64,000 bases of DNA, from the NCBI RefSeq assembly GCF_014698475.1, contig NZ_JACJTB010000020.1, forward strand, positions 1 to 64,000. The letters are read 5' to 3'. This stretch comes from Nostoc spongiaeforme FACHB-130. Its GTDB lineage: Bacteria; Cyanobacteriota; Cyanobacteriia; Cyanobacteriales; Nostocaceae. A model generated the notes under the pieces. That model was given only the letters and a program-made list of their open reading frames with translations. It was not told the DNA's origin and searched no databases. The position numbers and the translations under genes are program-made. Below are positions 1-64,000 of this stretch, piece after piece. Within the stretch, counting starts at the first letter, position 1. Each line of letters begins with the position of its first letter.

Positions 1-149
1 TACTCAACCATCTTCCTCTTCGTCTTCCGCGTTGGAGTACTTTTCCTCCTACTCCTGTTGACGATTTCTTTTGCTTCAATTCCTCCTAATTGTAAAAAAC
101 CTACACCTGTCAGGGGGTTGGGGGTGGGGTTCCGACTGTATTACAAGCA

Positions 150-205
150 AGTAAGAACCGCTATAGTAATCGCACTTCTCAAAACTAGCAAAAGGCGATC
201 GCGCT
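150..205. repeat. Small dispersed repeat (R2-type, contains HIP1 GCGATCGC) upstream of TA pair 1; similar copies at 1063-1097, 2005-2045, 2703-2735
   Basis: Direct comparison: the four copies share the pattern CGCACT(T/C)(T/C)CA(A/T)CAA...AAAGCGATCGCG, and each lies 40-60 bp upstream or downstream of a TA gene pair. Confidence 0.6.
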
Positions 206-206
206 G

Positions 207-611
207 GTGGGTTGTGTGATTCCTTTATTGCTCATACCCAAATTGCTAGAATGCAGATACTTTTTATCATCCGCGATCGCTATGACTCGTCAAGAAATCG
301 AAGAGCAACTTCTGGGCTTATCGCTTGCTGACAAAGCAGATATTATCCAAAGTCTGACCAAAAACCTTAGCACCAGTGGAAGGGGAATTACTAAAACTCC
401 TGGTGTGTGTGGTGGTGAAGCTTGTATTGCGGGAACTCGAATTGCTATTTGGCTTTTAGTGGAAGCACAGCAACTTGGTATTAATGAAGCTCAATTATTG
501 CAGGACTATCCTCACATTACCGCAGCAGATTTAGTCAATGCTTGGGCTTATGCTGATGCTTATCCCGAAGAAATTACTGCCGCAATTCGTGCTAATAATG
601 AGGCAGCCTAA
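207..611 (+). CDS. DUF433-family protein, a putative antitoxin-like partner; true start probably the internal Met near 283 (MTRQEIEEQ)
   Basis: The translated ORF has the DUF433 signature region (GVCGGEACIAGTRIAIWLL...). It lies 3 bp upstream of a DUF5615/PIN-like gene, a pairing widely seen in TA-like operons. Confidence 0.6.
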   Translation: MGCVIPLLLIPKLLECRYFLSSAIAMTRQEIEEQLLGLSLADKADIIQSLTKNLSTSGRGITKTPGVCGGEACIAGTRIAIWLLVEAQQLGINEAQLLQDYPHITAADLVNAWAYADAYPEEITAAIRANNEAA

Positions 612-614
612 TCG

Positions 615-956
615 ATGGCACGTTTGTACACAGATGAACAATTTCCTCGGATAGTCAGCGAATTGCTGCGGACAATGGGACATGATGTTTTAACTGTACA
701 GGAAGCTGGTAACGATAATTTAGGTATTCCTGATGAGGAAGTATTAGCTTTTGCAATTAGAGATAATCGCGCAGTCATAACCCTCAATCGTCAAGATTTT
801 GTCCGCTTGCATCGTGCTAATTCTGAGCATTTTGGTATTATTGTTTGTACGAATGATACTGACAGAAATCGAATGGCAATTCGTATTAATGAAGCTTTGG
901 TATCTGAGGAATCTTTGGCAGGTAAGTTGATTCGGGTTGTACGTCCGGTAATTTAG
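615..956 (+). CDS. DUF5615-family (PIN-like) protein, the putative toxin partner of the DUF433 gene
   Basis: 113 aa, tightly coupled to the upstream DUF433 gene, with conserved acidic residues typical of the PIN-like DUF5615 family. Confidence 0.55.
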   Translation: MARLYTDEQFPRIVSELLRTMGHDVLTVQEAGNDNLGIPDEEVLAFAIRDNRAVITLNRQDFVRLHRANSEHFGIIVCTNDTDRNRMAIRINEALVSEESLAGKLIRVVRPVI

Positions 957-989
957 ACTATAACTATAAGTCGCCATCTCCAAAAACCA

Positions 990-1100
990 AAAAGCGTAGC
1001 CGTAAGGCTTGTCGTCAGACATCGCATTCTTCAAAACCAAAGTGGGATAACTTCGTTAAGCTACGCGATCGCACTTCTCAAAACTACCAAAATGCGATCG
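990..1100. repeat. Palindromic dispersed element (R1, about 70 bp, termini GCGTAGC...GCTACGC) followed by an R2 copy; R1 recurs at 2738-2822 and in degenerate form at 2845-2878
   Basis: Sequence comparison: GCGTAGCCGTAAGGCTTGTCGTCAGACATCGCA is identical at 995-1027 and 2738-2770. The copies end with inverted termini and contain an internal TGTCgtcaGACA palindrome. Confidence 0.65.
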
Positions 1101-1110
1101 CATATGGCAT

Positions 1111-1362
1111 TTAGCTTGCTACCTTGTTCAAAAAACTGTTGAAGCGATCGCTATCCATCAAGCCGTTTTCCGATAGTATGCGGCGCACTGCAACTAAATG
1201 CAATGTTCTGACATCCGCTTGTTGCTCGTAATCAGGCAGGACTATTAGTGTACCAGATGATGGATGCTGGTAAATCTTTTGAGAGCCAAAGGTCTGCATA
1301 GTTACAAACCCTGTCTCTAAGAGCAATTTCTCTAATTCTGTGAATTTAATTTCTCTAACCAT
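1111..1362 (-). CDS. hicA: HicA-like (YcfA family) mRNA interferase toxin
   Basis: 83 aa with the motif pattern FTELEKLLLETGF...GSQKIYQHPSSG...TLIVLP typical of HicA/YcfA toxins. It overlaps the upstream gene by 8 bp. Confidence 0.55.
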   Translation of the reverse strand: MVREIKFTELEKLLLETGFVTMQTFGSQKIYQHPSSGTLIVLPDYEQQADVRTLHLVAVRRILSENGLMDSDRFNSFLNKVAS

Positions 1363-1864
1363 GATGACGAATCACTCCTTGTAACTGGCTGAGAACATCA
1401 TTTTTAAATTTAGCAAATATTTTGATCGCCTGTATATTTAATACGTTGTCTTTAGATAAACGCACAGTTACACTATCACCAACATTCGCTAAATCGAATC
1501 CCTCAATGCTTTCAAAATATGCTTGTATATATAACCAATAAGCTTGGCTATTTTTTGCATCATATACAATTAAAATACATGGCATTGGTTCAACCAACCA
1601 TAATTCTAAATCCGAGCGGGTGATAGTAAAAGTAATGGTTTTTTGGTCTGCAAGTATAGAGAGGGAATCTGTAGCTTTTAACTGTACATATATCTGACCA
1701 TTTTCAATCTCACCTCCAGTATTATAAGTAAAAATCACTAGATCGTAGCCATAATCATACTCAATACGCTCTACAGAATACCCGCATAGCAAGATATATC
1801 TTTCGACATAGTTGACACTTAAATCTGCTATTATATGTTCTCTTGGTCGCTTTTTTCTGGGCAT
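1355..1864 (-). CDS. DUF4365 domain protein, co-transcribed upstream partner of the HicA-like gene (non-canonical antitoxin position)
   Basis: 169 aa whose translation resembles the DUF4365 family; translationally coupled to hicA-like through an ATGA overlap. Confidence 0.45.
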   Translation of the reverse strand: MPRKKRPREHIIADLSVNYVERYILLCGYSVERIEYDYGYDLVIFTYNTGGEIENGQIYVQLKATDSLSILADQKTITFTITRSDLELWLVEPMPCILIVYDAKNSQAYWLYIQAYFESIEGFDLANVGDSVTVRLSKDNVLNIQAIKIFAKFKNDVLSQLQGVIRHHG

Positions 1865-2091
1865 TGAACGGGCTTTTTAGTTTAAAATTATCAAAATTAT
1901 ATTATGGCGTTTCTTACTCTAGTGAAATACAGAGAAGAATAATTAACCGCAGATAAACGCAGATGGACGCAGATAAATTTGTACTTCAGTAGACTAGGAA
2001 AGGTAACGCACTCCCATCAACCCTAATAAAAGCGATCGCGGTGGGACTTTAGATATACTCAAACTAGAATCAATTAGCTGATAATATTTGA

Positions 2092-2304
2092 ATGATGACA
2101 AATCGTGAAGAATTAATTCAAGAACTAGAACAAGCCCCTGATGATATAGTTCAATCGGTACTAGATTTTTTGAATCGGGTAAAAGCCACACGCAAAACTC
2201 ATCCTCTAGCAAAATTTGCAGGGATTTTAAGTGATGTCGAAGCCGAAGAATTAAAACGGGTGATAATCGCAGAATGTCGGCAGGTGGATGTAAATGAGTG
2301 GTGA
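2092..2304 (+). CDS. vapB: VapB-like antitoxin
   Basis: 70-aa acidic protein immediately upstream of the VapC gene and overlapping it by 11 bp. Confidence 0.6.
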   Translation: MMTNREELIQELEQAPDDIVQSVLDFLNRVKATRKTHPLAKFAGILSDVEAEELKRVIIAECRQVDVNEW

Positions 2305-2683
2305 GATTGCCCTTGATACTTCTGTGGCTGTGCGTTTTTTGAATGGGGATGAAGTGGTTGTTTCGCGGGTACTAGCTTTACCAGAAATAGTTTTACCTAC
2401 TGTTGTGGTTGGTGAGTTACTTTTTGGTGCGGAAAATTCAACTCGTCCATTACAAAATTTACCGCGTTATCTGGAATTTATTGAGGCTTGTGTAGTTGTA
2501 CCATTAAGTCGAGAAACAGCCGCAGTTTATGCTCAAACTCGATTGATGTTGAAACGGAAGGGACGACCAATTCCGATGAATGATGTTTGGATTGCGGCAC
2601 AGTGTTTGGAACAGGGTTGGGTTTTAGTGACAGATGATACAGATTTCGATTATGTTGATGGTTTGATGTTAGAGCGTTGGTAA
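2294..2683 (+). CDS. vapC: VapC PIN-domain ribonuclease toxin
   Basis: 129 aa with PIN signature residues (IALDTSV..., ...VTDDTDFDYV). Classic vapBC arrangement. Confidence 0.8.
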   Translation: MSGEIALDTSVAVRFLNGDEVVVSRVLALPEIVLPTVVVGELLFGAENSTRPLQNLPRYLEFIEACVVVPLSRETAAVYAQTRLMLKRKGRPIPMNDVWIAAQCLEQGWVLVTDDTDFDYVDGLMLERW

Positions 2684-2877
2684 TTTGTAGTATGCAAAGG
2701 CTAAAACGCGATCGCACCTCCCCATAATTTCCACAAATGCGTAGCCGTAAGGCTTGTCGTCAGACATCGCACTTCCCCACAATCACACAGGTGATAACCT
2801 CGTTCAGCCACGCTAACGCACACAAAAAACCCCTATAAACACATAGCCATAAGACTTGTCGTCAGACATTGCCATAG

Positions 2878-3141
2878 TTAAGGAAAATATCTGTAAATAT
2901 CCTTTCTTTGTAATGCTCTAACAAAAACAATTATGCCATCAGAGATTGTTAACCCAATTCTGTAATCCCCTATTCTAATCCGATAATAATCGCCGTCAGC
3001 TTTCAGTTTTTTAACATTATTCACATCTAAAAGACTTTCGGCATTTTCGACTTCTTCAATTACTGTTTGTATTTTTTGTAGCAAGGTTTCATCTCGGATT
3101 TTGCTTAAATCTTTTTCAGAGCTACTTTCTAAACTCAACAT
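2878..3141 (-). CDS. RelE/ParE-family toxin
   Basis: 87 aa with the C-terminal motif DYYRIRIGDYRIGLTI...IVFVRALQRKDIYR characteristic of the RelE/ParE superfamily. It directly abuts an upstream small gene. Confidence 0.75.
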   Translation of the reverse strand: MLSLESSSEKDLSKIRDETLLQKIQTVIEEVENAESLLDVNNVKKLKADGDYYRIRIGDYRIGLTISDGIIVFVRALQRKDIYRYFP

Positions 3142-3351
3142 TCATCCTTTATTTCCTAAAATCTTGAAAATTGCCTCTCGGCTCACTAACTCGGTATTTT
3201 CGCCTTCTTTAATGGCTTTTTCTAGTGCTATATCTTCAATGATTTCTGCTAATAAATCGGAAAATACTTCTTTTTGTTCTTGTATAACTTCGGTTAGTGC
3301 AATTTTAAATATTTGCTTAATTTTATCTTCGTCAAAATTTAGTTCTGTCAT
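3142..3351 (-). CDS. Antitoxin partner of the RelE/ParE toxin
   Basis: 69-aa acidic protein whose stop codon is adjacent to the toxin start codon. Confidence 0.55.
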   Translation of the reverse strand: MTELNFDEDKIKQIFKIALTEVIQEQKEVFSDLLAEIIEDIALEKAIKEGENTELVSREAIFKILGNKG

Positions 3352-3408
3352 CTTATTTCCTTCATCTGTGGATTGATATTAGCAGAGCGAATAATTTATG
3401 CTGTTTCG

Positions 3409-6400
3409 CTATTTATTCGGGCAAATCTGCCGACGCAATTCATCGCGGGTAGCCAGATAACCTTGGAGATACTTGCAACCCTGAGTGAGTAAATCATCTA
3501 AATCCAAACTCCACAATTTGATGGTCTTGTCCGAACTTGCGGAAGCTAAAGTTTTGCCATCTGCACTAAAGGCGACGCTGTTGACATTATCTTGATGCCC
3601 GGTAAGGGAGGTAATTTCTTTGCCTGTACTAACATTCCACAACTTTATAGTGTTGTCAGCACTAGCAGAAGCTAAAGTTTTACCATCTGGGCTAAAAGTG
3701 ACGTTGAAGACCGAACCTTGATGCCCAGTCAGGAAGGCATTCTCTTTACCAGTAGCAATATCCCATAATTTAATGGTGTTTTCCAAACTGGCAGAAGCCA
3801 AGATTTTTCCATTTGGACTAAAAGCGATGCTTTGGATTTTTGATTGATCCTCTTGAAAAGTGAAAATTTCTTTGCCTGTAGTTAGATTCCATAACTTAAT
3901 AGTTTTGTCATCACTTGCGGAAGCTAAGGTTTTGCCATCTGGGCTAAAAGCGACACTGTTGACTGAAAATTGATGGTCTCTGAAAGTGAAAATTTCTTTG
4001 CCTGTAGTTAGATTCCATAACTTAATAGTTTTGTCATCACTTGCGGAAGCTAAGGTTTTGCCATCTGGGCTAAAAGCGACACTGTTGACTGAAGATTGAT
4101 GACCTCTGAAAGTGAAAATTTCTTTGCCTGTGTTCAGATTCCACAACTTAATAGTACTAGTTTTTGTACCATTGCGAATGGTAGCACCATTAATAGTAGT
4201 AGTGATAGTACTAAAATTTGTATTGTCACTTGCAAAAGCTAAAGTTTTGCCATCTGGACTAAAAGCGACGCTGTTGACCCCAGATAAATGCCCACTCAAA
4301 GTAGAAGTTTCTTTGCCTGTGGTCAAATTCCACAATTTTATTTTGTCAAAATAAGCACCTGCGGAAGCCAAGGTTTTGCCATCTGGACTAAAAGCGACGC
4401 TTATAGGCAGAGATTGATGATCATTAAAAGTAGAAGTTTCTTTGCCTGTGGTTAGATTCCACAACTTGATGGTGTTATCAGAACTTGCAGAAGCTAAGGT
4501 TTTGCCATCGGGGCTAAAAGTTGTGCTGAAGACCAAATCTTGATGTCCAGTTAAAGTAGAAATTTCTTTGCCTTTGGATAGATTCCATAACTTGATGGTG
4601 TTATCAGAACTTGCAGAAGCTAAGGTTTTGCCGTCGGGGCTAAAAGCGATGCTGTTGACTCCTGATTTATGCCCAGTCAAGGTTGATTCTTTGCCTGTAC
4701 TCAAATCCCACAAGCGAATGGTACTGTAATCACTTGCGGAAGCTAAAGTTTTGCCATCTGGACTAAAAGCGACACTGTTGAACTCTTCATCACGATGCCC
4801 AGTCAAGGTTGAAATTTGTTTGCTTGTAGTCATATCCCACAACCTGATAGTGTAGTCACGACTTGCAGAAGCTAAGGTTTTGCCATCTGGACTAAAAGCG
4901 ATTTGACGAATCCTAGATTGATGCCCGGTCATGGTTGAAATTTGTTTGCCTGTGGTCAAATTCCACAACCTGATAGTGTAGTCAGCACTTGCGGAAGCTA
5001 AGGTTTTGCCATCTTGAGTAAAAGCGATACTATTGACCCAACTTTGATGCCCAGTCAGGGTTAATATTTTTTTACCTGTGGTCAAATTCCATAACTTTAT
5101 GGTTCTGTCAGCACTTCCAGAAGCCAAGGTTTTGCCATCAGGACTAAAAGCAATGCTGCTGACTCCTGATTGATGCCCAGTCAAGGTTAAAATTTTTTTA
5201 CCTGTGGTCAAATTCCATAATTTAATGGTGTTGTCAGAACTTGCAGAAGCCAAGATTTTGCCGTCATGACTAAAAGCAACTTCAGAGACTATATCTTGAT
5301 GCCCTTGTAACTGATTGCGTTCCCGAATGTTTAACAAAATCTCTTGTAAACTAAATATTGGGCTGTAAGCCGGATAATCAGCTAAAGATGTTTTAGCTTT
5401 AACTAAATTTTTCAACTCCTTCCCAGCCCGCATTATTTCCATTAAATTCTCAATTTGCCCTCCTACACCAAACTGACGCAAAGTTCTAATTCCCGTCTGC
5501 TCCAATCGTGTCGCTGTGAGAGCATTTTGGCGCTGTTTTTCTGTTGCTTGTCGCTGCGTTTCGGCTTTTTGTGCCAAATTTAGGGCTGTTTGGGTTTCTC
5601 GTTGTGCTTGTCGTGATTGTTCAAGAGCAGTTTCTCGTTCTTGTTGAGCTATTTCCTTTTCTCGTAATGCTGCTTCCTTTGCTTTCTTGATTTCATCTAA
5701 ACTTTTTTCCGCTTGTTGACGTTTTTGTTGCGCCTGTCGTTTTTCTTGTTCCGCTTTTTCTGTATCTCCCTGCGCTTTTGTAGCTGCTTTTTTTAGAGAT
5801 TCTTCTCTCTGCTTTAAGGCTTGGACTTCTTGATTTTTTTGCTGGAATTGTCTATCGAGATTTTTTACCTTATCATCCGCTTCTTTTACTCTATCGTCTG
5901 CTGTTTTAGTTATAGTTTCAGCCTTTTGTTGTGCTGTCAACCTTTCATCATTAGCCCAATTAGCAAAAATCAAAGCAGCAACAGACCCAATTATGGAAAT
6001 AACCAGCACAATCAAACCAATACGAGTTCTTTTTTTTGCTTTTTCTTCTTCCTGCAAAGCTTGATTTCGTTTTGCGTCCGCCTCCTCAACCTTCTGATTT
6101 AACTCAGATTCAACACTCGCAGATAAAAAACGATAATCAGCATCACTCAAACTTTTTCCATTAGCCCAGACACGAGCTTTTTCTAAGTCTTCCGACTGTA
6201 ATAAATAAGAAGTATCCTGAAATTGACTTTTTAACCAAGCGTTAAAATTATCAGCATAAGGACGCAATTTATTTAACTCTGTCTCAACCCAACTTAAATT
6301 AAAAATATTCCGATAAACGAGATTATAAATCTTTAAATTTTCCTCTTGCTCCACTACCAATCCAGTCAAACGCAACCTCATTTTTTCTGGGCTACCATCA

Positions 6401-7407
6401 ACAGCAATCTCTCCTTCTTGCAAAATTTGCTGATACAAACCCAACAAACTCCCAGCAAATTTTTCGTCCGTGACAATCCTTTTCCGTATAGTTCTTAAAT
6501 GCTCTGGTTCATCCAAGGATTCCCAGTTATCAATAATTTGCTTTCTGACAACTTTTCCCACCCAATCCAAAGCATTTGGCTCTGGGGTGTAACATTCTGA
6601 ATATACAGATAGTTCTTGTAATAATAAATTACAAAGTTTCTGCGTTAAAAAAGGTTGTCCACCAGTCCAACATAAAACACCTTTCATCACTTCTTGAATA
6701 TTGCTAACTTTTCCCCTCAATCCTTCAGCTAAGGGCGCAATTTCATCTTCCTTAAAACCATTAAGTTGAACTGCTCGACCAATATTAAATGGCGTTCGTT
6801 TTTTATCATCAATCAAATCGCTGGGAGTAGCCACACCTAGCAAAGCAAAGGTCAAACGATTTAAATCTGGATTTAAAGCACGCTTTTCATAACAACTTCT
6901 AATCAGAGCAAAAAAATTATTAGAGTGCCGAAACTTTAAATTTAAACTTAAAATACTATCGATTTCATCAATAAAAATAATAATATTACCCTTGACATTT
7001 GGCAGCATTACCTCTTCCAAAAACGAACCAAATCGCTGCACAGGAGATAATTGAATACGTTTATCCCACCAAATAAATAATTCTTCGGGTGGAGATAAAA
7101 CTTGTAGTTGATTCACCAAGATGTAAGCAATACCTGTATACCATTGTTCAAGGCTGCTTTCCTGACTACCTTCATCAATACCTATTTCGGTTAAATCAAT
7201 CTTGGCACAAGCAAAACCCTCTGTTTGCAATCGTTTCATTGTCCGATTCAGCAAGCTGGTTTTACCCATTTGTCGGGAGTTAAAGACAAAACAAAACTCC
7301 CCCGCTTTCAACCACTGATAAAATTCTGTGTCGGCTTTTCTAAATACGTAACTGGGGGCATTTTCTGGTAAACCACCACCAACTTTGTACTCATAATGTC
7401 CCGTCAT
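3409..7407 (-). CDS. Giant NTPase–WD40 signalling protein: N-terminal AAA-like ATPase domain (pfam14516-like), coiled-coil region, single predicted transmembrane helix, second coiled coil, C-terminal run of about 14 WD40 repeats (two beta-propellers)
   Basis: 1332 aa. The Walker A motif [10 protein letters not shown] lies in an AAA-like N-terminus. A hydrophobic segment [26 protein letters not shown] sits between E/K/Q-rich coiled coils. The C-terminus has many [26 protein letters not shown]40 units. Confidence 0.85.
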
Positions 7408-7452
7408 AATTTATCCACAAAAATAAAAAAAATATTGAGGACTAGATCCCCT

Positions 7453-7485
7453 AGAACCCCGACTTCTTGAAGAAGTCGGGGTTCT
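7453..7485. repeat. Perfect palindrome AGAACCCCGACTTCTTgAAGAAGTCGGGGTTCT in the divergent intergenic region between the two AAA-like genes
   Basis: Read directly: 16-bp arms. The same core (CCCCGACTT..AAGTCGGGG) recurs at 44781-44813. Confidence 0.8.
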
Positions 7486-7638
7486 GAATCCAGTGAGCTT
7501 TTATTAAACAGCCATACCACCTGAGTTAAGCCAAGAGAATATCGAGTACCGATTGACTTATTATCGACTTGTTATTTACTTTACAACAAAAAGCCTTTTC
7601 CTTTAAGCTAAATTACGTAGCTCTTTTCACCATCTGCC

Positions 7639-9039
7639 ATGCTTCGTGCAACACGCTCAGTAGTACTACGTGATAAAAACTGCCAAGATAAGGTTTTAGT
7701 CCGCTTTCACGGGCAATACGGTAGTCAGAAATATTTAGGCCAATATTTAGGAGGAATGGCTCAAAGTACGGTTAGTAAGTTTCTCAATATGCAACCTGTT
7801 GACCGTGAGACATTTATCCAAATTTGTGCAGCTTTGGGTATAGAAGATTGGCGAAGCGTTGGTATCCCCTACAGAAAGCCAGCAGATAAAACAGAAAATA
7901 GCGATTCTGAGGAATTAGAAGAATTAGAGGAGTCAGAGAAACAAGAGGAAATTCCCACCTTACGAACCCCAGTACATATCAGCACTCTAGAATATCCAGA
8001 CGGAGAACAACTAGCCCTAAATTCCAATTTTTACGTCCAGCGTCCCCCTGTAGAACAGCAATGTTTTGAAGAAATTAGCAAACCTGCTGCACTGATTTGT
8101 ATTAAAGCTCCCCAAAAAATGGGGAAATCGTCCCTCCTAGTACAGATTATTCAACAAGCAAAAAATCAAGGTGATGCGACGGTAGTTATCAACTTTGAGC
8201 TAGGGGAAAAAGAATTTTTCAGCGACTTGAGTAAATTTTTACGCTGGGTGTGCGATCGCATCATCCTAGAATTGACTAAAGACAATCTCGAATTAGCCAC
8301 CGAACTGTTTGAAAAATTAGACGAGCATTGGAAATTGGCTCCACGTATTGGTAGTAAAATAGCTGCCAAATATTACTTAGAGCGATATCTACTCCCCAAA
8401 ATCAATCAACCCCTAACCCTAGCACTGGAAGAAGTCGATAGATTATTTGAGTATCCAGGAATTTACAAAGACTTTTTTGGACTATTGCGTTCTCTCCATC
8501 AAGAAGGAAGACAACAAGAAATCTTCAAAAAACTCCGCTTAGTGATAGTACATTCCACGGAAGCCTATGTACCAATGGATATCAACCAATCCCCCTTTAA
8601 CGTAGGTTTACCCATCAAGCTACCAGAATTTGACCCGGAACAAATGCTAGATTTAGCTAAACGTCACCAACTGGAATGGAGTGATACGCAAGTCCAGCAA
8701 TTGAGAGACATGATTGGCGGACATCCTTATTTAGTGCGTCTGGCTTTGTATAAAATAGCTCGTGGTGAGATAACCTTATCTCGGTTTCTGGAAACAGCAT
8801 CCACCCCATCAGGGATTTTCAGTAGTCACTTGCGTCATCTTAGCTTAATTTTGACAGAACAACAGGAATTAGGCGCAGCGATGAAAGAGATTATAAATAC
8901 TAACAAACCAGGAAAATTCAGCGATGCAGTCAGATATAAATTAATAGCTTTGGGTTTAGTAAATCTGTTAAATGACGAAGTGATAATACGTTGCAAGCTA
9001 TATTACCAATATTTTCAGAATTTTTATAAAAATAAATAG
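7639..9039 (+). CDS. AAA-like domain (pfam14516-like) NTPase with an N-terminal HTH-like segment
   Basis: 466 aa. The P-loop APQKMGKSSLLVQ matches AAA-like domain proteins common in cyanobacteria. The N-terminus (QSTVSKFLNMQPVDRETFIQICAALGI) resembles a short XRE-like HTH. It is divergent from the large AAA-WD40 gene. Confidence 0.7.
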   Translation: MLRATRSVVLRDKNCQDKVLVRFHGQYGSQKYLGQYLGGMAQSTVSKFLNMQPVDRETFIQICAALGIEDWRSVGIPYRKPADKTENSDSEELEELEESEKQEEIPTLRTPVHISTLEYPDGEQLALNSNFYVQRPPVEQQCFEEISKPAALICIKAPQKMGKSSLLVQIIQQAKNQGDATVVINFELGEKEFFSDLSKFLRWVCDRIILELTKDNLELATELFEKLDEHWKLAPRIGSKIAAKYYLERYLLPKINQPLTLALEEVDRLFEYPGIYKDFFGLLRSLHQEGRQQEIFKKLRLVIVHSTEAYVPMDINQSPFNVGLPIKLPEFDPEQMLDLAKRHQLEWSDTQVQQLRDMIGGHPYLVRLALYKIARGEITLSRFLETASTPSGIFSSHLRHLSLILTEQQELGAAMKEIINTNKPGKFSDAVRYKLIALGLVNLLNDEVIIRCKLYYQYFQNFYKNK

Positions 9040-9089
9040 ATACTGAATAAAAGTCGATTTTTCTTTGGGTATAACTCAGATGGGTGTAG

Positions 9090-9599
9090 GTGACATTAAG
9101 GTTGTCGAGTTCAACAGACAATTTCATGTTACACCAAGCATTCAGCAACAAACAAATCAAAAACCTCACAGCAACCGCAGTATTCGCATTTATATCTCTT
9201 TTTACAAGCGTAGTTCGTGCAGAAGACGATCGCTCATATATTTATGAAGTCAAAAACCAGCTCTTAGAGCGAGCAGAGATCGCAGGTTTGGGTGGTTACA
9301 CTTTAACTCACAAACCTAGCATCGATACCCTTCGTGAAGGTCGCTCCCACTATATCAATATAAATCTGCGTGCAGGTATGTCCTATGGAATTGTGGGAGT
9401 GTGTGACAGCGATTGTCAAGATTTAGACATTTCTCTTTATGATCACCGAGGAAACTTGATTGCTTCAGATTTACAAGATGATGACATTCCCGTGATTAGC
9501 CTCAATCCCTCTCGAAGCGGTAGATATCAAATCCAAGTTGATATGGCTAATTGTAATGCCAATACTTGTTACTACGGCATAGGTGTATTTGGTCAATAA
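9090..9599 (+). CDS. Hypothetical secreted protein with a predicted signal peptide
   Basis: 169-aa ORF with a hydrophobic N-terminal segment (LTATAVFAFISLFTSVVRA) and several Cys residues. No family recognised. Confidence 0.4.
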   Translation: MTLRLSSSTDNFMLHQAFSNKQIKNLTATAVFAFISLFTSVVRAEDDRSYIYEVKNQLLERAEIAGLGGYTLTHKPSIDTLREGRSHYININLRAGMSYGIVGVCDSDCQDLDISLYDHRGNLIASDLQDDDIPVISLNPSRSGRYQIQVDMANCNANTCYYGIGVFGQ

Positions 9600-9639
9600 A
9601 CCTAAATTGAAGGAGCGCAGACATTCAAAAACACATATC

Positions 9640-9770
9640 TTGCACCTAGCCCCAACGAATGGAATTCGCGGCTATAAAAACGAAGTCCGCCTACGCGGAC
9701 TAAATTAAAATCAAGGGTTTTGAGCCTGCCTCCGCAGGCTTTGTTCGTGTAGCCGCGATTTTAATCGTTA
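9640..9770. repeat. Structured small dispersed repeat: outer inverted repeat (CGCGGCTAT...TAGCCGCG) enclosing two GC-rich hairpins (GTCCGCctaGCGGAC, GCCTGCctcCGCAGGC); related copy at 50060-50135
   Basis: Read directly; both copies share CTATA(A/C)AAACGAAG followed by a GC hairpin. Confidence 0.6.
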
Positions 9771-10033
9771 GTGCAAGATGTGTGAAAATTCACAGTTCAA
9801 CTTCAGATTAAATTGGGTAGAAAATAATGCCGTGTGCAACTTTCTCTTAAACCTAACCCCCAACCCCTCACGCCAATTACTACAACTTTGGGAATCAAGG
9901 TGAGTAATATTCAAAGCCTCTCTCCGGTTTGGAGAGGGGTTTCAAGAATAAGTCGCACAGTATCGGATAAAAAATTACACCAAGTTTAAGAAAATCAGAC
10001 CTGAGCAAGTGAAGTGTTAACTTAGATGATTAG

Positions 10034-12142
10034 TTGCCCAACAGGGCGCATAATATGAAAACTTTTCCATCTTGCTTTGGTAAGAGTAAGCAAAATAAAT
10101 TAGTTCGTTTGGGATTGTCAGCATTAACAGCCTTAGCCATCACGGGCGGTATACATTCAGCTAATGCAGCTTCCCTAAAAACCCAAAGTTCAGCAGAAAT
10201 CGCTTCAGCATCAGTCAGCCTCAGTCAAACACAAGCCGTTACTAATCAGCCTTCCTATCAAGCAATGCAGATAGCACCATTGATTCCCATAGTGGTGCTT
10301 GGTGGCGTTGTTATATTTGTGCCGTTGTTTTTTGGCGGACTCGTAGTGATTGGCGAACGGGAAGTTGGCATTGTCGTGAAAAAATTTGCCCTCTCTGGAC
10401 GCGGACTACCACCCGGAAGATTAATTGCCCTCAACGGTGAAGCTGGTTTGCAAGCCGATACCCTTGCACCGGGTTGGCATTGGGGTTACTGGCCTTGGCA
10501 ATATTCGGTTCGTAAAGAATCGGTGGTGGTAGTACCCCAAGGTGAAATCGCTCTGATTGTAGCCGCAGATGGCGCATCCAACCCACCAGAGAGGATTTTG
10601 GGCAAAATTGTCGATTGTGATAATTTCCAAGATGCACGCAAGTTTCTGACCAATGGCGGCGAAAAAGGCCGTCAAATGGGCTTTCTGACTGCTGGGACTT
10701 ACCGCATTAACACCGCACTGTTTCGCGTCATTATGGCGGCGAATGCCAAACACAATGATATGCAGGCCGAACAATTGCGGGTGTATAGTGTGGCATCAGA
10801 TAAAGTCGGCATTGTCACCACTTTGGATGGTTTACCGATTCCGGCTGGTGAAATTGCAGGGCCGATGATTCCTGGACACGATAATTTCCAGAATGGTCAA
10901 AAATTCCTCAATGCTGGTGGACGCAGAGGTTTGCAAGAGCAAATTTTACTGTCTGGTTCTTGGAACCTGAACCCCTGGTTTGTGCAGGTTGAGCAAGTCC
11001 CCATGTCTGAAATCCCGATTGGTTATGTGGGTGTGGTGATTTCTTTCGTTGGTCAATCTCAAGAAGATGTCAGTGGCGCAACTTTCACGCATGGTAACTT
11101 GGTGAATCCTGGACACAAAGGTGTGTGGATAGAACCGTTGTATCCAGGTAAGCATCCCGTCAACTCTCGAATTATGAAAATTGAGTTGGTTCCCACGACT
11201 AACATTGTGTTGAATTGGTCAAGTCGTACCGAACGCCACAGCTATGATGCTCATTTGGCTTCCTTGACAGTACGATCGCGCGATGGTTTTGCCTTTGATT
11301 TAGAAGTCGCCCAAATTATTCACGTCGGCGCTTTGGATGCACCAAAGGTAATTTCCCGTGTGGGTTCTATGCAAAATTTAGTTGACCATGTATTAGAACC
11401 GACCATTGGTAACTATTTCCGCAACTCTGCCCAAGATTACACTGTACTTGATTTTCTCACCGCCCGGAGCGATCGCCAAGCAGAAGCGGCTGAGTATATT
11501 AGAGCAGCATTACGCGCTTATGATGTACAAGCAATTGACACCTTAATCGGTGATATTCAGCCCCCAGCATCCTTGATGCAAACCCAAACAGACCGCAAAA
11601 TTGCTGAAGAACAACGCAAAACCTACGAAGTGCAGCAGGTAGCCCAAACCCAACGCCAACAACTTGTGCGGGAAACAGCATTGGCTGACATTCAACAAGA
11701 AATGGTGAAATCAGAAAAAAGCGTCCAAATTGCGGAACTCAAAGCCCAAGCCCAAATTCAACACGCCACTGGGGAAGCCGAAGGAATCAAATTACGCGCC
11801 ATAGCCGAAGCCGAAGGGATTCGCGCCACAGGTAACGCCAAAGCCGAAACCTACCGCGCAGGTGTGGAAGCCTTGGGACAACAAGGTTATACAGCTATGC
11901 AATTGATGCAGATTATAGGCGATCGCAACGTCCGATTGATACCAGAAGTTTTAGTCAGTGGTAACGGTAGTAATAATGGCTTGGTAGATGGTTTACTTTC
12001 AATGATTTTATGGAATCAAACAGCCAAGCAAGGTGAAGTCACACCCACACCTTTACATCCACAACCCATAGTTGTGAATAACCCAGCAGTTTCACCAAAT
12101 AATCACTCGCCCATAGTTGCGGAATTCCCAACGGATAAGTAA
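10034..12142 (+). CDS. SPFH/band-7 (flotillin-like) domain membrane protein
   Basis: 702 aa with an N-terminal signal/TM, a central SPFH-like region, and a C-terminal A/E/Q-rich coiled coil (EAEGIKLRAIAEAEGIRATGNAKAETYRAGVEA) typical of flotillin-like proteins. Confidence 0.65.
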   Translation: MPNRAHNMKTFPSCFGKSKQNKLVRLGLSALTALAITGGIHSANAASLKTQSSAEIASASVSLSQTQAVTNQPSYQAMQIAPLIPIVVLGGVVIFVPLFFGGLVVIGEREVGIVVKKFALSGRGLPPGRLIALNGEAGLQADTLAPGWHWGYWPWQYSVRKESVVVVPQGEIALIVAADGASNPPERILGKIVDCDNFQDARKFLTNGGEKGRQMGFLTAGTYRINTALFRVIMAANAKHNDMQAEQLRVYSVASDKVGIVTTLDGLPIPAGEIAGPMIPGHDNFQNGQKFLNAGGRRGLQEQILLSGSWNLNPWFVQVEQVPMSEIPIGYVGVVISFVGQSQEDVSGATFTHGNLVNPGHKGVWIEPLYPGKHPVNSRIMKIELVPTTNIVLNWSSRTERHSYDAHLASLTVRSRDGFAFDLEVAQIIHVGALDAPKVISRVGSMQNLVDHVLEPTIGNYFRNSAQDYTVLDFLTARSDRQAEAAEYIRAALRAYDVQAIDTLIGDIQPPASLMQTQTDRKIAEEQRKTYEVQQVAQTQRQQLVRETALADIQQEMVKSEKSVQIAELKAQAQIQHATGEAEGIKLRAIAEAEGIRATGNAKAETYRAGVEALGQQGYTAMQLMQIIGDRNVRLIPEVLVSGNGSNNGLVDGLLSMILWNQTAKQGEVTPTPLHPQPIVVNNPAVSPNNHSPIVAEFPTDK

Positions 12143-12290
12143 TCTAAATAGTTGAATTAAATCAAACTATTGTGGGGTGGGCATTTTGCCCACCCTACTA
12201 ATAGACTTATTGCACGAATATTGAAAAACTAGAATCTTTAGCCTCACGCAAAGACGCAAAGGCGCAAAGAGTTAAGGAACTGGAGGGTGA

Positions 12291-12479
12291 ATGAAAACTA
12301 TCGAGCAGCTAAAAACACGCATTCGGGAATTGGGACAACTTGCCGCACAGTTCAGTCAGCAAGCTGTTGAGGTAAGTAAAACTAATCGTGAACAAAGCAA
12401 AAATCTGATGAGACAAGCTAGAGAGGCTAGTAAACAGTGTCAGGTATTGATACAAGAGTTAAAAAGACATAAATATTAG
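12291..12479 (+). CDS. Small coiled-coil hypothetical protein
   Basis: 62-aa ORF followed by a GC hairpin (AGGTAGGCAagatGCCCACCT). Confidence 0.3.
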   Translation: MKTIEQLKTRIRELGQLAAQFSQQAVEVSKTNREQSKNLMRQAREASKQCQVLIQELKRHKY

Positions 12480-12559
12480 AATCAGTTAAGCGAATAATTT
12501 TAAGGTAGGCAAGATGCCCACCTTATTAATGAATTGATTACATTTAATTTTGTGAAAGT

Positions 12560-14560
12560 ATGGCATTTGTTGATGAAATCACACCTGAACAAAAATCTTT
12601 AATGCCAAGTTATCGAGAGAAATGGCATGAAATAGCATTTTTAACAAATAGAATTGACCAACAAAAATCTATATCAGCAATTCAAGATGTCTATGAACTA
12701 CTGAAACTGCCCACACCAGAAATTCAATTATTTGATAGTTTATATGCAGCAACAAAAATAGCAAAGCCTCTGTATAAGCGTCCTTACTTCACTGAAACTG
12801 GTTTAGTACATGCAAATGAATTAATAGGTAAGATACATGAGAAGTTGTATATTAACAATATAAATGCTATTGGTCATTGGGATGAATTTATTAATTCTCA
12901 ATTGCGTCCTGGGGCAACTTCAGAAATAGACAGACAGTTATCAGAGAGTTTTAAGAATTACCTTTTAGAAGATAAATCAAAATCTTTTTCATCCAGTTAT
13001 AACTATTATTGGTTTGTTCCTCTTCATTGGTATGCCCGTGAAGGTGGATTCTTCGATTTTCATTTCTCCGTAGTCAGTCATACGCTATTTGAACCTTATG
13101 ATGAATCTGCTTGGAAAGTATTTCAGAAGCTTGTTAAATCGTGTGGTTGGATTATTCCTTTTGAAAACATTTGTTTAGTTTGCGATCGCCCAACTCAGTT
13201 TTTGTTTGATTCCGAAAATTTACTTCATGCAGAAGGAGAAGCAGCAGTTAAATTTATTGATGGCAATGGGCTTTATTCTTACCACGGCGTTACGCTGCCA
13301 ATGGAATATGGAGAAAATCACCCTCATCAATGGCAACCAAAGTGGTTATTAGATGAAACTGATACAGAACTCAAAAAAATTCTAGTTCGAGCTATTACAA
13401 GCAAGGCTGAAAACTATAAAACTCGCTATTTTAAAGAAGCTTTAGAAATGGCTGCCAGCGTAGGAAGGCTGAATATTGTTCAACAGATATTAGCAATACA
13501 GAAATTTGATGGTCATTCTCTATCTAATGCTCTGGCTCATGGAGTCTGGAGTAGAGATATCAAAATTCTAGAAGTTTTAGTTCAGGCTGGTGCTTACTTA
13601 AATCTCCGCACAGAGTGGGGTACACCTTTGATTGCTGCTGCCAGAACAGGAGATGTGAGGATTGTCCGTTACTTGGTAGAAGCAGGCGCAGATCCAAATA
13701 TGTGGATAGACTACGATGGTTACATGAGTCCGCTTTCAGAAGCAAGCTATGAAGGACATCAGGAAGTTTGTGATTATCTTCTCCCTTTAATCACAGACCC
13801 AGAAGAAATTGAATATGCCGAACGAGAGTTACCAAAAGCAGTAATTCGCAAACAGCGACGAGAAAATCAATCCCTACAAAAATTCTTTGATGCTGTTAGT
13901 GAGAGTGATGCAACTACAGTGCGTGAGTTAGTTGCACAAGGTCTAGATATCAATTCTTTAAATGAAAATGGTATTACTGCTGTTCATTGTGCCGTTAATG
14001 GTGGTAATGTACGAATGATCAAGTTGCTGGCAGAATTAGGAGTAGATTTAAATCGCCTCGATGAAGATGGGCGAACGCCCTTGATGAGGGCAATTGGCAT
14101 CTATGCTTTTCAAGCTAGGGCATTGCGGACTTTAATTCGTGCTGGGGCTGACTTCAACTATAGAGATCAGGAAGGATACACAGCTTTGGACTATGCGGTT
14201 TTAGATTCCAGTATCCCAAGAGTTTTTGAAAAAATCCTGCTCTCTGCTGGCGCTCAACATGGTTGTTGGAAAGGAACAGAAATTCATCTTGCAGCCTCAA
14301 GCGGTAATGTCAGGTTAATTAATATTTTGGTATCTTCTGGGATAGATGTTAACCTGTTCTCTGAAACAGATGGTTTAACTCCACTCATGAAAGCTGTTAT
14401 ACATTCCAGAGCTTGGGCAATGCGAACTTTAATCCGTGCTGGTGCAAATGTTAACAGCAGAACTGAGAATGGCGAAACAGCGTTATATTTTGCTGAACAT
14501 ACAGGTAAGAAACATCCAGTGATTAAAAAGATTTTGCTAAAAGTTGGTGCAACGTACTAA
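12560..14560 (+). CDS. Ankyrin-repeat protein with an N-terminal domain of unknown function
   Basis: 666 aa. The C-terminal half contains about 8 ankyrin repeats (G.TPL..A...G....V..L...GAD.N). Confidence 0.75.
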   Translation: MAFVDEITPEQKSLMPSYREKWHEIAFLTNRIDQQKSISAIQDVYELLKLPTPEIQLFDSLYAATKIAKPLYKRPYFTETGLVHANELIGKIHEKLYINNINAIGHWDEFINSQLRPGATSEIDRQLSESFKNYLLEDKSKSFSSSYNYYWFVPLHWYAREGGFFDFHFSVVSHTLFEPYDESAWKVFQKLVKSCGWIIPFENICLVCDRPTQFLFDSENLLHAEGEAAVKFIDGNGLYSYHGVTLPMEYGENHPHQWQPKWLLDETDTELKKILVRAITSKAENYKTRYFKEALEMAASVGRLNIVQQILAIQKFDGHSLSNALAHGVWSRDIKILEVLVQAGAYLNLRTEWGTPLIAAARTGDVRIVRYLVEAGADPNMWIDYDGYMSPLSEASYEGHQEVCDYLLPLITDPEEIEYAERELPKAVIRKQRRENQSLQKFFDAVSESDATTVRELVAQGLDINSLNENGITAVHCAVNGGNVRMIKLLAELGVDLNRLDEDGRTPLMRAIGIYAFQARALRTLIRAGADFNYRDQEGYTALDYAVLDSSIPRVFEKILLSAGAQHGCWKGTEIHLAASSGNVRLINILVSSGIDVNLFSETDGLTPLMKAVIHSRAWAMRTLIRAGANVNSRTENGETALYFAEHTGKKHPVIKKILLKVGATY

Positions 14561-14580
14561 TATCAAGTATCAAAATTGAT

Positions 14581-15159
14581 ATGAATGCCTTAACCTTACA
14601 ATTACCTCCCCATCTCAAATTTACAGATGAAGAATTTGAACAGATTGTTGCTGTTAATAAAGAGTTGCGATTGGAATTAACTGTTGAAGGAGAATTAGTA
14701 ATCATGTCACCCACTGGGGGAGAAACAGGAAGTCGTAATTTTGATTTGTTAGGTCAACTATGGTTTTGGAATAGTCAAAATAATTTAGGAAAAGCATTTG
14801 ATTCTTCCACTGGTTTTAGACTTCCTAATGGTGCAACTCGTTCTCCTGATGCTGCTTGGGTGAGAATAGAAAGATGGAACTCTCTCACGCCAGAACAAAG
14901 AAAAAAATTCCTACCTTTGTGTCCTGATTTTGCGGTGGAATTAGTTTCAGAAACTGATGACGTGGCAGAAACTCAAGCCAAAATGGAGGAATATTTAGCT
15001 TCAGGTTTATTACTTGGTTGGTTAATTAATCCTAAAGACAAACAAGTAATAATTTATCGCCCTCATCAAGCACCTGAAGTTTTACAATCGCCTACAAGTT
15101 TATCTGGTGAAGATATTCTTCCTGGTTTCGTTTTAAACTTGCAGCAGATTTTTGCATAA
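14581..15159 (+). CDS. Uma2-family (DUF820) putative endonuclease
   Basis: 192 aa sharing the pattern EF...V....ELRLELT.EGEL.IMSPTGGE.G..N..L...L..W......G.AFDS..GF.LPNG..RSPDA.WV with the ORFs at 43418 and 44107. Confidence 0.8.
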   Translation: MNALTLQLPPHLKFTDEEFEQIVAVNKELRLELTVEGELVIMSPTGGETGSRNFDLLGQLWFWNSQNNLGKAFDSSTGFRLPNGATRSPDAAWVRIERWNSLTPEQRKKFLPLCPDFAVELVSETDDVAETQAKMEEYLASGLLLGWLINPKDKQVIIYRPHQAPEVLQSPTSLSGEDILPGFVLNLQQIFA

Positions 15160-15165
15160 GTAAAT

Positions 15166-16392
15166 CTACTCCCGATTCTTTTTCATAATTTGCCAACATT
15201 GTTGTGCGATCGCCCAATCTTCTTGAGTATGTATAACTAACACTCGCACTGTAGAATCAGGTGTGGCGATATCTTGATCAACAGGTCGATTTTGATTTTT
15301 TTCGGGGTCAATTTTCACGCCCAAAAATCCAAAGGCTTCGCAGACTGCTTGGCGAATACCTGACGAATTTTCCCCGATACCTGCGGTAAATAACAATACA
15401 TCCAATCCGCCCAGACTAGCCAGCATCGCCCCAATTCCAGACCGCAGGCGATGGACGTACATATCCCAAGCGAGTTGGGCGCGTTCATTCCCTTGGGCGA
15501 TCGCTTCGATCACTTGGGGTAAGTCGCTGGATATTCCCGAAATTCCCCGTAAACCGGAAGCTTTATTTAATACATAATCTAAACTTTCGGACGAGTAATT
15601 AGATTGGCGCATTAGGTAAATTAAAATCCCTGGGTCAATGGAACCGCAACGACTCCCCATCATTAAACCGTCTAAAGGTGTGAAACCCATTGTGGTATCA
15701 ATACTGCGACCATTTTTAATCGCTGCTAACGAACAACCATTACCCAAGTGACAACTAATAATTCGCAACGATGCTAAATCTCGACCGAGAATTTGCGCCG
15801 CCCGTTCAGAACAATATTGATGGCTGATACCATGAAATCCATAGCGGCGAATACCTTGTTCTACCCATTCATAAGGGCCGGGATAAATCGCCGCCGCATC
15901 CGGGAGGGTGGAATGAAACCCTGTATCAAATACTGCCACTTGGGTAACTTCGCCTAAACTTTTCTCGATGGCTTCGATGCCTTCTAATGCGGCGGGGTTG
16001 TGTGCTGGGGCGAGATTAGAGAGACGAGCGATCGCATCTTTTACCTCTTCAGTAATCACCACACTATGGCGGTAGTCTTGCCCACCATGAACTACACGAT
16101 GTCCCACCACATCAATTTCTGACACTTCATTGACTACTTTAGTCGCACCACGGCTGAGGGTATAAAGCATATAAGCTATATGTGCTTGACGAGAGTCACC
16201 ATAAATAGATTCATGCAAAGTTTCACCGGATGCTGTTTTCACCTCAATTTCTGCCGCACCTTGGTCTTGAGTCCAGTTGACTTTGCCTTCCCACAGGGGT
16301 TTGGGTGCTGATTGGGGTAAAGCATCATCAACTATTTCATACAGACAGCTTTTTTGACTGCTGGAACCAGCATTTAGTACTAGGATTTTCAT
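15166..16392 (-). CDS. ackA: Acetate kinase
   Basis: Translation from the internal Met (MKILVLNAGSSS...) gives a canonical ~409-aa acetate kinase. The longer ORF to 16518 is an in-frame upstream extension whose sequence is duplicated elsewhere (see findings). Confidence 0.9.
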   Translation of the reverse strand: MKILVLNAGSSSQKSCLYEIVDDALPQSAPKPLWEGKVNWTQDQGAAEIEVKTASGETLHESIYGDSRQAHIAYMLYTLSRGATKVVNEVSEIDVVGHRVVHGGQDYRHSVVITEEVKDAIARLSNLAPAHNPAALEGIEAIEKSLGEVTQVAVFDTGFHSTLPDAAAIYPGPYEWVEQGIRRYGFHGISHQYCSERAAQILGRDLASLRIISCHLGNGCSLAAIKNGRSIDTTMGFTPLDGLMMGSRCGSIDPGILIYLMRQSNYSSESLDYVLNKASGLRGISGISSDLPQVIEAIAQGNERAQLAWDMYVHRLRSGIGAMLASLGGLDVLLFTAGIGENSSGIRQAVCEAFGFLGVKIDPEKNQNRPVDQDIATPDSTVRVLVIHTQEDWAIAQQCWQIMKKNRE

Positions 16393-16589
16393 AAATTTGA
16401 CCCGTTCTTGACAACACTGGAAAATTTGTTTTGAAGGTGCTGTTAAAGGATGATCGTTAATATGCTCTGGTAAAGGAAATTGATTGCGTTGATTGCGATC
16501 GCCTTGAGGATTCTTCAACCTGCTAAAAGTGGTGGCGAACTAGAAAATTATGCCATTTTGAGCTATTGATAAACCAAATTGAGTCAAAC

Positions 16590-16665
16590 AATTTTGGATT
16601 TTAGATTTGCGATTTTAGATTCAATCCAAAATCCAAAATCCAAAATCTAAAATTCGGAGGGTCAA
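16590..16665. repeat. STRR-like heptanucleotide tandem repeats (CCAAAAT)n with an inverted ATTTTGG/ATTTTAG arm
   Basis: Read directly: ...attttggattttagatttgcgattttagattcaatccaaaatccaaaatccaaaatctaaaattc... Confidence 0.8.
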
Positions 16666-16777
16666 ATTTAGTCGCAAAAGCAAAGTTTTTTGAGAAATGC
16701 AATAGACTTTCATCTAATGTTAATCGAGATGTTTTTTGCTTTATTCTAAGCATCGTTTTACAAAAAAATAAATCTAT

Positions 16778-18355
16778 ATGCTTAGACGAGCGCCCTTATA
16801 TTTTTTTTTAGGAATATTAACGAGTTCTAGCTGTTTCATCTTCAGTGTATCAGCCCAAGTCCCATCTACATCTAATTCGCAGCAGTCCTCAACTCGGAGT
16901 GAAGCTCAAGCTGCTAGTTGGTTTGAAGCCCATCGCTCCCAGCCAGCAGCTTTACGAGCATTTGTACAGCGAATGCCCAAGGGAGGAGATATTCACAGTC
17001 ATCTAAGTGGGGCTGTGTACGCAGAACATTATCTGGAGTGGGGTGCAACCGATGGGTATTGTGTGAATCCACAAGCGGGGACTTTAGTTGAACCCAAGGC
17101 TTGTAATCAGGACAGTAGCTATTTTCCCGCTTCCGAATTGTTCAACCGAACATCTGTTTATGACTCCCTGATAAATCGTTGGTCTACTCGTAACCTGCAA
17201 TTTGCTGGAAAATCTGGACATGACCAATTTTTTGAGGCTTTTGCTGGATTTGGGACAATATCAGATTCTGCCACCCGTCGGGATGATATGGTCGCATCAG
17301 TAGCAAATCGGGCAGCTTCCCAGCATATTACCTATCTAGAGTTAATGCTGACTGTTCAGGGGAGTGAGGTTCGACAGTTAGGGCGGGACGTGGGTTGGAA
17401 TCAAGACTTCAAAGAGATGCACGAGCAATTGCTCAAACGGGGATTAACTCAGCTAGTGACACTCGGCAGTCAGCAATTAATACAGTTGGAGAGTGAAGTT
17501 GCGAAAACCCTTGGTTGCGGCACTCCAGCAGCACAGCCTGGATGTACAGTCACGGTACGCTATTTGCAGCAAACTACCAGAACAAAATCACCTGTGGAAG
17601 TATTTGCTCAGTTAGCTTATGCTTTTGCACTGGCTTCATCCTCCAAGCAGGTAGTTGGGATCAATCTCGTCGCCCCAGAGGATCACCCGATCGCACTGCG
17701 TGACTACACTCTGCAAATGCAGATGCTACAATTTCTCAAACGCCAATATCCCAATGTTAAAATTTCACTTCATGCTGGAGAGTTAACTTTGGGGTTAGTT
17801 CCAACTGAGCATTTACGTTTTCATATTCGGCAAGCTGTAGAAGTAGCACAGGCATCTCGCATTGGACATGGTGTAGATATTCTGTTTGAAGAGCGTCCTT
17901 TTGAGTTGATGAAGCAAATGCAGCAACGCGGCGTGTTGGTGGAAATTTGCCTGACTAGTAATGAAGTCATTTTGAATGTCCAGGGAAATCAACATCCTTT
18001 TATGGAGTATTGGAAAGCTGGAGTCCCAATGACTCTTGCTTCCGATGATGAAGGCATTTCCCGCATCGATTTGAGTCATGAATATATGTTAGCCGCAACA
18101 AGATATGGGCTGGCATATAAAGACCTCAAGCGACTGGCTCGCAATAGCTTAGAATATAGTTTCGCACCCGGAAATAGTCTCTGGAAGTCGCCTGAATTTA
18201 AGGCAATGGTTCCAGCTTGTGCCAGCGATAGTCCTGGTGATACCTCTGTTTCTTCAGGATGCAGTGCTTTTTTGCAAAAGAGCGATCGCGCAAGAATACA
18301 ATGGCAACTAGAGTCGGAATTTACTCGGTTTGAGTCTTTGCAAAACTGGCTTTGA
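16778..18355 (+). CDS. Adenosine/AMP deaminase-family metallohydrolase with an N-terminal signal peptide
   Basis: 525 aa with the motifs IHSHLSG, SLHAGE and TLASDDEG, which match the adenosine deaminase fold metal/catalytic motifs. The N-terminus is hydrophobic. Confidence 0.7.
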   Translation: MLRRAPLYFFLGILTSSSCFIFSVSAQVPSTSNSQQSSTRSEAQAASWFEAHRSQPAALRAFVQRMPKGGDIHSHLSGAVYAEHYLEWGATDGYCVNPQAGTLVEPKACNQDSSYFPASELFNRTSVYDSLINRWSTRNLQFAGKSGHDQFFEAFAGFGTISDSATRRDDMVASVANRAASQHITYLELMLTVQGSEVRQLGRDVGWNQDFKEMHEQLLKRGLTQLVTLGSQQLIQLESEVAKTLGCGTPAAQPGCTVTVRYLQQTTRTKSPVEVFAQLAYAFALASSSKQVVGINLVAPEDHPIALRDYTLQMQMLQFLKRQYPNVKISLHAGELTLGLVPTEHLRFHIRQAVEVAQASRIGHGVDILFEERPFELMKQMQQRGVLVEICLTSNEVILNVQGNQHPFMEYWKAGVPMTLASDDEGISRIDLSHEYMLAATRYGLAYKDLKRLARNSLEYSFAPGNSLWKSPEFKAMVPACASDSPGDTSVSSGCSAFLQKSDRARIQWQLESEFTRFESLQNWL

Positions 18356-18382
18356 TCATGGAATCTAAATTATAGTAGTCTG
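18356..18382. repeat. Left 27-bp direct repeat ATCATGGAATCTAAATTATAGTAGTCT bounding the ATPase/DUF4276 cassette (partner at 20268-20294, 24/27 identical)
   Basis: Read directly from the sequence. Confidence 0.85.
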
Positions 18383-18415
18383 GCTGTGAAATTGTCCTAA
18401 CATCTCTGACTACCG

Positions 18416-19093
18416 CTATATGTTTTCTAGATTTAGTAACCATTGGTGAAAATGCTGGCATTGTTGGCGGATTGTATCTAGTCCAATCTCAATAGCCAGC
18501 AACGAACCATGCAGTACTTTGTCGTATTCTTGACAACACTTGAGAATTCTTTTTGAGGGAGCGGTTAACGGATGATCGTTAATGTGTTCTGGTGAAATAA
18601 ATTGATTGCGATCGCCTTGTAAAATACTAACTACACTAGCATCAAACCACTCAGCAAATACTTGTGGCTGGCTGTACAGCAGTGCCTCAAATTCATGAAC
18701 TAACAAATTAGGGATGAAATTTGTGTGACCGATATCCTGACCCATCTTTTGTTCTAAATATTCAACTTTTTGGAATGGGTCACTAGTATTTGGCAAAGAA
18801 TCCCTTCCGGGAAAATCATTCGGTAAGCGGTACAAATCAAACATTGTGGTCACGAAAGCTGTTTTATCTTCACGGCACTTACGGTCTAATTGTGGCTTAA
18901 TTTTGGCGTAACTTACCACACCTCCTTTGCCTATAGAACTTGTTCTGACCAAAATCGGGTTCAGGAAGATGTCTTTTTCTTGAAAATACTCGTAGAGTAC
19001 TTCTTTCACGAACGTTTCCTCAGTTTGACCTTCAACGAAAACATGGACTCGAATCATCGTGAAGGTCTCCCACCCAGGAGGTTCTTCTTCCAC
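18416..19093 (-). CDS. DUF4276-like small protein with a Toprim-like N-terminal motif (VHVFVEGQTEE); putative nuclease partner of the adjacent ATPase
   Basis: 225 aa. The N-terminal V.VFVEGQTEE motif resembles the conserved-glutamate Toprim/OLD-type motif. It overlaps the upstream ATPase gene by 40 bp. The C-terminal ~35 aa are encoded by a segment duplicated upstream of ackA. Confidence 0.6.
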   Translation of the reverse strand: MEEEPPGWETFTMIRVHVFVEGQTEETFVKEVLYEYFQEKDIFLNPILVRTSSIGKGGVVSYAKIKPQLDRKCREDKTAFVTTMFDLYRLPNDFPGRDSLPNTSDPFQKVEYLEQKMGQDIGHTNFIPNLLVHEFEALLYSQPQVFAEWFDASVVSILQGDRNQFISPEHINDHPLTAPSKRILKCCQEYDKVLHGSLLAIEIGLDTIRQQCQHFHQWLLNLENI

Positions 19094-20160
19094 AATTCGC
19101 CTAAACTATATTCTTCTAGCCATTCCTCTAACTCCTCCTCATCCAACCTGCGTAGTAATGATTTTCCCTGCAAGCGGTCAACAACAATTACATCTGCAAC
19201 ATCAAATTCGTTGAGTAATTCCACAGACTGGGTAGAAACAATCACTTGCTTAGGGACAGTTTTTATTAAGGATGCCAAAATCTTGATGGCATAAGGATGG
19301 AGACCTAATTCCGGCTCATCAACTAAAATTGTTTCTGGTTGAAGTTCTTCCGGCTGCAAAAAAACCGTTGCTAAACAGATAAAACGCAACGTTCCATCAG
19401 AAAGGAAATGTGCTTTGAAGGGAATATCCTGTCCTTTCTCGAACCATTCCAGTTCAATAGATTCCTCGTTTTGTGGCGAAGGACGCAGGAGAAAGTCACC
19501 AAAGAACGGCGCAACAAGCCTGATGGTTTTAACGATTTTCTGATAAGATTTCTGATAATTCTCACGCAACAGATACAAAAAAGCTGCCAGATTACGCGCA
19601 TCAGGACGCAAGTAAACATTGTCATTGATACCATGCGGCTGTTTTACATAAGCACTATCACTGGTGTCATGAAAATGATAAACTCGCCACTGCCGCATCG
19701 TAGGTAAAACGTACTTATCAATTTGAGTCCCTGTACCTCTAGAGGCCTTTGTCTCGAAATGACCTTTACCTATTTCACGCTTACCACTCCTGTTCCACCA
19801 GGAAGACTCAGCAGCGAACATTAGGCGATTATCCTGAGTTGGTTCTAAAGTAGCGAAGTAGCCGTTATTGCCAAAATATAATTGAAATTCTAGTTGTTCT
19901 GTAGTTTTACGACCAAAGTACAATAAAGCATCAGGGCCACCTTGACGGCTAACAAAAACCTGTAGGTTCTGTTCTAGCAGCTGCTGAACCATACGGAAGA
20001 AGCCGATAAAATTGGATTTTCCCGCCCCATTAGCCCCAATTAAAATATTCACCCTGGAGAGTTCAAGGTCACACTCAGCGATAGACTTGAAGCCTTTCAA
20101 AACTATTCTCGACAGTTGTTTGTAACTGCGCGCCTCTGTCATGAACAGTCTCCCAGTCAA
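19054..20160 (-). CDS. ABC-type (SMC/OLD-like, AAA_21/AAA_15-class) ATPase
   Basis: 368 aa with Walker A GANGAGKSN, an ABC signature-like LSDGTLRF, Walker B ILVDEPELGLHP, and a possible D-loop. Confidence 0.8.
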   Translation of the reverse strand: MTGRLFMTEARSYKQLSRIVLKGFKSIAECDLELSRVNILIGANGAGKSNFIGFFRMVQQLLEQNLQVFVSRQGGPDALLYFGRKTTEQLEFQLYFGNNGYFATLEPTQDNRLMFAAESSWWNRSGKREIGKGHFETKASRGTGTQIDKYVLPTMRQWRVYHFHDTSDSAYVKQPHGINDNVYLRPDARNLAAFLYLLRENYQKSYQKIVKTIRLVAPFFGDFLLRPSPQNEESIELEWFEKGQDIPFKAHFLSDGTLRFICLATVFLQPEELQPETILVDEPELGLHPYAIKILASLIKTVPKQVIVSTQSVELLNEFDVADVIVVDRLQGKSLLRRLDEEELEEWLEEYSLGELWKKNLLGGRPSR

Positions 20161-20210
20161 CAGGCTTTTTCTACATAGGTTTCATTTTATCGAGTTTCTG
20201 CAAAAATGCT

Positions 20211-20268
20211 TTAATCCCACATTCCGCCTTCTCCTTTGTTAATTGGAGATCCAGAATGTGGGATTTAA
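20211..20268. repeat. Stem-loop (14-bp arms TTAATCCCACATTC / GAATGTGGGATTAA, about 29-nt loop) abutting the right 27-bp direct repeat
   Basis: Read directly. It lies between the convergent ATPase and tal genes. Confidence 0.7.
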
Positions 20269-20294
20269 TCATGGAATCTAAATCCTAGTAGTTT
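20268..20294. repeat. Right 27-bp direct repeat ATCATGGAATCTAAATCCTAGTAGTTT
   Basis: Read directly. Confidence 0.85.
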
Positions 20295-20422
20295 ACCAAC
20301 CCAATATTGCTGCTATGTAGACCTAGTAAGGGTGCAGGGGGAATTGAGGAAATCTTCTCCCCCCTTGCTCCCTGCTCCCTGCCCCGAAGCCTGCCATCAC
20401 GCAAAGTTCTCTTGGTAGACTA

Positions 20423-21427
20423 CTAGTGGCTGGCGACTACTTCTAAACTAGAGAGTCTGTCTGCCAATAGTTTTTCTAGGTCTTCTAAGGCTTTGGTAAA
20501 TCCTTTGATACCTTCGTCTAATTTGTCGTAAGCCATTTGGTCTTCGGCGTGCATTTTGTCGAAGGTGGCTTTGTCGATGGAGATTTTGGCAATATCCAAA
20601 GAAGCGACTTTAGAAGGATCAAGTTTGCGGGGTAGTTCGCCGATGGTGGCTTGCAATTCACCCAACAAAGAGGGAGAGATGGTGAGTAAATCACAACCAG
20701 CTAATTCAGTGATTTCACCAACGTTGCGGAAGCTTGCGCCCATAACTTCGGTTTTGTGGCCGAACTTTTTATAGTAGTTATAGATGGTGGTAACAGATAC
20801 TACGCCTGGATCTTCAGCAGATGGGTAGCTGTCGCGTCCAGTTGATTTTTTATACCAGTCCAGAATCCGACCGACGAAGGGAGAAATGAGGGTAACACCT
20901 GCTTCAGCACAAGCGATCGCTTGATGTAAACCAAACAATAAAGTTAAGTTACAGTGAATACCTTCTTTTTCGAGAATTTCGGCGGCGCGAATACCTTCCC
21001 AGGTACTAGCAATTTTAATCAAAATTCTTTCGGGGCCGATGCCAGCAGCTTTATACTGAGCAATGATTTCTCGACCTTTAGCGACTGTCGCTTCTGTGTC
21101 GTAAGATAAACGGGCATCAACTTCTGTAGAAACCCGACCAGGAATAATTTGCAGAATCTTCAAACCAAAGGATACAGCCAAGCGATCAAAGGCTAAAGAA
21201 ACAATTTGGGCTTGGCTTGCACCTGCACCAGCATCTTTTTTAGCTTGCAATAAAGTCTGGTCAACAATATCCTGATACTCTGGCATTTGTGCGGCAGCAG
21301 TAATCAAGGAAGGGTTGGTGGTCGCGTCTCTCGGTGTAAATTTTTCAATGGCTTTAATATCGCCAGTATCAGCAACTACTACTGTAACTTCGCGCAACTG
21401 TTCTAGTAAATTTTTAGACATAATCAA
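20423..21427 (-). CDS. tal: Transaldolase
   Basis: 334 aa with the typical bacterial transaldolase N-terminus ([18 protein letters not shown]...) and overall length. Confidence 0.9.
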
Positions 21428-21570
21428 CTCCGCGATGGTGATTTGTGTAGGATTTACCTAATTCCCCTATGTGTTTACACTTTCTACGGTCGCTAAAATT
21501 CTGATTTCGGCAATCTTTCTTAATGCTTGCTTTGTTCACTGAGCGAAGCCTCAGCCTTATTCTAGCTACG

Positions 21571-23001
21571 TCAAGCGAGAATTGGCTGTCCAATAGAATG
21601 CACTTTGATTAAACTAGTTGTGCCTGATTTACCAATTGGAACGCCGGAAGTAATTACCACTTTATCGCCTTCATTGACTAAACCCGTGTCTGCAACTGTG
21701 TTGACGACGTTGATAAACATTTCCTCCGCATTGTGAACTGGGGGAATGAATATAGGTTCGATTCCCCAAGAAAGTGCTAGTTGGCGATAGGAGTTTTCAT
21801 CAGGGGTGAGGGCAATAATCGGCGCGGAAGGACGATATTTTGAAACTAATTTGGCTGTACTACCAGAGGTGGTATTACAAAGAATTGCCTTTGCGCCTGT
21901 TTCATAAGCGATGCGACATACTGCTTCAGCCACCGATTCGGTAACGCTGAGACTACCTGCTTCGTGACACCAGGAATGTTTACCACCTTCTTGCAAAGCT
22001 TGTTCTGTCCGTACAGCGATGTTGTGCATAATTTGCACCGCCGCTATAGGAAATTGACCAACGGCTGTTTCGCCAGAAAGCATAACAGCATCAGTACCAT
22101 CCAAAATGGAGTTAGCAACGTCGGTGGCTTCGGCGCGGGTGGGGTCTGGTGAACTAATCATTGACTCCAACATTTGGGTAGCAGTAATCACGGGTTTACC
22201 AGCCTGATTACAACGGCGAATAATATCCTTTTGAATCAGGGGAACTTCGTGAATGGGGACTTCTACCCCCAAATCGCCACGGGCAATCATAATGCCGTCA
22301 GCAACTTGTAAGATGGAGTCAAAACGCTCAACTGCTTCTGGTCTTTCGATTTTGGCAATTAAACGAATTGCGGCCCCAGCAGCTTCAATCATCCGTTGGG
22401 CAGGTTCTAAATCTTGGGGCGATCGCACAAAGGAAACCGCCGCAAAATCTACACCTATCTGGATGCCAAAGCGTAAATCCATCAAGTCTTTTTCGGTGAT
22501 TGAACTTACGGGTAATGGTGTTTCTGGCAGATTAACGCCCTTGTGAGTGGAAATTAACCCGCCAATTTTCACCAACGCCCGAATTTTATCGGCATCGCGA
22601 TCGGTGACAATTAACTTTACACGTCCATCATTAATTAAAATCGGTTCCCCTGGTCTAACCATTGCGAACAAAGTCGGCAAGGGTAAAGGCAGTTCGTCGA
22701 TACTATTGCCTTTGTCTTGCAAAACAAATGTGACTTCTTCCCCAGCTTCGACATTTAGTCCTTCTGGTGGTAAAACTCCTAGACGAATTTTCGGGCCACA
22801 AAGGTCTTGCATAATTGCCACTGGCTTTTGGCGATCGGCACTAATTTGCCGTAAATATTTAGCCGTTTGTCCGTGAAATTCATGAGCGCCGTGTGAAAAG
22901 TTTAACCTCGCTATATTCATCCCAGCTTCTACAAGGGCTTGTAGTTTTTCCGGTGCAGAACTAGCAGGGCCAACAGTGCAAATAATTTTGGTTCGACGCA
23001 T
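21571..23001 (-). CDS. pyk: Pyruvate kinase
   Basis: 476 aa; the N-terminus MRRTKIICTVGPASS...NFSHG is canonical for pyruvate kinase. Confidence 0.92.
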   Translation of the reverse strand: MRRTKIICTVGPASSAPEKLQALVEAGMNIARLNFSHGAHEFHGQTAKYLRQISADRQKPVAIMQDLCGPKIRLGVLPPEGLNVEAGEEVTFVLQDKGNSIDELPLPLPTLFAMVRPGEPILINDGRVKLIVTDRDADKIRALVKIGGLISTHKGVNLPETPLPVSSITEKDLMDLRFGIQIGVDFAAVSFVRSPQDLEPAQRMIEAAGAAIRLIAKIERPEAVERFDSILQVADGIMIARGDLGVEVPIHEVPLIQKDIIRRCNQAGKPVITATQMLESMISSPDPTRAEATDVANSILDGTDAVMLSGETAVGQFPIAAVQIMHNIAVRTEQALQEGGKHSWCHEAGSLSVTESVAEAVCRIAYETGAKAILCNTTSGSTAKLVSKYRPSAPIIALTPDENSYRQLALSWGIEPIFIPPVHNAEEMFINVVNTVADTGLVNEGDKVVITSGVPIGKSGTTSLIKVHSIGQPILA

Positions 23002-23288
23002 AGGGATTAGGGTTCGGGTCTATATTGCGATATAGCGCAGGAGGCAGGAGGCACTCCGGCTTTGCCGGAGAAGTCAAAAGTAAAAAACCAAAAGTCAAAA
23101 GTATTAGTACTTTTGAAATTTCCTAGTCTTTCTGACTACCGCTATCAATGCTTTCCAGAATTGCCTGCATCTATATCACTTGTGCTTCATATCACTCCTT
23201 TTGTATGTAAAAACACTTTTTTATGAAGTCTGAAGTGCGAAAGCTAAAGTATAAATTTCATACTTCATACTTCACACTTCAGACTTTA

Positions 23289-24329
<1,041 letters not shown>

Positions 24330-24439
24330 TCAACCTCCTAGTTGAGAACAACCCAGGTCTGTTCTCCGTTTCAGCGCGGCATTTAGCTGGGTTAATTTTG
24401 GTCTGACTGAGCTGATCGTGACAGTATTAGACACCTAAA

Positions 24440-24545
24440 CGCATTTTGTTAGATATCTTTTAAGGTTTTGGGATTTTATCAGTAAACAGTGAACAGTGAA
24501 CTGATAACTGTTCACTGTTTACTGATAACTGTTCACTGTTCACTG
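24440..24545. repeat. Cluster of direct and inverted 10-12 nt repeats (CAGTGAACAG / CTGTTCACTG; ACTGATAACTGTTCACTGTTTACTG ×2) between the xfp stop and the gap start
   Basis: Read directly. Confidence 0.7.
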
Positions 24546-24547
24546 TT

Positions 24548-26929
24548 TTAATACGGCCACTGCCAGTTGCGGATTTCGGGCATATCTTCGCCGTATTGGG
24601 AAATGTAGTGTTTGTGTTTGATCAGCTTATCTTGTAGGTGTTGTTTGATGTATGCGGCTTTGTAACCTAGTTTCGGGACGCGATCGATTACATCCATAAC
24701 CAAATGATAGCGATCGAGGTCGTTGAGAACCACCATATCAAAGGGTGTTGTGGTCGTGCCTTCTTCTTTGTAACCACGGACATGGAGGTTCTGATGATTG
24801 GTTTGCCGATAGGTTAACCGATGGATTAACCAAGGATAGCCATGAAAGGCGAAGATAATTGGTTTATCGGTTGTGAAAATTGTATCGAAGTCTTTGGTAC
24901 TTAAACCGTGAGGATGCTCACTTTTTGGCTGTAATGTCATCAAATCAACGACGTTGACCACCCTAACTTTTAAGTCTGGGAAGAATTGACGCAGCATATC
25001 CACAGCCGCCAAGGTTTCTAAGGTGGGTACATCCCCAGCACAAGCCATGACTACATCTGGTTCACTACCTTGGTCGTTACTTGCCCATTCCCAAATGCCT
25101 ATGCCTTTGGTGCAGTGTTTAATGGCTGCATCCATATCCAGATACTGCAAGGCTGGTTGTTTGCCGGCAATAATCACGTTGACATAGTTCCGGCTTCTTA
25201 GGCAGTGGTCGGTTACAGAAAGTAAGGTGTTGGCATCGGGGGGAAGATAGACGCGAATTACTTCTGATTTTTTGTTGACTACATGGTCGATAAAACCAGG
25301 GTCTTGGTGCGAGAAGCCGTTGTGGTCTTGTCGCCAAACGTGAGAGGTGAGTAAGTAATTTAGGGAAGCAACTGGTCTGCGCCAGGAAATATGGCGCGTG
25401 GTTTTCAACCATTTGGCGTGCTGGTTGAACATGGAGTCAATGATATGGATAAATGCTTCGTAGCAGGAGAAGAATCCATGACGACCAGTCAGGAGATAGC
25501 CTTCTAACCAACCTTGACAATTGGTTTCGCTGAGAATTTCCATTACCCGACCGTTGGGTGAGAGGTGTTCGTCTTCGGGCAGGATTTTGGAAACCCAAGT
25601 TCTATCGGTGACTTCAAAGATGGCATCTAAACGATTGGAGGCGGTTTCATCAGGGCCAAAAACGCGGAAATTCCGGCTGTCGAGGTTGAGTTTCATCACA
25701 TCCCGGAGGAATTGGCCTGTGACTTTGGTGGCTTCTGCTTCGACTTTGCCGGGTTGGGGAATATGTACGGCATAATCTTGGAAGTTGGGCATTCGCAAAT
25801 CACGCAACAAGATACCGCCGTTAGCGTGGGGATTATCGCCCATCCGCCGCAGGCCTGTGGGGGCTAATTGGGCGAGTTCGGGGATGAGTTTACCGTTTGC
25901 GTCGAAGAGTTCTTCGGGTTTGTAACTCTTCATCCAGTCTTCGAGTAATTTTAAATGTTGTGGCTGTTGCGCGATCGCACCAAAGGGGACTTGATGCGAT
26001 CGCCAAAAATCTTCGGTTTTCTTACCATCAACTTCTTTTGGCCCTGTCCAGCCTTTGGGGGTTCGCAAAATAATCATCGGCCAGCGTGGACGTTCTATAA
26101 ATCCATGTACGCGGGCTTCTCTTTGGATGTTTTGAATTTCGGAAATGATTGTATCTAAGGTTGCTGCCATCTGTTGATGCACGTCTGTGGGTTCGGAACC
26201 TTCGACAAAGTAAGGTTTATAGCCATAACCCACAAATAAGCTTTCTAATTCTTCATCGCTTAAGCGAGACAACACTGTTGGGTTAGCAATTTTATAGCCG
26301 TTGAGGTGCAGAATCGGCAAAACTGCCCCGTCATTCACTGGGTTGAGAAACTTATTGGAGTGCCAACTTGTAGCTAAAGCCCCAGTTTCAGCTTCACCAT
26401 CACCCACAACCGCCGCCACAATCAAATCAGGGTTGTCGAAAGCTGCACCAAAAGCGTGTACCAAGGCATAACCCAATTCCCCACCTTCGTGAATTGAACC
26501 AGGGGTTTCGGGGGCGACGTGACTAGGAATCCCACCAGGGAAAGAAAACTGTTTGAACAACTGCTTCATTCCCTCAACATCTTGGGAAATGTTGGGATAG
26601 TATTCGCTGTAAGTTCCTTCTAGGTAGGTGTTCGCCACTAAGCCAGGGCCGCCATGACCAGGGCCAGCAATATAAATTATGTCCGTATCATATTTTTTAA
26701 TGATGCGGTTGAGATGGACATAAATCAAATTCAGCCCTGGTGTTGTTCCCCAATGTCCTAAAAGTCGGGGTTTGACGTGTTCGATTTTCAGGGTTTCTCT
26801 CAGCAGTGGATTGTCTAGTAGATAGATTTGCCCTACTGACAAATAGTTCGCCGCCCGCCAGTAGGCGTTAATTTTCTGCAATTCTTCGTCTGTTAAAGGC
26901 TTTGTTTGTGGAGAGATTGCTAAAGTCAT
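24548..26929 (-). CDS. xfp: Xylulose-5-phosphate/fructose-6-phosphate phosphoketolase
   Basis: 793 aa; the N-terminus ([32 protein letters not shown]) and the length match the XFP family. Confidence 0.92.
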
Positions 26930-27472
26930 AACAAATTTCCGTATACAACAGGATTTTGACCTTGTTTCGTAAGCTAGTGTAGTGGTCTATGCAATAACGG
27001 CCATCCTACTCATGACAAATTTTTTCCAGCGCCAATCAGGAAAAACTTGTACTTTGTTGTTGCGATCGCTGGTGTGAAAATTTTTAGTGAGTGATAAATA
27101 ATTCCCGACTATCTCCTGCTTGAGAGAGTAGCAGATATAACCAAGATGATTCGCTAGTTTTAAGATTTTTTTAAACCATTTATGACAAATGCCAAAAATT
27201 CACTATAGAAGTTGGTTTAGAAAAGATAATCTTATTAAAGAAATATTACTTTTACTAAAAAATATTAAAGAATCTAGCCTTCACTAGTCTGTGAAGGTAC
27301 GAATTTATCTGCGTGCATCTGTTCAGTTTTCTACATTCATTTAATGATCACCGAAATCAGAATTGAATCATAGTGTTAGATGGAGAATCCATAGCTTGCT
27401 TTTAAATCACAAACATTTCCCAGAACAGCAACAATTGAGAATAAGCAATCATCAGAATTCTCCATCGAATTT

Positions 27473-27658
27473 TTAAGGCGCTCCAATTCTGCCCTCAATA
27501 GGTAAACCTTGATTTAACCAATGTTCAGTGGCAGCTTTGTAATTAGTGCCGTAAGCTTGCTTTAAGTCAGGATATCTATCCAGGTAATACTTCACATCAA
27601 ATGCAGGTGAGCCTACTCTGCCCTCATATAGATGCGATGACAGAGGCATTGTTAGCAT
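27473..27658 (-). pseudogene. Out-of-frame C-terminal continuation of the repeat protein (frameshift near 27624-27658), carrying a YL..YPDL..AYG.N...A..HW...G..EGR tail motif
   Basis: The 61-aa ORF overlaps the 3' end of the 253-aa ORF by 35 bp in another frame, and its sequence looks like a conserved C-terminal module rather than an independent gene. Confidence 0.4.
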
Positions 27659-28385
27659 TACCTATAGTTCCTCCTCTATCACAGTCAGAGGTATAAACAT
27701 AACGAGTAGCCACATAACCAGAAGGTGGTGTCAAACCACATATTGTTAACCCTGTAACGGGAGTTTCGAGAACACTAGCGTTGTCAGATGTACTTGTCGT
27801 TTGTTGCTGACGGCATTCCAACACATAAGTATAACGAACAGCCACATAACCAGTCGGGGGTGTGAAGCCACATATCGTTAATCTTGAAGAGGGAGTTCGG
27901 ATGGTAGCAGCATTTTGTGAAGTACCTGTACTTAATCCTGTACGACATCCTGACGCATAAATATAATTAACAGCCACATAACCAGTCGGGGGTGTAAAGC
28001 CGCATATCGTTAATCCTGATGAGGGCGTTCGGATAACAGCAGCATTTTGTGAAGTACCTGAAAGTCCTTCTTTACGGCATTCCGACGAATAAGTATAATT
28101 AACAGCCACATAACCATTAGGGGGTGTGAAGCCGCATATCGTTAATCCTGATGAGGGAGTTCGGATGGTAACAGCATTTGGCGAAGTATCTGTAGTTCCT
28201 CCTGTACGGCATTCAGGTAAATAACGATAACCAACAGCCACATAACCAGGCGGAGGTGTGAAGCCACATATAGTCCTTAGAGACTGTGCTGTGGTTACTT
28301 CTGGATAGACAAAGGATGAAAGGGTAAAAGCTAATGCAGTTCCAACATTAGTCAAAAGTCGTGCTGCTAAGGAGGTTTTTGACAC
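27624..28385 (-). CDS. Secreted repetitive protein with five ~46-aa Cys-containing repeats (LTICGFTPP.GYVAV.YTY..ECR)
   Basis: 253 aa with a signal peptide and 5 tandem repeats of about 138 nt. Confidence 0.6.
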   Translation of the reverse strand: MSKTSLAARLLTNVGTALAFTLSSFVYPEVTTAQSLRTICGFTPPPGYVAVGYRYLPECRTGGTTDTSPNAVTIRTPSSGLTICGFTPPNGYVAVNYTYSSECRKEGLSGTSQNAAVIRTPSSGLTICGFTPPTGYVAVNYIYASGCRTGLSTGTSQNAATIRTPSSRLTICGFTPPTGYVAVRYTYVLECRQQQTTSTSDNASVLETPVTGLTICGLTPPSGYVATRYVYTSDCDRGGTIGNANNASVIASI

Positions 28386-28590
28386 TGTATTGCTCCAAAA
28401 TCATGAATAAGGTGCAATCTGTTAATTGACAAATGTCAATAACAGTACCCTATTCAGTCATTTCACTAGTTTTGCTATGTTTTATGCTAAATTTCGCTAC
28501 TGAAATTACCAACTACAAATTATTTAGGCTTAATCCAGTTGTATACAACTAACTTAGAACCGCAAGAAAAAGGGAAATTTCTTGTTTTTC

Positions 28591-31500
28591 CTAAACCGAC
28601 AACCTTACCTGTGAACCTTGTTGAGTCTTATGCACTTCAATTCTGGCTTGAAAGGCTTCTTTGAGGTGGGGCATGTGGGTAACGGTGAGGATACAGGCGA
28701 AATCAGAGGCGATCGCATTTATGGCTGCAATCAGGCGATCGCATCCTTCGGCATCTTGTGTACCAAAGCCTTCGTCGATAATTAACAGTTGCAACGCCGC
28801 CCCCGCCCTTTGTGCTAATAATTTCGCCATTGCTAACCGAATGGCAAAGTTAATTCTAAAGGCTTCCCCACCAGAGTAAGTCTCATAAGCGCGGGTTCCT
28901 TTGGCATCGGCAATTAAAATATCTAAGGTATCAATTAACTTGGCATTTTTCTTGGTAGATTTGCTGCTTCTGCCTGCTTTTTGCGTAACAAATTGTACAT
29001 GCAATTGATTGGCACTCAACCGCGCTAATAACTGATTTGTCTCAGCTTCTAGTTGGGGCAGAACATTTTCAATCATCAGTGCTTGGATACCATTTTTACC
29101 AAACGCCAAAGCTAACTCATGGTAAACACGGTACTGTTTTTTACAAGCTTGCAGTTGTTGTTGTTGTTCCTCATACTGCACTTGCAAGGTTTCTAATTGA
29201 TGGGCGAGTTGTTCTAAGCGCCCTAATTTGGCAATTTGTTCATCAAGTTGTCTTCTGCGGATAGCTAATTGCTGTTCTAAAGCTTGAATTTGCTCAATCG
29301 GGTTGGCAGACTGGGCTAGTTGTTGGACAATTTCATCAATTTGGCTGGCGAGTTGTTGTCGTTCGTTCAACCGAGTAGTTTTCGCCGCTTCTAGTTCTTG
29401 TAATCTGCCTTGCAATTGGGGATATTGCTGTTGGGCTGAGAGTAATTGTTGATAACGTAACTGCCAACCTTGACTTTGGCGGACGGCTTGACGTAGGTTA
29501 TTATGCTGCTCTGCACTATAACCAATTTCTGTAATTTGACGCTCTAGGGCGGTAATTTGTTGGGCGCACTCAGAATCAATTTGTTCTTGCTGGATTCTGG
29601 TTTGTAATTGGGTGATAGTTGCTTGTAATTCTGGTTTGCGGGCGGCTAGTTGAGTTTGGCGTTTGAGTGCGTCTTTAATTTGCCCTTGTTTAATCTCTGC
29701 CCAGCGCCATCTTTCGACTTCACTCCGCGCTAAGGCATGGTCTTGCTCATTGTAATTTAATTGTTGCAGATATTCGTCTAATTTTCTCAGTTCTTGCTGT
29801 TTATCTTGGGCATAATCACCCACTTGGAGCGATCGCTCTAAATGTTGTCTTTCCTGTGCCAGTTGTTCTAACTGTTCTTCTGCATCGCTGGTTGATTCTA
29901 GTTGGGCGGCTAATTGTCCGCGTTGTTCTCGCAAAGAGTCATAAGGTGATAATTTTTGGGAAATTGCTCGATATTCTTGCCGCAAAGCCTGAATTTCTCT
30001 GTCTGTACAAGCTAATTGCTCACGAAATACCCACAATTGCTCCTCAGTTTCCTTGTATTCTGATTTAGTTTTATCAGCAACCCGATTCCAATGATGCTCA
30101 TCTAACGGACGTTCACACAATGGGCAAATTGCATCAGGGTTGCGAAGCATTTGTAATTTTTGGTCTAATTCGCCTAATAACCTCTCATATTCTCGTTGCT
30201 GTCCTTGCAGGCGCTCAATAAAGTGCCTTCTTTCTTGACCTTTTTCTTGCACCCGTTGTAAATAAACTCGCTCTTTCTCCATTTGTTCAATTTGCATCGC
30301 CACCGCCATCACCGCTTGTTGTAGTTCCGGGTGGCGTTGGGAGGCGCGTTGCAGTTGATTTTCTGTAGCTTGGATTTGTTCTAATCTGGCGACTAAACTA
30401 GCTTGGATTCTATCTAAATAAGTTTGCAAACTTTGACGCTGTTGCAATAAAGGCGAAACCTGCATTTGTAATTCATCCAACTGCGTCACCCGACGACGGG
30501 CGGCGTTGAGTTGTCCTAATGCGGCTTCGACTTCGCCTGATTTACTGAGGGTGTGCTGAATTTCCTGTTCTTGCTGTGCTAAGGCTTCCAGTTGTGCTTG
30601 GACTTGTTGGAGTTGTCTTTCAATTTCGTGAATTTGCTGAGTTAATTGCTGCTGCTTTTGTTGACGGAGGGCTGTGGCGCGGGTGTGTTGTTCAAATTTA
30701 GCCGCAAAAGCTTCTTCTTGAGATTGGAGACTTTGATAATGGGCGTAACCGTTTTTAATGTCTGCTTCTTGATTTAAGATAGCGGCTAACTCCGCCAGTT
30801 GGGTTTTAACAGATGATTGTTCTTGGTGGAGGCGATCGCAATCTTGAGTTAAATTTTGATATTGTTGCCTTACAAAGCTCAGTTGTTGTTCCCAATTTTG
30901 TCGCTGGTGCTGGACAACCTGCAAACTTTGTAATTGAATATTCTCAAAAGCTTGCACCTGTTGAAGCTGATTCAGTTCAGCTTCTAATTCTACCCGTTGC
31001 GCTTCTGTAAATTCTCGTTGTTGCAGTTGAACTTTAATCGCTTCCAAAGAACGCTCTAATTCTTCCACCCTCGCCTTATATTGTCGAGAAGATTCTTTCG
31101 CCCGTTCTTCTAAATCATCATACTGGGTGAGTTTTAACAACTCTGCCAAAATTTCCTTACGTTCTGTCGGGCGCTTCAACATAAATTCATCCGCACGACC
31201 TTGACGCAAGTAAGCAGAATTAATAAAAGTATCGTAATCGAGTTTGATATGTTCTAAAATCAAGTCCTGTGTTGCCCGTACCCCTTTACCAGTCAACGGA
31301 CGAAAACCAGCAGGCGTTTCGATTTGAAATTCTAAAACACTGGTTGCACCTCTAATTCTGGTGCGAATGACGCGATAAAGTTGCTGGTTAATGTGAAACG
31401 TGAAATCAACCCGGACTTCTTTAGCCCCAGCGTGAATCACATCATCTTCAACAGCCGCACGACTTTCACCCCAAATTGCCCATGTAATCGCCTCAAGCAA

Positions 31501-31617
31501 AGACGATTTACCCGCACCATTAGAACCAGAAATACAAGCCGTATGCAAACCACGAAAATCTAAAGTAGCATCACGGTAACTAAGGAAGTTTTTGAGGATA
31601 AGTTGTACTGGAATCAT
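28591..31617 (-). CDS. sbcC: SbcC-family DNA repair ATPase (Rad50-like)
   Basis: 1008 aa. The N-terminus MIPVQLILKNFLSYRDATLDF...GSNGAGKSSLLEAI is canonical for SbcC, followed by a very long coiled coil with a CPLC zinc hook and a C-terminal ABC signature/Walker B. Confidence 0.9.
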   Translation of the reverse strand: MIPVQLILKNFLSYRDATLDFRGLHTACISGSNGAGKSSLLEAITWAIWGESRAAVEDDVIHAGAKEVRVDFTFHINQQLYRVIRTRIRGATSVLEFQIETPAGFRPLTGKGVRATQDLILEHIKLDYDTFINSAYLRQGRADEFMLKRPTERKEILAELLKLTQYDDLEERAKESSRQYKARVEELERSLEAIKVQLQQREFTEAQRVELEAELNQLQQVQAFENIQLQSLQVVQHQRQNWEQQLSFVRQQYQNLTQDCDRLHQEQSSVKTQLAELAAILNQEADIKNGYAHYQSLQSQEEAFAAKFEQHTRATALRQQKQQQLTQQIHEIERQLQQVQAQLEALAQQEQEIQHTLSKSGEVEAALGQLNAARRRVTQLDELQMQVSPLLQQRQSLQTYLDRIQASLVARLEQIQATENQLQRASQRHPELQQAVMAVAMQIEQMEKERVYLQRVQEKGQERRHFIERLQGQQREYERLLGELDQKLQMLRNPDAICPLCERPLDEHHWNRVADKTKSEYKETEEQLWVFREQLACTDREIQALRQEYRAISQKLSPYDSLREQRGQLAAQLESTSDAEEQLEQLAQERQHLERSLQVGDYAQDKQQELRKLDEYLQQLNYNEQDHALARSEVERWRWAEIKQGQIKDALKRQTQLAARKPELQATITQLQTRIQQEQIDSECAQQITALERQITEIGYSAEQHNNLRQAVRQSQGWQLRYQQLLSAQQQYPQLQGRLQELEAAKTTRLNERQQLASQIDEIVQQLAQSANPIEQIQALEQQLAIRRRQLDEQIAKLGRLEQLAHQLETLQVQYEEQQQQLQACKKQYRVYHELALAFGKNGIQALMIENVLPQLEAETNQLLARLSANQLHVQFVTQKAGRSSKSTKKNAKLIDTLDILIADAKGTRAYETYSGGEAFRINFAIRLAMAKLLAQRAGAALQLLIIDEGFGTQDAEGCDRLIAAINAIASDFACILTVTHMPHLKEAFQARIEVHKTQQGSQVRLSV

Positions 31618-32121
31618 TGAGGCAATAGCGCCACATCTAGGTTTTAATCAACAAGCAGTACAGATGCACTCTAGATAGTTTAGCTAGGTAGATATCAGTA
31701 TTCTAGTCCTTCAGTCAGTAATTTTACGAAAATTAACAATATGATGAGCAAGTTTTTCTGGCTGGGCAAATTAGGCGTTGCTGATTTCATGTATGAAAAT
31801 CATTTTGTTTTCTGATAAAACCCTTGTAGGGACGTTTCATGAAACGTCTCTACATTTAAATTCATACCTCGATTCAGCAACGCCGCAAATTATTTTGTTA
31901 ATAAACAGAAGTAAGCTTCAGAGACAATTTACTGTTCCCTCCCTACACAAATATGTTAGATAAGTTTGTACGTCAGTAGACTAGGAAATGCTATATAGCA
32001 ATCCTAAATCATTTGTGAAATTCTCTTTCTTCTTCTTCTTTGTGTCCTTTGCGTCCTTTGCGGTTCGTTAAAAAGAATATTTTTTCACAACTCAGACAGG
32101 ACTGCTATATATTTACTGAAC

Positions 32122-32781
32122 TTAACCCTTCAAATTTCGTAGTAGTAATTGACAACCGCATAAAAATGGATTGGGATTTTCGATGCGCTCATCTTGAAGC
32201 ACCTCAATCGGCAACTTGCTGTGATAAATTAACTGATCGTAATCCATCAACGCATTCCACTTAATCTTGCCTGTGGGAAAGCCTAATTCTAAAGCGGCAT
32301 CATAGATTAATTCTTGCCACTTCTCAATCTCTGGATCTCGTGATTTACAATAATCGAGAATGGCGATTAATGCACCAGGTTTTGTAACACGTAAAATCTC
32401 ACTCAAAGCGCGTACCGGATCAGCTACAACACACAGAGTAAAACCGGACGCAGCAGCATCAAAGCTATTATCGGCAAAATCCAAATTTAGCAAATCAGCA
32501 ACTTTAAAAGTGATATCTGCGGCGACAGTTTTTTTGCTGGCTTCATTCATCATTTTCTCAGATAAATCTACACCCACAACGCTTACACCTTGGGGATAAG
32601 CCGGAAGATTTAGTCCTGTGCCAACAGCAGCATCCAGCACAGTTTGTCCAGGTTGAAGTTGTAGGGAATCAATCAGTGGTTGACGATCAATGTGCCAGTA
32701 GCGCAGCATGATCTGTTCATAATCTACTGCACCATGATTGTAGGCATCAATTATTTTGACTACTTGCATAAACTTACTCAT
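32122..32781 (-). CDS. Class I SAM-dependent methyltransferase
   Basis: Carries the SAM-binding motif VLDAAVGTGLN. The likely start is the second Met (MSKFMQVV); the ORF extends to 32832. Confidence 0.75.
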   Translation of the reverse strand: MSKFMQVVKIIDAYNHGAVDYEQIMLRYWHIDRQPLIDSLQLQPGQTVLDAAVGTGLNLPAYPQGVSVVGVDLSEKMMNEASKKTVAADITFKVADLLNLDFADNSFDAAASGFTLCVVADPVRALSEILRVTKPGALIAILDYCKSRDPEIEKWQELIYDAALELGFPTGKIKWNALMDYDQLIYHSKLPIEVLQDERIENPNPFLCGCQLLLRNLKG

Positions 32782-33137
32782 TAATATATAAGTAAATACC
32801 TTGTTGTAACTATTTATGCAATACTTCGACAAGATATAATTATCAAATTTTGTATATTATATGCCCGTGTAAATACTTTTATTTTTAGATATAAAATGTA
32901 AAACAGAATCATAATGGAACAAATGTAGTAAATCTGCGTCAATTAGAAGTATCAAAATCTTAAGTGAGCAACATATTTCAAAAGTATAAATTTTGGTGGA
33001 ACCATAGCAAATACTCCTCGTCATCCAATCAGTATTACCTACGGAATATGCCGAGAGATAGTTCCACGATTAGTCAGAAACAATCTCAGTAACACCTCGT
33101 CATTACACAGGTCACACACATAAACGTAAATTTTGTT

Positions 33138-33845
33138 ATGACACACCTTTATCGCCTCAAATCTGGAACTGCTGCATTCATGGCAATGGCCTTAACTACA
33201 GCAGGTGCGATCGCTCCCATGATTGCATTAGCTCCCGCCCAAGCGCAATATAATCTTGGGCAATCACGCTCAACTACAATTCCTGCTAATGTAACTTTGC
33301 CTGTAACTTACGAAAAAGAAAAAATCGTTATCACCCCAGGCGAAAGTATGTCCCTCAAGCTGAGAATAGCTAACGACATCATCGATAGAAATAGAAATGT
33401 CTTAATCCCTGCTAGAACTGAAGTAGTTGGTAGATTAGAGCCTGTCGATTTATATGGCAGAAGTTCCTCCAGCAACAGAAATAGTGATAATAGCAAGGGT
33501 GTGAGATTTGTTGCTTCTGAACTCATCTTTCCTTCTGGTCGCAGATTACCAATTAATGCGAATTCTCGGACAATTACCGAAACCGAAAGAATTAGCAAAG
33601 GTGCTAACACTGGTCAAATTTTAACCGATGCAGCGATTGGTGCTGGTGCAGCCACTGTTATTTCATTGTTAACTGGTAACAGAAGAATTGAAGTGTTAGA
33701 ACCTGTGGCTGGTGGTGCGGTTGGCGCTGCTGCAAGTGTGCTGTTAAGGAAAAACCAAGCTGATGTGTTTGTTCTCAGACCAGAAGAAGATTTAGACATC
33801 ACACTGACCAGCAATTTAGTTATTTCCCGGAATAATACTTATTAA
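33138..33845 (+). CDS. Secreted protein with a C-terminal glycine-zipper-like domain; paralogous to the C-terminal half of the 35281 gene
   Basis: 235 aa with a signal peptide. The segment TETERISKGANTGQILTDAAIGAGAATVISLLTGNRRIEVLEPVAGGAVGAAASVLL aligns with TKTETVNKGTSTRAIITNTVLGAGAAAAVSAVTGDRAIATEEVLGGAAIGGLIGLFF of the SLH protein. Confidence 0.6.
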   Translation: MTHLYRLKSGTAAFMAMALTTAGAIAPMIALAPAQAQYNLGQSRSTTIPANVTLPVTYEKEKIVITPGESMSLKLRIANDIIDRNRNVLIPARTEVVGRLEPVDLYGRSSSSNRNSDNSKGVRFVASELIFPSGRRLPINANSRTITETERISKGANTGQILTDAAIGAGAATVISLLTGNRRIEVLEPVAGGAVGAAASVLLRKNQADVFVLRPEEDLDITLTSNLVISRNNTY

Positions 33846-34281
33846 CTAAAATTCAGTCGTGAATTTAATCATGCTATCAGCGATCGCCCAGACATTGACA
33901 CAGGCGATCGCTTCATTTTTATAGATAAAAAAATTAATATTTCTGAAACCTTTTTATTCCTATACCGTCTTACTTGATATTCAGGTCACATGCTGAATAT
34001 TTGCTGGTTAATAACTTCTAAGATTCGCTTCACTTATTCTTTAGAAGAAATTTAGTGGATGTACGGTATCAGTTTTTAGTAAAAAAAACCAAGATTAAAT
34101 TATTAAGCACCCAAACAAATTTGCATCTTCCGTCCTACTGTAACAAATAAAATTCACTGACAGGAATTAAACAGTCATCTTTCTATTTCCTGCATAGGTG
34201 CAATCATCAAACCAGGCGATTATAGATGGTTTGAAATCAATCATCATTGCTAATTTACACCCATTCTTCAAGGTTTTTACT

Positions 34282-34968
34282 ATGCTAAAAAATTTATCTC
34301 TTGCTTTACTAGGAACAACTGTGATTGTAGCGAGTGCTAACCCAGCTAGTGCCGTAACTATGGTTGTCAGTGGCGGTATGTTCTCTAGCTACTCTGATGC
34401 TAAAACTGTCACCTTTGATGATGGGACAGCAAATGATCCAAATGGATTTGCTACTTACTCTAATGTGACTACTAACATTGTTCAAGGTAGTGTTAGTGGT
34501 CAATATGCTTCACCCTATCAAGATACCACCAAGTTCTTGACAATTGCGCCATCAGGTAGTGGTGTTGCAGGTGATAGTGGTTTTGTAAGTATTGCTTTCA
34601 AAGAAGCTGTTGATTACTTCGGTTTTTATGCAGGTTCCTTGGATAGTTACAACTATATTGACATCTATAGCGGTGATCAGTTGTTAAAGAGTTTTAGTGG
34701 CTCAGATGTGCCAGGTGCTGTAGCTGATGGTAGTTGGACTAGCGGTCAAGCTAATCTATTTGTCAATCTTGTAGGTGATGCAGGGGAAAAATTTGATCGA
34801 GTTGTGATGCGCTCAAATGGTATTGCCTTTGAAACAGATAACCACGCCTATAGATTAGCGAAGAGTGTTCCAGAACCCAGTGCAATGTTAGGTGTATTGG
34901 CAATCGGAGCTTTTGGAACTACTTCACTCTTAAAACGTCAACAAAAGAAAGTAGCTGTGCAAGGATAA
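34282..34968 (+). CDS. PEP-CTERM sorting-domain secreted protein
   Basis: Signal peptide (MLKNLSLALLGTTVIVASANPASA) and a C-terminal VPEPSAMLGVLAIGAFG...KRQQKK PEP-CTERM anchor. The ORF extends upstream to 34198. Confidence 0.8.
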   Translation: MLKNLSLALLGTTVIVASANPASAVTMVVSGGMFSSYSDAKTVTFDDGTANDPNGFATYSNVTTNIVQGSVSGQYASPYQDTTKFLTIAPSGSGVAGDSGFVSIAFKEAVDYFGFYAGSLDSYNYIDIYSGDQLLKSFSGSDVPGAVADGSWTSGQANLFVNLVGDAGEKFDRVVMRSNGIAFETDNHAYRLAKSVPEPSAMLGVLAIGAFGTTSLLKRQQKKVAVQG

Positions 34969-35280
34969 ATTTTCTTTCCAGCTTAATTTGATAACTGCTA
35001 TGTGAACAAACTCGCATAGCAGTTTTTTCATGGTGATTTTATGTTGCTATGAGATTATCCACAATGAGAAATAGTTATTAATGAATTATCAATTAATTTT
35101 TAATATGTCATAGGAAATAAGTCATACATCAGAGATAGACACACATGACTTATTACCTATTCATATCTGTAATTTAAATCTAAAAATATTTTCAAAAAAT
35201 ATCAAATGCCAGAAACTTTTTATATCCATTTTTGTCTAAGTAATTAACAGAAACAAAATAAATGTAAAGAGGTAAAATTA

Positions 35281-36522
35281 ATGTTTACTTTAAATCGTTG
35301 GCAATCTAAAACTGCTGCAATTATGGCTTTGACCATCACTGCTGGCGCTGTCGCACCTTTTATCACTGCCACACCTTCTTTAGCTCAAACTACTTTTACA
35401 GATGTTTCTTCTAATTATTGGGCAGCACAATTTATTCAAGAATTGTCTCAACGGGGTGTAATTGCTGGTTTTCCTGATGGTAGTTTTCGCCCAGAAGAGG
35501 CAGTCACCCGCGCTCAATTTGCTGCAATGGTCAATAAGGCTTTTGCAAAAGCACCACAACGGCAAGCAATCAACTTTGTGGATGTACCCAGCAATTTCTG
35601 GGCATCTAGCGCCATTCAGCAAGCTTATACCATCGGTTTTCTGTCTGGATATCCTGGAAATCGTTTTGAGCCGAACCAAGCGATTCCTCGTCAACAGGTG
35701 TTAGTTTCCCTGGCTAATGGTTTGCAATATAACCCTAGTGGTAATGTGGAAAGCACTCTGCAATACTTCAACGATGCTTCAGGAATTGCTAGTTATGCCC
35801 GTAGTCCGATTGCGGCAGCGACAGAACAGCAAATTGTGGTGAACTATCCTAATGTTAAATTCCTCAGCCCGAATGCCACTGCAACACGCGCCCAGGTAGC
35901 TGCTTTTATTTACCAAGCTTTAGTAAGTTCTAATCAAGCTTCGGCAATTAACTCACCTTATATAGTTGCGTCCCAACCCACAACACCAACACCCGTCTCA
36001 ATTACAATTCCCCAAGGAACTGTTATCCCCGTGAAGTATGACCAAGCGAAAAAAATCTTGGTAACTAAAGATGAGACTGCACCTTTAACACTGACTGTTG
36101 ACCAAAACGTAGTTACCCAAGATGGTACAGTGGTCATTCCGGCTGGTAGTCAAGTTGTTGGTCAACTCAAACCAGCCAAAGGCGGTTCGCAATTCGTAGG
36201 ACAGAAACTAGTATTAACCACAGGTCAGGAGTATCAAATTGCTGCTACTTCTGATGTGATTACCAAAACCGAAACCGTCAACAAAGGTACTAGTACAAGA
36301 GCCATTATTACCAATACAGTATTAGGTGCTGGGGCTGCGGCTGCGGTATCTGCGGTGACAGGCGATCGCGCGATCGCTACAGAAGAAGTTCTCGGTGGTG
36401 CGGCTATCGGTGGTTTAATTGGCTTGTTCTTCGGTCGCAACAGCGTTGATTTAATCGCCATTAACCCCAATACCGATTTAGAAATGACCGTTAATCAAAA
36501 TCTGTTGGTGTCAGTGAGATAG
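35281..36522 (+). CDS. S-layer homology (SLH) domain protein with a C-terminal glycine-zipper-like domain
   Basis: 413 aa with a signal peptide and three SLH-like repeats (FTDVSSNYWAAQFIQELSQRGVIAGFPDGSFRPEEAVTRAQFAAMV...). Its C-terminal domain is paralogous to that of the 33138 gene. Confidence 0.8.
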   Translation: MFTLNRWQSKTAAIMALTITAGAVAPFITATPSLAQTTFTDVSSNYWAAQFIQELSQRGVIAGFPDGSFRPEEAVTRAQFAAMVNKAFAKAPQRQAINFVDVPSNFWASSAIQQAYTIGFLSGYPGNRFEPNQAIPRQQVLVSLANGLQYNPSGNVESTLQYFNDASGIASYARSPIAAATEQQIVVNYPNVKFLSPNATATRAQVAAFIYQALVSSNQASAINSPYIVASQPTTPTPVSITIPQGTVIPVKYDQAKKILVTKDETAPLTLTVDQNVVTQDGTVVIPAGSQVVGQLKPAKGGSQFVGQKLVLTTGQEYQIAATSDVITKTETVNKGTSTRAIITNTVLGAGAAAAVSAVTGDRAIATEEVLGGAAIGGLIGLFFGRNSVDLIAINPNTDLEMTVNQNLLVSVR

Positions 36523-36698
36523 GGGCTAGGGACTAGTACAACAAGGCAAAAGTAAAAAGGCAAAAGGAAAAAGAAAGAATAACGATACCACAAGCCTTGT
36601 AGCAATTTCTTATGGTCTGTTTATTTACGCCGACCTGTACTAGTGTAGAGTTTAGTCAAAGTATGAAGGAGAAAATTTCCCATTTCATACTTCAGACT

Positions 36699-38042
36699 TC
36701 ACACTTCATACTTCATTTGACTAATTGGCAACCAAATAATAAACGTAGTGCCTGGTGCATCGGATGATGCGATCGCGGTTGTAATTGCAGGGCTGAAAAC
36801 TTCGATTTCACCCTGCATTTGCTCAATTAATTGTTTTGCGATCGCTAGTCCCAAGCCTGTACCGGGAATTTCGGTTTGGGCTTGTACACCCCGGTAATGT
36901 CTTTCACCCAAATGTGCTATGTCTTCTTGGGGGATTCCTGGCCCAGTATCACTAATAGCAACACCCAAAAAGTTAACTCTTTGTTGACCAACTTGGATAA
37001 AAATTTTGCCGCCTTTGGGTGTGTATTTCAAAGCATTATCAATAATATTATTCAAGACCTCTTGTAAGGCTTTAATATTGACCCGCACTAAAGGTAAGTT
37101 TCTGGGAATTTCGGTTTTTATTTTCAGGTGTCGTTCTTGGGCGATCGCTTTTGCTGATAGTAATAATGGTGCCAATAAATCAGCTAAAGAACAATCCGTT
37201 GCTTGTTCTCCTGTACCTGGCAATAATAAAATTGGTTTAGGTTCTGCTTGGACAGTTGCCTCTACAAACACTTCACTTTCTGGTAATGCCCGTGGTGCTA
37301 CATCCAATTCTGACCAATCAATAACTTGCTCAAATTGTTGCAATAATTCTTTGAGGCGATCGCTTTCTCGGACAATACTCGCCCCTACTTCTCGGTTTGG
37401 GTCGCCTGGGCGCAGTCTTTTAAATAGCAATTTGCCAAAAGTCCGCAATGCTGTCAAGGGATTGCGAAATTGATGCAGCAAATTATCTAATAAATCTCGT
37501 TGCTGTTCTTGCAGCAGTTGTTGTTGATGTAGCTGTTGTTGTAACCAAGCGCGACGCTGATCTAAAACACAAGCGATCGCCAAAGTTTGAACTATCTTTT
37601 GAATTGTATTTTGTTCTTGTTGATTCCAAGCCCGGTCTTCTCTGCATGTCACCAATAATCCCATCATCACACCTTCATGAACTAAAGGCATCACAATCTG
37701 GTGTCCACTCAGCAAATACTCTTGTTGGAAATTAGGTTGTTCTGTATCAGTCGGAGATTCCGTAGCTGCGGTTAGTAACCTTTTTTGCTGTTGCGGTAAT
37801 AGCAAAATATTACTAATTTGCAACTGTTTGCGGGCTTTTACTTCCGTATTTTCTTCTCCAGGTGGTAATCCTGCGGTTTCTGGATAAACAACCACAGGAA
37901 TAAGTTTCGCCTCAGTTGTTGGCGCTTCTACCAATTCTTGTGTTAAATACACCACACTTAAAGAAGCTCCTAAACCTTGGGCTAATAATGTTATTTGTTC
38001 TCGGCATAAAGCCACAAAATCTGAACTAGCAGACATTAACAT
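36699..38042 (-). CDS. Sensor histidine kinase (GAF-like N-terminus, HisKA, HATPase_c)
   Basis: 447 aa with the H-box region LLHQFRNPLTALRTFGKLL and the G-boxes ISDTGPGIP and GTGLGLAI. Confidence 0.85.
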   Translation of the reverse strand: MLMSASSDFVALCREQITLLAQGLGASLSVVYLTQELVEAPTTEAKLIPVVVYPETAGLPPGEENTEVKARKQLQISNILLLPQQQKRLLTAATESPTDTEQPNFQQEYLLSGHQIVMPLVHEGVMMGLLVTCREDRAWNQQEQNTIQKIVQTLAIACVLDQRRAWLQQQLHQQQLLQEQQRDLLDNLLHQFRNPLTALRTFGKLLFKRLRPGDPNREVGASIVRESDRLKELLQQFEQVIDWSELDVAPRALPESEVFVEATVQAEPKPILLLPGTGEQATDCSLADLLAPLLLSAKAIAQERHLKIKTEIPRNLPLVRVNIKALQEVLNNIIDNALKYTPKGGKIFIQVGQQRVNFLGVAISDTGPGIPQEDIAHLGERHYRGVQAQTEIPGTGLGLAIAKQLIEQMQGEIEVFSPAITTAIASSDAPGTTFIIWLPISQMKYEV

Positions 38043-38507
38043 TTTTCATTTATTGCTCAGTATCACAGGCTTTGAAGAAATTTTCGACAACAAAGAACTC
38101 AGAACTCAGGAGTCAGAATACAGAATTTACACTGAGTGTAACTGACAGGTGAATGACAGTGAAACTCCACATAAAATCTAAGATTTGCTGGTTTACCCTT
38201 CAGGCAGGCTACATCTAGAATTAGTGGCAGGTCTGGTTCACTCATAGTTAATTCTGACTAGTGAATACTGGCTCCTGAATTCTTCTTTAAGAATCAGCTT
38301 GATTCTAACTCTCTTTTGATCAAGCTTAACGAAAGCTTCTCAAATGATGGTAGAAATAAAGAAATTGTGTACTTTACTAGTTTTGTGATTTATTTGCCTT
38401 CAAGAAAATTATTTTCGTTGTATCAAAAGTTTATAAACTCTTGATTTTTTGAACTAGAACTTTTATAATTACGACGGATTTTGTAGCTATCACTACAATC
38501 TAATAGC

Positions 38508-38846
38508 TTGAAAGAGGAGGAAAATAGGTTGGCAAGGAGACGGAAACGGAAGAGTCGTCGTCGCCAGGAAGGACGGCGGATTTTAGAGCATGTGCCTCAA
38601 TATAGCATCGAAAGCGGCGAAGAAAAACCTGTGACAGCAGCAAGAAAATTCATTCAGGCTGAAGGGATCTTGCCACCCGCTCTGCTACTCGTAAAGCGCA
38701 ATGAACACACAACAGACCGATATTTCTGGGCAGAAAAAGGCCTGTTTGGTGCCCAATACGTAGAAGAAAACCATTTCTTGTTTCCCAGCCTACGGACGTT
38801 AGAAGCTCCGGCTGGTTCAGAACCTGTGGCAGTAGCTGCACGTTAA
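38508..38846 (+). CDS. Hypothetical protein with an Arg/Lys-rich N-terminus; coding status uncertain
   Basis: 112-aa ORF in a long, otherwise non-coding stretch. No family recognised. Confidence 0.25.
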   Translation: MKEEENRLARRRKRKSRRRQEGRRILEHVPQYSIESGEEKPVTAARKFIQAEGILPPALLLVKRNEHTTDRYFWAEKGLFGAQYVEENHFLFPSLRTLEAPAGSEPVAVAAR

Positions 38847-39247
38847 ACTTGAATTGGTACTTTTACGTTGTTGAATGTGTTCTGAATATTCATTTAACTG
38901 GCAAAGTTGCTCAGTTTATGCAAAATTTTCAATTTTTTTTAAATTTGGCACTGATTTGCCAGTGGAGGGTAGTCCAGGCAGTTGGACAAACAACTTTATT
39001 CAAGCCAATTTGGTTTGTGTAAGTTGAATTATCAACTAAATACACATCAGGGAGTGAGAAAGAGTGATACAGAGCATCTAAAAGCGAGAGTAAAGTTTTA
39101 CTTTGCTTTTGAGAGCTACGTTACAAGATACGTTTTTCTCTAAGACGTTTGGTTACAGAGAGAATTTACATCCCAACAATCCTCTTTCCTACTCCCTATT
39201 GTTTATTTCCTCTCGCTCATCACTAGAGGAAACTTAAAAAACAAAGT

Positions 39248-39781
39248 TTAATCACTCAGCTTTAAGTCGAGTGCCTTCTGTAACTCAATCAGTTCATCTC
39301 GATGGGCAGTTACAGTAATCTTCCCTAGAGAGTTTGGTTCATCTTGATTAGCTTTTTGCAGATGAAGCAAGACTTTCTCGGTTCTTCCTGCTTTTTTCCA
39401 ATAAAATAGACCGCTCAAAGGTGCTAACAGAATTATTCCCAGAAAAAAACTGCTGATGTTGGGCAGAAGCAGTGACAAAACAAAAGATAAACAAATTAAA
39501 CCTACAGTTGCAAGTAGGGTTAAAAAAATTGCTAAAAATAAGCTGGGTTGGACAAAACCCTCAAACGTGACTTGATTTTGATCACGGTCTACCTCTGCCA
39601 CTCGGTAAGACCGTGAACGAAAATAATCCTGTAGTTGAGGCATTAATACAGCTTCTTCCTGCTCAGATATTAGTTGAGCCGTTTCTGTGCGGTCTTTGGT
39701 AGCAGCACGAATAAAGAAAAACAACCCAACTAATAACAATAAGGTGAGCAGAAACGTAGATGGCAGAATAGCAGTATCCAT
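39248..39781 (-). CDS. Conserved cyanobacterial membrane protein (two TM regions flanking a soluble loop; possibly DUF3529/CCB-like)
   Basis: 177 aa whose hydrophobicity pattern fits TM – loop – TM. Confidence 0.45.
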   Translation of the reverse strand: MDTAILPSTFLLTLLLLVGLFFFIRAATKDRTETAQLISEQEEAVLMPQLQDYFRSRSYRVAEVDRDQNQVTFEGFVQPSLFLAIFLTLLATVGLICLSFVLSLLLPNISSFFLGIILLAPLSGLFYWKKAGRTEKVLLHLQKANQDEPNSLGKITVTAHRDELIELQKALDLKLSD

Positions 39782-39833
39782 AACTGATTGTTACTGTTTA
39801 ACAGGAGGAGATTTATTCATTATTAATTATTAG

Positions 39834-40226
39834 TTAATTTGTCCTCCCGTTGATGTACTCTTGCCAAAGACGTGTTAAATCCTGCGCTTGAACTTGCCAT
39901 TCTAGAGAAACTTGGTACATCCGCCTAGGTCTTCCTCGTCCTTCGAGTTTCTTCCAATACCCATTAATTGCCCTTTCGTCTTCTAGAAATTTGATCGCAC
40001 TATAAAGCACGGTATCTGAAAGCCGATAGGTTGGATATTCAGTTTCTAAACGTTGAATTAACTCGGTGCCGTAGGATTCACCTTGCAGTAAGACAGACAG
40101 TATGTAACAAATTGCTAGTTCCTGACAGAGGTAAGTTGGCGGAGGATTTTCAAAGAATTGATATATATCCTCAAGTTTCATGGTTGGTGAATGGCTAAAA
40201 AAATGCCCTAGTGTGGGGTTTATCAT
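39834..40226 (-). CDS. PadR-family transcriptional regulator
   Basis: Winged-helix PadR pattern (YGTELIQRLE...YRLSDTVLYSAIKFLEDERAINGYWKK..GRGRPRRMYQVS). Confidence 0.75.
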   Translation of the reverse strand: MINPTLGHFFSHSPTMKLEDIYQFFENPPPTYLCQELAICYILSVLLQGESYGTELIQRLETEYPTYRLSDTVLYSAIKFLEDERAINGYWKKLEGRGRPRRMYQVSLEWQVQAQDLTRLWQEYINGRTN

Positions 40227-40751
40227 CCTTGTGTTTCGTATGTAGTACTAATAAAAGTAATTATTCATACAAAAACACTAAGTATGATTGTCAAAGCGTC
40301 AACGTAAAAAAAGTAAAACAAATACGCCCCACGCAGATAAAGTCATGGGATACAAGCGAAACTCTAAGGAGCGTAAGAATTACGCTCCTATTTAAGCTCT
40401 AGGCAGTGTGGTGAGGAGCAAGAAAGACAGAGGCATAGCCACTGTAATTGGTGTCAAATGATGCCGAGCCGATTAGAACTGCATAAGCATAAAATGCCAT
40501 CGAAGAAATTTTACAAGTAAAATGCCATTTTGTCTGTAAATTTTCTTTCATGACGAAGTTCTACTTGAGCTACTAATAGGTCATCTGGTAAGTGTGATAG
40601 TAATAGGACTTACGCACTAAGATGATCTGTGAAGAATGGGTGAAGGGATGTAAGGGTTTTGGATACATACACCCTGATAACTCTACACCCCAGACTCGCC
40701 CAAACCCTTGATTTTTGGTCTCACTGCGTAAATCCTAAGCAAATCTAGCAA

Positions 40752-41333
40752 GTGCTAAGTATATTGATTAGTATGTCGCAAAATTCCGATGCCCTGCGAG
40801 CGATCGCTCAAACATTCCGTCTCATTGGTTGGATTAGTTTTTGGATTCAACTGGTACTAGGGGTGGTTTCCAGCATCATTGTGTTATTGTTTGCTATTTT
40901 CTCCCAAAGAGCCGGTAGCCCTAGTAATAATCCAGGGACTGGATTTGGAGTGTTTTTGGCGGTGTGTGGATTAATTGTTTTAGGTGCGGGTATTTATATC
41001 GCTTTTCGCTACACCAGAATTGGGAGACAACTGGAATCTTCAAATCCCAGTAACCGCCCACGCAAAAGCGAAACTGTACAAGTATTACGCTTAGGCTTGT
41101 GGATAAATTTGATTGGTACTTTGGTCACACTTTTAGGGGCGCAGGCGATTGTTGGGACTTTGGTAGCTAGATCAATATCTCCCCAAGCCATCACCACACA
41201 ATTTTTTGATCCAACGCGGATTATTAGCGGTTTGGATATGTTGGTAGTTCAGGCAAACACTAACACCGTTTCCGCCCACTTTGCTGGATTAGTGGCATCG
41301 CTTTGGCTTATCAACCGCATCAACCGCCCATAA
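40752..41333 (+). CDS. DUF3611-like integral membrane protein
   Basis: 193 aa with four predicted TM helices. No catalytic motifs. Confidence 0.5.
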   Translation: MLSILISMSQNSDALRAIAQTFRLIGWISFWIQLVLGVVSSIIVLLFAIFSQRAGSPSNNPGTGFGVFLAVCGLIVLGAGIYIAFRYTRIGRQLESSNPSNRPRKSETVQVLRLGLWINLIGTLVTLLGAQAIVGTLVARSISPQAITTQFFDPTRIISGLDMLVVQANTNTVSAHFAGLVASLWLINRINRP

Positions 41334-41507
41334 TCTGATTTTCTTGGCTGATTTCAGATTTTCCTGTCAGTAAGCAAAATTTTACGTTTAACTTTTCCGA
41401 AACCAACTTACACAAGCTTGTAACTTAGCATATAGCTGTAAAAAAACTTACTACTCATCAGTAGTATTAAAGCTTACTCAGGATGAAATTTATCTTTTGA
41501 GGATATT

Positions 41508-41855
41508 ATGACAAATTCATTTGACCCCAGAAGAAATCAACCAAGACAAAACTTTGATCAGAATGCTTGGAGATTTGGTGTACAAGTTGCTTTTAGTAGT
41601 GTGGTGTTGGGATTGTGTATTTTTCAGTTGGTGTCAAAACCAAGTAATGATCAGAATACAGCACTCTACTGGGGTGGGGTGACGAGTGTATTAGCATACT
41701 GGTTGCCTTCCCCTGGGCAGAATAAAGATGATAGAGAGCAGATGACAATTAATACTAGAACATTTACAGCTACTGACAGTAACGGCCAAGCTGGTAACGA
41801 TACTGTTTTGGCTCAAACTAATTCCACAACTATAACTACAGACTCTAAAAATTGA
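41508..41855 (+). CDS. Small hypothetical membrane protein
   Basis: 115-aa ORF with one TM segment. Confidence 0.35.
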   Translation: MTNSFDPRRNQPRQNFDQNAWRFGVQVAFSSVVLGLCIFQLVSKPSNDQNTALYWGGVTSVLAYWLPSPGQNKDDREQMTINTRTFTATDSNGQAGNDTVLAQTNSTTITTDSKN

Positions 41856-42031
41856 TATAGCAGTCCTAGTTGATATGTGAATAACAAAGACAAGGAAGAC
41901 AGGGTAGACAAGGGAGAAATATGTTAATAAATCATTTAGGATTGCTATATAGCAGGTGATAGGTTACAAGTTACAGTTTTACCGATCAGTTTTTGGGATT
42001 TAAATTCATAGAGAATTTTGTTTATCTCAAT

Positions 42032-42568
42032 TTAAGAAAGATAGTCTTCATCTTCGGGATTATTATCCCAATTAGAAACATTATTAGAACGATAAGCTTC
42101 GGCTTTGGTGCGGCGATTTTCCTGGCGTAAGGTTTCTCGTTCTCGTGATGTGAGTTGTTGCTTTTCGGTAATTGGTAAACGTTCTACTGTACGCTTAGAG
42201 GATTTCTGACGCACAAAGGTCTTCCAGGCAGTTTTTATGCCAACTACAAAGCTACGAGTCCCGACTTGAAGATTTTGGGCTTGTTTTTTTGCACCATCAA
42301 TGCCTTGATCAACTTGTTGAACAACTTGACTAGCACTTTTGACACCTTCACTGACATCATTGGTTAAGTCGGTGATTTCGATACCAGTGGTGCGGATAGA
42401 ATTTAAAGTAGGTGGTAACTCCCGCGAAAGAGTATCAAAAAACTTTTCAGCACTGCGGGCGGCGCGGGCTACTTCTAGTAATGCGGGTATGGCCGCCACT
42501 AAAACAGCAGTTAGGCTGGCAGCGACTAAGAGTAGGGAAAGTCCCAACCAAAATAGGGGGTCAATCAC
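42032..42568 (-). CDS. Hypothetical membrane protein (N-terminal TM, coiled coil; DUF948-like)
   Basis: 178-aa ORF. It sits in tandem with the YtxH-like gene 11 bp upstream of it (its stop to that gene's start). Confidence 0.45.
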   Translation of the reverse strand: MIDPLFWLGLSLLLVAASLTAVLVAAIPALLEVARAARSAEKFFDTLSRELPPTLNSIRTTGIEITDLTNDVSEGVKSASQVVQQVDQGIDGAKKQAQNLQVGTRSFVVGIKTAWKTFVRQKSSKRTVERLPITEKQQLTSRERETLRQENRRTKAEAYRSNNVSNWDNNPEDEDYLS

Positions 42569-42579
42569 GGCTATGCTAT

Positions 42580-42930
42580 CTATGAGCGTTCCAAAGGCTG
42601 GGGAATTGAATCTGAGTCTTCTTCGGTTGTTTGCCGATGCAGAACTTGACTTTCGCGCTGACTAGCATCAATGCCAGCTGCGATCGCTTCTTTTAGTCTA
42701 TCCAAAGTTTCATCCCAGTTACGTAATGCGTTAGCAGACAGACGATCTGCCTGAATTTGTACACTTGTTGATAAATCTTCCGCTAATTCTGGGATGGCAT
42801 CAGCAGACTTTTTCAAAAGTTTACGAGTTTCGCGTCCTGTGCGCGGAGCAATTAGCAAACCGGTTAAAGCACCGATAGTTGCTCCTAGCATCATACCGCC
42901 AATAAAGACTCCAGAACGGTTATTAGACAT
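42580..42930 (-). CDS. YtxH-like small membrane protein
   Basis: 116 aa with an N-terminal glycine-rich TM (GVFIGGMMLGATIGALTGLLIAP) typical of the YtxH family. Confidence 0.5.
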   Translation of the reverse strand: MSNNRSGVFIGGMMLGATIGALTGLLIAPRTGRETRKLLKKSADAIPELAEDLSTSVQIQADRLSANALRNWDETLDRLKEAIAAGIDASQRESQVLHRQTTEEDSDSIPQPLERS

Positions 42931-43025
42931 CTGAGTTGTTTCTCTCCTTACACTTATTTTAGGTGGCTTGTTTCCTCTTGTATAACCAGAATGATTTTAT
43001 CGAGTTAATTTATCGTGACAATCGA

Positions 43026-43391
43026 TCAACTAGAAAGGTTGCTGTTGTTCATTCTGGTTTTGGGAACCGTCTTTGTTCTCCCGAAAGAATGAGATTGACG
43101 AATATAGCGTTTACTTAGTCGCTGTCCTAACAATAGCAGACTCACAATTTGCCGCACTTGCTGAAGTTGCAATTGTAGAGATTGATTTCCCAGTCGCAGG
43201 TTACGGATATTTTGCTGAGATATATCAAGATTTTGGGGGGTTTGAGACAGGAGATTTTGGCTACATTGTTCATAGGCGGTTAACCTATCAGTTATCCAGG
43301 CGATTCTTTCCTTAATTTGCCAGATTTGCCAAGCTACGTAGAACAGCAATAGGGAAATGAGGGTATTAATGATGACTACTACTGTAACCAT
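43026..43391 (-). CDS. Small hypothetical membrane protein
   Basis: 121-aa ORF with an N-terminal TM segment. Confidence 0.35.
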   Translation of the reverse strand: MVTVVVIINTLISLLLFYVAWQIWQIKERIAWITDRLTAYEQCSQNLLSQTPQNLDISQQNIRNLRLGNQSLQLQLQQVRQIVSLLLLGQRLSKRYIRQSHSFGRTKTVPKTRMNNSNLSS

Positions 43392-43417
43392 TGTTTACAT
43401 AGGTAAGAATTTGATTT

Positions 43418-44071
43418 TTGGGTCTGGTAGAAGTTGCGATCGCAGATAATAAAATTAATCTGATGGGCAAAATACCGATGGAACCTCTCACCCTCAACAT
43501 ACCACCAGCAGTAGGTTTGACAGACGAGCAGTTTTATCAAATATGTCTAGCCAATGATGAATGGCGCATCGAACTCACTGCCGAAGGAGAATTAATTATT
43601 ATGCCACCAACTGGCGGCGAAAGCGGTATTAGAAATTCAGACATTAACATAGAACTTGGTTTATGGAATCGTCAAACCAAGCTAGGAAAAGTGTTTGACT
43701 CTTCTACAGAATTTCGCTTACCCAATGGTGCATATCGTTCGCCGGATGTTTCTTGGGTGAAGCAAGAACGCTGGGATGCACTGACACCTGAACAAAAACG
43801 TCGCTTTCCACCCATTTGCCCTGATTTTGTGATTGAACTGCGTTCTCAAACTGATTCTCTCAAAAAATTGCGAGATAAGATGCTGGAGTATCGAGATAAT
43901 GGTGCGCGTTTGGGTTGGTTGATTGATCCGTTCACACCTTTAGTAGAAATTTATCGCCCTGGTATTGCAGTGGAAGTGATTAATTTTTCTGTTGAACAAC
44001 CACCTACATTGTCTGGTGAAGATGTCTTACCTGGGTTTGTTTTGTTGTTAACTACAATCCTCAATCCTTGA
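43418..44071 (+). CDS. Uma2-family (DUF820) putative endonuclease, tandem copy 1
   Basis: 217 aa with the Uma2 pattern. It is near-identical to the next gene. Confidence 0.8.
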   Translation: MGLVEVAIADNKINLMGKIPMEPLTLNIPPAVGLTDEQFYQICLANDEWRIELTAEGELIIMPPTGGESGIRNSDINIELGLWNRQTKLGKVFDSSTEFRLPNGAYRSPDVSWVKQERWDALTPEQKRRFPPICPDFVIELRSQTDSLKKLRDKMLEYRDNGARLGWLIDPFTPLVEIYRPGIAVEVINFSVEQPPTLSGEDVLPGFVLLLTTILNP

Positions 44072-44106
44072 ACGTTTGATGAACTTGTAATTCCTCATTA
44101 ATTCTG

Positions 44107-44715
44107 ATGGGCAAAATACCGATGGAACCTCTCACTCTCAACATACCACCCGCAGTAGGTTTGACAGACGAGCAGTTTTATCAAATATGTCTAGCCAATG
44201 ATGAATGGCGCATCGAACTGACTGCCGAAGGAGAATTAATCATTATGCCACCAACTGGCGGCGAAAGCGGTATTAGAAATTCAGGGTTGACAGCTAAACT
44301 TTACATTTGGAATGAACAAGCAAATCTGGGAAAAGTGTTTGACTCTTCTACAGAATTTCGCTTACCCAATGGTGCGTATCGTTCGCCGGATGTTTCTTGG
44401 GTGAAGCAAGAACGCTGGGATGCACTGACACTTGAACAAAAACGCCGCTTTCCGCCCATTTGCCCTGATTTTGTGATTGAACTGCGTTTTCAAACTGATT
44501 CTCTCAAAAAATTGCGGGATAAGATGCTGGAGTATCGAGATAATGGTGCGCGTTTAGGTTGGTTGATTGATCCGTTCACACCTTTAGTAGAAATTTATCG
44601 CCCTGGTGTGGAGGTGGAAGTGATCAATTTCGCTGTTGAACAACCACCTACATTGTCTGGTGAAGATGTATTGCCAGGATTTATCTTATCTTTAACTACA
44701 ATACTTAATCCTTGA
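44107..44715 (+). CDS. Uma2-family (DUF820) putative endonuclease, tandem copy 2
   Basis: 202 aa, more than 90% identical to copy 1 at the protein level and with near-identical upstream sequence. Confidence 0.8.
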   Translation: MGKIPMEPLTLNIPPAVGLTDEQFYQICLANDEWRIELTAEGELIIMPPTGGESGIRNSGLTAKLYIWNEQANLGKVFDSSTEFRLPNGAYRSPDVSWVKQERWDALTLEQKRRFPPICPDFVIELRFQTDSLKKLRDKMLEYRDNGARLGWLIDPFTPLVEIYRPGVEVEVINFAVEQPPTLSGEDVLPGFILSLTTILNP

Positions 44716-44780
44716 GATGTGAGAACATATTCGATTCCCCATAACGAGGAGAAATTTCATTTGACAGGTTGCAGGTGTTC

Positions 44781-44813
44781 AGATCCCCGACTTTTTGAAA
44801 AAGTCGGGGATCT
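44781..44813. terminator. Perfect palindrome AGATCCCCGACTTTTTgAAAAAGTCGGGGATCT between convergent genes; likely a bidirectional terminator or dispersed palindromic element
   Basis: Read directly; it shares its core with the palindrome at 7453-7485. Confidence 0.6.
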
Positions 44814-44843
44814 ATGAGTTGAGATAGTTGGTGTGGCGGACTA

Positions 44844-46607
44844 CTAGAATCGGAATGTAGTCCGAATGATGCCAGTGTAAATTGTATCGTTGTTGCTGTT
44901 ATGTTCGGGGTTAAAGATTACCAGCAGTCCTGGTGTAATGGAGATATTGTCATTAACTTGGTAGCGATACAATGCTTCTAAACGGTAGGAGGTATCAGAG
45001 TCTTCCCGACGGGCGCTAGTTGCAGTCCGTACATTTTCACCAAAGTCATTGTCTGTGACTTTTGGCGGTTGACCGAAAATAATACCACCTAAGTTACCTT
45101 TTTTACCCAAGTCGGGGAAAGCAAAAGTAACTGCCCAATTCCAAATATCGGCTTTATCGCCACGATTGACGTTTGGTAAAAATGTAGTTTCGGCGATCGC
45201 CTGAGTATACCCCACCCAACCAGACAAGACAAATTTTGAGTTGACACGATAGCTGGTTTGAAAACTGTAGTAATTGGCAGAGGTGGCAATTCCACGGGGA
45301 TTTGTGGCTGTACTTCCAGGGCCAGCACCAAAGGGTTGATCGGCAAAAGCACCACCATACAACCCGGAAACTGCGACATCATTATTAGCACCACTAAAGT
45401 AGGAGTGGGCGTAGGTAAATCCTAATGCCAGGTTTTTGTTTGGTTGAAATGCTAATTGGGCTAGTGCGCCATAACTACCATCAAATAAACCTCTTCCCTC
45501 TGTTGGGTCATTGGCTCTTCTGGCAAGATAACCACCAGAGAAAGTAAACTGGTCGCTGAGTTTGTAGTTAACACTCACGCCTGTACCAAAATTAACCCCA
45601 GAACCACTGTTACTGGCGCGGTAAATCGGAGAAAAACGACTGGCGCGAGAAATAGAACCCAAGGGAATGGATGCTAGTAAGGGGTTAAAGTTGTTGAAGT
45701 TGTCGTAAAATTCCCCCCCAATAGCATCAACAATGACGTTGAGTTTATCACCAACGGGAAAGCGATAAAATAATTTCCCAATCAAAAATTCGTTATTTGT
45801 ATCCCCATCCCAAGAAAGGCGGGTCATGTTTGTACCCGTAATAGCATTGTTAAAAAATACGGTGTTGTTTGCTTCTAAACGGGTTAACAGTTGGTCTTTA
45901 CCTGTGAAGCTGGTGACTAAGTTGAGGCGGATGCGATCGCTAAATATTGTATTATCTTGCAACCGCCGACCTCCAGAGGCTGCATATTCAGCTTCTCTCG
46001 TACTCACTCCGCCTTCGATTCTGCGCCAACGGTCAGAGTCTATGGCTCTATCTTCACCAAACACGCCCCCCACACTAAAAATGACTTCTCCATTGAATTT
46101 AGTGGTGGTGGAAAATTGCTGACTTTCTAAAATAGCAGTGCGATTTTCTAAGGCATCAACTCGGCCTCTAACTTCTGTCAGAGTATCAGCAAAATCTGTT
46201 TGCAGTTTTTGTAAAGTTGCTAAGTCTTCTTTGGTTACTAAGTCTGCTGTACTACTGGCAATCAATTCATTAACTCGATTCAAACAAGCATTCAAACCTG
46301 CGGCAAATTCATAACGAGTCAGGGCGCGATTGCCGCGATAGGTGCTATTTGGGTAGCCTGCAATACAACCATAACGCTCAACTAATGATTGCAATGCCTG
46401 GAATGCCCAATCGGTAGGTTGCACATCTGTTAGTTGCGATACGGATGTGACTTGACCTTGCATCTCGGTTTCCGAGTCTGCAATATCTGTCTCAGAAATT
46501 ACATTGCTTGGGATTGTTGGATTGGCAGATACAGTTGTTGCCGCGATCGCATTCAACCCTATAACTATTGATGCTATCCCCAAAGAACGACGTATAATAT
46601 CAGACAT
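44844..46607 (-). CDS. Cyanobacterial outer-membrane porin (N-terminal SLH domain, coiled coil, OprB-like beta-barrel)
   Basis: 587 aa with a signal peptide, an SLH motif (DWAFQALQSLVERYGCIAGYPNSTYRGNRALTRYEFAAGLNACL), and a C-terminal beta-rich domain ending in ...TFRF. Confidence 0.8.
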   Translation of the reverse strand: MSDIIRRSLGIASIVIGLNAIAATTVSANPTIPSNVISETDIADSETEMQGQVTSVSQLTDVQPTDWAFQALQSLVERYGCIAGYPNSTYRGNRALTRYEFAAGLNACLNRVNELIASSTADLVTKEDLATLQKLQTDFADTLTEVRGRVDALENRTAILESQQFSTTTKFNGEVIFSVGGVFGEDRAIDSDRWRRIEGGVSTREAEYAASGGRRLQDNTIFSDRIRLNLVTSFTGKDQLLTRLEANNTVFFNNAITGTNMTRLSWDGDTNNEFLIGKLFYRFPVGDKLNVIVDAIGGEFYDNFNNFNPLLASIPLGSISRASRFSPIYRASNSGSGVNFGTGVSVNYKLSDQFTFSGGYLARRANDPTEGRGLFDGSYGALAQLAFQPNKNLALGFTYAHSYFSGANNDVAVSGLYGGAFADQPFGAGPGSTATNPRGIATSANYYSFQTSYRVNSKFVLSGWVGYTQAIAETTFLPNVNRGDKADIWNWAVTFAFPDLGKKGNLGGIIFGQPPKVTDNDFGENVRTATSARREDSDTSYRLEALYRYQVNDNISITPGLLVIFNPEHNSNNDTIYTGIIRTTFRF

Positions 46608-46957
46608 TATTGAAATTGTCCAGTAATATTACTCAGGTTTTTCGTATCAATTACTGTATGTCTAAATACTCATCTTAAAAGTATTGAGCTATACAAAAAA
46701 ATATTTTTACTCTTGTTGGATAAAAATATTTGAAAAGTCCAAAAATACTTCTCTATAAGCTTTTCAATAAATTAAAACAAAGATATTTAGCTAAACACAG
46801 CAATTCTAATAAAGCATGATTTTGATGTATTTTTTACATCTCATATTTTTACAAATGATAAAGCGGCAAAATTCCGTGTCTCTGCCGTCTTTGGGGAGTG
46901 GTATCCTCAACAATAAGTCCAACATCTCTAATTTTCTAAATCAGGAGATACATAAAG

Positions 46958-48250
46958 ATGTCCGTTAGCAATTCACCAACCCAACTCAAACGCGAGTTAG
47001 GAGTTTTTGGTGCAACCCTGATGGGATTGGGTTCAATTGTGGGAACGGGTGTATTTGTTAGTATTGGAATTGCGGCGGGGATAGCAGGGCCAGCAGTAAT
47101 TCTGGCGGTGGTAATTGGGGCAATTGTAGCTACTTGTAATGGTTTGAATAGCGCCCAGTTAGCTGCTAATCATGCAGTTAGTGGTGGTACTTATGAATAT
47201 GGTTATAAATATCTGACTCCGGCTTTTGGTTTTACCGCAGGTTGGATGTTTTTAGTGGCGAAAACAGCTTCGGCTGCGACGGCTGCTTTGGGTTTTGCTG
47301 GTTACTTCCTCAATGTTTTCGGATGGAATAACAGTTTGCTTGTACCTGTGGCTATGTTGGCGGTAGTAGTGATAACAGGAATTGTATTAAGCGGGATTAG
47401 ACGGTCTAATACTGCTAATACGGTAATTGTTTCAGTAACATTGCTGTCTTTAGGTTTATTTGTGTTGGTTTGTTTACCTCGTGCAGCCACGGTAGGAATG
47501 ACAAATTTAACACCTTTTTTTACGAGTTCTCCTGGGGCAGTACTGCAAGCCAGCGCCTTGATGTTTGTGGCTTACACTGGTTACGGACGCATTGCCACAA
47601 TGGGAGAAGAAGCGCGATCGCCCAGAGTTACAATACCCAAAGCGATGATTATCTGTTTGCTGCTGACAATGCTGTTATATATAGTCGTCGCTACTGTGGC
47701 AATTGGGGCTGTAGGGGCAGATTTTTTAAGTAATACCGTAGGGCAAAGCAAAGCCGCACCTTTAGAAGTAGTCGCCCGGAGTGTGGCTGGTTCTGGTGTC
47801 GCTTTGGTGTTAGCTATAGGTGCAATGACAGCAATGTTGGGTGTGTTGTTGAACTTAATTTTAGGCTTATCCCGTGTGTTGTTGGCAATGGGTCGCCGTT
47901 CCGATGCACCAAGATTTTTAGCCAGACTCAACCGCGAACAAAATTCCCCATATTGGGCGGTAATTTTCGTGGGAGGTGCGATCGCACTTTTAGTTTTGTT
48001 GGGTAACGTCAAAACTACTTGGTCGTTTAGCGCCTTTAGTGTTTTAATTTACTACGCAATTACAAATTTAGCCTCTCTCAAACTTTCGGCATCTGAGAGA
48101 CTGTATCCTGTGTGGGTAGGCTGCTTGGGTTTGTTATCTTGTTTATTCCTCGCCTTTTGGGTAGACTCGGCTATCTGGCAAGTCGGCTTAGGTTTAATTG
48201 TAGCTGGGTTAATTTGGCACAAAATCCGACGGATGGTGGGTGAGAGGTGA
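46958..48250 (+). CDS. APC-superfamily amino acid/polyamine permease
   Basis: 430 aa with 12 predicted TM helices and a GTGVFVS-type N-terminal motif. Confidence 0.8.
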   Translation: MSVSNSPTQLKRELGVFGATLMGLGSIVGTGVFVSIGIAAGIAGPAVILAVVIGAIVATCNGLNSAQLAANHAVSGGTYEYGYKYLTPAFGFTAGWMFLVAKTASAATAALGFAGYFLNVFGWNNSLLVPVAMLAVVVITGIVLSGIRRSNTANTVIVSVTLLSLGLFVLVCLPRAATVGMTNLTPFFTSSPGAVLQASALMFVAYTGYGRIATMGEEARSPRVTIPKAMIICLLLTMLLYIVVATVAIGAVGADFLSNTVGQSKAAPLEVVARSVAGSGVALVLAIGAMTAMLGVLLNLILGLSRVLLAMGRRSDAPRFLARLNREQNSPYWAVIFVGGAIALLVLLGNVKTTWSFSAFSVLIYYAITNLASLKLSASERLYPVWVGCLGLLSCLFLAFWVDSAIWQVGLGLIVAGLIWHKIRRMVGER

Positions 48251-48367
48251 GAGGTTACAGGTTATAGGTTACAGGTATAGCAATCCTAAATGATTTATCA
48301 ACATCTCTGTTCCTTGTCTCCCTTGTCCTTATTGTTTCACCTATCAACTAGGACTGCTATGTGAAAT

Positions 48368-48988
48368 CTACACTAAACCTGCTTGAAAAATTTGGTTTGG
48401 GGTGAGATTCAAATCAGGGAAAGTTTGGGAGATAATTCGGTCATCGCCTCGGAACTTGCTAACCTGATATTCTCCCTCAACTAAATTACAAACAGATATG
48501 GTTGGTTGTTTGGGATTACCAATAAAATTACGTCCACCCAACGCGGCGTAATCTATAATCCAGTATTCGGGGATACCCATCTCTTCATAATCAGCAAATT
48601 TCATATAGTAATCGTCTCGCCAGTTGGTTGACACAACCTCGATTACCAAAGGAATTGAAGCACCTAAGCCGACAACAGATTCTTTTTTCCATAATGGTTC
48701 ATTTGCCAGATTGGTACGATTCAGCACTAACACATCGGGAAAATAACCAGAATCTTTTTCTAGTGGTCTGACAATAACTTGATTGGGGATGATGTAGGGA
48801 AGCCCTAAACGTCTGATTTCAAAAGGGATTTCGATACCTAAGAACCCTTTGACTTCCTCATGGTCTCCTACTGGTTGTGCCATTTCAACGATACTTCCAT
48901 TATGTAATTCGTAGCGTACCCCGGAATTTTCACGTAGGCGATCGACAAATTCCGCAAAGGTGACTAACTTGGGGATGGCTTGAGTCAT
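48368..48988 (-). CDS. Uma2-family (DUF820) putative endonuclease, long subtype
   Basis: 206 aa with the pattern FAEF......RYEL.NG.I.EMA.P...H..V...L....P.....Y.D..V... Confidence 0.75.
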   Translation of the reverse strand: MTQAIPKLVTFAEFVDRLRENSGVRYELHNGSIVEMAQPVGDHEEVKGFLGIEIPFEIRRLGLPYIIPNQVIVRPLEKDSGYFPDVLVLNRTNLANEPLWKKESVVGLGASIPLVIEVVSTNWRDDYYMKFADYEEMGIPEYWIIDYAALGGRNFIGNPKQPTISVCNLVEGEYQVSKFRGDDRIISQTFPDLNLTPNQIFQAGLV

Positions 48989-49345
48989 AGATAATCAATG
49001 ATTACGATTGTGGAAATATTATCTCTAATCTAAACGCTCCCGAATTGGTCGCCCAAAAAATTGAGACATTGAGATACTGCTGGAATATTGCATCAACCTT
49101 CAAAAAGGTCAAATTTTCGTTGTCTCTTGATGAATATTAACAGTTTTGATGAATTTTTAACCTCTTATCTGCATATTTCTGGCAAATTAAGATGAAAGTA
49201 TTCATAGAAGATACTTTTTATCCAGCATTTCTCCGTTGAGTAAAGTACATCTCGATAGGGGCATAGAGACACTCTGCCTATTTTTGTGTACCTCTTAACG
49301 ATGAAAATTGCTGTAAGTTGTTGATTTAATCAAATGGATTGAAAA

Positions 49346-50017
49346 ATGATGAAACCAGTAAACACCGGAATTAAATATGCCTTTCCCTTAATTACTTATC
49401 CAGATGGTAGAAAATCGATTTGTAATATTCCTTCAGGATATGTTCAATCAGCATTATCTGAATCAGATTATAAAGATTTAAGCAATGAATTTGGACTAGA
49501 AGTAGCCTTAGTTAAAGCTGTGATGGAAGTTGAATCTAATGGTTCTGGATTTTTGTTGAAAGAAGCATCTCCAGCACGCCCAAAAATTTTGTTTGAAGGG
49601 CATTGGTTTTATAAATTAACTCCTAAACCTGTTTCTAAAAGTCGTCCTGATTTGTCTTATCCTAGTTGGGATAAAAGTAAATATAAAGATGGTTCCAGCG
49701 AGTGGGACAGATTGCTAGATGCAATGGCATTTGATGAAGTTCAGGCTTTAAAAAGCGCATCTTTTGGATTGGGGCAAGTGATGGGTTTTAATTATCCTGC
49801 TACGGGTTGTGCTTCGATTCAGCAGTTTATTGAAGAAAACTTTGCTGGAGAGTACTGGCAAGCCAGACACATGATGAATTTTATTGTGAATAATAATTTG
49901 TTAGATGAGCTAAAGCGAAAAGATTGGGATGGTTTTGCTAGGGGTTACAATGGCCCTGGTTATAAAAAGAATAACTATCATACCAAGTTGGAAGCAGCTT
50001 ACAAAAAAGCTCTATAG
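49346..50017 (+). CDS. N-acetylmuramidase-family protein (DUF3380-like peptidoglycan hydrolase)
   Basis: 223 aa. The motifs EVESNGSGF, FEGHWFYKLT and FGLGQVMGFNY match the DUF3380 muramidase family found in endolysins. Confidence 0.65.
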   Translation: MMKPVNTGIKYAFPLITYPDGRKSICNIPSGYVQSALSESDYKDLSNEFGLEVALVKAVMEVESNGSGFLLKEASPARPKILFEGHWFYKLTPKPVSKSRPDLSYPSWDKSKYKDGSSEWDRLLDAMAFDEVQALKSASFGLGQVMGFNYPATGCASIQQFIEENFAGEYWQARHMMNFIVNNNLLDELKRKDWDGFARGYNGPGYKKNNYHTKLEAAYKKAL

Positions 50018-50059
50018 AATTTTTCTGTTCATTACAGGAATGAAGCACAAAGATGTGTG

Positions 50060-50135
50060 CATTCACTCTCAATATATAGCCCTCAGACTGAAGTCTGGGG
50101 CTATACAAACGAAGCCTGCGAGGCAGGCTAATTAT
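50060..50135. repeat. Small dispersed double-hairpin repeat (CCCAGACtgaaGTCTGGG ... CTATACAAACGAAGCCTGCgagGCAGGCT), same family as 9640-9770
   Basis: Read directly. Confidence 0.6.
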
Positions 50136-50206
50136 ATTTTTAAAGTTTGTAGTTGGGCTTTAGCCCTTTATTTAAGAGATAAATCGCAACTACGAACTGA
50201 TCATTA

Positions 50207-50956
50207 CTACCAAGGTACAGGCTCGCCCAAATGGAAAAAGCCGCCACTTGGCCCATCATCAGGTAGGGTAGCTAACTGCACGCCTGTTTTTGCACCTTCG
50301 CCAATGTCCATCATTGCGCCTTCTCCACCCAATTCTGTTTTTACCCAGCCGGGATGGGCGCTGTTGACTTTGACTGGTGTATTGCGTAGTTCATGGGCTA
50401 AGTGAACAGTAAAGGAATTAACTGCTGCTTTGGAAGCATTGTAGGCAAAGGGTTTGGCATCATAAATAAGCGAGTTTGGATCAGCGTGGAGGGTGAGTGA
50501 ACCTTCAATGCTGGCCATATTGACAATTCGACCGCTTTTACTCTTCAAAATCAAGGGCAGTAATGCTTGAGTCACTTCTACTAAAGCAAAAAAGTTAGTC
50601 TCAAAAGTCTTGCGGATGATGTCTAGAGAAACAGAACTGGCGTTACTAATACCCCAATCTCCATCCAGCATTACTCCTGCATTGTTAATCAGAACGTCAA
50701 GCTGGCCAAATCTGTCTGTAATTTCTTGAACGGCTGTGTGAATTTGAGTACTACTATTAATATCGAGAGCGATCGCTTCAGCCAATAATCCTTCATTTTG
50801 GAGAGTTGTTGCTGCTGTTTGCGCCGCTTGGAGATTACGACCTGCGATCAAAACTGTTAATCCATGCTGGGCAAGTTGGCGACTCATTTCAAATCCCAGA
50901 CCTTTGTTTGCGCCAGTAATCAATGCAATCTTGCCATTCGATTCTTTGTTAACCAT
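50207..50956 (-). CDS. SDR-family short-chain dehydrogenase/reductase
   Basis: 249 aa with the cofactor motif TGANKGLG, NNAG, and a catalytic Y...K. Confidence 0.85.
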   Translation of the reverse strand: MVNKESNGKIALITGANKGLGFEMSRQLAQHGLTVLIAGRNLQAAQTAATTLQNEGLLAEAIALDINSSTQIHTAVQEITDRFGQLDVLINNAGVMLDGDWGISNASSVSLDIIRKTFETNFFALVEVTQALLPLILKSKSGRIVNMASIEGSLTLHADPNSLIYDAKPFAYNASKAAVNSFTVHLAHELRNTPVKVNSAHPGWVKTELGGEGAMMDIGEGAKTGVQLATLPDDGPSGGFFHLGEPVPW

Positions 50957-51205
50957 AGATTCCTCGTTTCAGGCAGATACTTACATCGGTCAGAGCGACT
51001 ATACCATGAGATTAAAATGCCTAAATCTAGACAATTGGCTAGTTTTTAATGCTTGTAAACTTAAAGTTCAAATTTATGGAAAATCTTACTTATGATAGTT
51101 GTTAATTTCAGAAAAATATGGATTATCTGCAAATTCACACAAAAATCCAAAACCGCTTATCATGGGTGAGATTATCATTCAGACGAGAACAGAGGTTTTG
51201 GTGAT

Positions 51206-52177
51206 ATGGTGGCTGATGTAATGACAAATTCAGTTCCCGTAACTGTTTTGACTGGCTATTTGGGCGCAGGCAAAACAACTTTACTCAATCACATTCTCAC
51301 TTATGAACATGGTAAAAAAGTGGCTGTGATTGTGAATGAGTTTGGGGAAGTGGGCATTGATAATCAATTAGTTATTGATGCCGATGAAGAAATATTTGAG
51401 ATGAATAATGGCTGTATTTGTTGTACAGTCCGTGGTGATTTAATTCGCATCATCGGTAATTTGATGAAGCGACGTGATAAGTTTGACCATTTAGTAATTG
51501 AAACTACTGGTTTAGCTGATCCTGCACCAGTGATTCAGACATTCTTTGTCGATGAAGATATGCAGGCGAAACTGTCTCTAGATGCAGTGGTGACAGTGGT
51601 AGATGCCAAGCATATTTGGCAACATTGGGAAGCTGATGAAGCTCAAGAACAAATTGCATTTGCGGATGTTATTTTACTTAATAAAACTGATTTAGTAACA
51701 GCAGAAGACTTAGAAGAATTAGAAAAGCGGATTCGGGGGATGAATGCGATCGCTAAAATCTATCGCACCCGCAACTCAGAATTAGCAATGGATTCCTTAT
51801 TGGGTGTACAAGCTTTTGATTTGAATCGCGCCTTAGAAATTGACCCGAATTTTTTAGGCGAAGATGCCCACGAACATGATGAAAGCGTTTATTCTGTGGC
51901 GTTAGTAGCAGCAGGCGCACTCGACGGCGAGAAACTACACGCTTGGATGAGTAAATTATTACAAACTCAAGGCCCTGATATTTTTCGGATGAAGGGGATT
52001 TTAAATATTGCGGGAGAAGACAATCGCTTTGTGTTTCAAGGCGTACACATGATATTTGATGGTAGACCCGACAGACCTTGGAAACCCACCGAAACCCGAA
52101 AAAACGAATTAGTTTTCATCGGTCGCAATTTAGATGAAGCAAAACTCAAACAAGATTTTTTGGCTTGTTTGGTGTGA
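51206..52177 (+). CDS. CobW/COG0523-family GTPase (putative zinc metallochaperone)
   Basis: 323 aa with the GTP-binding motif LTGYLGAGKTTLLNHIL, a CxCC motif (GCICCTV), and a His-rich stretch (DAHEHDE). Confidence 0.85.
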   Translation: MVADVMTNSVPVTVLTGYLGAGKTTLLNHILTYEHGKKVAVIVNEFGEVGIDNQLVIDADEEIFEMNNGCICCTVRGDLIRIIGNLMKRRDKFDHLVIETTGLADPAPVIQTFFVDEDMQAKLSLDAVVTVVDAKHIWQHWEADEAQEQIAFADVILLNKTDLVTAEDLEELEKRIRGMNAIAKIYRTRNSELAMDSLLGVQAFDLNRALEIDPNFLGEDAHEHDESVYSVALVAAGALDGEKLHAWMSKLLQTQGPDIFRMKGILNIAGEDNRFVFQGVHMIFDGRPDRPWKPTETRKNELVFIGRNLDEAKLKQDFLACLV

Positions 52178-52464
52178 AGAGTGCTGAGTGCTTTACACTG
52201 AGCGACTTGTACTAAGCAAAGTCGAGGTAAGTCGAAGTACACCCCTACACCCTCAATTAAGGGACTTCCAATTAAAAAAATATACGATCGGGGCAGGGAG
52301 CAGGGAGCAAGGGGGAAAACTGAAACGGAACTTGTACTCCGCCCCAGTAAGAGCGCCCTAAAAGGGCGAGGCTTGCTCCCCCTGCTCCCTGCCCTCTTCC
52401 CCCCTGCTTCTTCTGTCATCTGCCCCTTGCTGCTTCAATATGCAAGTTCAATACTTGCAGTTGA

Positions 52465-53400
52465 TCACTTCTGCGCTCGATAAACTGGACTAATTTCACG
52501 ATAGGTATTGAGTAAATTCAAGAATTTATCAAAATCAAAACTTATTGGATCGATTTTTTGACCAGAACGGTCGACTTGTTGATGAGTAGTAATGCGATCT
52601 TCGGGAACCTGACTTTGGGCAATTAACCAAGCTAAAGAATGATATTGAGCTTCGGTATAGCCGCTATGAGCTTTAATATAATTATCTCCCCGGCCATCGG
52701 GTGGTGTTTCTAAAGAAACATGATAGGCAAAATTATTGACAGATGGCGGCAAATTAGGATTAGTCTGGACAGTTTCAACACCATTAAAGCTTTCAAACAC
52801 TGAGTTAGCCGCCCCAAAAGCTCGTTTTTCTGGTGAGACTAGATAAACAACTGTACCATCTAATTCAATTAAGGAATGATAACTGGCTTGGACACTTTCA
52901 TCTTCATGGGGTGTTTGAAAGAAATTAATGGCGCTGTCGGCAGAATAACCAGTTTCGTGTAGTACGATAATGGCCGGATTGGTGAGTCTGACACCGTAAA
53001 TATCTTGAGTGTAGCGATCGCCATAATTACTAGGGTCTACTTTAGCAATTTCATATCTTGGTTGATATTTAGCAAAAGCCTCTGTAGTTCTATATCTGCC
53101 CAAATTCTGCCGGGGAATACCTGGAGATTTGGCTGATTGATTTTTAGAGGATTGCAACTTTACTTGGGGATATTCATTCCCAACTGTCGTCATCTCTTGA
53201 TTTGATGAGGTGGTTTGAGGAATTTTTGATTGGTTAATTTTGCCAATCAACAGCGCCACACTCAATGCAGTAAATACCAGAGAAATTAATAGCACCCTAG
53301 TTGCCCATTCTCTAAAACTCATGTTGGCAGATTTCAGAATACAGCTAGAAATCATCTTAATCAAAACAATAATACCAATACATCTGCCAGTGATTCCCAA
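52465..53400 (-). CDS. N-acetylmuramoyl-L-alanine amidase (Amidase_2/PGRP-like) with an N-terminal membrane anchor
   Basis: 311 aa. The C-terminal domain (AIIVLHETG...SYHSLIELDGTV...AFGA..S.F....N....HVSLE) fits the amidase_2 pattern. Confidence 0.7.
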   Translation of the reverse strand: MGITGRCIGIIVLIKMISSCILKSANMSFREWATRVLLISLVFTALSVALLIGKINQSKIPQTTSSNQEMTTVGNEYPQVKLQSSKNQSAKSPGIPRQNLGRYRTTEAFAKYQPRYEIAKVDPSNYGDRYTQDIYGVRLTNPAIIVLHETGYSADSAINFFQTPHEDESVQASYHSLIELDGTVVYLVSPEKRAFGAANSVFESFNGVETVQTNPNLPPSVNNFAYHVSLETPPDGRGDNYIKAHSGYTEAQYHSLAWLIAQSQVPEDRITTHQQVDRSGQKIDPISFDFDKFLNLLNTYREISPVYRAQK

Positions 53401-53529
53401 TACAACTAGGACTTATATGTAGAGCGACGTAAATATTTGTAGTTGGGAAACGGCAAGAGGCAGAAGGCACGAGGAAAGAGGATTTTACGTTTATGTAATG
53501 GGGTTAAATCATCCTAAACTTGGAAATGC

Positions 53530-56500
53530 TTGCTAAAGCTGGTGTATATACTCATATTTAAACAATACACTAGGCGATCGCAAGCAATTATGTCGGAATT
53601 ATTTCTTGGGTGGGTAGCGACTAATGCTGTTGGGCTATTGGTTAAGACAATTATGACTCAGGATTTTGTTAAGGAATTTGCTCAGGATTTAGCCAAAGAC
53701 TACGCTAAAGACTTTTTCAAAGACCGTTTTAATAATGTCCCCATAGCACTATTTGAGAAAGAACCACTGCAAAAAGCTATTATTAAAGCACTGAAAGAGT
53801 TTTTTCAAATTGTAGAAGACGAGTTGAAGTTGTGCCAAGTATCGGCAGCAGACATTAAGAAATTTGCTAAACCTCTAAAAACGTTTATATATAATAAATC
53901 TGTTAAACAAATTTTAGGAAGAGCCTTTAAAGACGATTGTAATTCTCTTAATTATCAAGAACTCAGAAATATCTGGGATGAGCTTAATTTACCGATTATG
54001 CCAGCTAACTTTAACTGGCAATCGGTTACACAAAAATATATTGAAAAATGTCAAGAAATTCTTGGAGACTCATCTGAACTACGCAGTATTTTATTGGGTC
54101 AGAGACTTGAAGAAATTCTCAGATTTTTAAAAGAGAATCGTAGTATTACGCCAGATTTTGATTTACCAAAATATCTAGAAACTATTCGTGAGCGGTACAT
54201 TAGTTTAAAGCTGCATCGTTTAGAGAATAAAGGCAGCGAATTGAGGATTAATTTATGGCAAATATTTATTCCTCAAAATGTCCGCGAAGTTTATCAGGTA
54301 TTGCCAGAATTACCTAAAGAACATCTCCGCCGATTACAAGCAACTCAGCAATTAGACACTGAATTTGATTTAGAAGAATTAGACCGCTATAAACGCAATT
54401 ATGTTCAGCAACCGATACGTTCAGTATTAGATGTTATCCAAGAAAAACGCTCAAAAAATTATCTTGTAATCTTAGGCGATCCGGGTTCGGGTAAGTCTAC
54501 GTTACTTCATTACTTAGCATTAAAATGGGTTGAGGAAACTTTGACGCTGAAAGATTTTTCTCTGCCGATTCCCTTGCTGATTGAATTGAACAGTTATGTG
54601 CGCGATCGCAATGAGCAATGTAATAATTTTCTGCAATATTATAATCACGCCCCCAAGTGCTTCTTTCATCTCAATCAGCATAAACTGCACGAACAACTAA
54701 AGGCAGGTAATGCTTTAGTTATGTTTGATGGATTAGATGAAATCTTTGATTCAGTGATGCGAAACGAAGTCATTGATTCTATTCATCGCTTTACTAACGA
54801 ATATCCAGATGTGCAAGTAATTGTCACTTCTCGGATTATTGGCTATCAACCTCAAGTATTACAAGATGCTGAATTTAGACATTTCATTTTGCAAGATTTA
54901 GAGTTAGAACAAATTACCGATTTTATTGAACGATGGCATGAAAGGACTTTTAATGTCACTGATAAAGAAGAAAAAGACCTTAAACAAGAGCGACTGCAAA
55001 AAGCAATTAAAGAATCACAAGCCATTGCTGAACTAGCAGGAAATCCTCTGCTACTAACTATGATGGCAATTCTCAATCTCAGTCAAGAACTACCTAGAGA
55101 TAGACCAGAACTTTATAATCAAGCATCCAGAGTATTGTTACACAAGTGGGATGTGGAACGTGCTTTAGAAACAGATAAATGGGCTATCAATGATAAAGAT
55201 AAGCAAGCCATGCTACGTCAAGTTGCCTATACTATGCAAACTAGCGATGCAGGTTTAGCTGGCAATGTGATTAGTGAAGATAGTTTAATTAATGTTCTGA
55301 CTGAATATTTAAAAGAAGAGTTAGAGTTTGAGCAACCCAAATTAGCGGCAAGGAGAATAATTGACCAACTACGGACTCGTAACTTTATGTTATGCTTTCG
55401 TGGTGCTGATTACTATGGTTTTGTACATCGAACTTTTTTGGAATATTTCTGTGCTGCGTATTTTGTCTGGCGATTTGAGAAGAAACGGAATATTTCATTA
55501 ACAACGGAAGTTTTTGGCAAACATTGGGATGATGAAACTTGGCATGAAGTGTTGCTGTTAATTGCTGGGATGATTGAACCCGAATATGTTGGTGAGATTC
55601 TTGAGTATTTAATGGTGCAGGATGGTGAAGAAAAGAAATTTATCAATCTCTTTTTAGCAGCAAAATGTCTTGTTGAAGTCAGACATCGCTCAAAGATGAG
55701 AAAAGTAGCTGATAAATTACTGAATCAGTTAAAAGATTTAATTGAATATGATGTCTGGTATTATTATCGACCCATCTTCGATGACGACGAAAATCGGCTA
55801 GTACGAGAAATTCGCACTCAAGCAGTCACAGCAATAGCCACAACTTGGCAAGATGACACCAGTAAAACCTTTCTCCAAGAACTCGCCAATAGCAAAGATG
55901 TTGATTCGGATGTGCGGGGGACAGCAGTGGCACAATTAGCCCAGGCTTACAAGGATGACACAACTAAAACCCTTCTCCTAAAACTCGCCATTGCCAAAGA
56001 TGTTGATTCGTCTGTGCGAATTACAGCAGTGGCACAATTAGCTAAAGCTTACAAGGATGACTTCACTAAAACCCTTCTCTTACAACTCGCCACTACCAAA
56101 GATGTTGATTCGTTTGTGCGACAGATAGCAGTGCTACAATTAGCCCAGGTTTACAAGGATGACTCCACTAAAACCCTTCTCCTACAACTCGCCACTGCCA
56201 AAGATGTTGATAAATATGTGCGAATTACAGCAGTGGCACAATTAGCTAAAGCTTACAAGGATGACTCCACCAAAACCCTTCTCCTACAACTCGCCAATGC
56301 CAAAGATGTTGATTCGTCTGTGCAACGGACAGCAGTGGCACAATTAGCCCAGGCTTACAAGGATGACTCCACTAAAACCCTTCTCCTAAAACTCGCCACT
56401 GCCAAAGATGTTGATTCGGATGTGCGGGTGACAGCAGTGGAACAATTAGCCCAGGCTTACAAGGATGACTCCACCAAAACCCTTCTCCTACAACTCGCCA

Positions 56501-57102
56501 CTGCCCAGGATGTTGATGAATATGTACGAGTGATAGCAGTGGCACAATTAGCCCAGGCTTACAAGGATGACTCCACCAAAACCTTTCTCCTACAACTCGC
56601 CACTGCCAAAGATGTTGATTCGTCTGTGCGACGGACAGCAGTGGCACAATTAGCCCAGGCTTACAAGGATGACTCCACCAAAACCTTTCTCCTACAACTC
56701 GCTACTGCCCAGGATGATAATTGGTATATGCAAGAGACAGCAGTGGAAAAATTAGCCCAGGCTTACAAGGATGACTCCACTAAAACCCTTCTCCTACAAC
56801 TCGCTACTGCCCAGGATGATAACTGGTATAAGCGACGGACAGCAGTGGCACAGTTAGCTAAAGCTTACAAATCTCAGCCTGAACTTTTTGAAATCTACTA
56901 TAACTGTGCAGCCAATGACCCTTTTCAGGGTAGCCATGAAGATTTTTTTCCAAATCCCCGACGCGTTGCACTGGAGATAATTATCAAGCAGTATCCTCAG
57001 CATGAGCGGACTTTACCACTGTTGCGCGATCGCGCCGAAAATGACCCAGATGAGCAAGTAAGGGAATATGCTCAGAAAAAATTGGCAGAATTAGAGAAGT
57101 AA
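53530..57102 (+). CDS. STAND NTPase: unknown alpha-helical N-terminal domain (~290 aa), NACHT P-loop NTPase, C-terminal array of ~9 near-identical 39-aa HEAT/PBS-lyase-like repeats
   Basis: 1190 aa with the Walker A motif LVILGDPGSGKSTLL and Walker B ALVMFDGLDE. The repeats KDVDS.VR.TAVAQLAQAYKDDSTKTLLLQLATA recur with a 117-bp period from about 55850 to 56880. The true start is probably the Met at about 53590. Confidence 0.85.
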   Translation: MLKLVYILIFKQYTRRSQAIMSELFLGWVATNAVGLLVKTIMTQDFVKEFAQDLAKDYAKDFFKDRFNNVPIALFEKEPLQKAIIKALKEFFQIVEDELKLCQVSAADIKKFAKPLKTFIYNKSVKQILGRAFKDDCNSLNYQELRNIWDELNLPIMPANFNWQSVTQKYIEKCQEILGDSSELRSILLGQRLEEILRFLKENRSITPDFDLPKYLETIRERYISLKLHRLENKGSELRINLWQIFIPQNVREVYQVLPELPKEHLRRLQATQQLDTEFDLEELDRYKRNYVQQPIRSVLDVIQEKRSKNYLVILGDPGSGKSTLLHYLALKWVEETLTLKDFSLPIPLLIELNSYVRDRNEQCNNFLQYYNHAPKCFFHLNQHKLHEQLKAGNALVMFDGLDEIFDSVMRNEVIDSIHRFTNEYPDVQVIVTSRIIGYQPQVLQDAEFRHFILQDLELEQITDFIERWHERTFNVTDKEEKDLKQERLQKAIKESQAIAELAGNPLLLTMMAILNLSQELPRDRPELYNQASRVLLHKWDVERALETDKWAINDKDKQAMLRQVAYTMQTSDAGLAGNVISEDSLINVLTEYLKEELEFEQPKLAARRIIDQLRTRNFMLCFRGADYYGFVHRTFLEYFCAAYFVWRFEKKRNISLTTEVFGKHWDDETWHEVLLLIAGMIEPEYVGEILEYLMVQDGEEKKFINLFLAAKCLVEVRHRSKMRKVADKLLNQLKDLIEYDVWYYYRPIFDDDENRLVREIRTQAVTAIATTWQDDTSKTFLQELANSKDVDSDVRGTAVAQLAQAYKDDTTKTLLLKLAIAKDVDSSVRITAVAQLAKAYKDDFTKTLLLQLATTKDVDSFVRQIAVLQLAQVYKDDSTKTLLLQLATAKDVDKYVRITAVAQLAKAYKDDSTKTLLLQLANAKDVDSSVQRTAVAQLAQAYKDDSTKTLLLKLATAKDVDSDVRVTAVEQLAQAYKDDSTKTLLLQLATAQDVDEYVRVIAVAQLAQAYKDDSTKTFLLQLATAKDVDSSVRRTAVAQLAQAYKDDSTKTFLLQLATAQDDNWYMQETAVEKLAQAYKDDSTKTLLLQLATAQDDNWYKRRTAVAQLAKAYKSQPELFEIYYNCAANDPFQGSHEDFFPNPRRVALEIIIKQYPQHERTLPLLRDRAENDPDEQVREYAQKKLAELEK

Positions 57103-57117
57103 GATTGGCGAAAAATT

Positions 57118-57348
57118 ATGAATAACACAGACATTCGTCAGCAAATTAACCAATATCTAGACCGATTATCTTCAGAACGTCTACAACTAGTTGCTGACTT
57201 TTTAGCATACCTAGCAGACAAGGAGAGTGAAGACGCTACCCAAGAATTACTTGATACTCCTGGATTTATTGAGTCATTCGAGAGAGGTAAAAAAGATATT
57301 GCTGAGAATCGGGTAAAAAACTGGAGAACAATTCGGTCTGATGTATGA
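57118..57348 (+). CDS. Antitoxin partner of the RelE/ParE toxin
   Basis: 76-aa acidic protein overlapping the toxin gene by 8 bp. Confidence 0.55.
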   Translation: MNNTDIRQQINQYLDRLSSERLQLVADFLAYLADKESEDATQELLDTPGFIESFERGKKDIAENRVKNWRTIRSDV

Positions 57349-57601
57349 CGTTGTTTTATCTGCTGAGGTAGAAGAGATTTATACTTCAGCAGACCAAGCC
57401 TTAGCCAAAAAGATTGCTCGATGCTTGGAGTATTTAGAACAAAATCCTCGATTTCATCCCAACATTAAATCCCTTAAAGGTGACTTGGCAGGTTATTACC
57501 GCTATCGTATTGGCAATTATCGCGTAATTTACCAAATTGATGATGACGCAAATCAAGTCATTGTTAATACTATTGTTCACCGACGAGAAGCGTATGAATA
57601 A
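57341..57601 (+). CDS. RelE/ParE-family toxin
   Basis: 86 aa with the C-terminal motif GYYRYRIGNYRVIYQIDDDANQVIVNTIVHRREAY. Confidence 0.75.
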   Translation: MYDVVLSAEVEEIYTSADQALAKKIARCLEYLEQNPRFHPNIKSLKGDLAGYYRYRIGNYRVIYQIDDDANQVIVNTIVHRREAYE

Positions 57602-57818
57602 CAAATACACAATTATTATTCAATGGTCAGATGAAGATGATTGTTTTGTTGTTAGCCTGCCTGAGTGGGGAGATTATTGTCACACTCACGGAGATACTTA
57701 TGAGGAAGCTTTAAAAAATGCTCAGGAAGTTTTAGAAATGCTAATTGAATCAGCTTTAGAAGATGGTGAAACTTTGCCAGAGCCGCAAACTTTGGGCAAG
57801 CCTTTAAAAGTAGCATAA
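57597..57818 (+). CDS. hicB: HicB-like (UPF0150) antitoxin with no adjacent HicA
   Basis: MNNKYTIIIQWSDEDDCFVVSLPEWGDYCHTHGDTYEEALKNAQEVLEMLIE is the typical HicB N-terminal domain. Its start overlaps the RelE stop codon. Confidence 0.6.
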   Translation, partial: NNKYTIIIQWSDEDDCFVVSLPEWGDYCHTHGDTYEEALKNAQEVLEMLIESALEDGETLPEPQTLGKPLKVA

Positions 57819-58333
57819 CGCGATGTGCAACTTATTTTTTAAACCCCTCTCCAAACCTCTCACGCCAGTCGCTACAACGGAGGGAACCTCCGCAACACGC
57901 TGGCTCCCCGAAGCGGAGAGAGGCTTTGAATCTTGCTCCCCTTCCCTCGTAGGGAAGGGGTTGGGAGTTAGGTTTGAGATAAAATTGCACACGGCATAGC
58001 ATAATAAAATTAAACGGGTAAATTTAGAGGATGTTTTAAAAGTCCTCTCATTGGTAGCAAAACATTTTAGATCCCCCTAAATCCCCCTTCAAAAGGGGGA
58101 CTTTAAAGCATTTACCCCTTTTTAAGCAGGGTGGTTTCATTCGCTCAGATGAGGATTTTGTCAAGAGTATCAGCCATAAATTTTAGTGAGTAACCCTTGA
58201 CAGGGAAAGCAATAGGAGTAAGTTTTTCCGAAATCGTCACGTTCAAAAAAGCCTTGATAAAATTAAGCGATAGATTGTAAATCCCTCTTAGCGTTAGTGC
58301 TTTGAGGGATTTTGGTATTAGATTTTTTGAGTG

Positions 58334-58567
58334 CTAGGTTAAATTACTTGCTTCCTCTACTGCTTGCTTTAACTCTTCAAAGGTAATACTACCGTCTTCG
58401 TCGGAATCATACTGTACTATCAACTCTTGGGGACTAGTGGTATGTGTTTGTGATGAGATGACTGCACTTAAGCCAGGACTTAAAAAAAGCTCATTAATGG
58501 AGATTTTACCGTCTTGATCGCGATCTAAGGTATTAAAAAGAGATTGAAGTTCTTGCTCGGTTGTCAT
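58334..58567 (-). CDS. EF-hand calcium-binding protein (two EF-hand loops)
   Basis: Two 12-residue EF-hand loops, DRDQDGKISINE and DSDEDGSITFEE. Confidence 0.7.
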   Translation of the reverse strand: MTTEQELQSLFNTLDRDQDGKISINELFLSPGLSAVISSQTHTTSPQELIVQYDSDEDGSITFEELKQAVEEASNLT

Positions 58568-59263
58568 AAGTTTTTATCTGAATTAATTTTTCACTTTAAT
58601 ATTTCAAAATTCAACACACTTATATCAAAAGAAGTATAAATAGGTATCGCTGAGGCTGAGATTAATGAAATGGTATGAACTATATCTTCTCTGTGCAATC
58701 AGCTATGCTATAGCATTACGCTATCGTCCGTACCTCTGCACCCTCTGCTTCTATCTTGAAAAGTGCGATCGCTCAATTCGGTAGTGGACTGTTAACAATT
58801 TCATACTCATAAAAGTATTGATATTTACCAAAAATAAAAGCTAAAACAAGGTGAAGAATTTGGTTTTTTGGGTGGCAAAACCGTAAAATTACAATCGTAA
58901 CTGGAGATACAGAAATTAAGTTGTAGTCGTCTCTACACCCCATTTCCGGGCAATTGAGTACAGCTTAATATATCGTAAAATAACTTGGCTAAATCGCTGC
59001 AAATTCATATAAGTCAAGGGTTTGATGGTGAGTACCGCAATTCTTAAACCCCCACCCAAGAAATACTAGTACCCCTACTGTAAAAAACTAGTACCCTTAC
59101 CCCAAGAGAAATTTTTTATTAATTAAAAATAAAGCTTTGCAGTGGTTGAGTACAACCTTAATAAATCCAATAAATCCAACCGACATAGAGTGTACTGTCC
59201 TCTTGGGAGTCGCCTGCTATAAGCATAAAAATAGCACAAGGCTTTTTTACCCAGACAGTACCG

Positions 59264-60016
59264 ATGCAAGAGTCATTAGACAGTAATCAACCAGCGACAG
59301 TAGCGCCTGATTCTGTAAAAACATCCCTGCTGAAAAATTTACTCTCTGCTGGCACTTCTTTTGAGCCAGTGTTGAGTGATTTTCGGATTATTTTTGAACG
59401 TGACCCGGCTGCACGTAATTGGTTAGAGGTGGTGTTTTGTTACCCTGGCTTCCACGCGCTTTGTTTACATCGTCTGGCTAACTGGTTGCATCGTCGAGGG
59501 GTAGCTTTCTTTCCGCGTTTCATTTCTCATATTGGTCGATTCTTAACCGGAATTGAAATTCACCCAGGTGCAGAGATTGGTAAAGGGGTATTTATCGACC
59601 ACGGGATGGGGGTTGTGATTGGTGAAACGGCGATTGTGGGAGACTACACGCTGATTTATCAAGGTGTGACTCTCGGCGGAACTGGGAAGGAAAGCGGGAA
59701 ACGTCACCCGACTGTGGGTAACAACGTTGTGATTGGTTCTGGTGCGAAGGTTTTAGGAAATATTCAATTAGGCGATCGCGTCCGTGTGGGTGCAGGTTCG
59801 GTTGTGTTGCGTGATGTTCCGGCTGATTCCACAGTTGTTGGGGTTCCCGGACGGATTATTTCTCGCAAAGACAAGAATCAATCTCCTCTAGAACATAACA
59901 AGCTCCCGGATGTGGAAGCCACTGTGATTCGTTCCTTATTATCTCGCATTGAGCAACTTGAACAAAAACTCAAAACTTACGAGTCAACGGTAATTCACAG
60001 GACAAATGACAAATAA
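59264..60016 (+). CDS. cysE: Serine O-acetyltransferase
   Basis: 250 aa with the hexapeptide-repeat region [26 protein letters not shown] and the CysE N-terminal helical domain. Confidence 0.88.
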
Positions 60017-60239
60017 TACTTTAGGTGAGCAAATTTTACAGATTCCGTTGAGCGATCGCTGGCGAATTTATCACCGTTTGCAAGAGTTAATGATTCCCTG
60101 CGCTTGTCACCCTGATGGTTCTTTACGAGTCCAAGTTAACAGTTTACTGGCAGCAATTTTAGTCCGTAGTACGATTATGCAATTTTTTGCGCCGCGTCAA
60201 GAATTGGTCAACTGGTTAAAACATTGTTGGGATTTATAA
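60006..60239 (+). CDS. Small conserved cyanobacterial hypothetical protein downstream of cysE
   Basis: 77-aa ORF overlapping cysE by 11 bp. Confidence 0.4.
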
Positions 60240-60362
60240 ACCAGTCTTGACATATCGAAAAAATCAGCCTCTCCTTTATTTTTAACTCTGATTTTTTTAG
60301 TTGCCTAAATTGCATTCTCAATCTTTAATTCTCCTCTATACTTATCTGTTTCTGGTTTAGTT

Positions 60363-60560
60363 ATGTCCACCCGCACGAAAGAATCAAAATTCATCAAATT
60401 TTTACATACAGAACTCGAACTCACCAATGCAGATATTGCTGTAGCACTGCGACACAAAAAGTTTGATGATGCACCATTACCGATGCTGCTTTGGCAATAT
60501 GGATTGGTCAATTTAGAACAGCTAGAACAAATTTTAGATTGGCTAGATGAGCAGAGATGA
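60363..60560 (+). CDS. Small conserved cyanobacterial hypothetical protein
   Basis: 65-aa ORF in the same orientation, within the cysE–nifV interval. Confidence 0.4.
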   Translation: MSTRTKESKFIKFLHTELELTNADIAVALRHKKFDDAPLPMLLWQYGLVNLEQLEQILDWLDEQR

Positions 60561-61022
60561 GGGACTTCCAACTAAAAAATATCCAATGATGAGGAGTAGC
60601 AGAGGGAGCAGAGGAGCAGGGGAGCGGAGGGAGAAAAAGATTCTAATCAATATTTTTGCTCTTTGACGTTGAATAATTTAATTTCTGGAAGTCACTAAAA
60701 GAATTTACGGTTTCAATGAGTTGGCGATCGCTAGTTACAACTTTTTGGCAGAAATGACTTGCAATTATCGGGAGATAGCACTATGATTTCTAGCTTTATT
60801 TTTGGATTTGTTTTCTTATTTGTTTCCAGTCTAGCTAACACCTATTTGGGCTATCTTCTACTAGAAAAAAGTGTGCATGACAATAGTGAAAAAGGCAGTT
60901 AAATTATACTGTCGTTTTGTTTTCTGTCATACAGATGCGATGTCTTTATCTCGTTAATATTAAAGAATGATGAAGACAAAATATTAATTGGATTAATTTA
61001 TAGCATTTACCTTTACTCAGCG

Positions 61023-62219
61023 TTGCGGAAAATAATTAACGCTACAGAAAGAATATTAAGAAAAATTCCTATGAGGCTGTTTGAAATGAGTGAAATCATA
61101 ATTAATGACACTACATTACGCGATGGCGAACAAGCAGCAGGTGTTGCTTTTACCTTAAAAGAGAAAATTGCGATCGCCAAATTTCTCGATGCTATCGGCG
61201 TGCATGAATTAGAAGTCGGTATCCCAGCGATGGGAGAAGATGAAATTCGTGCCATCTCAATCATTGCTGACTTGGGATTAAAAGCCAACCTCCTCGCCTG
61301 GAACCGCGCTGTAATTTCTGATATCAAAGCTTCCATTGCTTGTGGAATGCAGCGAGTACATATTGCGATTCCGGTTTCCGGTATCCAAATCGCTGCCAAG
61401 TTTCATGGACAGTGGCGAGTAAGTCTGCAAAGACTCAAAGATTGTATCAGTTACGCACGCGATCGCGGTCTTTGGGTAGCCGTCGGTGGCGAAGATTCTT
61501 CCAGAGCCGATGAAAACTTTTTGTTGGATGTCGCTCTGTATGCTCAAGAATGGGGTGCATCACGCTTTCGTTTCTGCGACACCGTAGGAGTTCTCGATCC
61601 TTTCACCACCTACAAAAAAGTTAAGCGCCTCGTTTCCTGGTTGTCGATTCCTGTAGAAATCCACACCCACAACGATTTCGGCTTGGCGACAGCTAACGCA
61701 CTTGCAGGAATTAAAGGTGGCGCAACATCTGTTAACACCACCGTCAACGGCTTGGGTGAAAGAGCAGGTAACGCCGCTTTAGAAGAAGTTGTCATGGCCA
61801 TCAAACGCATCTATGGCTTAGATATGGGAATTAACACACCCCGTTTGTTGGAATTATCGCAACTTGTAGCCGCAGCCGCCGGTGCTGGTGTACCACCTTG
61901 GAAAGCAATTGTTGGTGAGAATACCTTTGCTCACGAATCTGGAATTCATGCACACGGCGTATTACAAAACCCTAACACCTACGAACCCTTTGCACCAGAA
62001 GAAGTTGGTTGGGAAAGACGTTTAGTCGTTGGTAAGCATTCTGGAAAGCATTTGGTATCTAGCTTACTTCAGCAGCATGGTATCTTTCTCAACCCCGAAG
62101 AAACCCAATCTGTATTAGATGCAGTCCGCCAACAATCAGTTAAGAAAAAACGCAGCCTGACAACCGAAGAACTGTTGAACTTGGTAAAAGAACAGAGGTA
62201 TTCTCATGCAACCCGATGA
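61023..62219 (+). CDS. nifV: Homocitrate synthase
   Basis: [12 protein letters not shown]...[12 protein letters not shown] and the HTHND/GERAGN motifs indicate the HMGL-like homocitrate/isopropylmalate synthase family; it is followed by nifZ and nifT. The likely start is the Met at 61071 or 61086. Confidence 0.85.
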
Positions 62220-62493
62220 ATACGAATTAGAGTCAGAACCTGATTTTGAAATTGGTGAAAAAGTCAGACTCCGCAAACAAATTAAAAACGACGGGACATT
62301 TCCCGGTAGAGAAATTGGCGAAATTTTAGCGAAGAAAGGAGACATTGGTTACGTAGCAAGTATAGGCACTTTTTTACAACGTTCCTATATTTATGCAGTG
62401 CATTTTTTAGATAAAGGCATTGTTGTTGGTTGTCGCAAAAAAGAACTAGAATCTGCTGAGGAAAATCATGAAAGTAATGCTACGGATGAATGA
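62206..62493 (+). CDS. nifZ: NifZ
   Basis: 95 aa with the pattern [35 protein letters not shown]...G.FLQ...IY.VHF...G.VVGCR..ELE, which is typical NifZ. Confidence 0.8.
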
Positions 62494-62671
62494 TAATGGC
62501 AACTTAACCGTCTATGTTGCGAAAAAAGATTTAGAAGAAGTAGTAGTAAAGCAAACAGACGGTGAAGCTGGTAAAATTCTTACCTTAGCCAATGGTTGGG
62601 AATTAGAATTTCCCGAAATACCTGATGTAGCAAATTTGCCTAAAACTGTAGAAGCTAGACGCTTGGCTTAA
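62468..62671 (+). CDS. nifT: NifT/FixU
   Basis: 67 aa; MKVMLR..D.G.L.VYVAKKDLEE.VV....G...GKILTL.NGWEL matches NifT/FixU. Confidence 0.8.
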   Translation: MKVMLRMNDNGNLTVYVAKKDLEEVVVKQTDGEAGKILTLANGWELEFPEIPDVANLPKTVEARRLA

Positions 62672-62683
62672 AATTACAAAAGG

Positions 62684-62716
62684 CAGGAGGCAGAAGGCAG
62701 GAGGCAGGAGGTAGAA
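62684..62716. repeat. Octamer tandem repeats (GGCAGGAG/GGCAGAAG)×4, the left arm of an inverted pair
   Basis: Read directly; the reverse-complement array lies at 63188-63222. Confidence 0.85.
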
Positions 62717-62777
62717 TAATATTAAATTTTGGACTGAACAATCGAAAACTTAACATTGCCAATCCAAAATTTAAAAT

Positions 62778-63138
62778 TAGCAGGAAATCAAGTTTTCATC
62801 TTTTGCAAAGTAGATGCTAGAATTCCTTGCAGCCTATCAACTTCTCCCATAACAGGAATAAATAATTCTTGATTTGCTAACTTAACTTCCTTCGCAATAA
62901 TTAACTGGGTATCAAGTTCCCGTAGAGAACCCAAAGCGATATGGAGAAATTGAATATATTCAGATTTTGTTCTCCTGCCATAGCCTTCCGCAATATTTGA
63001 AGGTACAGAAACACAAGAACGTCTAATCTGACTTGTTAAACCGTAAAGTTCAGATTTAGGAAAATTTTCAGTTAGTTGATAATACTGAATCGCCAGCGCG
63101 ATTCCACATTTCCAAATGAATTGTTCTCAGTAGCTCAT
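62778..63138 (-). pseudogene. Four-helix-bundle protein (23S rRNA intervening-sequence protein family) with a premature TGA at codon 4, or lacking a canonical start
   Basis: The minus-strand translation after the codon-4 stop reads EQFIWKCGIALAIQYYQLTENFPKSELYGLTSQIRRSCVSVPSNIAEGYGRRTKSEYIQFLHIALGSLRELDTQLIIAKEV..., the hallmark of the four-helix-bundle family. The ATG at 63138 is followed by TGA at 63127-63129. Confidence 0.55.
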
Positions 63139-63187
63139 AAGTTTGAAGGCAGAAGTTTGGAGAAATCCATCATTACACAAGATGTTA

Positions 63188-63222
63188 ACTTCTGCCTTCT
63201 GCCTCCTGCCTCCTGCCTTCTC
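63188..63222. repeat. Octamer tandem repeats (CTTCTGCC/CTCCTGCC)n, the right inverted arm
   Basis: Read directly. Confidence 0.85.
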
Positions 63223-63257
63223 ATCATTATTTTGTAATTAAATTTTGAGTAGTTAAC

Positions 63258-63797
63258 ATGGGTGACAAATATCTCAGATTATCGGAATTGAATTTAGAAG
63301 GTCAGTTCCAGGGTTTTGCAGGCATGAAATCAGGAAAAGCTAAATATCTGCAATTAGCAATTCCTTCTGGTAATTTATATATCAAATTACCAAAAGATTT
63401 GCGTAGTTCGTTGCAATGTAGTTTAGCTCCTGGTGAGCAAATTCATGTTTGTGGTGTGAGTAAAGTCAACACACGCACAGGCAAAATTAAAATCAAAGCA
63501 CATCAAGTCACGCCAGTTGCTGCTTGTCCTACTCAAGAATTATTACCGCAACCAGAAGCCAAAATTATGGTGTGTCAAAAGTCTGGCTGTGTAAAAAAAG
63601 GCGGTAAAGGTTTATTATCAGAATTAGAAAAAACTTTGTGCGATCGCGGTTTGCGAGACAAAGTTAAAATTGAACACACAGACTGTCAAAAACGTTGCAG
63701 CAGCGCCCCTAACTGCGTTTTATTACTTGGTAAAAAGAAGTATAAGAAACTTCACCCAGAAGCGATCGCATCATTGCTAGAAAATCACTTAACCTAA
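63258..63797 (+). CDS. Thioredoxin-like [2Fe-2S] ferredoxin-family protein (NuoE-like fold), hypothetical
   Basis: 179 aa. The C-terminal region has four Cys (C..C...C...C) in a pattern like thioredoxin-like 2Fe-2S ferredoxins. Confidence 0.45.
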   Translation: MGDKYLRLSELNLEGQFQGFAGMKSGKAKYLQLAIPSGNLYIKLPKDLRSSLQCSLAPGEQIHVCGVSKVNTRTGKIKIKAHQVTPVAACPTQELLPQPEAKIMVCQKSGCVKKGGKGLLSELEKTLCDRGLRDKVKIEHTDCQKRCSSAPNCVLLLGKKKYKKLHPEAIASLLENHLT

Positions 63798-64000
63798 ATT
63801 CAATCTTCTTGTCAAATGTATATATTACTGTGTAGGGGTAAAACTTTTACCCCTATTTGTTTTTGATATTGTCAACTGGCTACTTCTAAGTTAAAACTGT
63901 TGCAGTCTCAATAGTTATCAGGTGTGTTAGCAACGCATAACGCACATTTCATACTGACTAAGCTAATCAGCTTTAATTGAAATGTCTTTATTTACCAATT

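What the first reader, a model, noticed from the sequence alone, without database searches (positions are those of the whole stretch)
53530..57102. NACHT-family STAND NTPase with unknown N-terminal domain and a hyper-repetitive HEAT-like sensor array, in a neighbourhood of cell-wall hydrolases and TA genes
The architecture is an unknown ~290-aa helical N-domain, a NACHT NTPase, and about 9 near-identical 39-aa HEAT/PBS-lyase-like repeats. This matches the effector–NTPase–repeat sensor logic of antiviral STANDs (Avs/NLR-like).

The gene is divergent from an amidase_2 gene. A DUF3380 muramidase, a Uma2 nuclease, a RelE/ParE pair and a HicB gene also lie nearby. The N-terminal domain has no motif I can assign, so it could be a novel effector.
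Basis: partly seen in the sequence, partly recalled or inferred. Interest (0 to 1): 0.6.

Follow-up and report, generated by a model that had tools for sequence, protein, structure and literature searches.

The report
Cyanobacterial NLR-like NACHT protein, HEAT sensor
This is an ordinary member of a large, already catalogued family of NLR-like (NACHT) proteins from filamentous cyanobacteria, with a named but functionally unknown N-terminal domain (Pfam NNH2) and a fast-evolving HEAT-repeat array that probably senses a ligand; its presumed immune role has never been tested.

Summary
The gene is real. It most likely starts at ATG 53590 (1170 aa) and is 100% identical to a Nostoc spongiaeforme FACHB-130 protein.

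- The N-terminal domain is not unassignable. It is Pfam PF22734 NNH2, "NACHT N-terminal Helical domain 2" (E=4.9e-52).
- The repeats are 10 x 34 aa, not about 9 x 39 aa.
- The NNH2+NACHT+HEAT architecture is already listed in Table S1 of Kibby et al. for cyanobacteria.
- More than 3,800 homologues exist, and the 120 best hits are almost all Nostocales.

**What holds up**
- The NACHT motifs are intact, and a full-length AF2 model matches NLRC4, NOD2 and NLRP3.
- The repeats are alphaRep-type HEAT-like units. Their variation concentrates on the positions that form the alphaRep binding face.
- The repeat array diverges much faster than the rest of the protein (62% vs 93-95% identity to the closest orthologue). 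Copy number varies among homologues.

**What does not hold up**
- The amidase_2 and muramidase neighbours are not conserved, even beside the 94%-identical orthologue.
- Only toxin-antitoxin genes recur downstream, and only in a Nostocales subclade.
- The gene has no meaningful PADLOC hit.

NNH2 has no solved structural relative and no conserved catalytic-type residues.

**Verdict:** a new member of a known kind. Function is inferred, not shown.

The parts
53590..57102 (+). Coding sequence of the NNH2-NACHT-HEAT protein (1170 aa plus stop). The ORF is open from TTG 53530, but ATG 53590 is the likely start.
   Evidence: ORF list and translation. It is 100% identical to P0001, the 1170-aa protein MBD2595833.1 of Nostoc spongiaeforme FACHB-130. 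Homologues align from residue 1.
53593..53655 (+). Conserved N-terminal hydrophobic helix (aa 2-22, SELFLGWVATNAVGLLVKTIM). It lies outside the Pfam NNH2 model.
   Evidence: aa 4-22 is the most hydrophobic 19-aa window in the protein (Kyte-Doolittle 1.58). The W..WG..GF.F motif is conserved across 50%-identity representatives. It is helical in both AF2 models, with pLDDT 57-79.
53677..54222 (+). NNH2 domain (Pfam PF22734, aa 30-211), all-alpha. It begins with the conserved KDYAKDFFKD motif (aa 36-45).
54253..54459 (+). Conserved pre-NACHT segment (aa 222-290, LWQIFIPQNVRE...), including a beta-strand at aa 230-234.
   Evidence: Invariant or near-invariant residues L222, F226, Q229, R232 and P242 in diverse alignments. 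Secondary structure comes from the full-length model.
54460..54942 (+). NACHT nucleotide-binding domain (aa 291-451). Walker A GDPGSGKST is aa 296-304 (nt 54475-54501). Walker B LVMFDGLDE is aa 376-384 (nt 54715-54741). Sensor 1 TSR is aa 413-415.
   Evidence: Pfam NACHT E=1.7e-10, 41.4 bits against a cutoff of 26.7. These residues are invariant in the alignments.
54943..55749 (+). Helical and winged-helix part of the NACHT module (aa 452-720). It contains GNPLLL (aa 484-489) and the conserved histidine motif FVHRTFLEYF (aa 611-620, H613).
   Evidence: Motifs. N485, P486, H613, F616 and E618 are invariant. The full-length model matches NLRC4 4kxf, NOD2 5irm and NLRP3 at E around 1e-7.
55750..55851 (+). 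Degenerate first HEAT-like unit (aa 721-754).
   Evidence: Register and sequence. It is helical in the model (H732-752).
55852..56871 (+). Ten tandem 34-aa (102-nt) HEAT-like repeats (aa 755-1094), each a helix A, turn and helix B. Hypervariable positions are 19, 20, 23, 24, 27 and 31.
   Evidence: TRF period 102, 10.0 copies, 86% matches. Mean identity is 85% at nucleotide level and 74% at amino-acid level. Best PDB sequence matches are alphaRep proteins, E=5.4e-11. The six alphaRep-equivalent positions have mean entropy 1.44 against 0.40 elsewhere, permutation p=1.7e-4, and pN 0.37 > pS 0.24.
56872..57099 (+). Degenerate C-terminal repeat units forming a cap (aa 1095-1170).
   Evidence: The cap is conserved among orthologues (NDPF...NPRRVALE...NDPDEQVREYA).
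57118..57818 (+). Adjacent toxin-antitoxin genes; not shown to be functional parts of the system. They are a 76-aa antitoxin-like ORF (57118-57348, 16 nt after the stop), a ParE-type toxin (57341-57601) and a HicB-like gene (about 57594-57818).
   Evidence: Pfam results. No terminator-like site lies between them and the NACHT gene. TA genes sit at the same position in 8 of 59 loci, all close Nostocales-type relatives. Relative to NIES-21, HicA is replaced here by the antitoxin-ParE pair.

Best explanation
This is a stand-alone, chromosomally encoded bacterial NLR-related protein of the NACHT clade with the catalogued architecture NNH2-NACHT-HEAT.

**Shown**
- Family membership.
- An intact NTPase and winged-helix module.
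- A solenoid of ten near-identical alphaRep-type HEAT-like repeats. Sequence variation concentrates on one face of helix B.
- The array evolves by repeat gain/loss and homogenisation, much faster than the rest of the protein.

**Inferred from characterised NACHT/STAND proteins**
- The variable face of the HEAT solenoid binds a specific ligand. This is most likely a foreign (phage) protein or a guarded host protein.
- Binding releases autoinhibition. The NACHT module exchanges nucleotide and oligomerises.
- Oligomerisation clusters the N-terminal NNH2 domains, which provide the output.

**Nature of the output**
- NNH2 has no conserved catalytic-type residues and no known fold relative. It almost always sits at the extreme N-terminus, in the slot other bacterial NACHTs use for effectors.
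- The output is therefore most likely non-enzymatic and proximity-driven.
- One option is insertion of the conserved N-terminal hydrophobic helix into the membrane. The other is recruitment of a partner.
- The likely result is growth arrest or death of the affected cell in the filament.
For: **Family and architecture**
- Pfam hits: NNH2 4.9e-52, NACHT 1.7e-10, HEAT_2 1.2e-28.
- The motifs Walker A, DGLDE, TSR, GNPLLL and H613 are present and invariant.
- The full-length AF2 model has pLDDT 85.2. Its top Foldseek hits are NLRC4, NOD2 and NLRP3 at E about 1e-7.
- Of 44 diverse family representatives, 44 have NNH2, 42 NACHT and 39 HEAT_2.
- NNH2 is N-terminal, with Walker A near aa 294, in 71 of 75 long representatives.
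- Kibby et al. Table S1 lists NNH2+NACHT+HEAT in cyanobacteria.

**Sensor behaviour of the repeats**
- The repeats are homologous to alphaRep proteins.
- The alphaRep binding-face positions 18, 19, 22, 23, 26 and 30 (PMC3754942) map onto this protein's most variable positions (entropy 1.44 vs 0.40, p=1.7e-4; pN>pS only there).
- Identity to the closest orthologue is 62% in the repeat region, against 93% in the N-domain and 95% in the NACHT region.
- That orthologue's repeats have their own consensus, which indicates concerted evolution.
- Homologue lengths are quantised in 34-aa steps (p=1e-8).
- The same regime is described for fungal NLR repeats (PMC4986451).

**Analogy to tested proteins**
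- Diverse bacterial NACHT proteins defend E. coli against phage. In bNACHT01, defence was abolished by Walker A (K115) mutation.
- 58% of cyanobacteria carry NACHT genes, which usually have their own promoter.
Against: - No member of the NNH2 clade has been tested. The PCC 7120 homologue all1888 appears in no searchable paper.
- PADLOC gives no meaningful hit. The NCBIfam EruA antiphage model scores only 43.9 bits against a cutoff of 1000.
- The gene is not in a recognisable defence island. Its neighbours are mainly housekeeping genes.
- No effector activity can be assigned to NNH2.
- The N-terminal helix is only borderline hydrophobic: KD 1.58 here and a family median of 1.34.
- The repeat statistics compare paralogous units within one gene. 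Relaxed constraint plus gene conversion could contribute to the pattern.
Confidence: 0.6

Rival explanations
1. The sensor and switch work as above, but NNH2 is not the effector. It is a regulatory or oligomerisation extension of the NACHT module, comparable in role to FISNA in NLRP3. Output would then go through separate proteins, possibly the toxin-antitoxin genes that sit immediately downstream in a Nostocales subclade.
For: - NNH2 runs without a break into the conserved pre-NACHT segment, and its residues conserved at >=90% across the diverse set are almost all hydrophobic or aromatic.
- It has no effector-like fold match.
- A small ORF starts 16-40 nt after the stop in the window and in L001, L012, L014, L015 and L042. 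No terminator-like site follows the stop in the window.
- The block NACHT, HicA or antitoxin-like ORF, HicB, orf84, orf179 recurs in at least three different genomic contexts.
Against: - TA genes lie downstream in only 8 of 59 loci with enough flank, all close relatives. They are absent next to all1888, Nostoc MS1 and Nodularia.
- The TA type is swapped between loci (HicA vs antitoxin-ParE). That fits an insertion hot spot better than a fixed partner.
- orf84 and orf179 are absent from this window.
Confidence: 0.22
2. The protein is not an anti-phage device. It is a cell-autonomous signalling or self/non-self (allorecognition, programmed cell death, developmental) NTPase of multicellular cyanobacteria, with the HEAT array binding an endogenous partner.
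For: - The 120 best hits are almost all filamentous, heterocyst-forming Nostocales, with further relatives in other cyanobacteria.
- It lies in stable chromosomal positions, including beside nif genes in four genomes.
- The closest evolutionary analogue of the repeat regime is fungal allorecognition NLRs.
- Native composition: HIP1 sites occur inside the gene.
Against: - Fast diversification of the putative binding face and copy-number change argue for a changing, external target.
- All experimentally tested bacterial NACHT proteins with a phenotype were antiphage.
Confidence: 0.13
3. One reading: the gene works together with the neighbouring amidase_2, muramidase and Uma2 genes as one defence or lysis island.
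For: - All these genes are present within 5 kb.
- The Uma2 gene at 48368-48988 matches the PADLOC candidate system PDC-S03 (E=1.3e-99).
- Uma2 genes lie upstream of homologues in L002, L003, L014 and L015.
Against: - Amidase_2 and muramidase homologues are found near the gene in 0 of 95 other loci.
- Synteny with the 94%-identical orthologue ends 91 nt upstream of the start codon.
- CobW, an SDR, a permease and a porin are interspersed among these genes.
- Uma2 genes are multi-copy: three lie in this window alone.
Confidence: 0.03

Closest known systems
Bacterial NACHT (bNACHT / NLR-related) proteins of Kibby et al., 'Bacterial NLR-related proteins protect against phage' (bioRxiv 10.1101/2022.07.19.500537)
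   Same: - NACHT module with the D[GAS]hDE signature.
- An 'antigen-receptor type' C-terminal array of superstructure-forming repeats.
- Single-gene organisation.
- The exact NNH2+NACHT+HEAT(_2) architecture is listed for Westiellopsis (clade 2) and Okeania (clade 3) in their Table S1.
   Different: - None of the 27 tested proteins is shown to be an NNH2-HEAT cyanobacterial member in the text available.
- The paper's Supplementary Discussion lists effector and adaptor domain types, and NNH is not among them.
- No phenotype is known for this clade.
Animal NLRs (NLRC4, NOD2, NLRP3)
   Same: They are the best structural matches of the full-length model (4kxf, 5irm, 7pzc; E about 1e-7). They share the domain order of N-terminal output module, NACHT and C-terminal repeat sensor.
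   Different: - Sequence identity is only 10-13%.
- The sensor is HEAT-like instead of LRR.
- The N-terminal module is NNH2 instead of CARD or PYD.
Fungal NWD/HET-E-type NLRs with internally conserved repeats (Dyrka et al. 2014, PMC4986451)
   Same: - High internal repeat identity.
- Concerted evolution and repeat-number change.
- Variation focused on a few positions of the interaction surface.
   Different: - Repeat type is HEAT-like here, against WD40, ANK or TPR in fungi.
- The host is a bacterium.
- Internal amino-acid identity is 74%, below the 85% threshold used for fungi.
- No allelic or population data are available here.
alphaRep artificial repeat proteins and their natural HEAT-like template family (Guellouz et al. 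2013, PMC3754942)
   Same: - They are the closest solved sequences to the repeats (4zv6_A, E=5.4e-11).
- They share the KD.D..VR..A..AL motif.
- The natural hypervariable positions randomised in alphaRep (18, 19, 22, 23, 26, 30, on the concave binding face) coincide with this protein's variable positions 19, 20, 23, 24, 27 and 31.
   Different: The period is 34 aa rather than 31 aa. The repeats here are fused to a NACHT switch, whereas alphaReps are engineered binders.
Avs / antiviral STAND NTPases
   Same: The tripartite logic is the same: N-terminal output, STAND NTPase, C-terminal repeat sensor that recognises a ligand. This rests on established knowledge of the Avs family.
   Different: No Avs model in PADLOC matches this protein. 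The NTPase is of the NACHT clade, and no nuclease, protease or other recognised effector is present.

Membership tests
NACHT clade of STAND NTPases | P-loop Walker A (GxxxxGK[ST]) | tested here: met
   GDPGSGKST at aa 296-304. G296, P298, G299, G301 and K302 are invariant in the alignments.
NACHT clade of STAND NTPases | Walker B with the D[GAS]hDE signature, as defined in Kibby et al. | tested here: met
   LVMFDGLDE at aa 376-384. D380, G381, D383 and E384 are invariant.
NACHT clade of STAND NTPases | Pfam NACHT (PF05729) above the gathering score | tested here: met
   41.4 bits against a cutoff of 26.7, aa 291-451.
NACHT clade of STAND NTPases | C-terminal helical and winged-helix extension with a conserved histidine; overall NLR-like fold | tested here: met
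   FVHRTFLEYF with invariant H613. The AF2 model's best matches are NLRC4, NOD2 and NLRP3.
NACHT clade of STAND NTPases | Nucleotide binding or hydrolysis and ligand-induced oligomerisation | not testable with these tools
   Needs biochemistry or cryo-EM.
NNH2 (Pfam PF22734) NACHT N-terminal helical domain 2 | Profile match above the gathering score, located directly N-terminal to a NACHT module | tested here: met
   176.7 bits against a cutoff of 27, aa 30-211, profile positions 1-179 of 181. All 44 diverse relatives match NNH2 and 42 also match NACHT.
HEAT-like (HEAT_2 / alphaRep-type) repeats | Tandem helix-turn-helix units matching HEAT_2, forming a solenoid | tested here: met
   HEAT_2 scores 99.7 bits over 7 stretches. 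alphaRep PDB hits reach E=5.4e-11. The AF2 model shows paired helices in every 34-aa unit, with pLDDT around 90.
   No HEAT_PBS family appears among the 23 Pfam hits at E<=0.1. No phycobilisome genes appear in any of the loci examined.
Avs and other catalogued defence systems (PADLOC-DB v2.0.0) | Significant match to a PADLOC model | tested here: not met
   The only hit is a P-loop-only match to mad8, E=0.017. DefenseFinder NLR models were not available.
EruA antiphage NACHT protein (NCBIfam NF058535) | Score at or above the equivalog cutoff (1000 bits) | tested here: not met
   43.9 bits, a partial match to the NACHT region only.
Experimentally validated antiphage bNACHT | Protection against phage that depends on Walker A | not testable with these tools
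   No literature exists on all1888 or on this clade.
HeLo / MLKL 4HB / plant CC-type membrane-disrupting N-domains (considered for NNH2) | Structural similarity to these helical-bundle execution domains | tested here: not met

The most novel reading that the evidence does not exclude
NNH2 may be a previously unrecognised, non-enzymatic cell-death execution domain with a new fold. Its conserved N-terminal hydrophobic helix (W..WG..GF.F) and the following KD-rich helix would be exposed when the NACHT module oligomerises. They would then permeabilise the membrane, making NNH2 a cyanobacterial functional analogue of plant CC or fungal HeLo domains. The domain would be coupled to a naturally 'alphaRep-like' hypervariable HEAT binder that tracks phage proteins through repeat shuffling.
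Probability: 0.15. Interest if true: 0.55.

Novelty: new member of a known kind. Interest (0 to 1): 0.25.

Why it matters
As found, this is one more uncharacterised NLR-like gene in a phylum known to carry many of them. It changes little.

Its value is as a clean example for two open questions about bacterial NLRs.

**What do NACHT proteins without a recognisable effector do?**
- NNH2 occupies the effector slot in hundreds of sequence clusters.
- It has no catalytic signature and no solved structural relative.

**How do bacterial NLR sensors diversify?**
- This array shows the repeat-shuffling and focused-variation regime known from fungal NLRs.
- It does so on the same scaffold that protein engineers randomise in alphaRep binders.

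A tractable homologue, all1888 in Nostoc/Anabaena PCC 7120, makes both questions testable.

Tried and rejected
1. **Literature search for 'NNH2'**. It returned only hydrazine and nitrogenase chemistry. Searches for 'all1888' and 'EruA'+'NACHT' found nothing.
3. **Genome-contig scan with a single protein query.** It gave only 7 loci. An alignment query should have been used. This was compensated by the metagenome scan (80 loci) and seven encoding-contig look-ups.
4. **Family-wide per-position repeat entropy**. It is blurred by 33- and 35-aa periods and one-residue register shifts. I use it only to show that high internal identity is common (median 66%, range 37-90%). Positional conclusions rest on this gene and on inspecting P0002 and P0003.
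5. **The first pN/pS split**. It used a variable set chosen after looking at the data. I replaced it with the a-priori alphaRep positions.
6. **Promoter and terminator scan**. It found 14 promoter-like sites against 12.5 expected and no terminators, so the transcription unit is not resolved.
7. **Viral contig scan**. It found only distant NACHT-only relatives (22-30% identity) and none with NNH2, so there is no sign the family is phage-borne.
8. **A nif-related function.** I considered it because the gene lies next to cysE-nifV-nifZ-nifT here and between nifB and nifV in three other genomes. I rejected it because homologues at 58-76% identity lie elsewhere.
9. **A constitutive membrane anchor for aa 2-22.** This is not supported: hydrophobicity is borderline.

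Full report
**1. What is in the sequence**

An uninterrupted ORF runs from 53530 to 57102 on the + strand. The first in-frame ATG is at 53590. Translation from it gives 1170 aa, 100% identical to protein MBD2595833.1 of Nostoc spongiaeforme FACHB-130 (P0001). RefSeq uses a GTG 16 codons upstream (1186 aa).

I take the ATG as the start. Orthologues and distant family members all begin at residue 1 with the same motif, M-x-[DE]-W-L..WG..GF.F...LAKD..KD..KDFFK.

The window is cyanobacterial chromosome. The HIP1 octamer GCGATCGC occurs 58 times against 0.33 expected, including twice inside the gene. The gene's GC content is unremarkable.

**2. Domain content**

Pfam gives three families above threshold:
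- NNH2 (PF22734, "NACHT N-terminal Helical domain 2"), aa 30-211, E=4.9e-52.
- NACHT, aa 291-451, E=1.7e-10.
- HEAT_2, seven stretches, E=1.2e-28.

So the N-terminal domain is not unassignable. It is a curated family, although one with no known function.

The NACHT hallmarks are all present and invariant in alignments of up to 61 homologues:
- Walker A GDPGSGKST (aa 296-304).
- Walker B with the D[GAS]hDE signature, DGLDE (aa 380-384).
- Sensor 1 TSR (aa 413-415).
- GNPLLL (aa 484-489).
- The winged-helix motif FVHRTFLEYF with H613.

An AF2 model of the whole protein has mean pLDDT 85.2 and pTM 0.69. Its best PDB matches are NLRC4, NOD2 and NLRP3 at E about 1e-7.

**3. The repeats**

TRF finds one array at 55852-56870: period 102 nt, 10.0 copies, 86% matches, no indels. 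At protein level this is ten 34-aa units (aa 755-1094). A degenerate unit precedes them and a degenerate two-unit cap follows.

Mean pairwise identity is 85% at nucleotide level but only 74% at amino-acid level. The differences are therefore enriched in replacements.

The nearest solved sequences are artificial alphaRep proteins (4zv6_A, E=5.4e-11). These were designed from a natural HEAT-like family. The naturally hypervariable positions 18, 19, 22, 23, 26 and 30 were randomised in them, and they form the concave binding face (PMC3754942).

The HMMER alignment maps those positions onto positions 19, 20, 23, 24, 27 and 31 here. In the model they lie along helix B, at i, i+1, i+4, i+5, i+8 and i+12. 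Using this a-priori set:

| Measure | Six alphaRep-equivalent positions | Other 28 positions |
|---|---|---|
| Mean entropy | 1.44 | 0.40 |
| pN | 0.37 | 0.087 |
| pS | 0.24 | 0.164 |

Only 0.017% of random six-position sets reach the observed mean entropy.

**4. Evolution of the array**

The closest orthologue is from Anabaenopsis circularis NIES-21 (P0002). Identity to it is 93% in the N-domain and 95% in the NACHT region, but only 62% in the repeat region. That protein has 12 repeats with their own consensus, and they vary at the same positions. This indicates homogenisation within each gene.

Homologue lengths cluster at about 1172, 1206, 1240 and 1275 aa, which are 34-aa steps (p=1e-8). 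High internal identity is common in the subfamily, with a median of 66% and a range of 37-90%.

This is the regime described for fungal NLR repeats: internal conservation, concerted evolution, and selection on a few surface positions (PMC4986451).

**5. The family**

A search with aa 1-737 returned more than 3,800 hits among the 8,000 candidates scored. The best 120 are almost all Nostocales and share the same architecture. The PCC 7120 member is all1888, and no paper in the searchable library mentions it.

The N-domain alone finds 375 clusters at 50% identity in 1.84 billion representatives. In those:
- The domain nearly always starts within the first 30 residues.
- A P-loop follows at about aa 294 in 71 of 75 long proteins.
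- Of 44 diverse representatives, 44 have NNH2, 42 NACHT, 39 HEAT_2, 2 TPR and 1 GUN4.
- Only two of the representatives examined carry an N-terminal extension, and neither extension has a Pfam domain.

Kibby et al. define "NNH" domains. Their Table S1 lists NNH2+NACHT+HEAT(_2) in Westiellopsis and Okeania, and NNH2+NACHT+FGE-sulfatase elsewhere. The architecture is therefore already catalogued. The tested proteins in that table carry bNACHT labels, and none of the NNH2 rows I could read does.

**6. What NNH2 might be**

An AF2 model of aa 1-290, built from a 65-sequence alignment, is all-alpha. It has pLDDT 81.3, with the core aa 60-180 mostly above 90.

Residues conserved at 90% or more across the diverse set are hydrophobic or aromatic (L79, W129, F141, W143, L164, Y195, L222, F226), prolines (P138, P242), or pre-NACHT residues (Q229, R232). 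A KD..KDFFKD motif is conserved among closer relatives. There is no catalytic-type constellation.

The first about 22 residues form the most hydrophobic window in the protein. It is only borderline, with KD 1.58 here and a family median of 1.34.

I conclude that NNH2 is non-enzymatic. Whether it is a membrane-active executioner, an adaptor, or a regulatory extension of the NTPase cannot be decided here.

**7. Genomic context**

- Among 95 other loci, no amidase_2 or muramidase homologue lies near the gene.
- DNA homology with the NIES-21 locus begins 91 nt upstream of the ATG and nowhere further upstream.
- The wider window encodes phosphoketolase, SbcC, CCB1, an OprB porin, a permease, CobW and an SDR.
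- PADLOC recognises only the Uma2 genes, as candidate system PDC-S03. The strongest hit is 48368-48988 (E=1.3e-99), and the copy at 43418-44071 hits weakly.

What does recur is a toxin-antitoxin gene immediately after the stop codon.
- HicA-HicB follows in NIES-21, Nostoc HK-01 and NIES-4073.
- A 76-aa antitoxin-like ORF follows in this window, L015 and L042.
- HicB alone follows in L005 and L011.
- That makes 8 of 59 loci with enough downstream sequence, all close relatives. It is absent next to all1888, Nostoc MS1 and Nodularia.
- In the window, HicA has been replaced by an antitoxin-ParE pair while HicB remains.

I read this as a lineage-specific TA insertion hot spot rather than a fixed component. 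The rival that TA genes serve as output cannot be excluded.

Downstream the gene is syntenic with cysE-asr1405-nifV-nifZ-nifT. In three other genomes it lies between nifB and nifV. Homologues elsewhere are not nif-linked, so I treat this as positional inheritance.

**8. Mechanism**

Shown:
- Family membership.
- Intact switch motifs.
- An NLR-like predicted fold.
- An alphaRep-type solenoid whose predicted binding face is the focus of variation.
- Rapid, repeat-wise evolution of that array.

Inferred from characterised NACHT/STAND proteins, including bNACHT01, whose defence was abolished by Walker A mutation:
- Ligand binding by the HEAT face.
- Nucleotide-dependent oligomerisation.
- Proximity-driven output through the clustered NNH2 domains, leading to growth arrest or death of the infected cell.

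The identity of the ligand, the output chemistry and the immune role itself are all untested.

**9. Comparison and verdict**

The gene is a member of the NACHT clade and of the NNH2-NACHT-HEAT family. It is not a member of Avs (no PADLOC hit), EruA (43.9 bits against a cutoff of 1000) or PBS-lyase HEAT families.

It works like an NLR on present evidence. Its repeat dynamics resemble fungal NWD genes.

Novelty is low: it is a new member of a known, catalogued kind. The only open and mildly interesting point is the unknown function and apparently new fold of NNH2. Interest is 0.25.

Noticed in passing
window 57085-57602, compared with L001 11700-11956: Relative to the closest orthologous locus (NIES-21), the HicA toxin gene right after the NACHT stop is replaced here by a 76-aa antitoxin-like ORF plus a ParE-type toxin. 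The HicB gene (57603-57818, about 83% nucleotide identity) is retained and so appears orphaned. This looks like a TA cassette swap at a fixed junction 16 nt after the stop.
   Followed up: partly
L001 11733-13116; also L012, L011, L005, L042, L014, L015, L002: The block NACHT, HicA or antitoxin-like ORF, HicB, an 84-aa ORF and a 179-aa ORF recurs next to homologues of 56-94% identity, in at least three different genomic contexts. The last two ORFs have no Pfam or PADLOC match. They are absent from this window, where an EF-hand gene (58334-58567, -) lies instead.
   Followed up: partly
window 59264-62671: A cysE-like acetyltransferase, an asr1405-like ORF, then nifV, nifZ and nifT follow the locus. 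In NIES-21, Nostoc HK-01 and N. sphaeroides the NACHT gene sits between a divergent nifB and this operon. No nifB is present anywhere in this window.
   Followed up: partly
window 3409-7407 (-): A second STAND-like gene lies in the same window. It encodes 1332 aa with an N-terminal AAA_35 ATPase domain (E=7.7e-29) followed by 13 WD40 repeats.
   Followed up: partly
window 43418-44071, 44107-44715 and 48368-48988 (-): There are three Uma2-family genes. The first two are tandem, nearly identical paralogues. The third matches the PADLOC candidate defence system PDC-S03 at E=1.3e-99, and the first matches it weakly.
   Followed up: partly
window 53530-53590: Three candidate starts exist for the gene: TTG 53530 (ORF finder), GTG 53542 (RefSeq, 1186 aa) and ATG 53590 (GenBank, 1170 aa). 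Family alignments favour the ATG.
   Followed up: yes
whole window: The HIP1 palindrome GCGATCGC occurs 58 times against 0.33 expected. This is the cyanobacterial hallmark, and it is also present inside the NACHT gene at 54602 and 57026.
   Followed up: yes
window 12560-14560 and 10034-12142: An ankyrin-repeat protein with a DUF6745 domain lies next to a 702-aa SPFH/Band 7 protein. Their function was not examined.
   Followed up: no
window 2938-3093 (-): A short tblastn match (40% identity over 53 aa) to the ParE-type toxin of 57341-57601. It may be a second ParE-like gene or a remnant.
   Followed up: no
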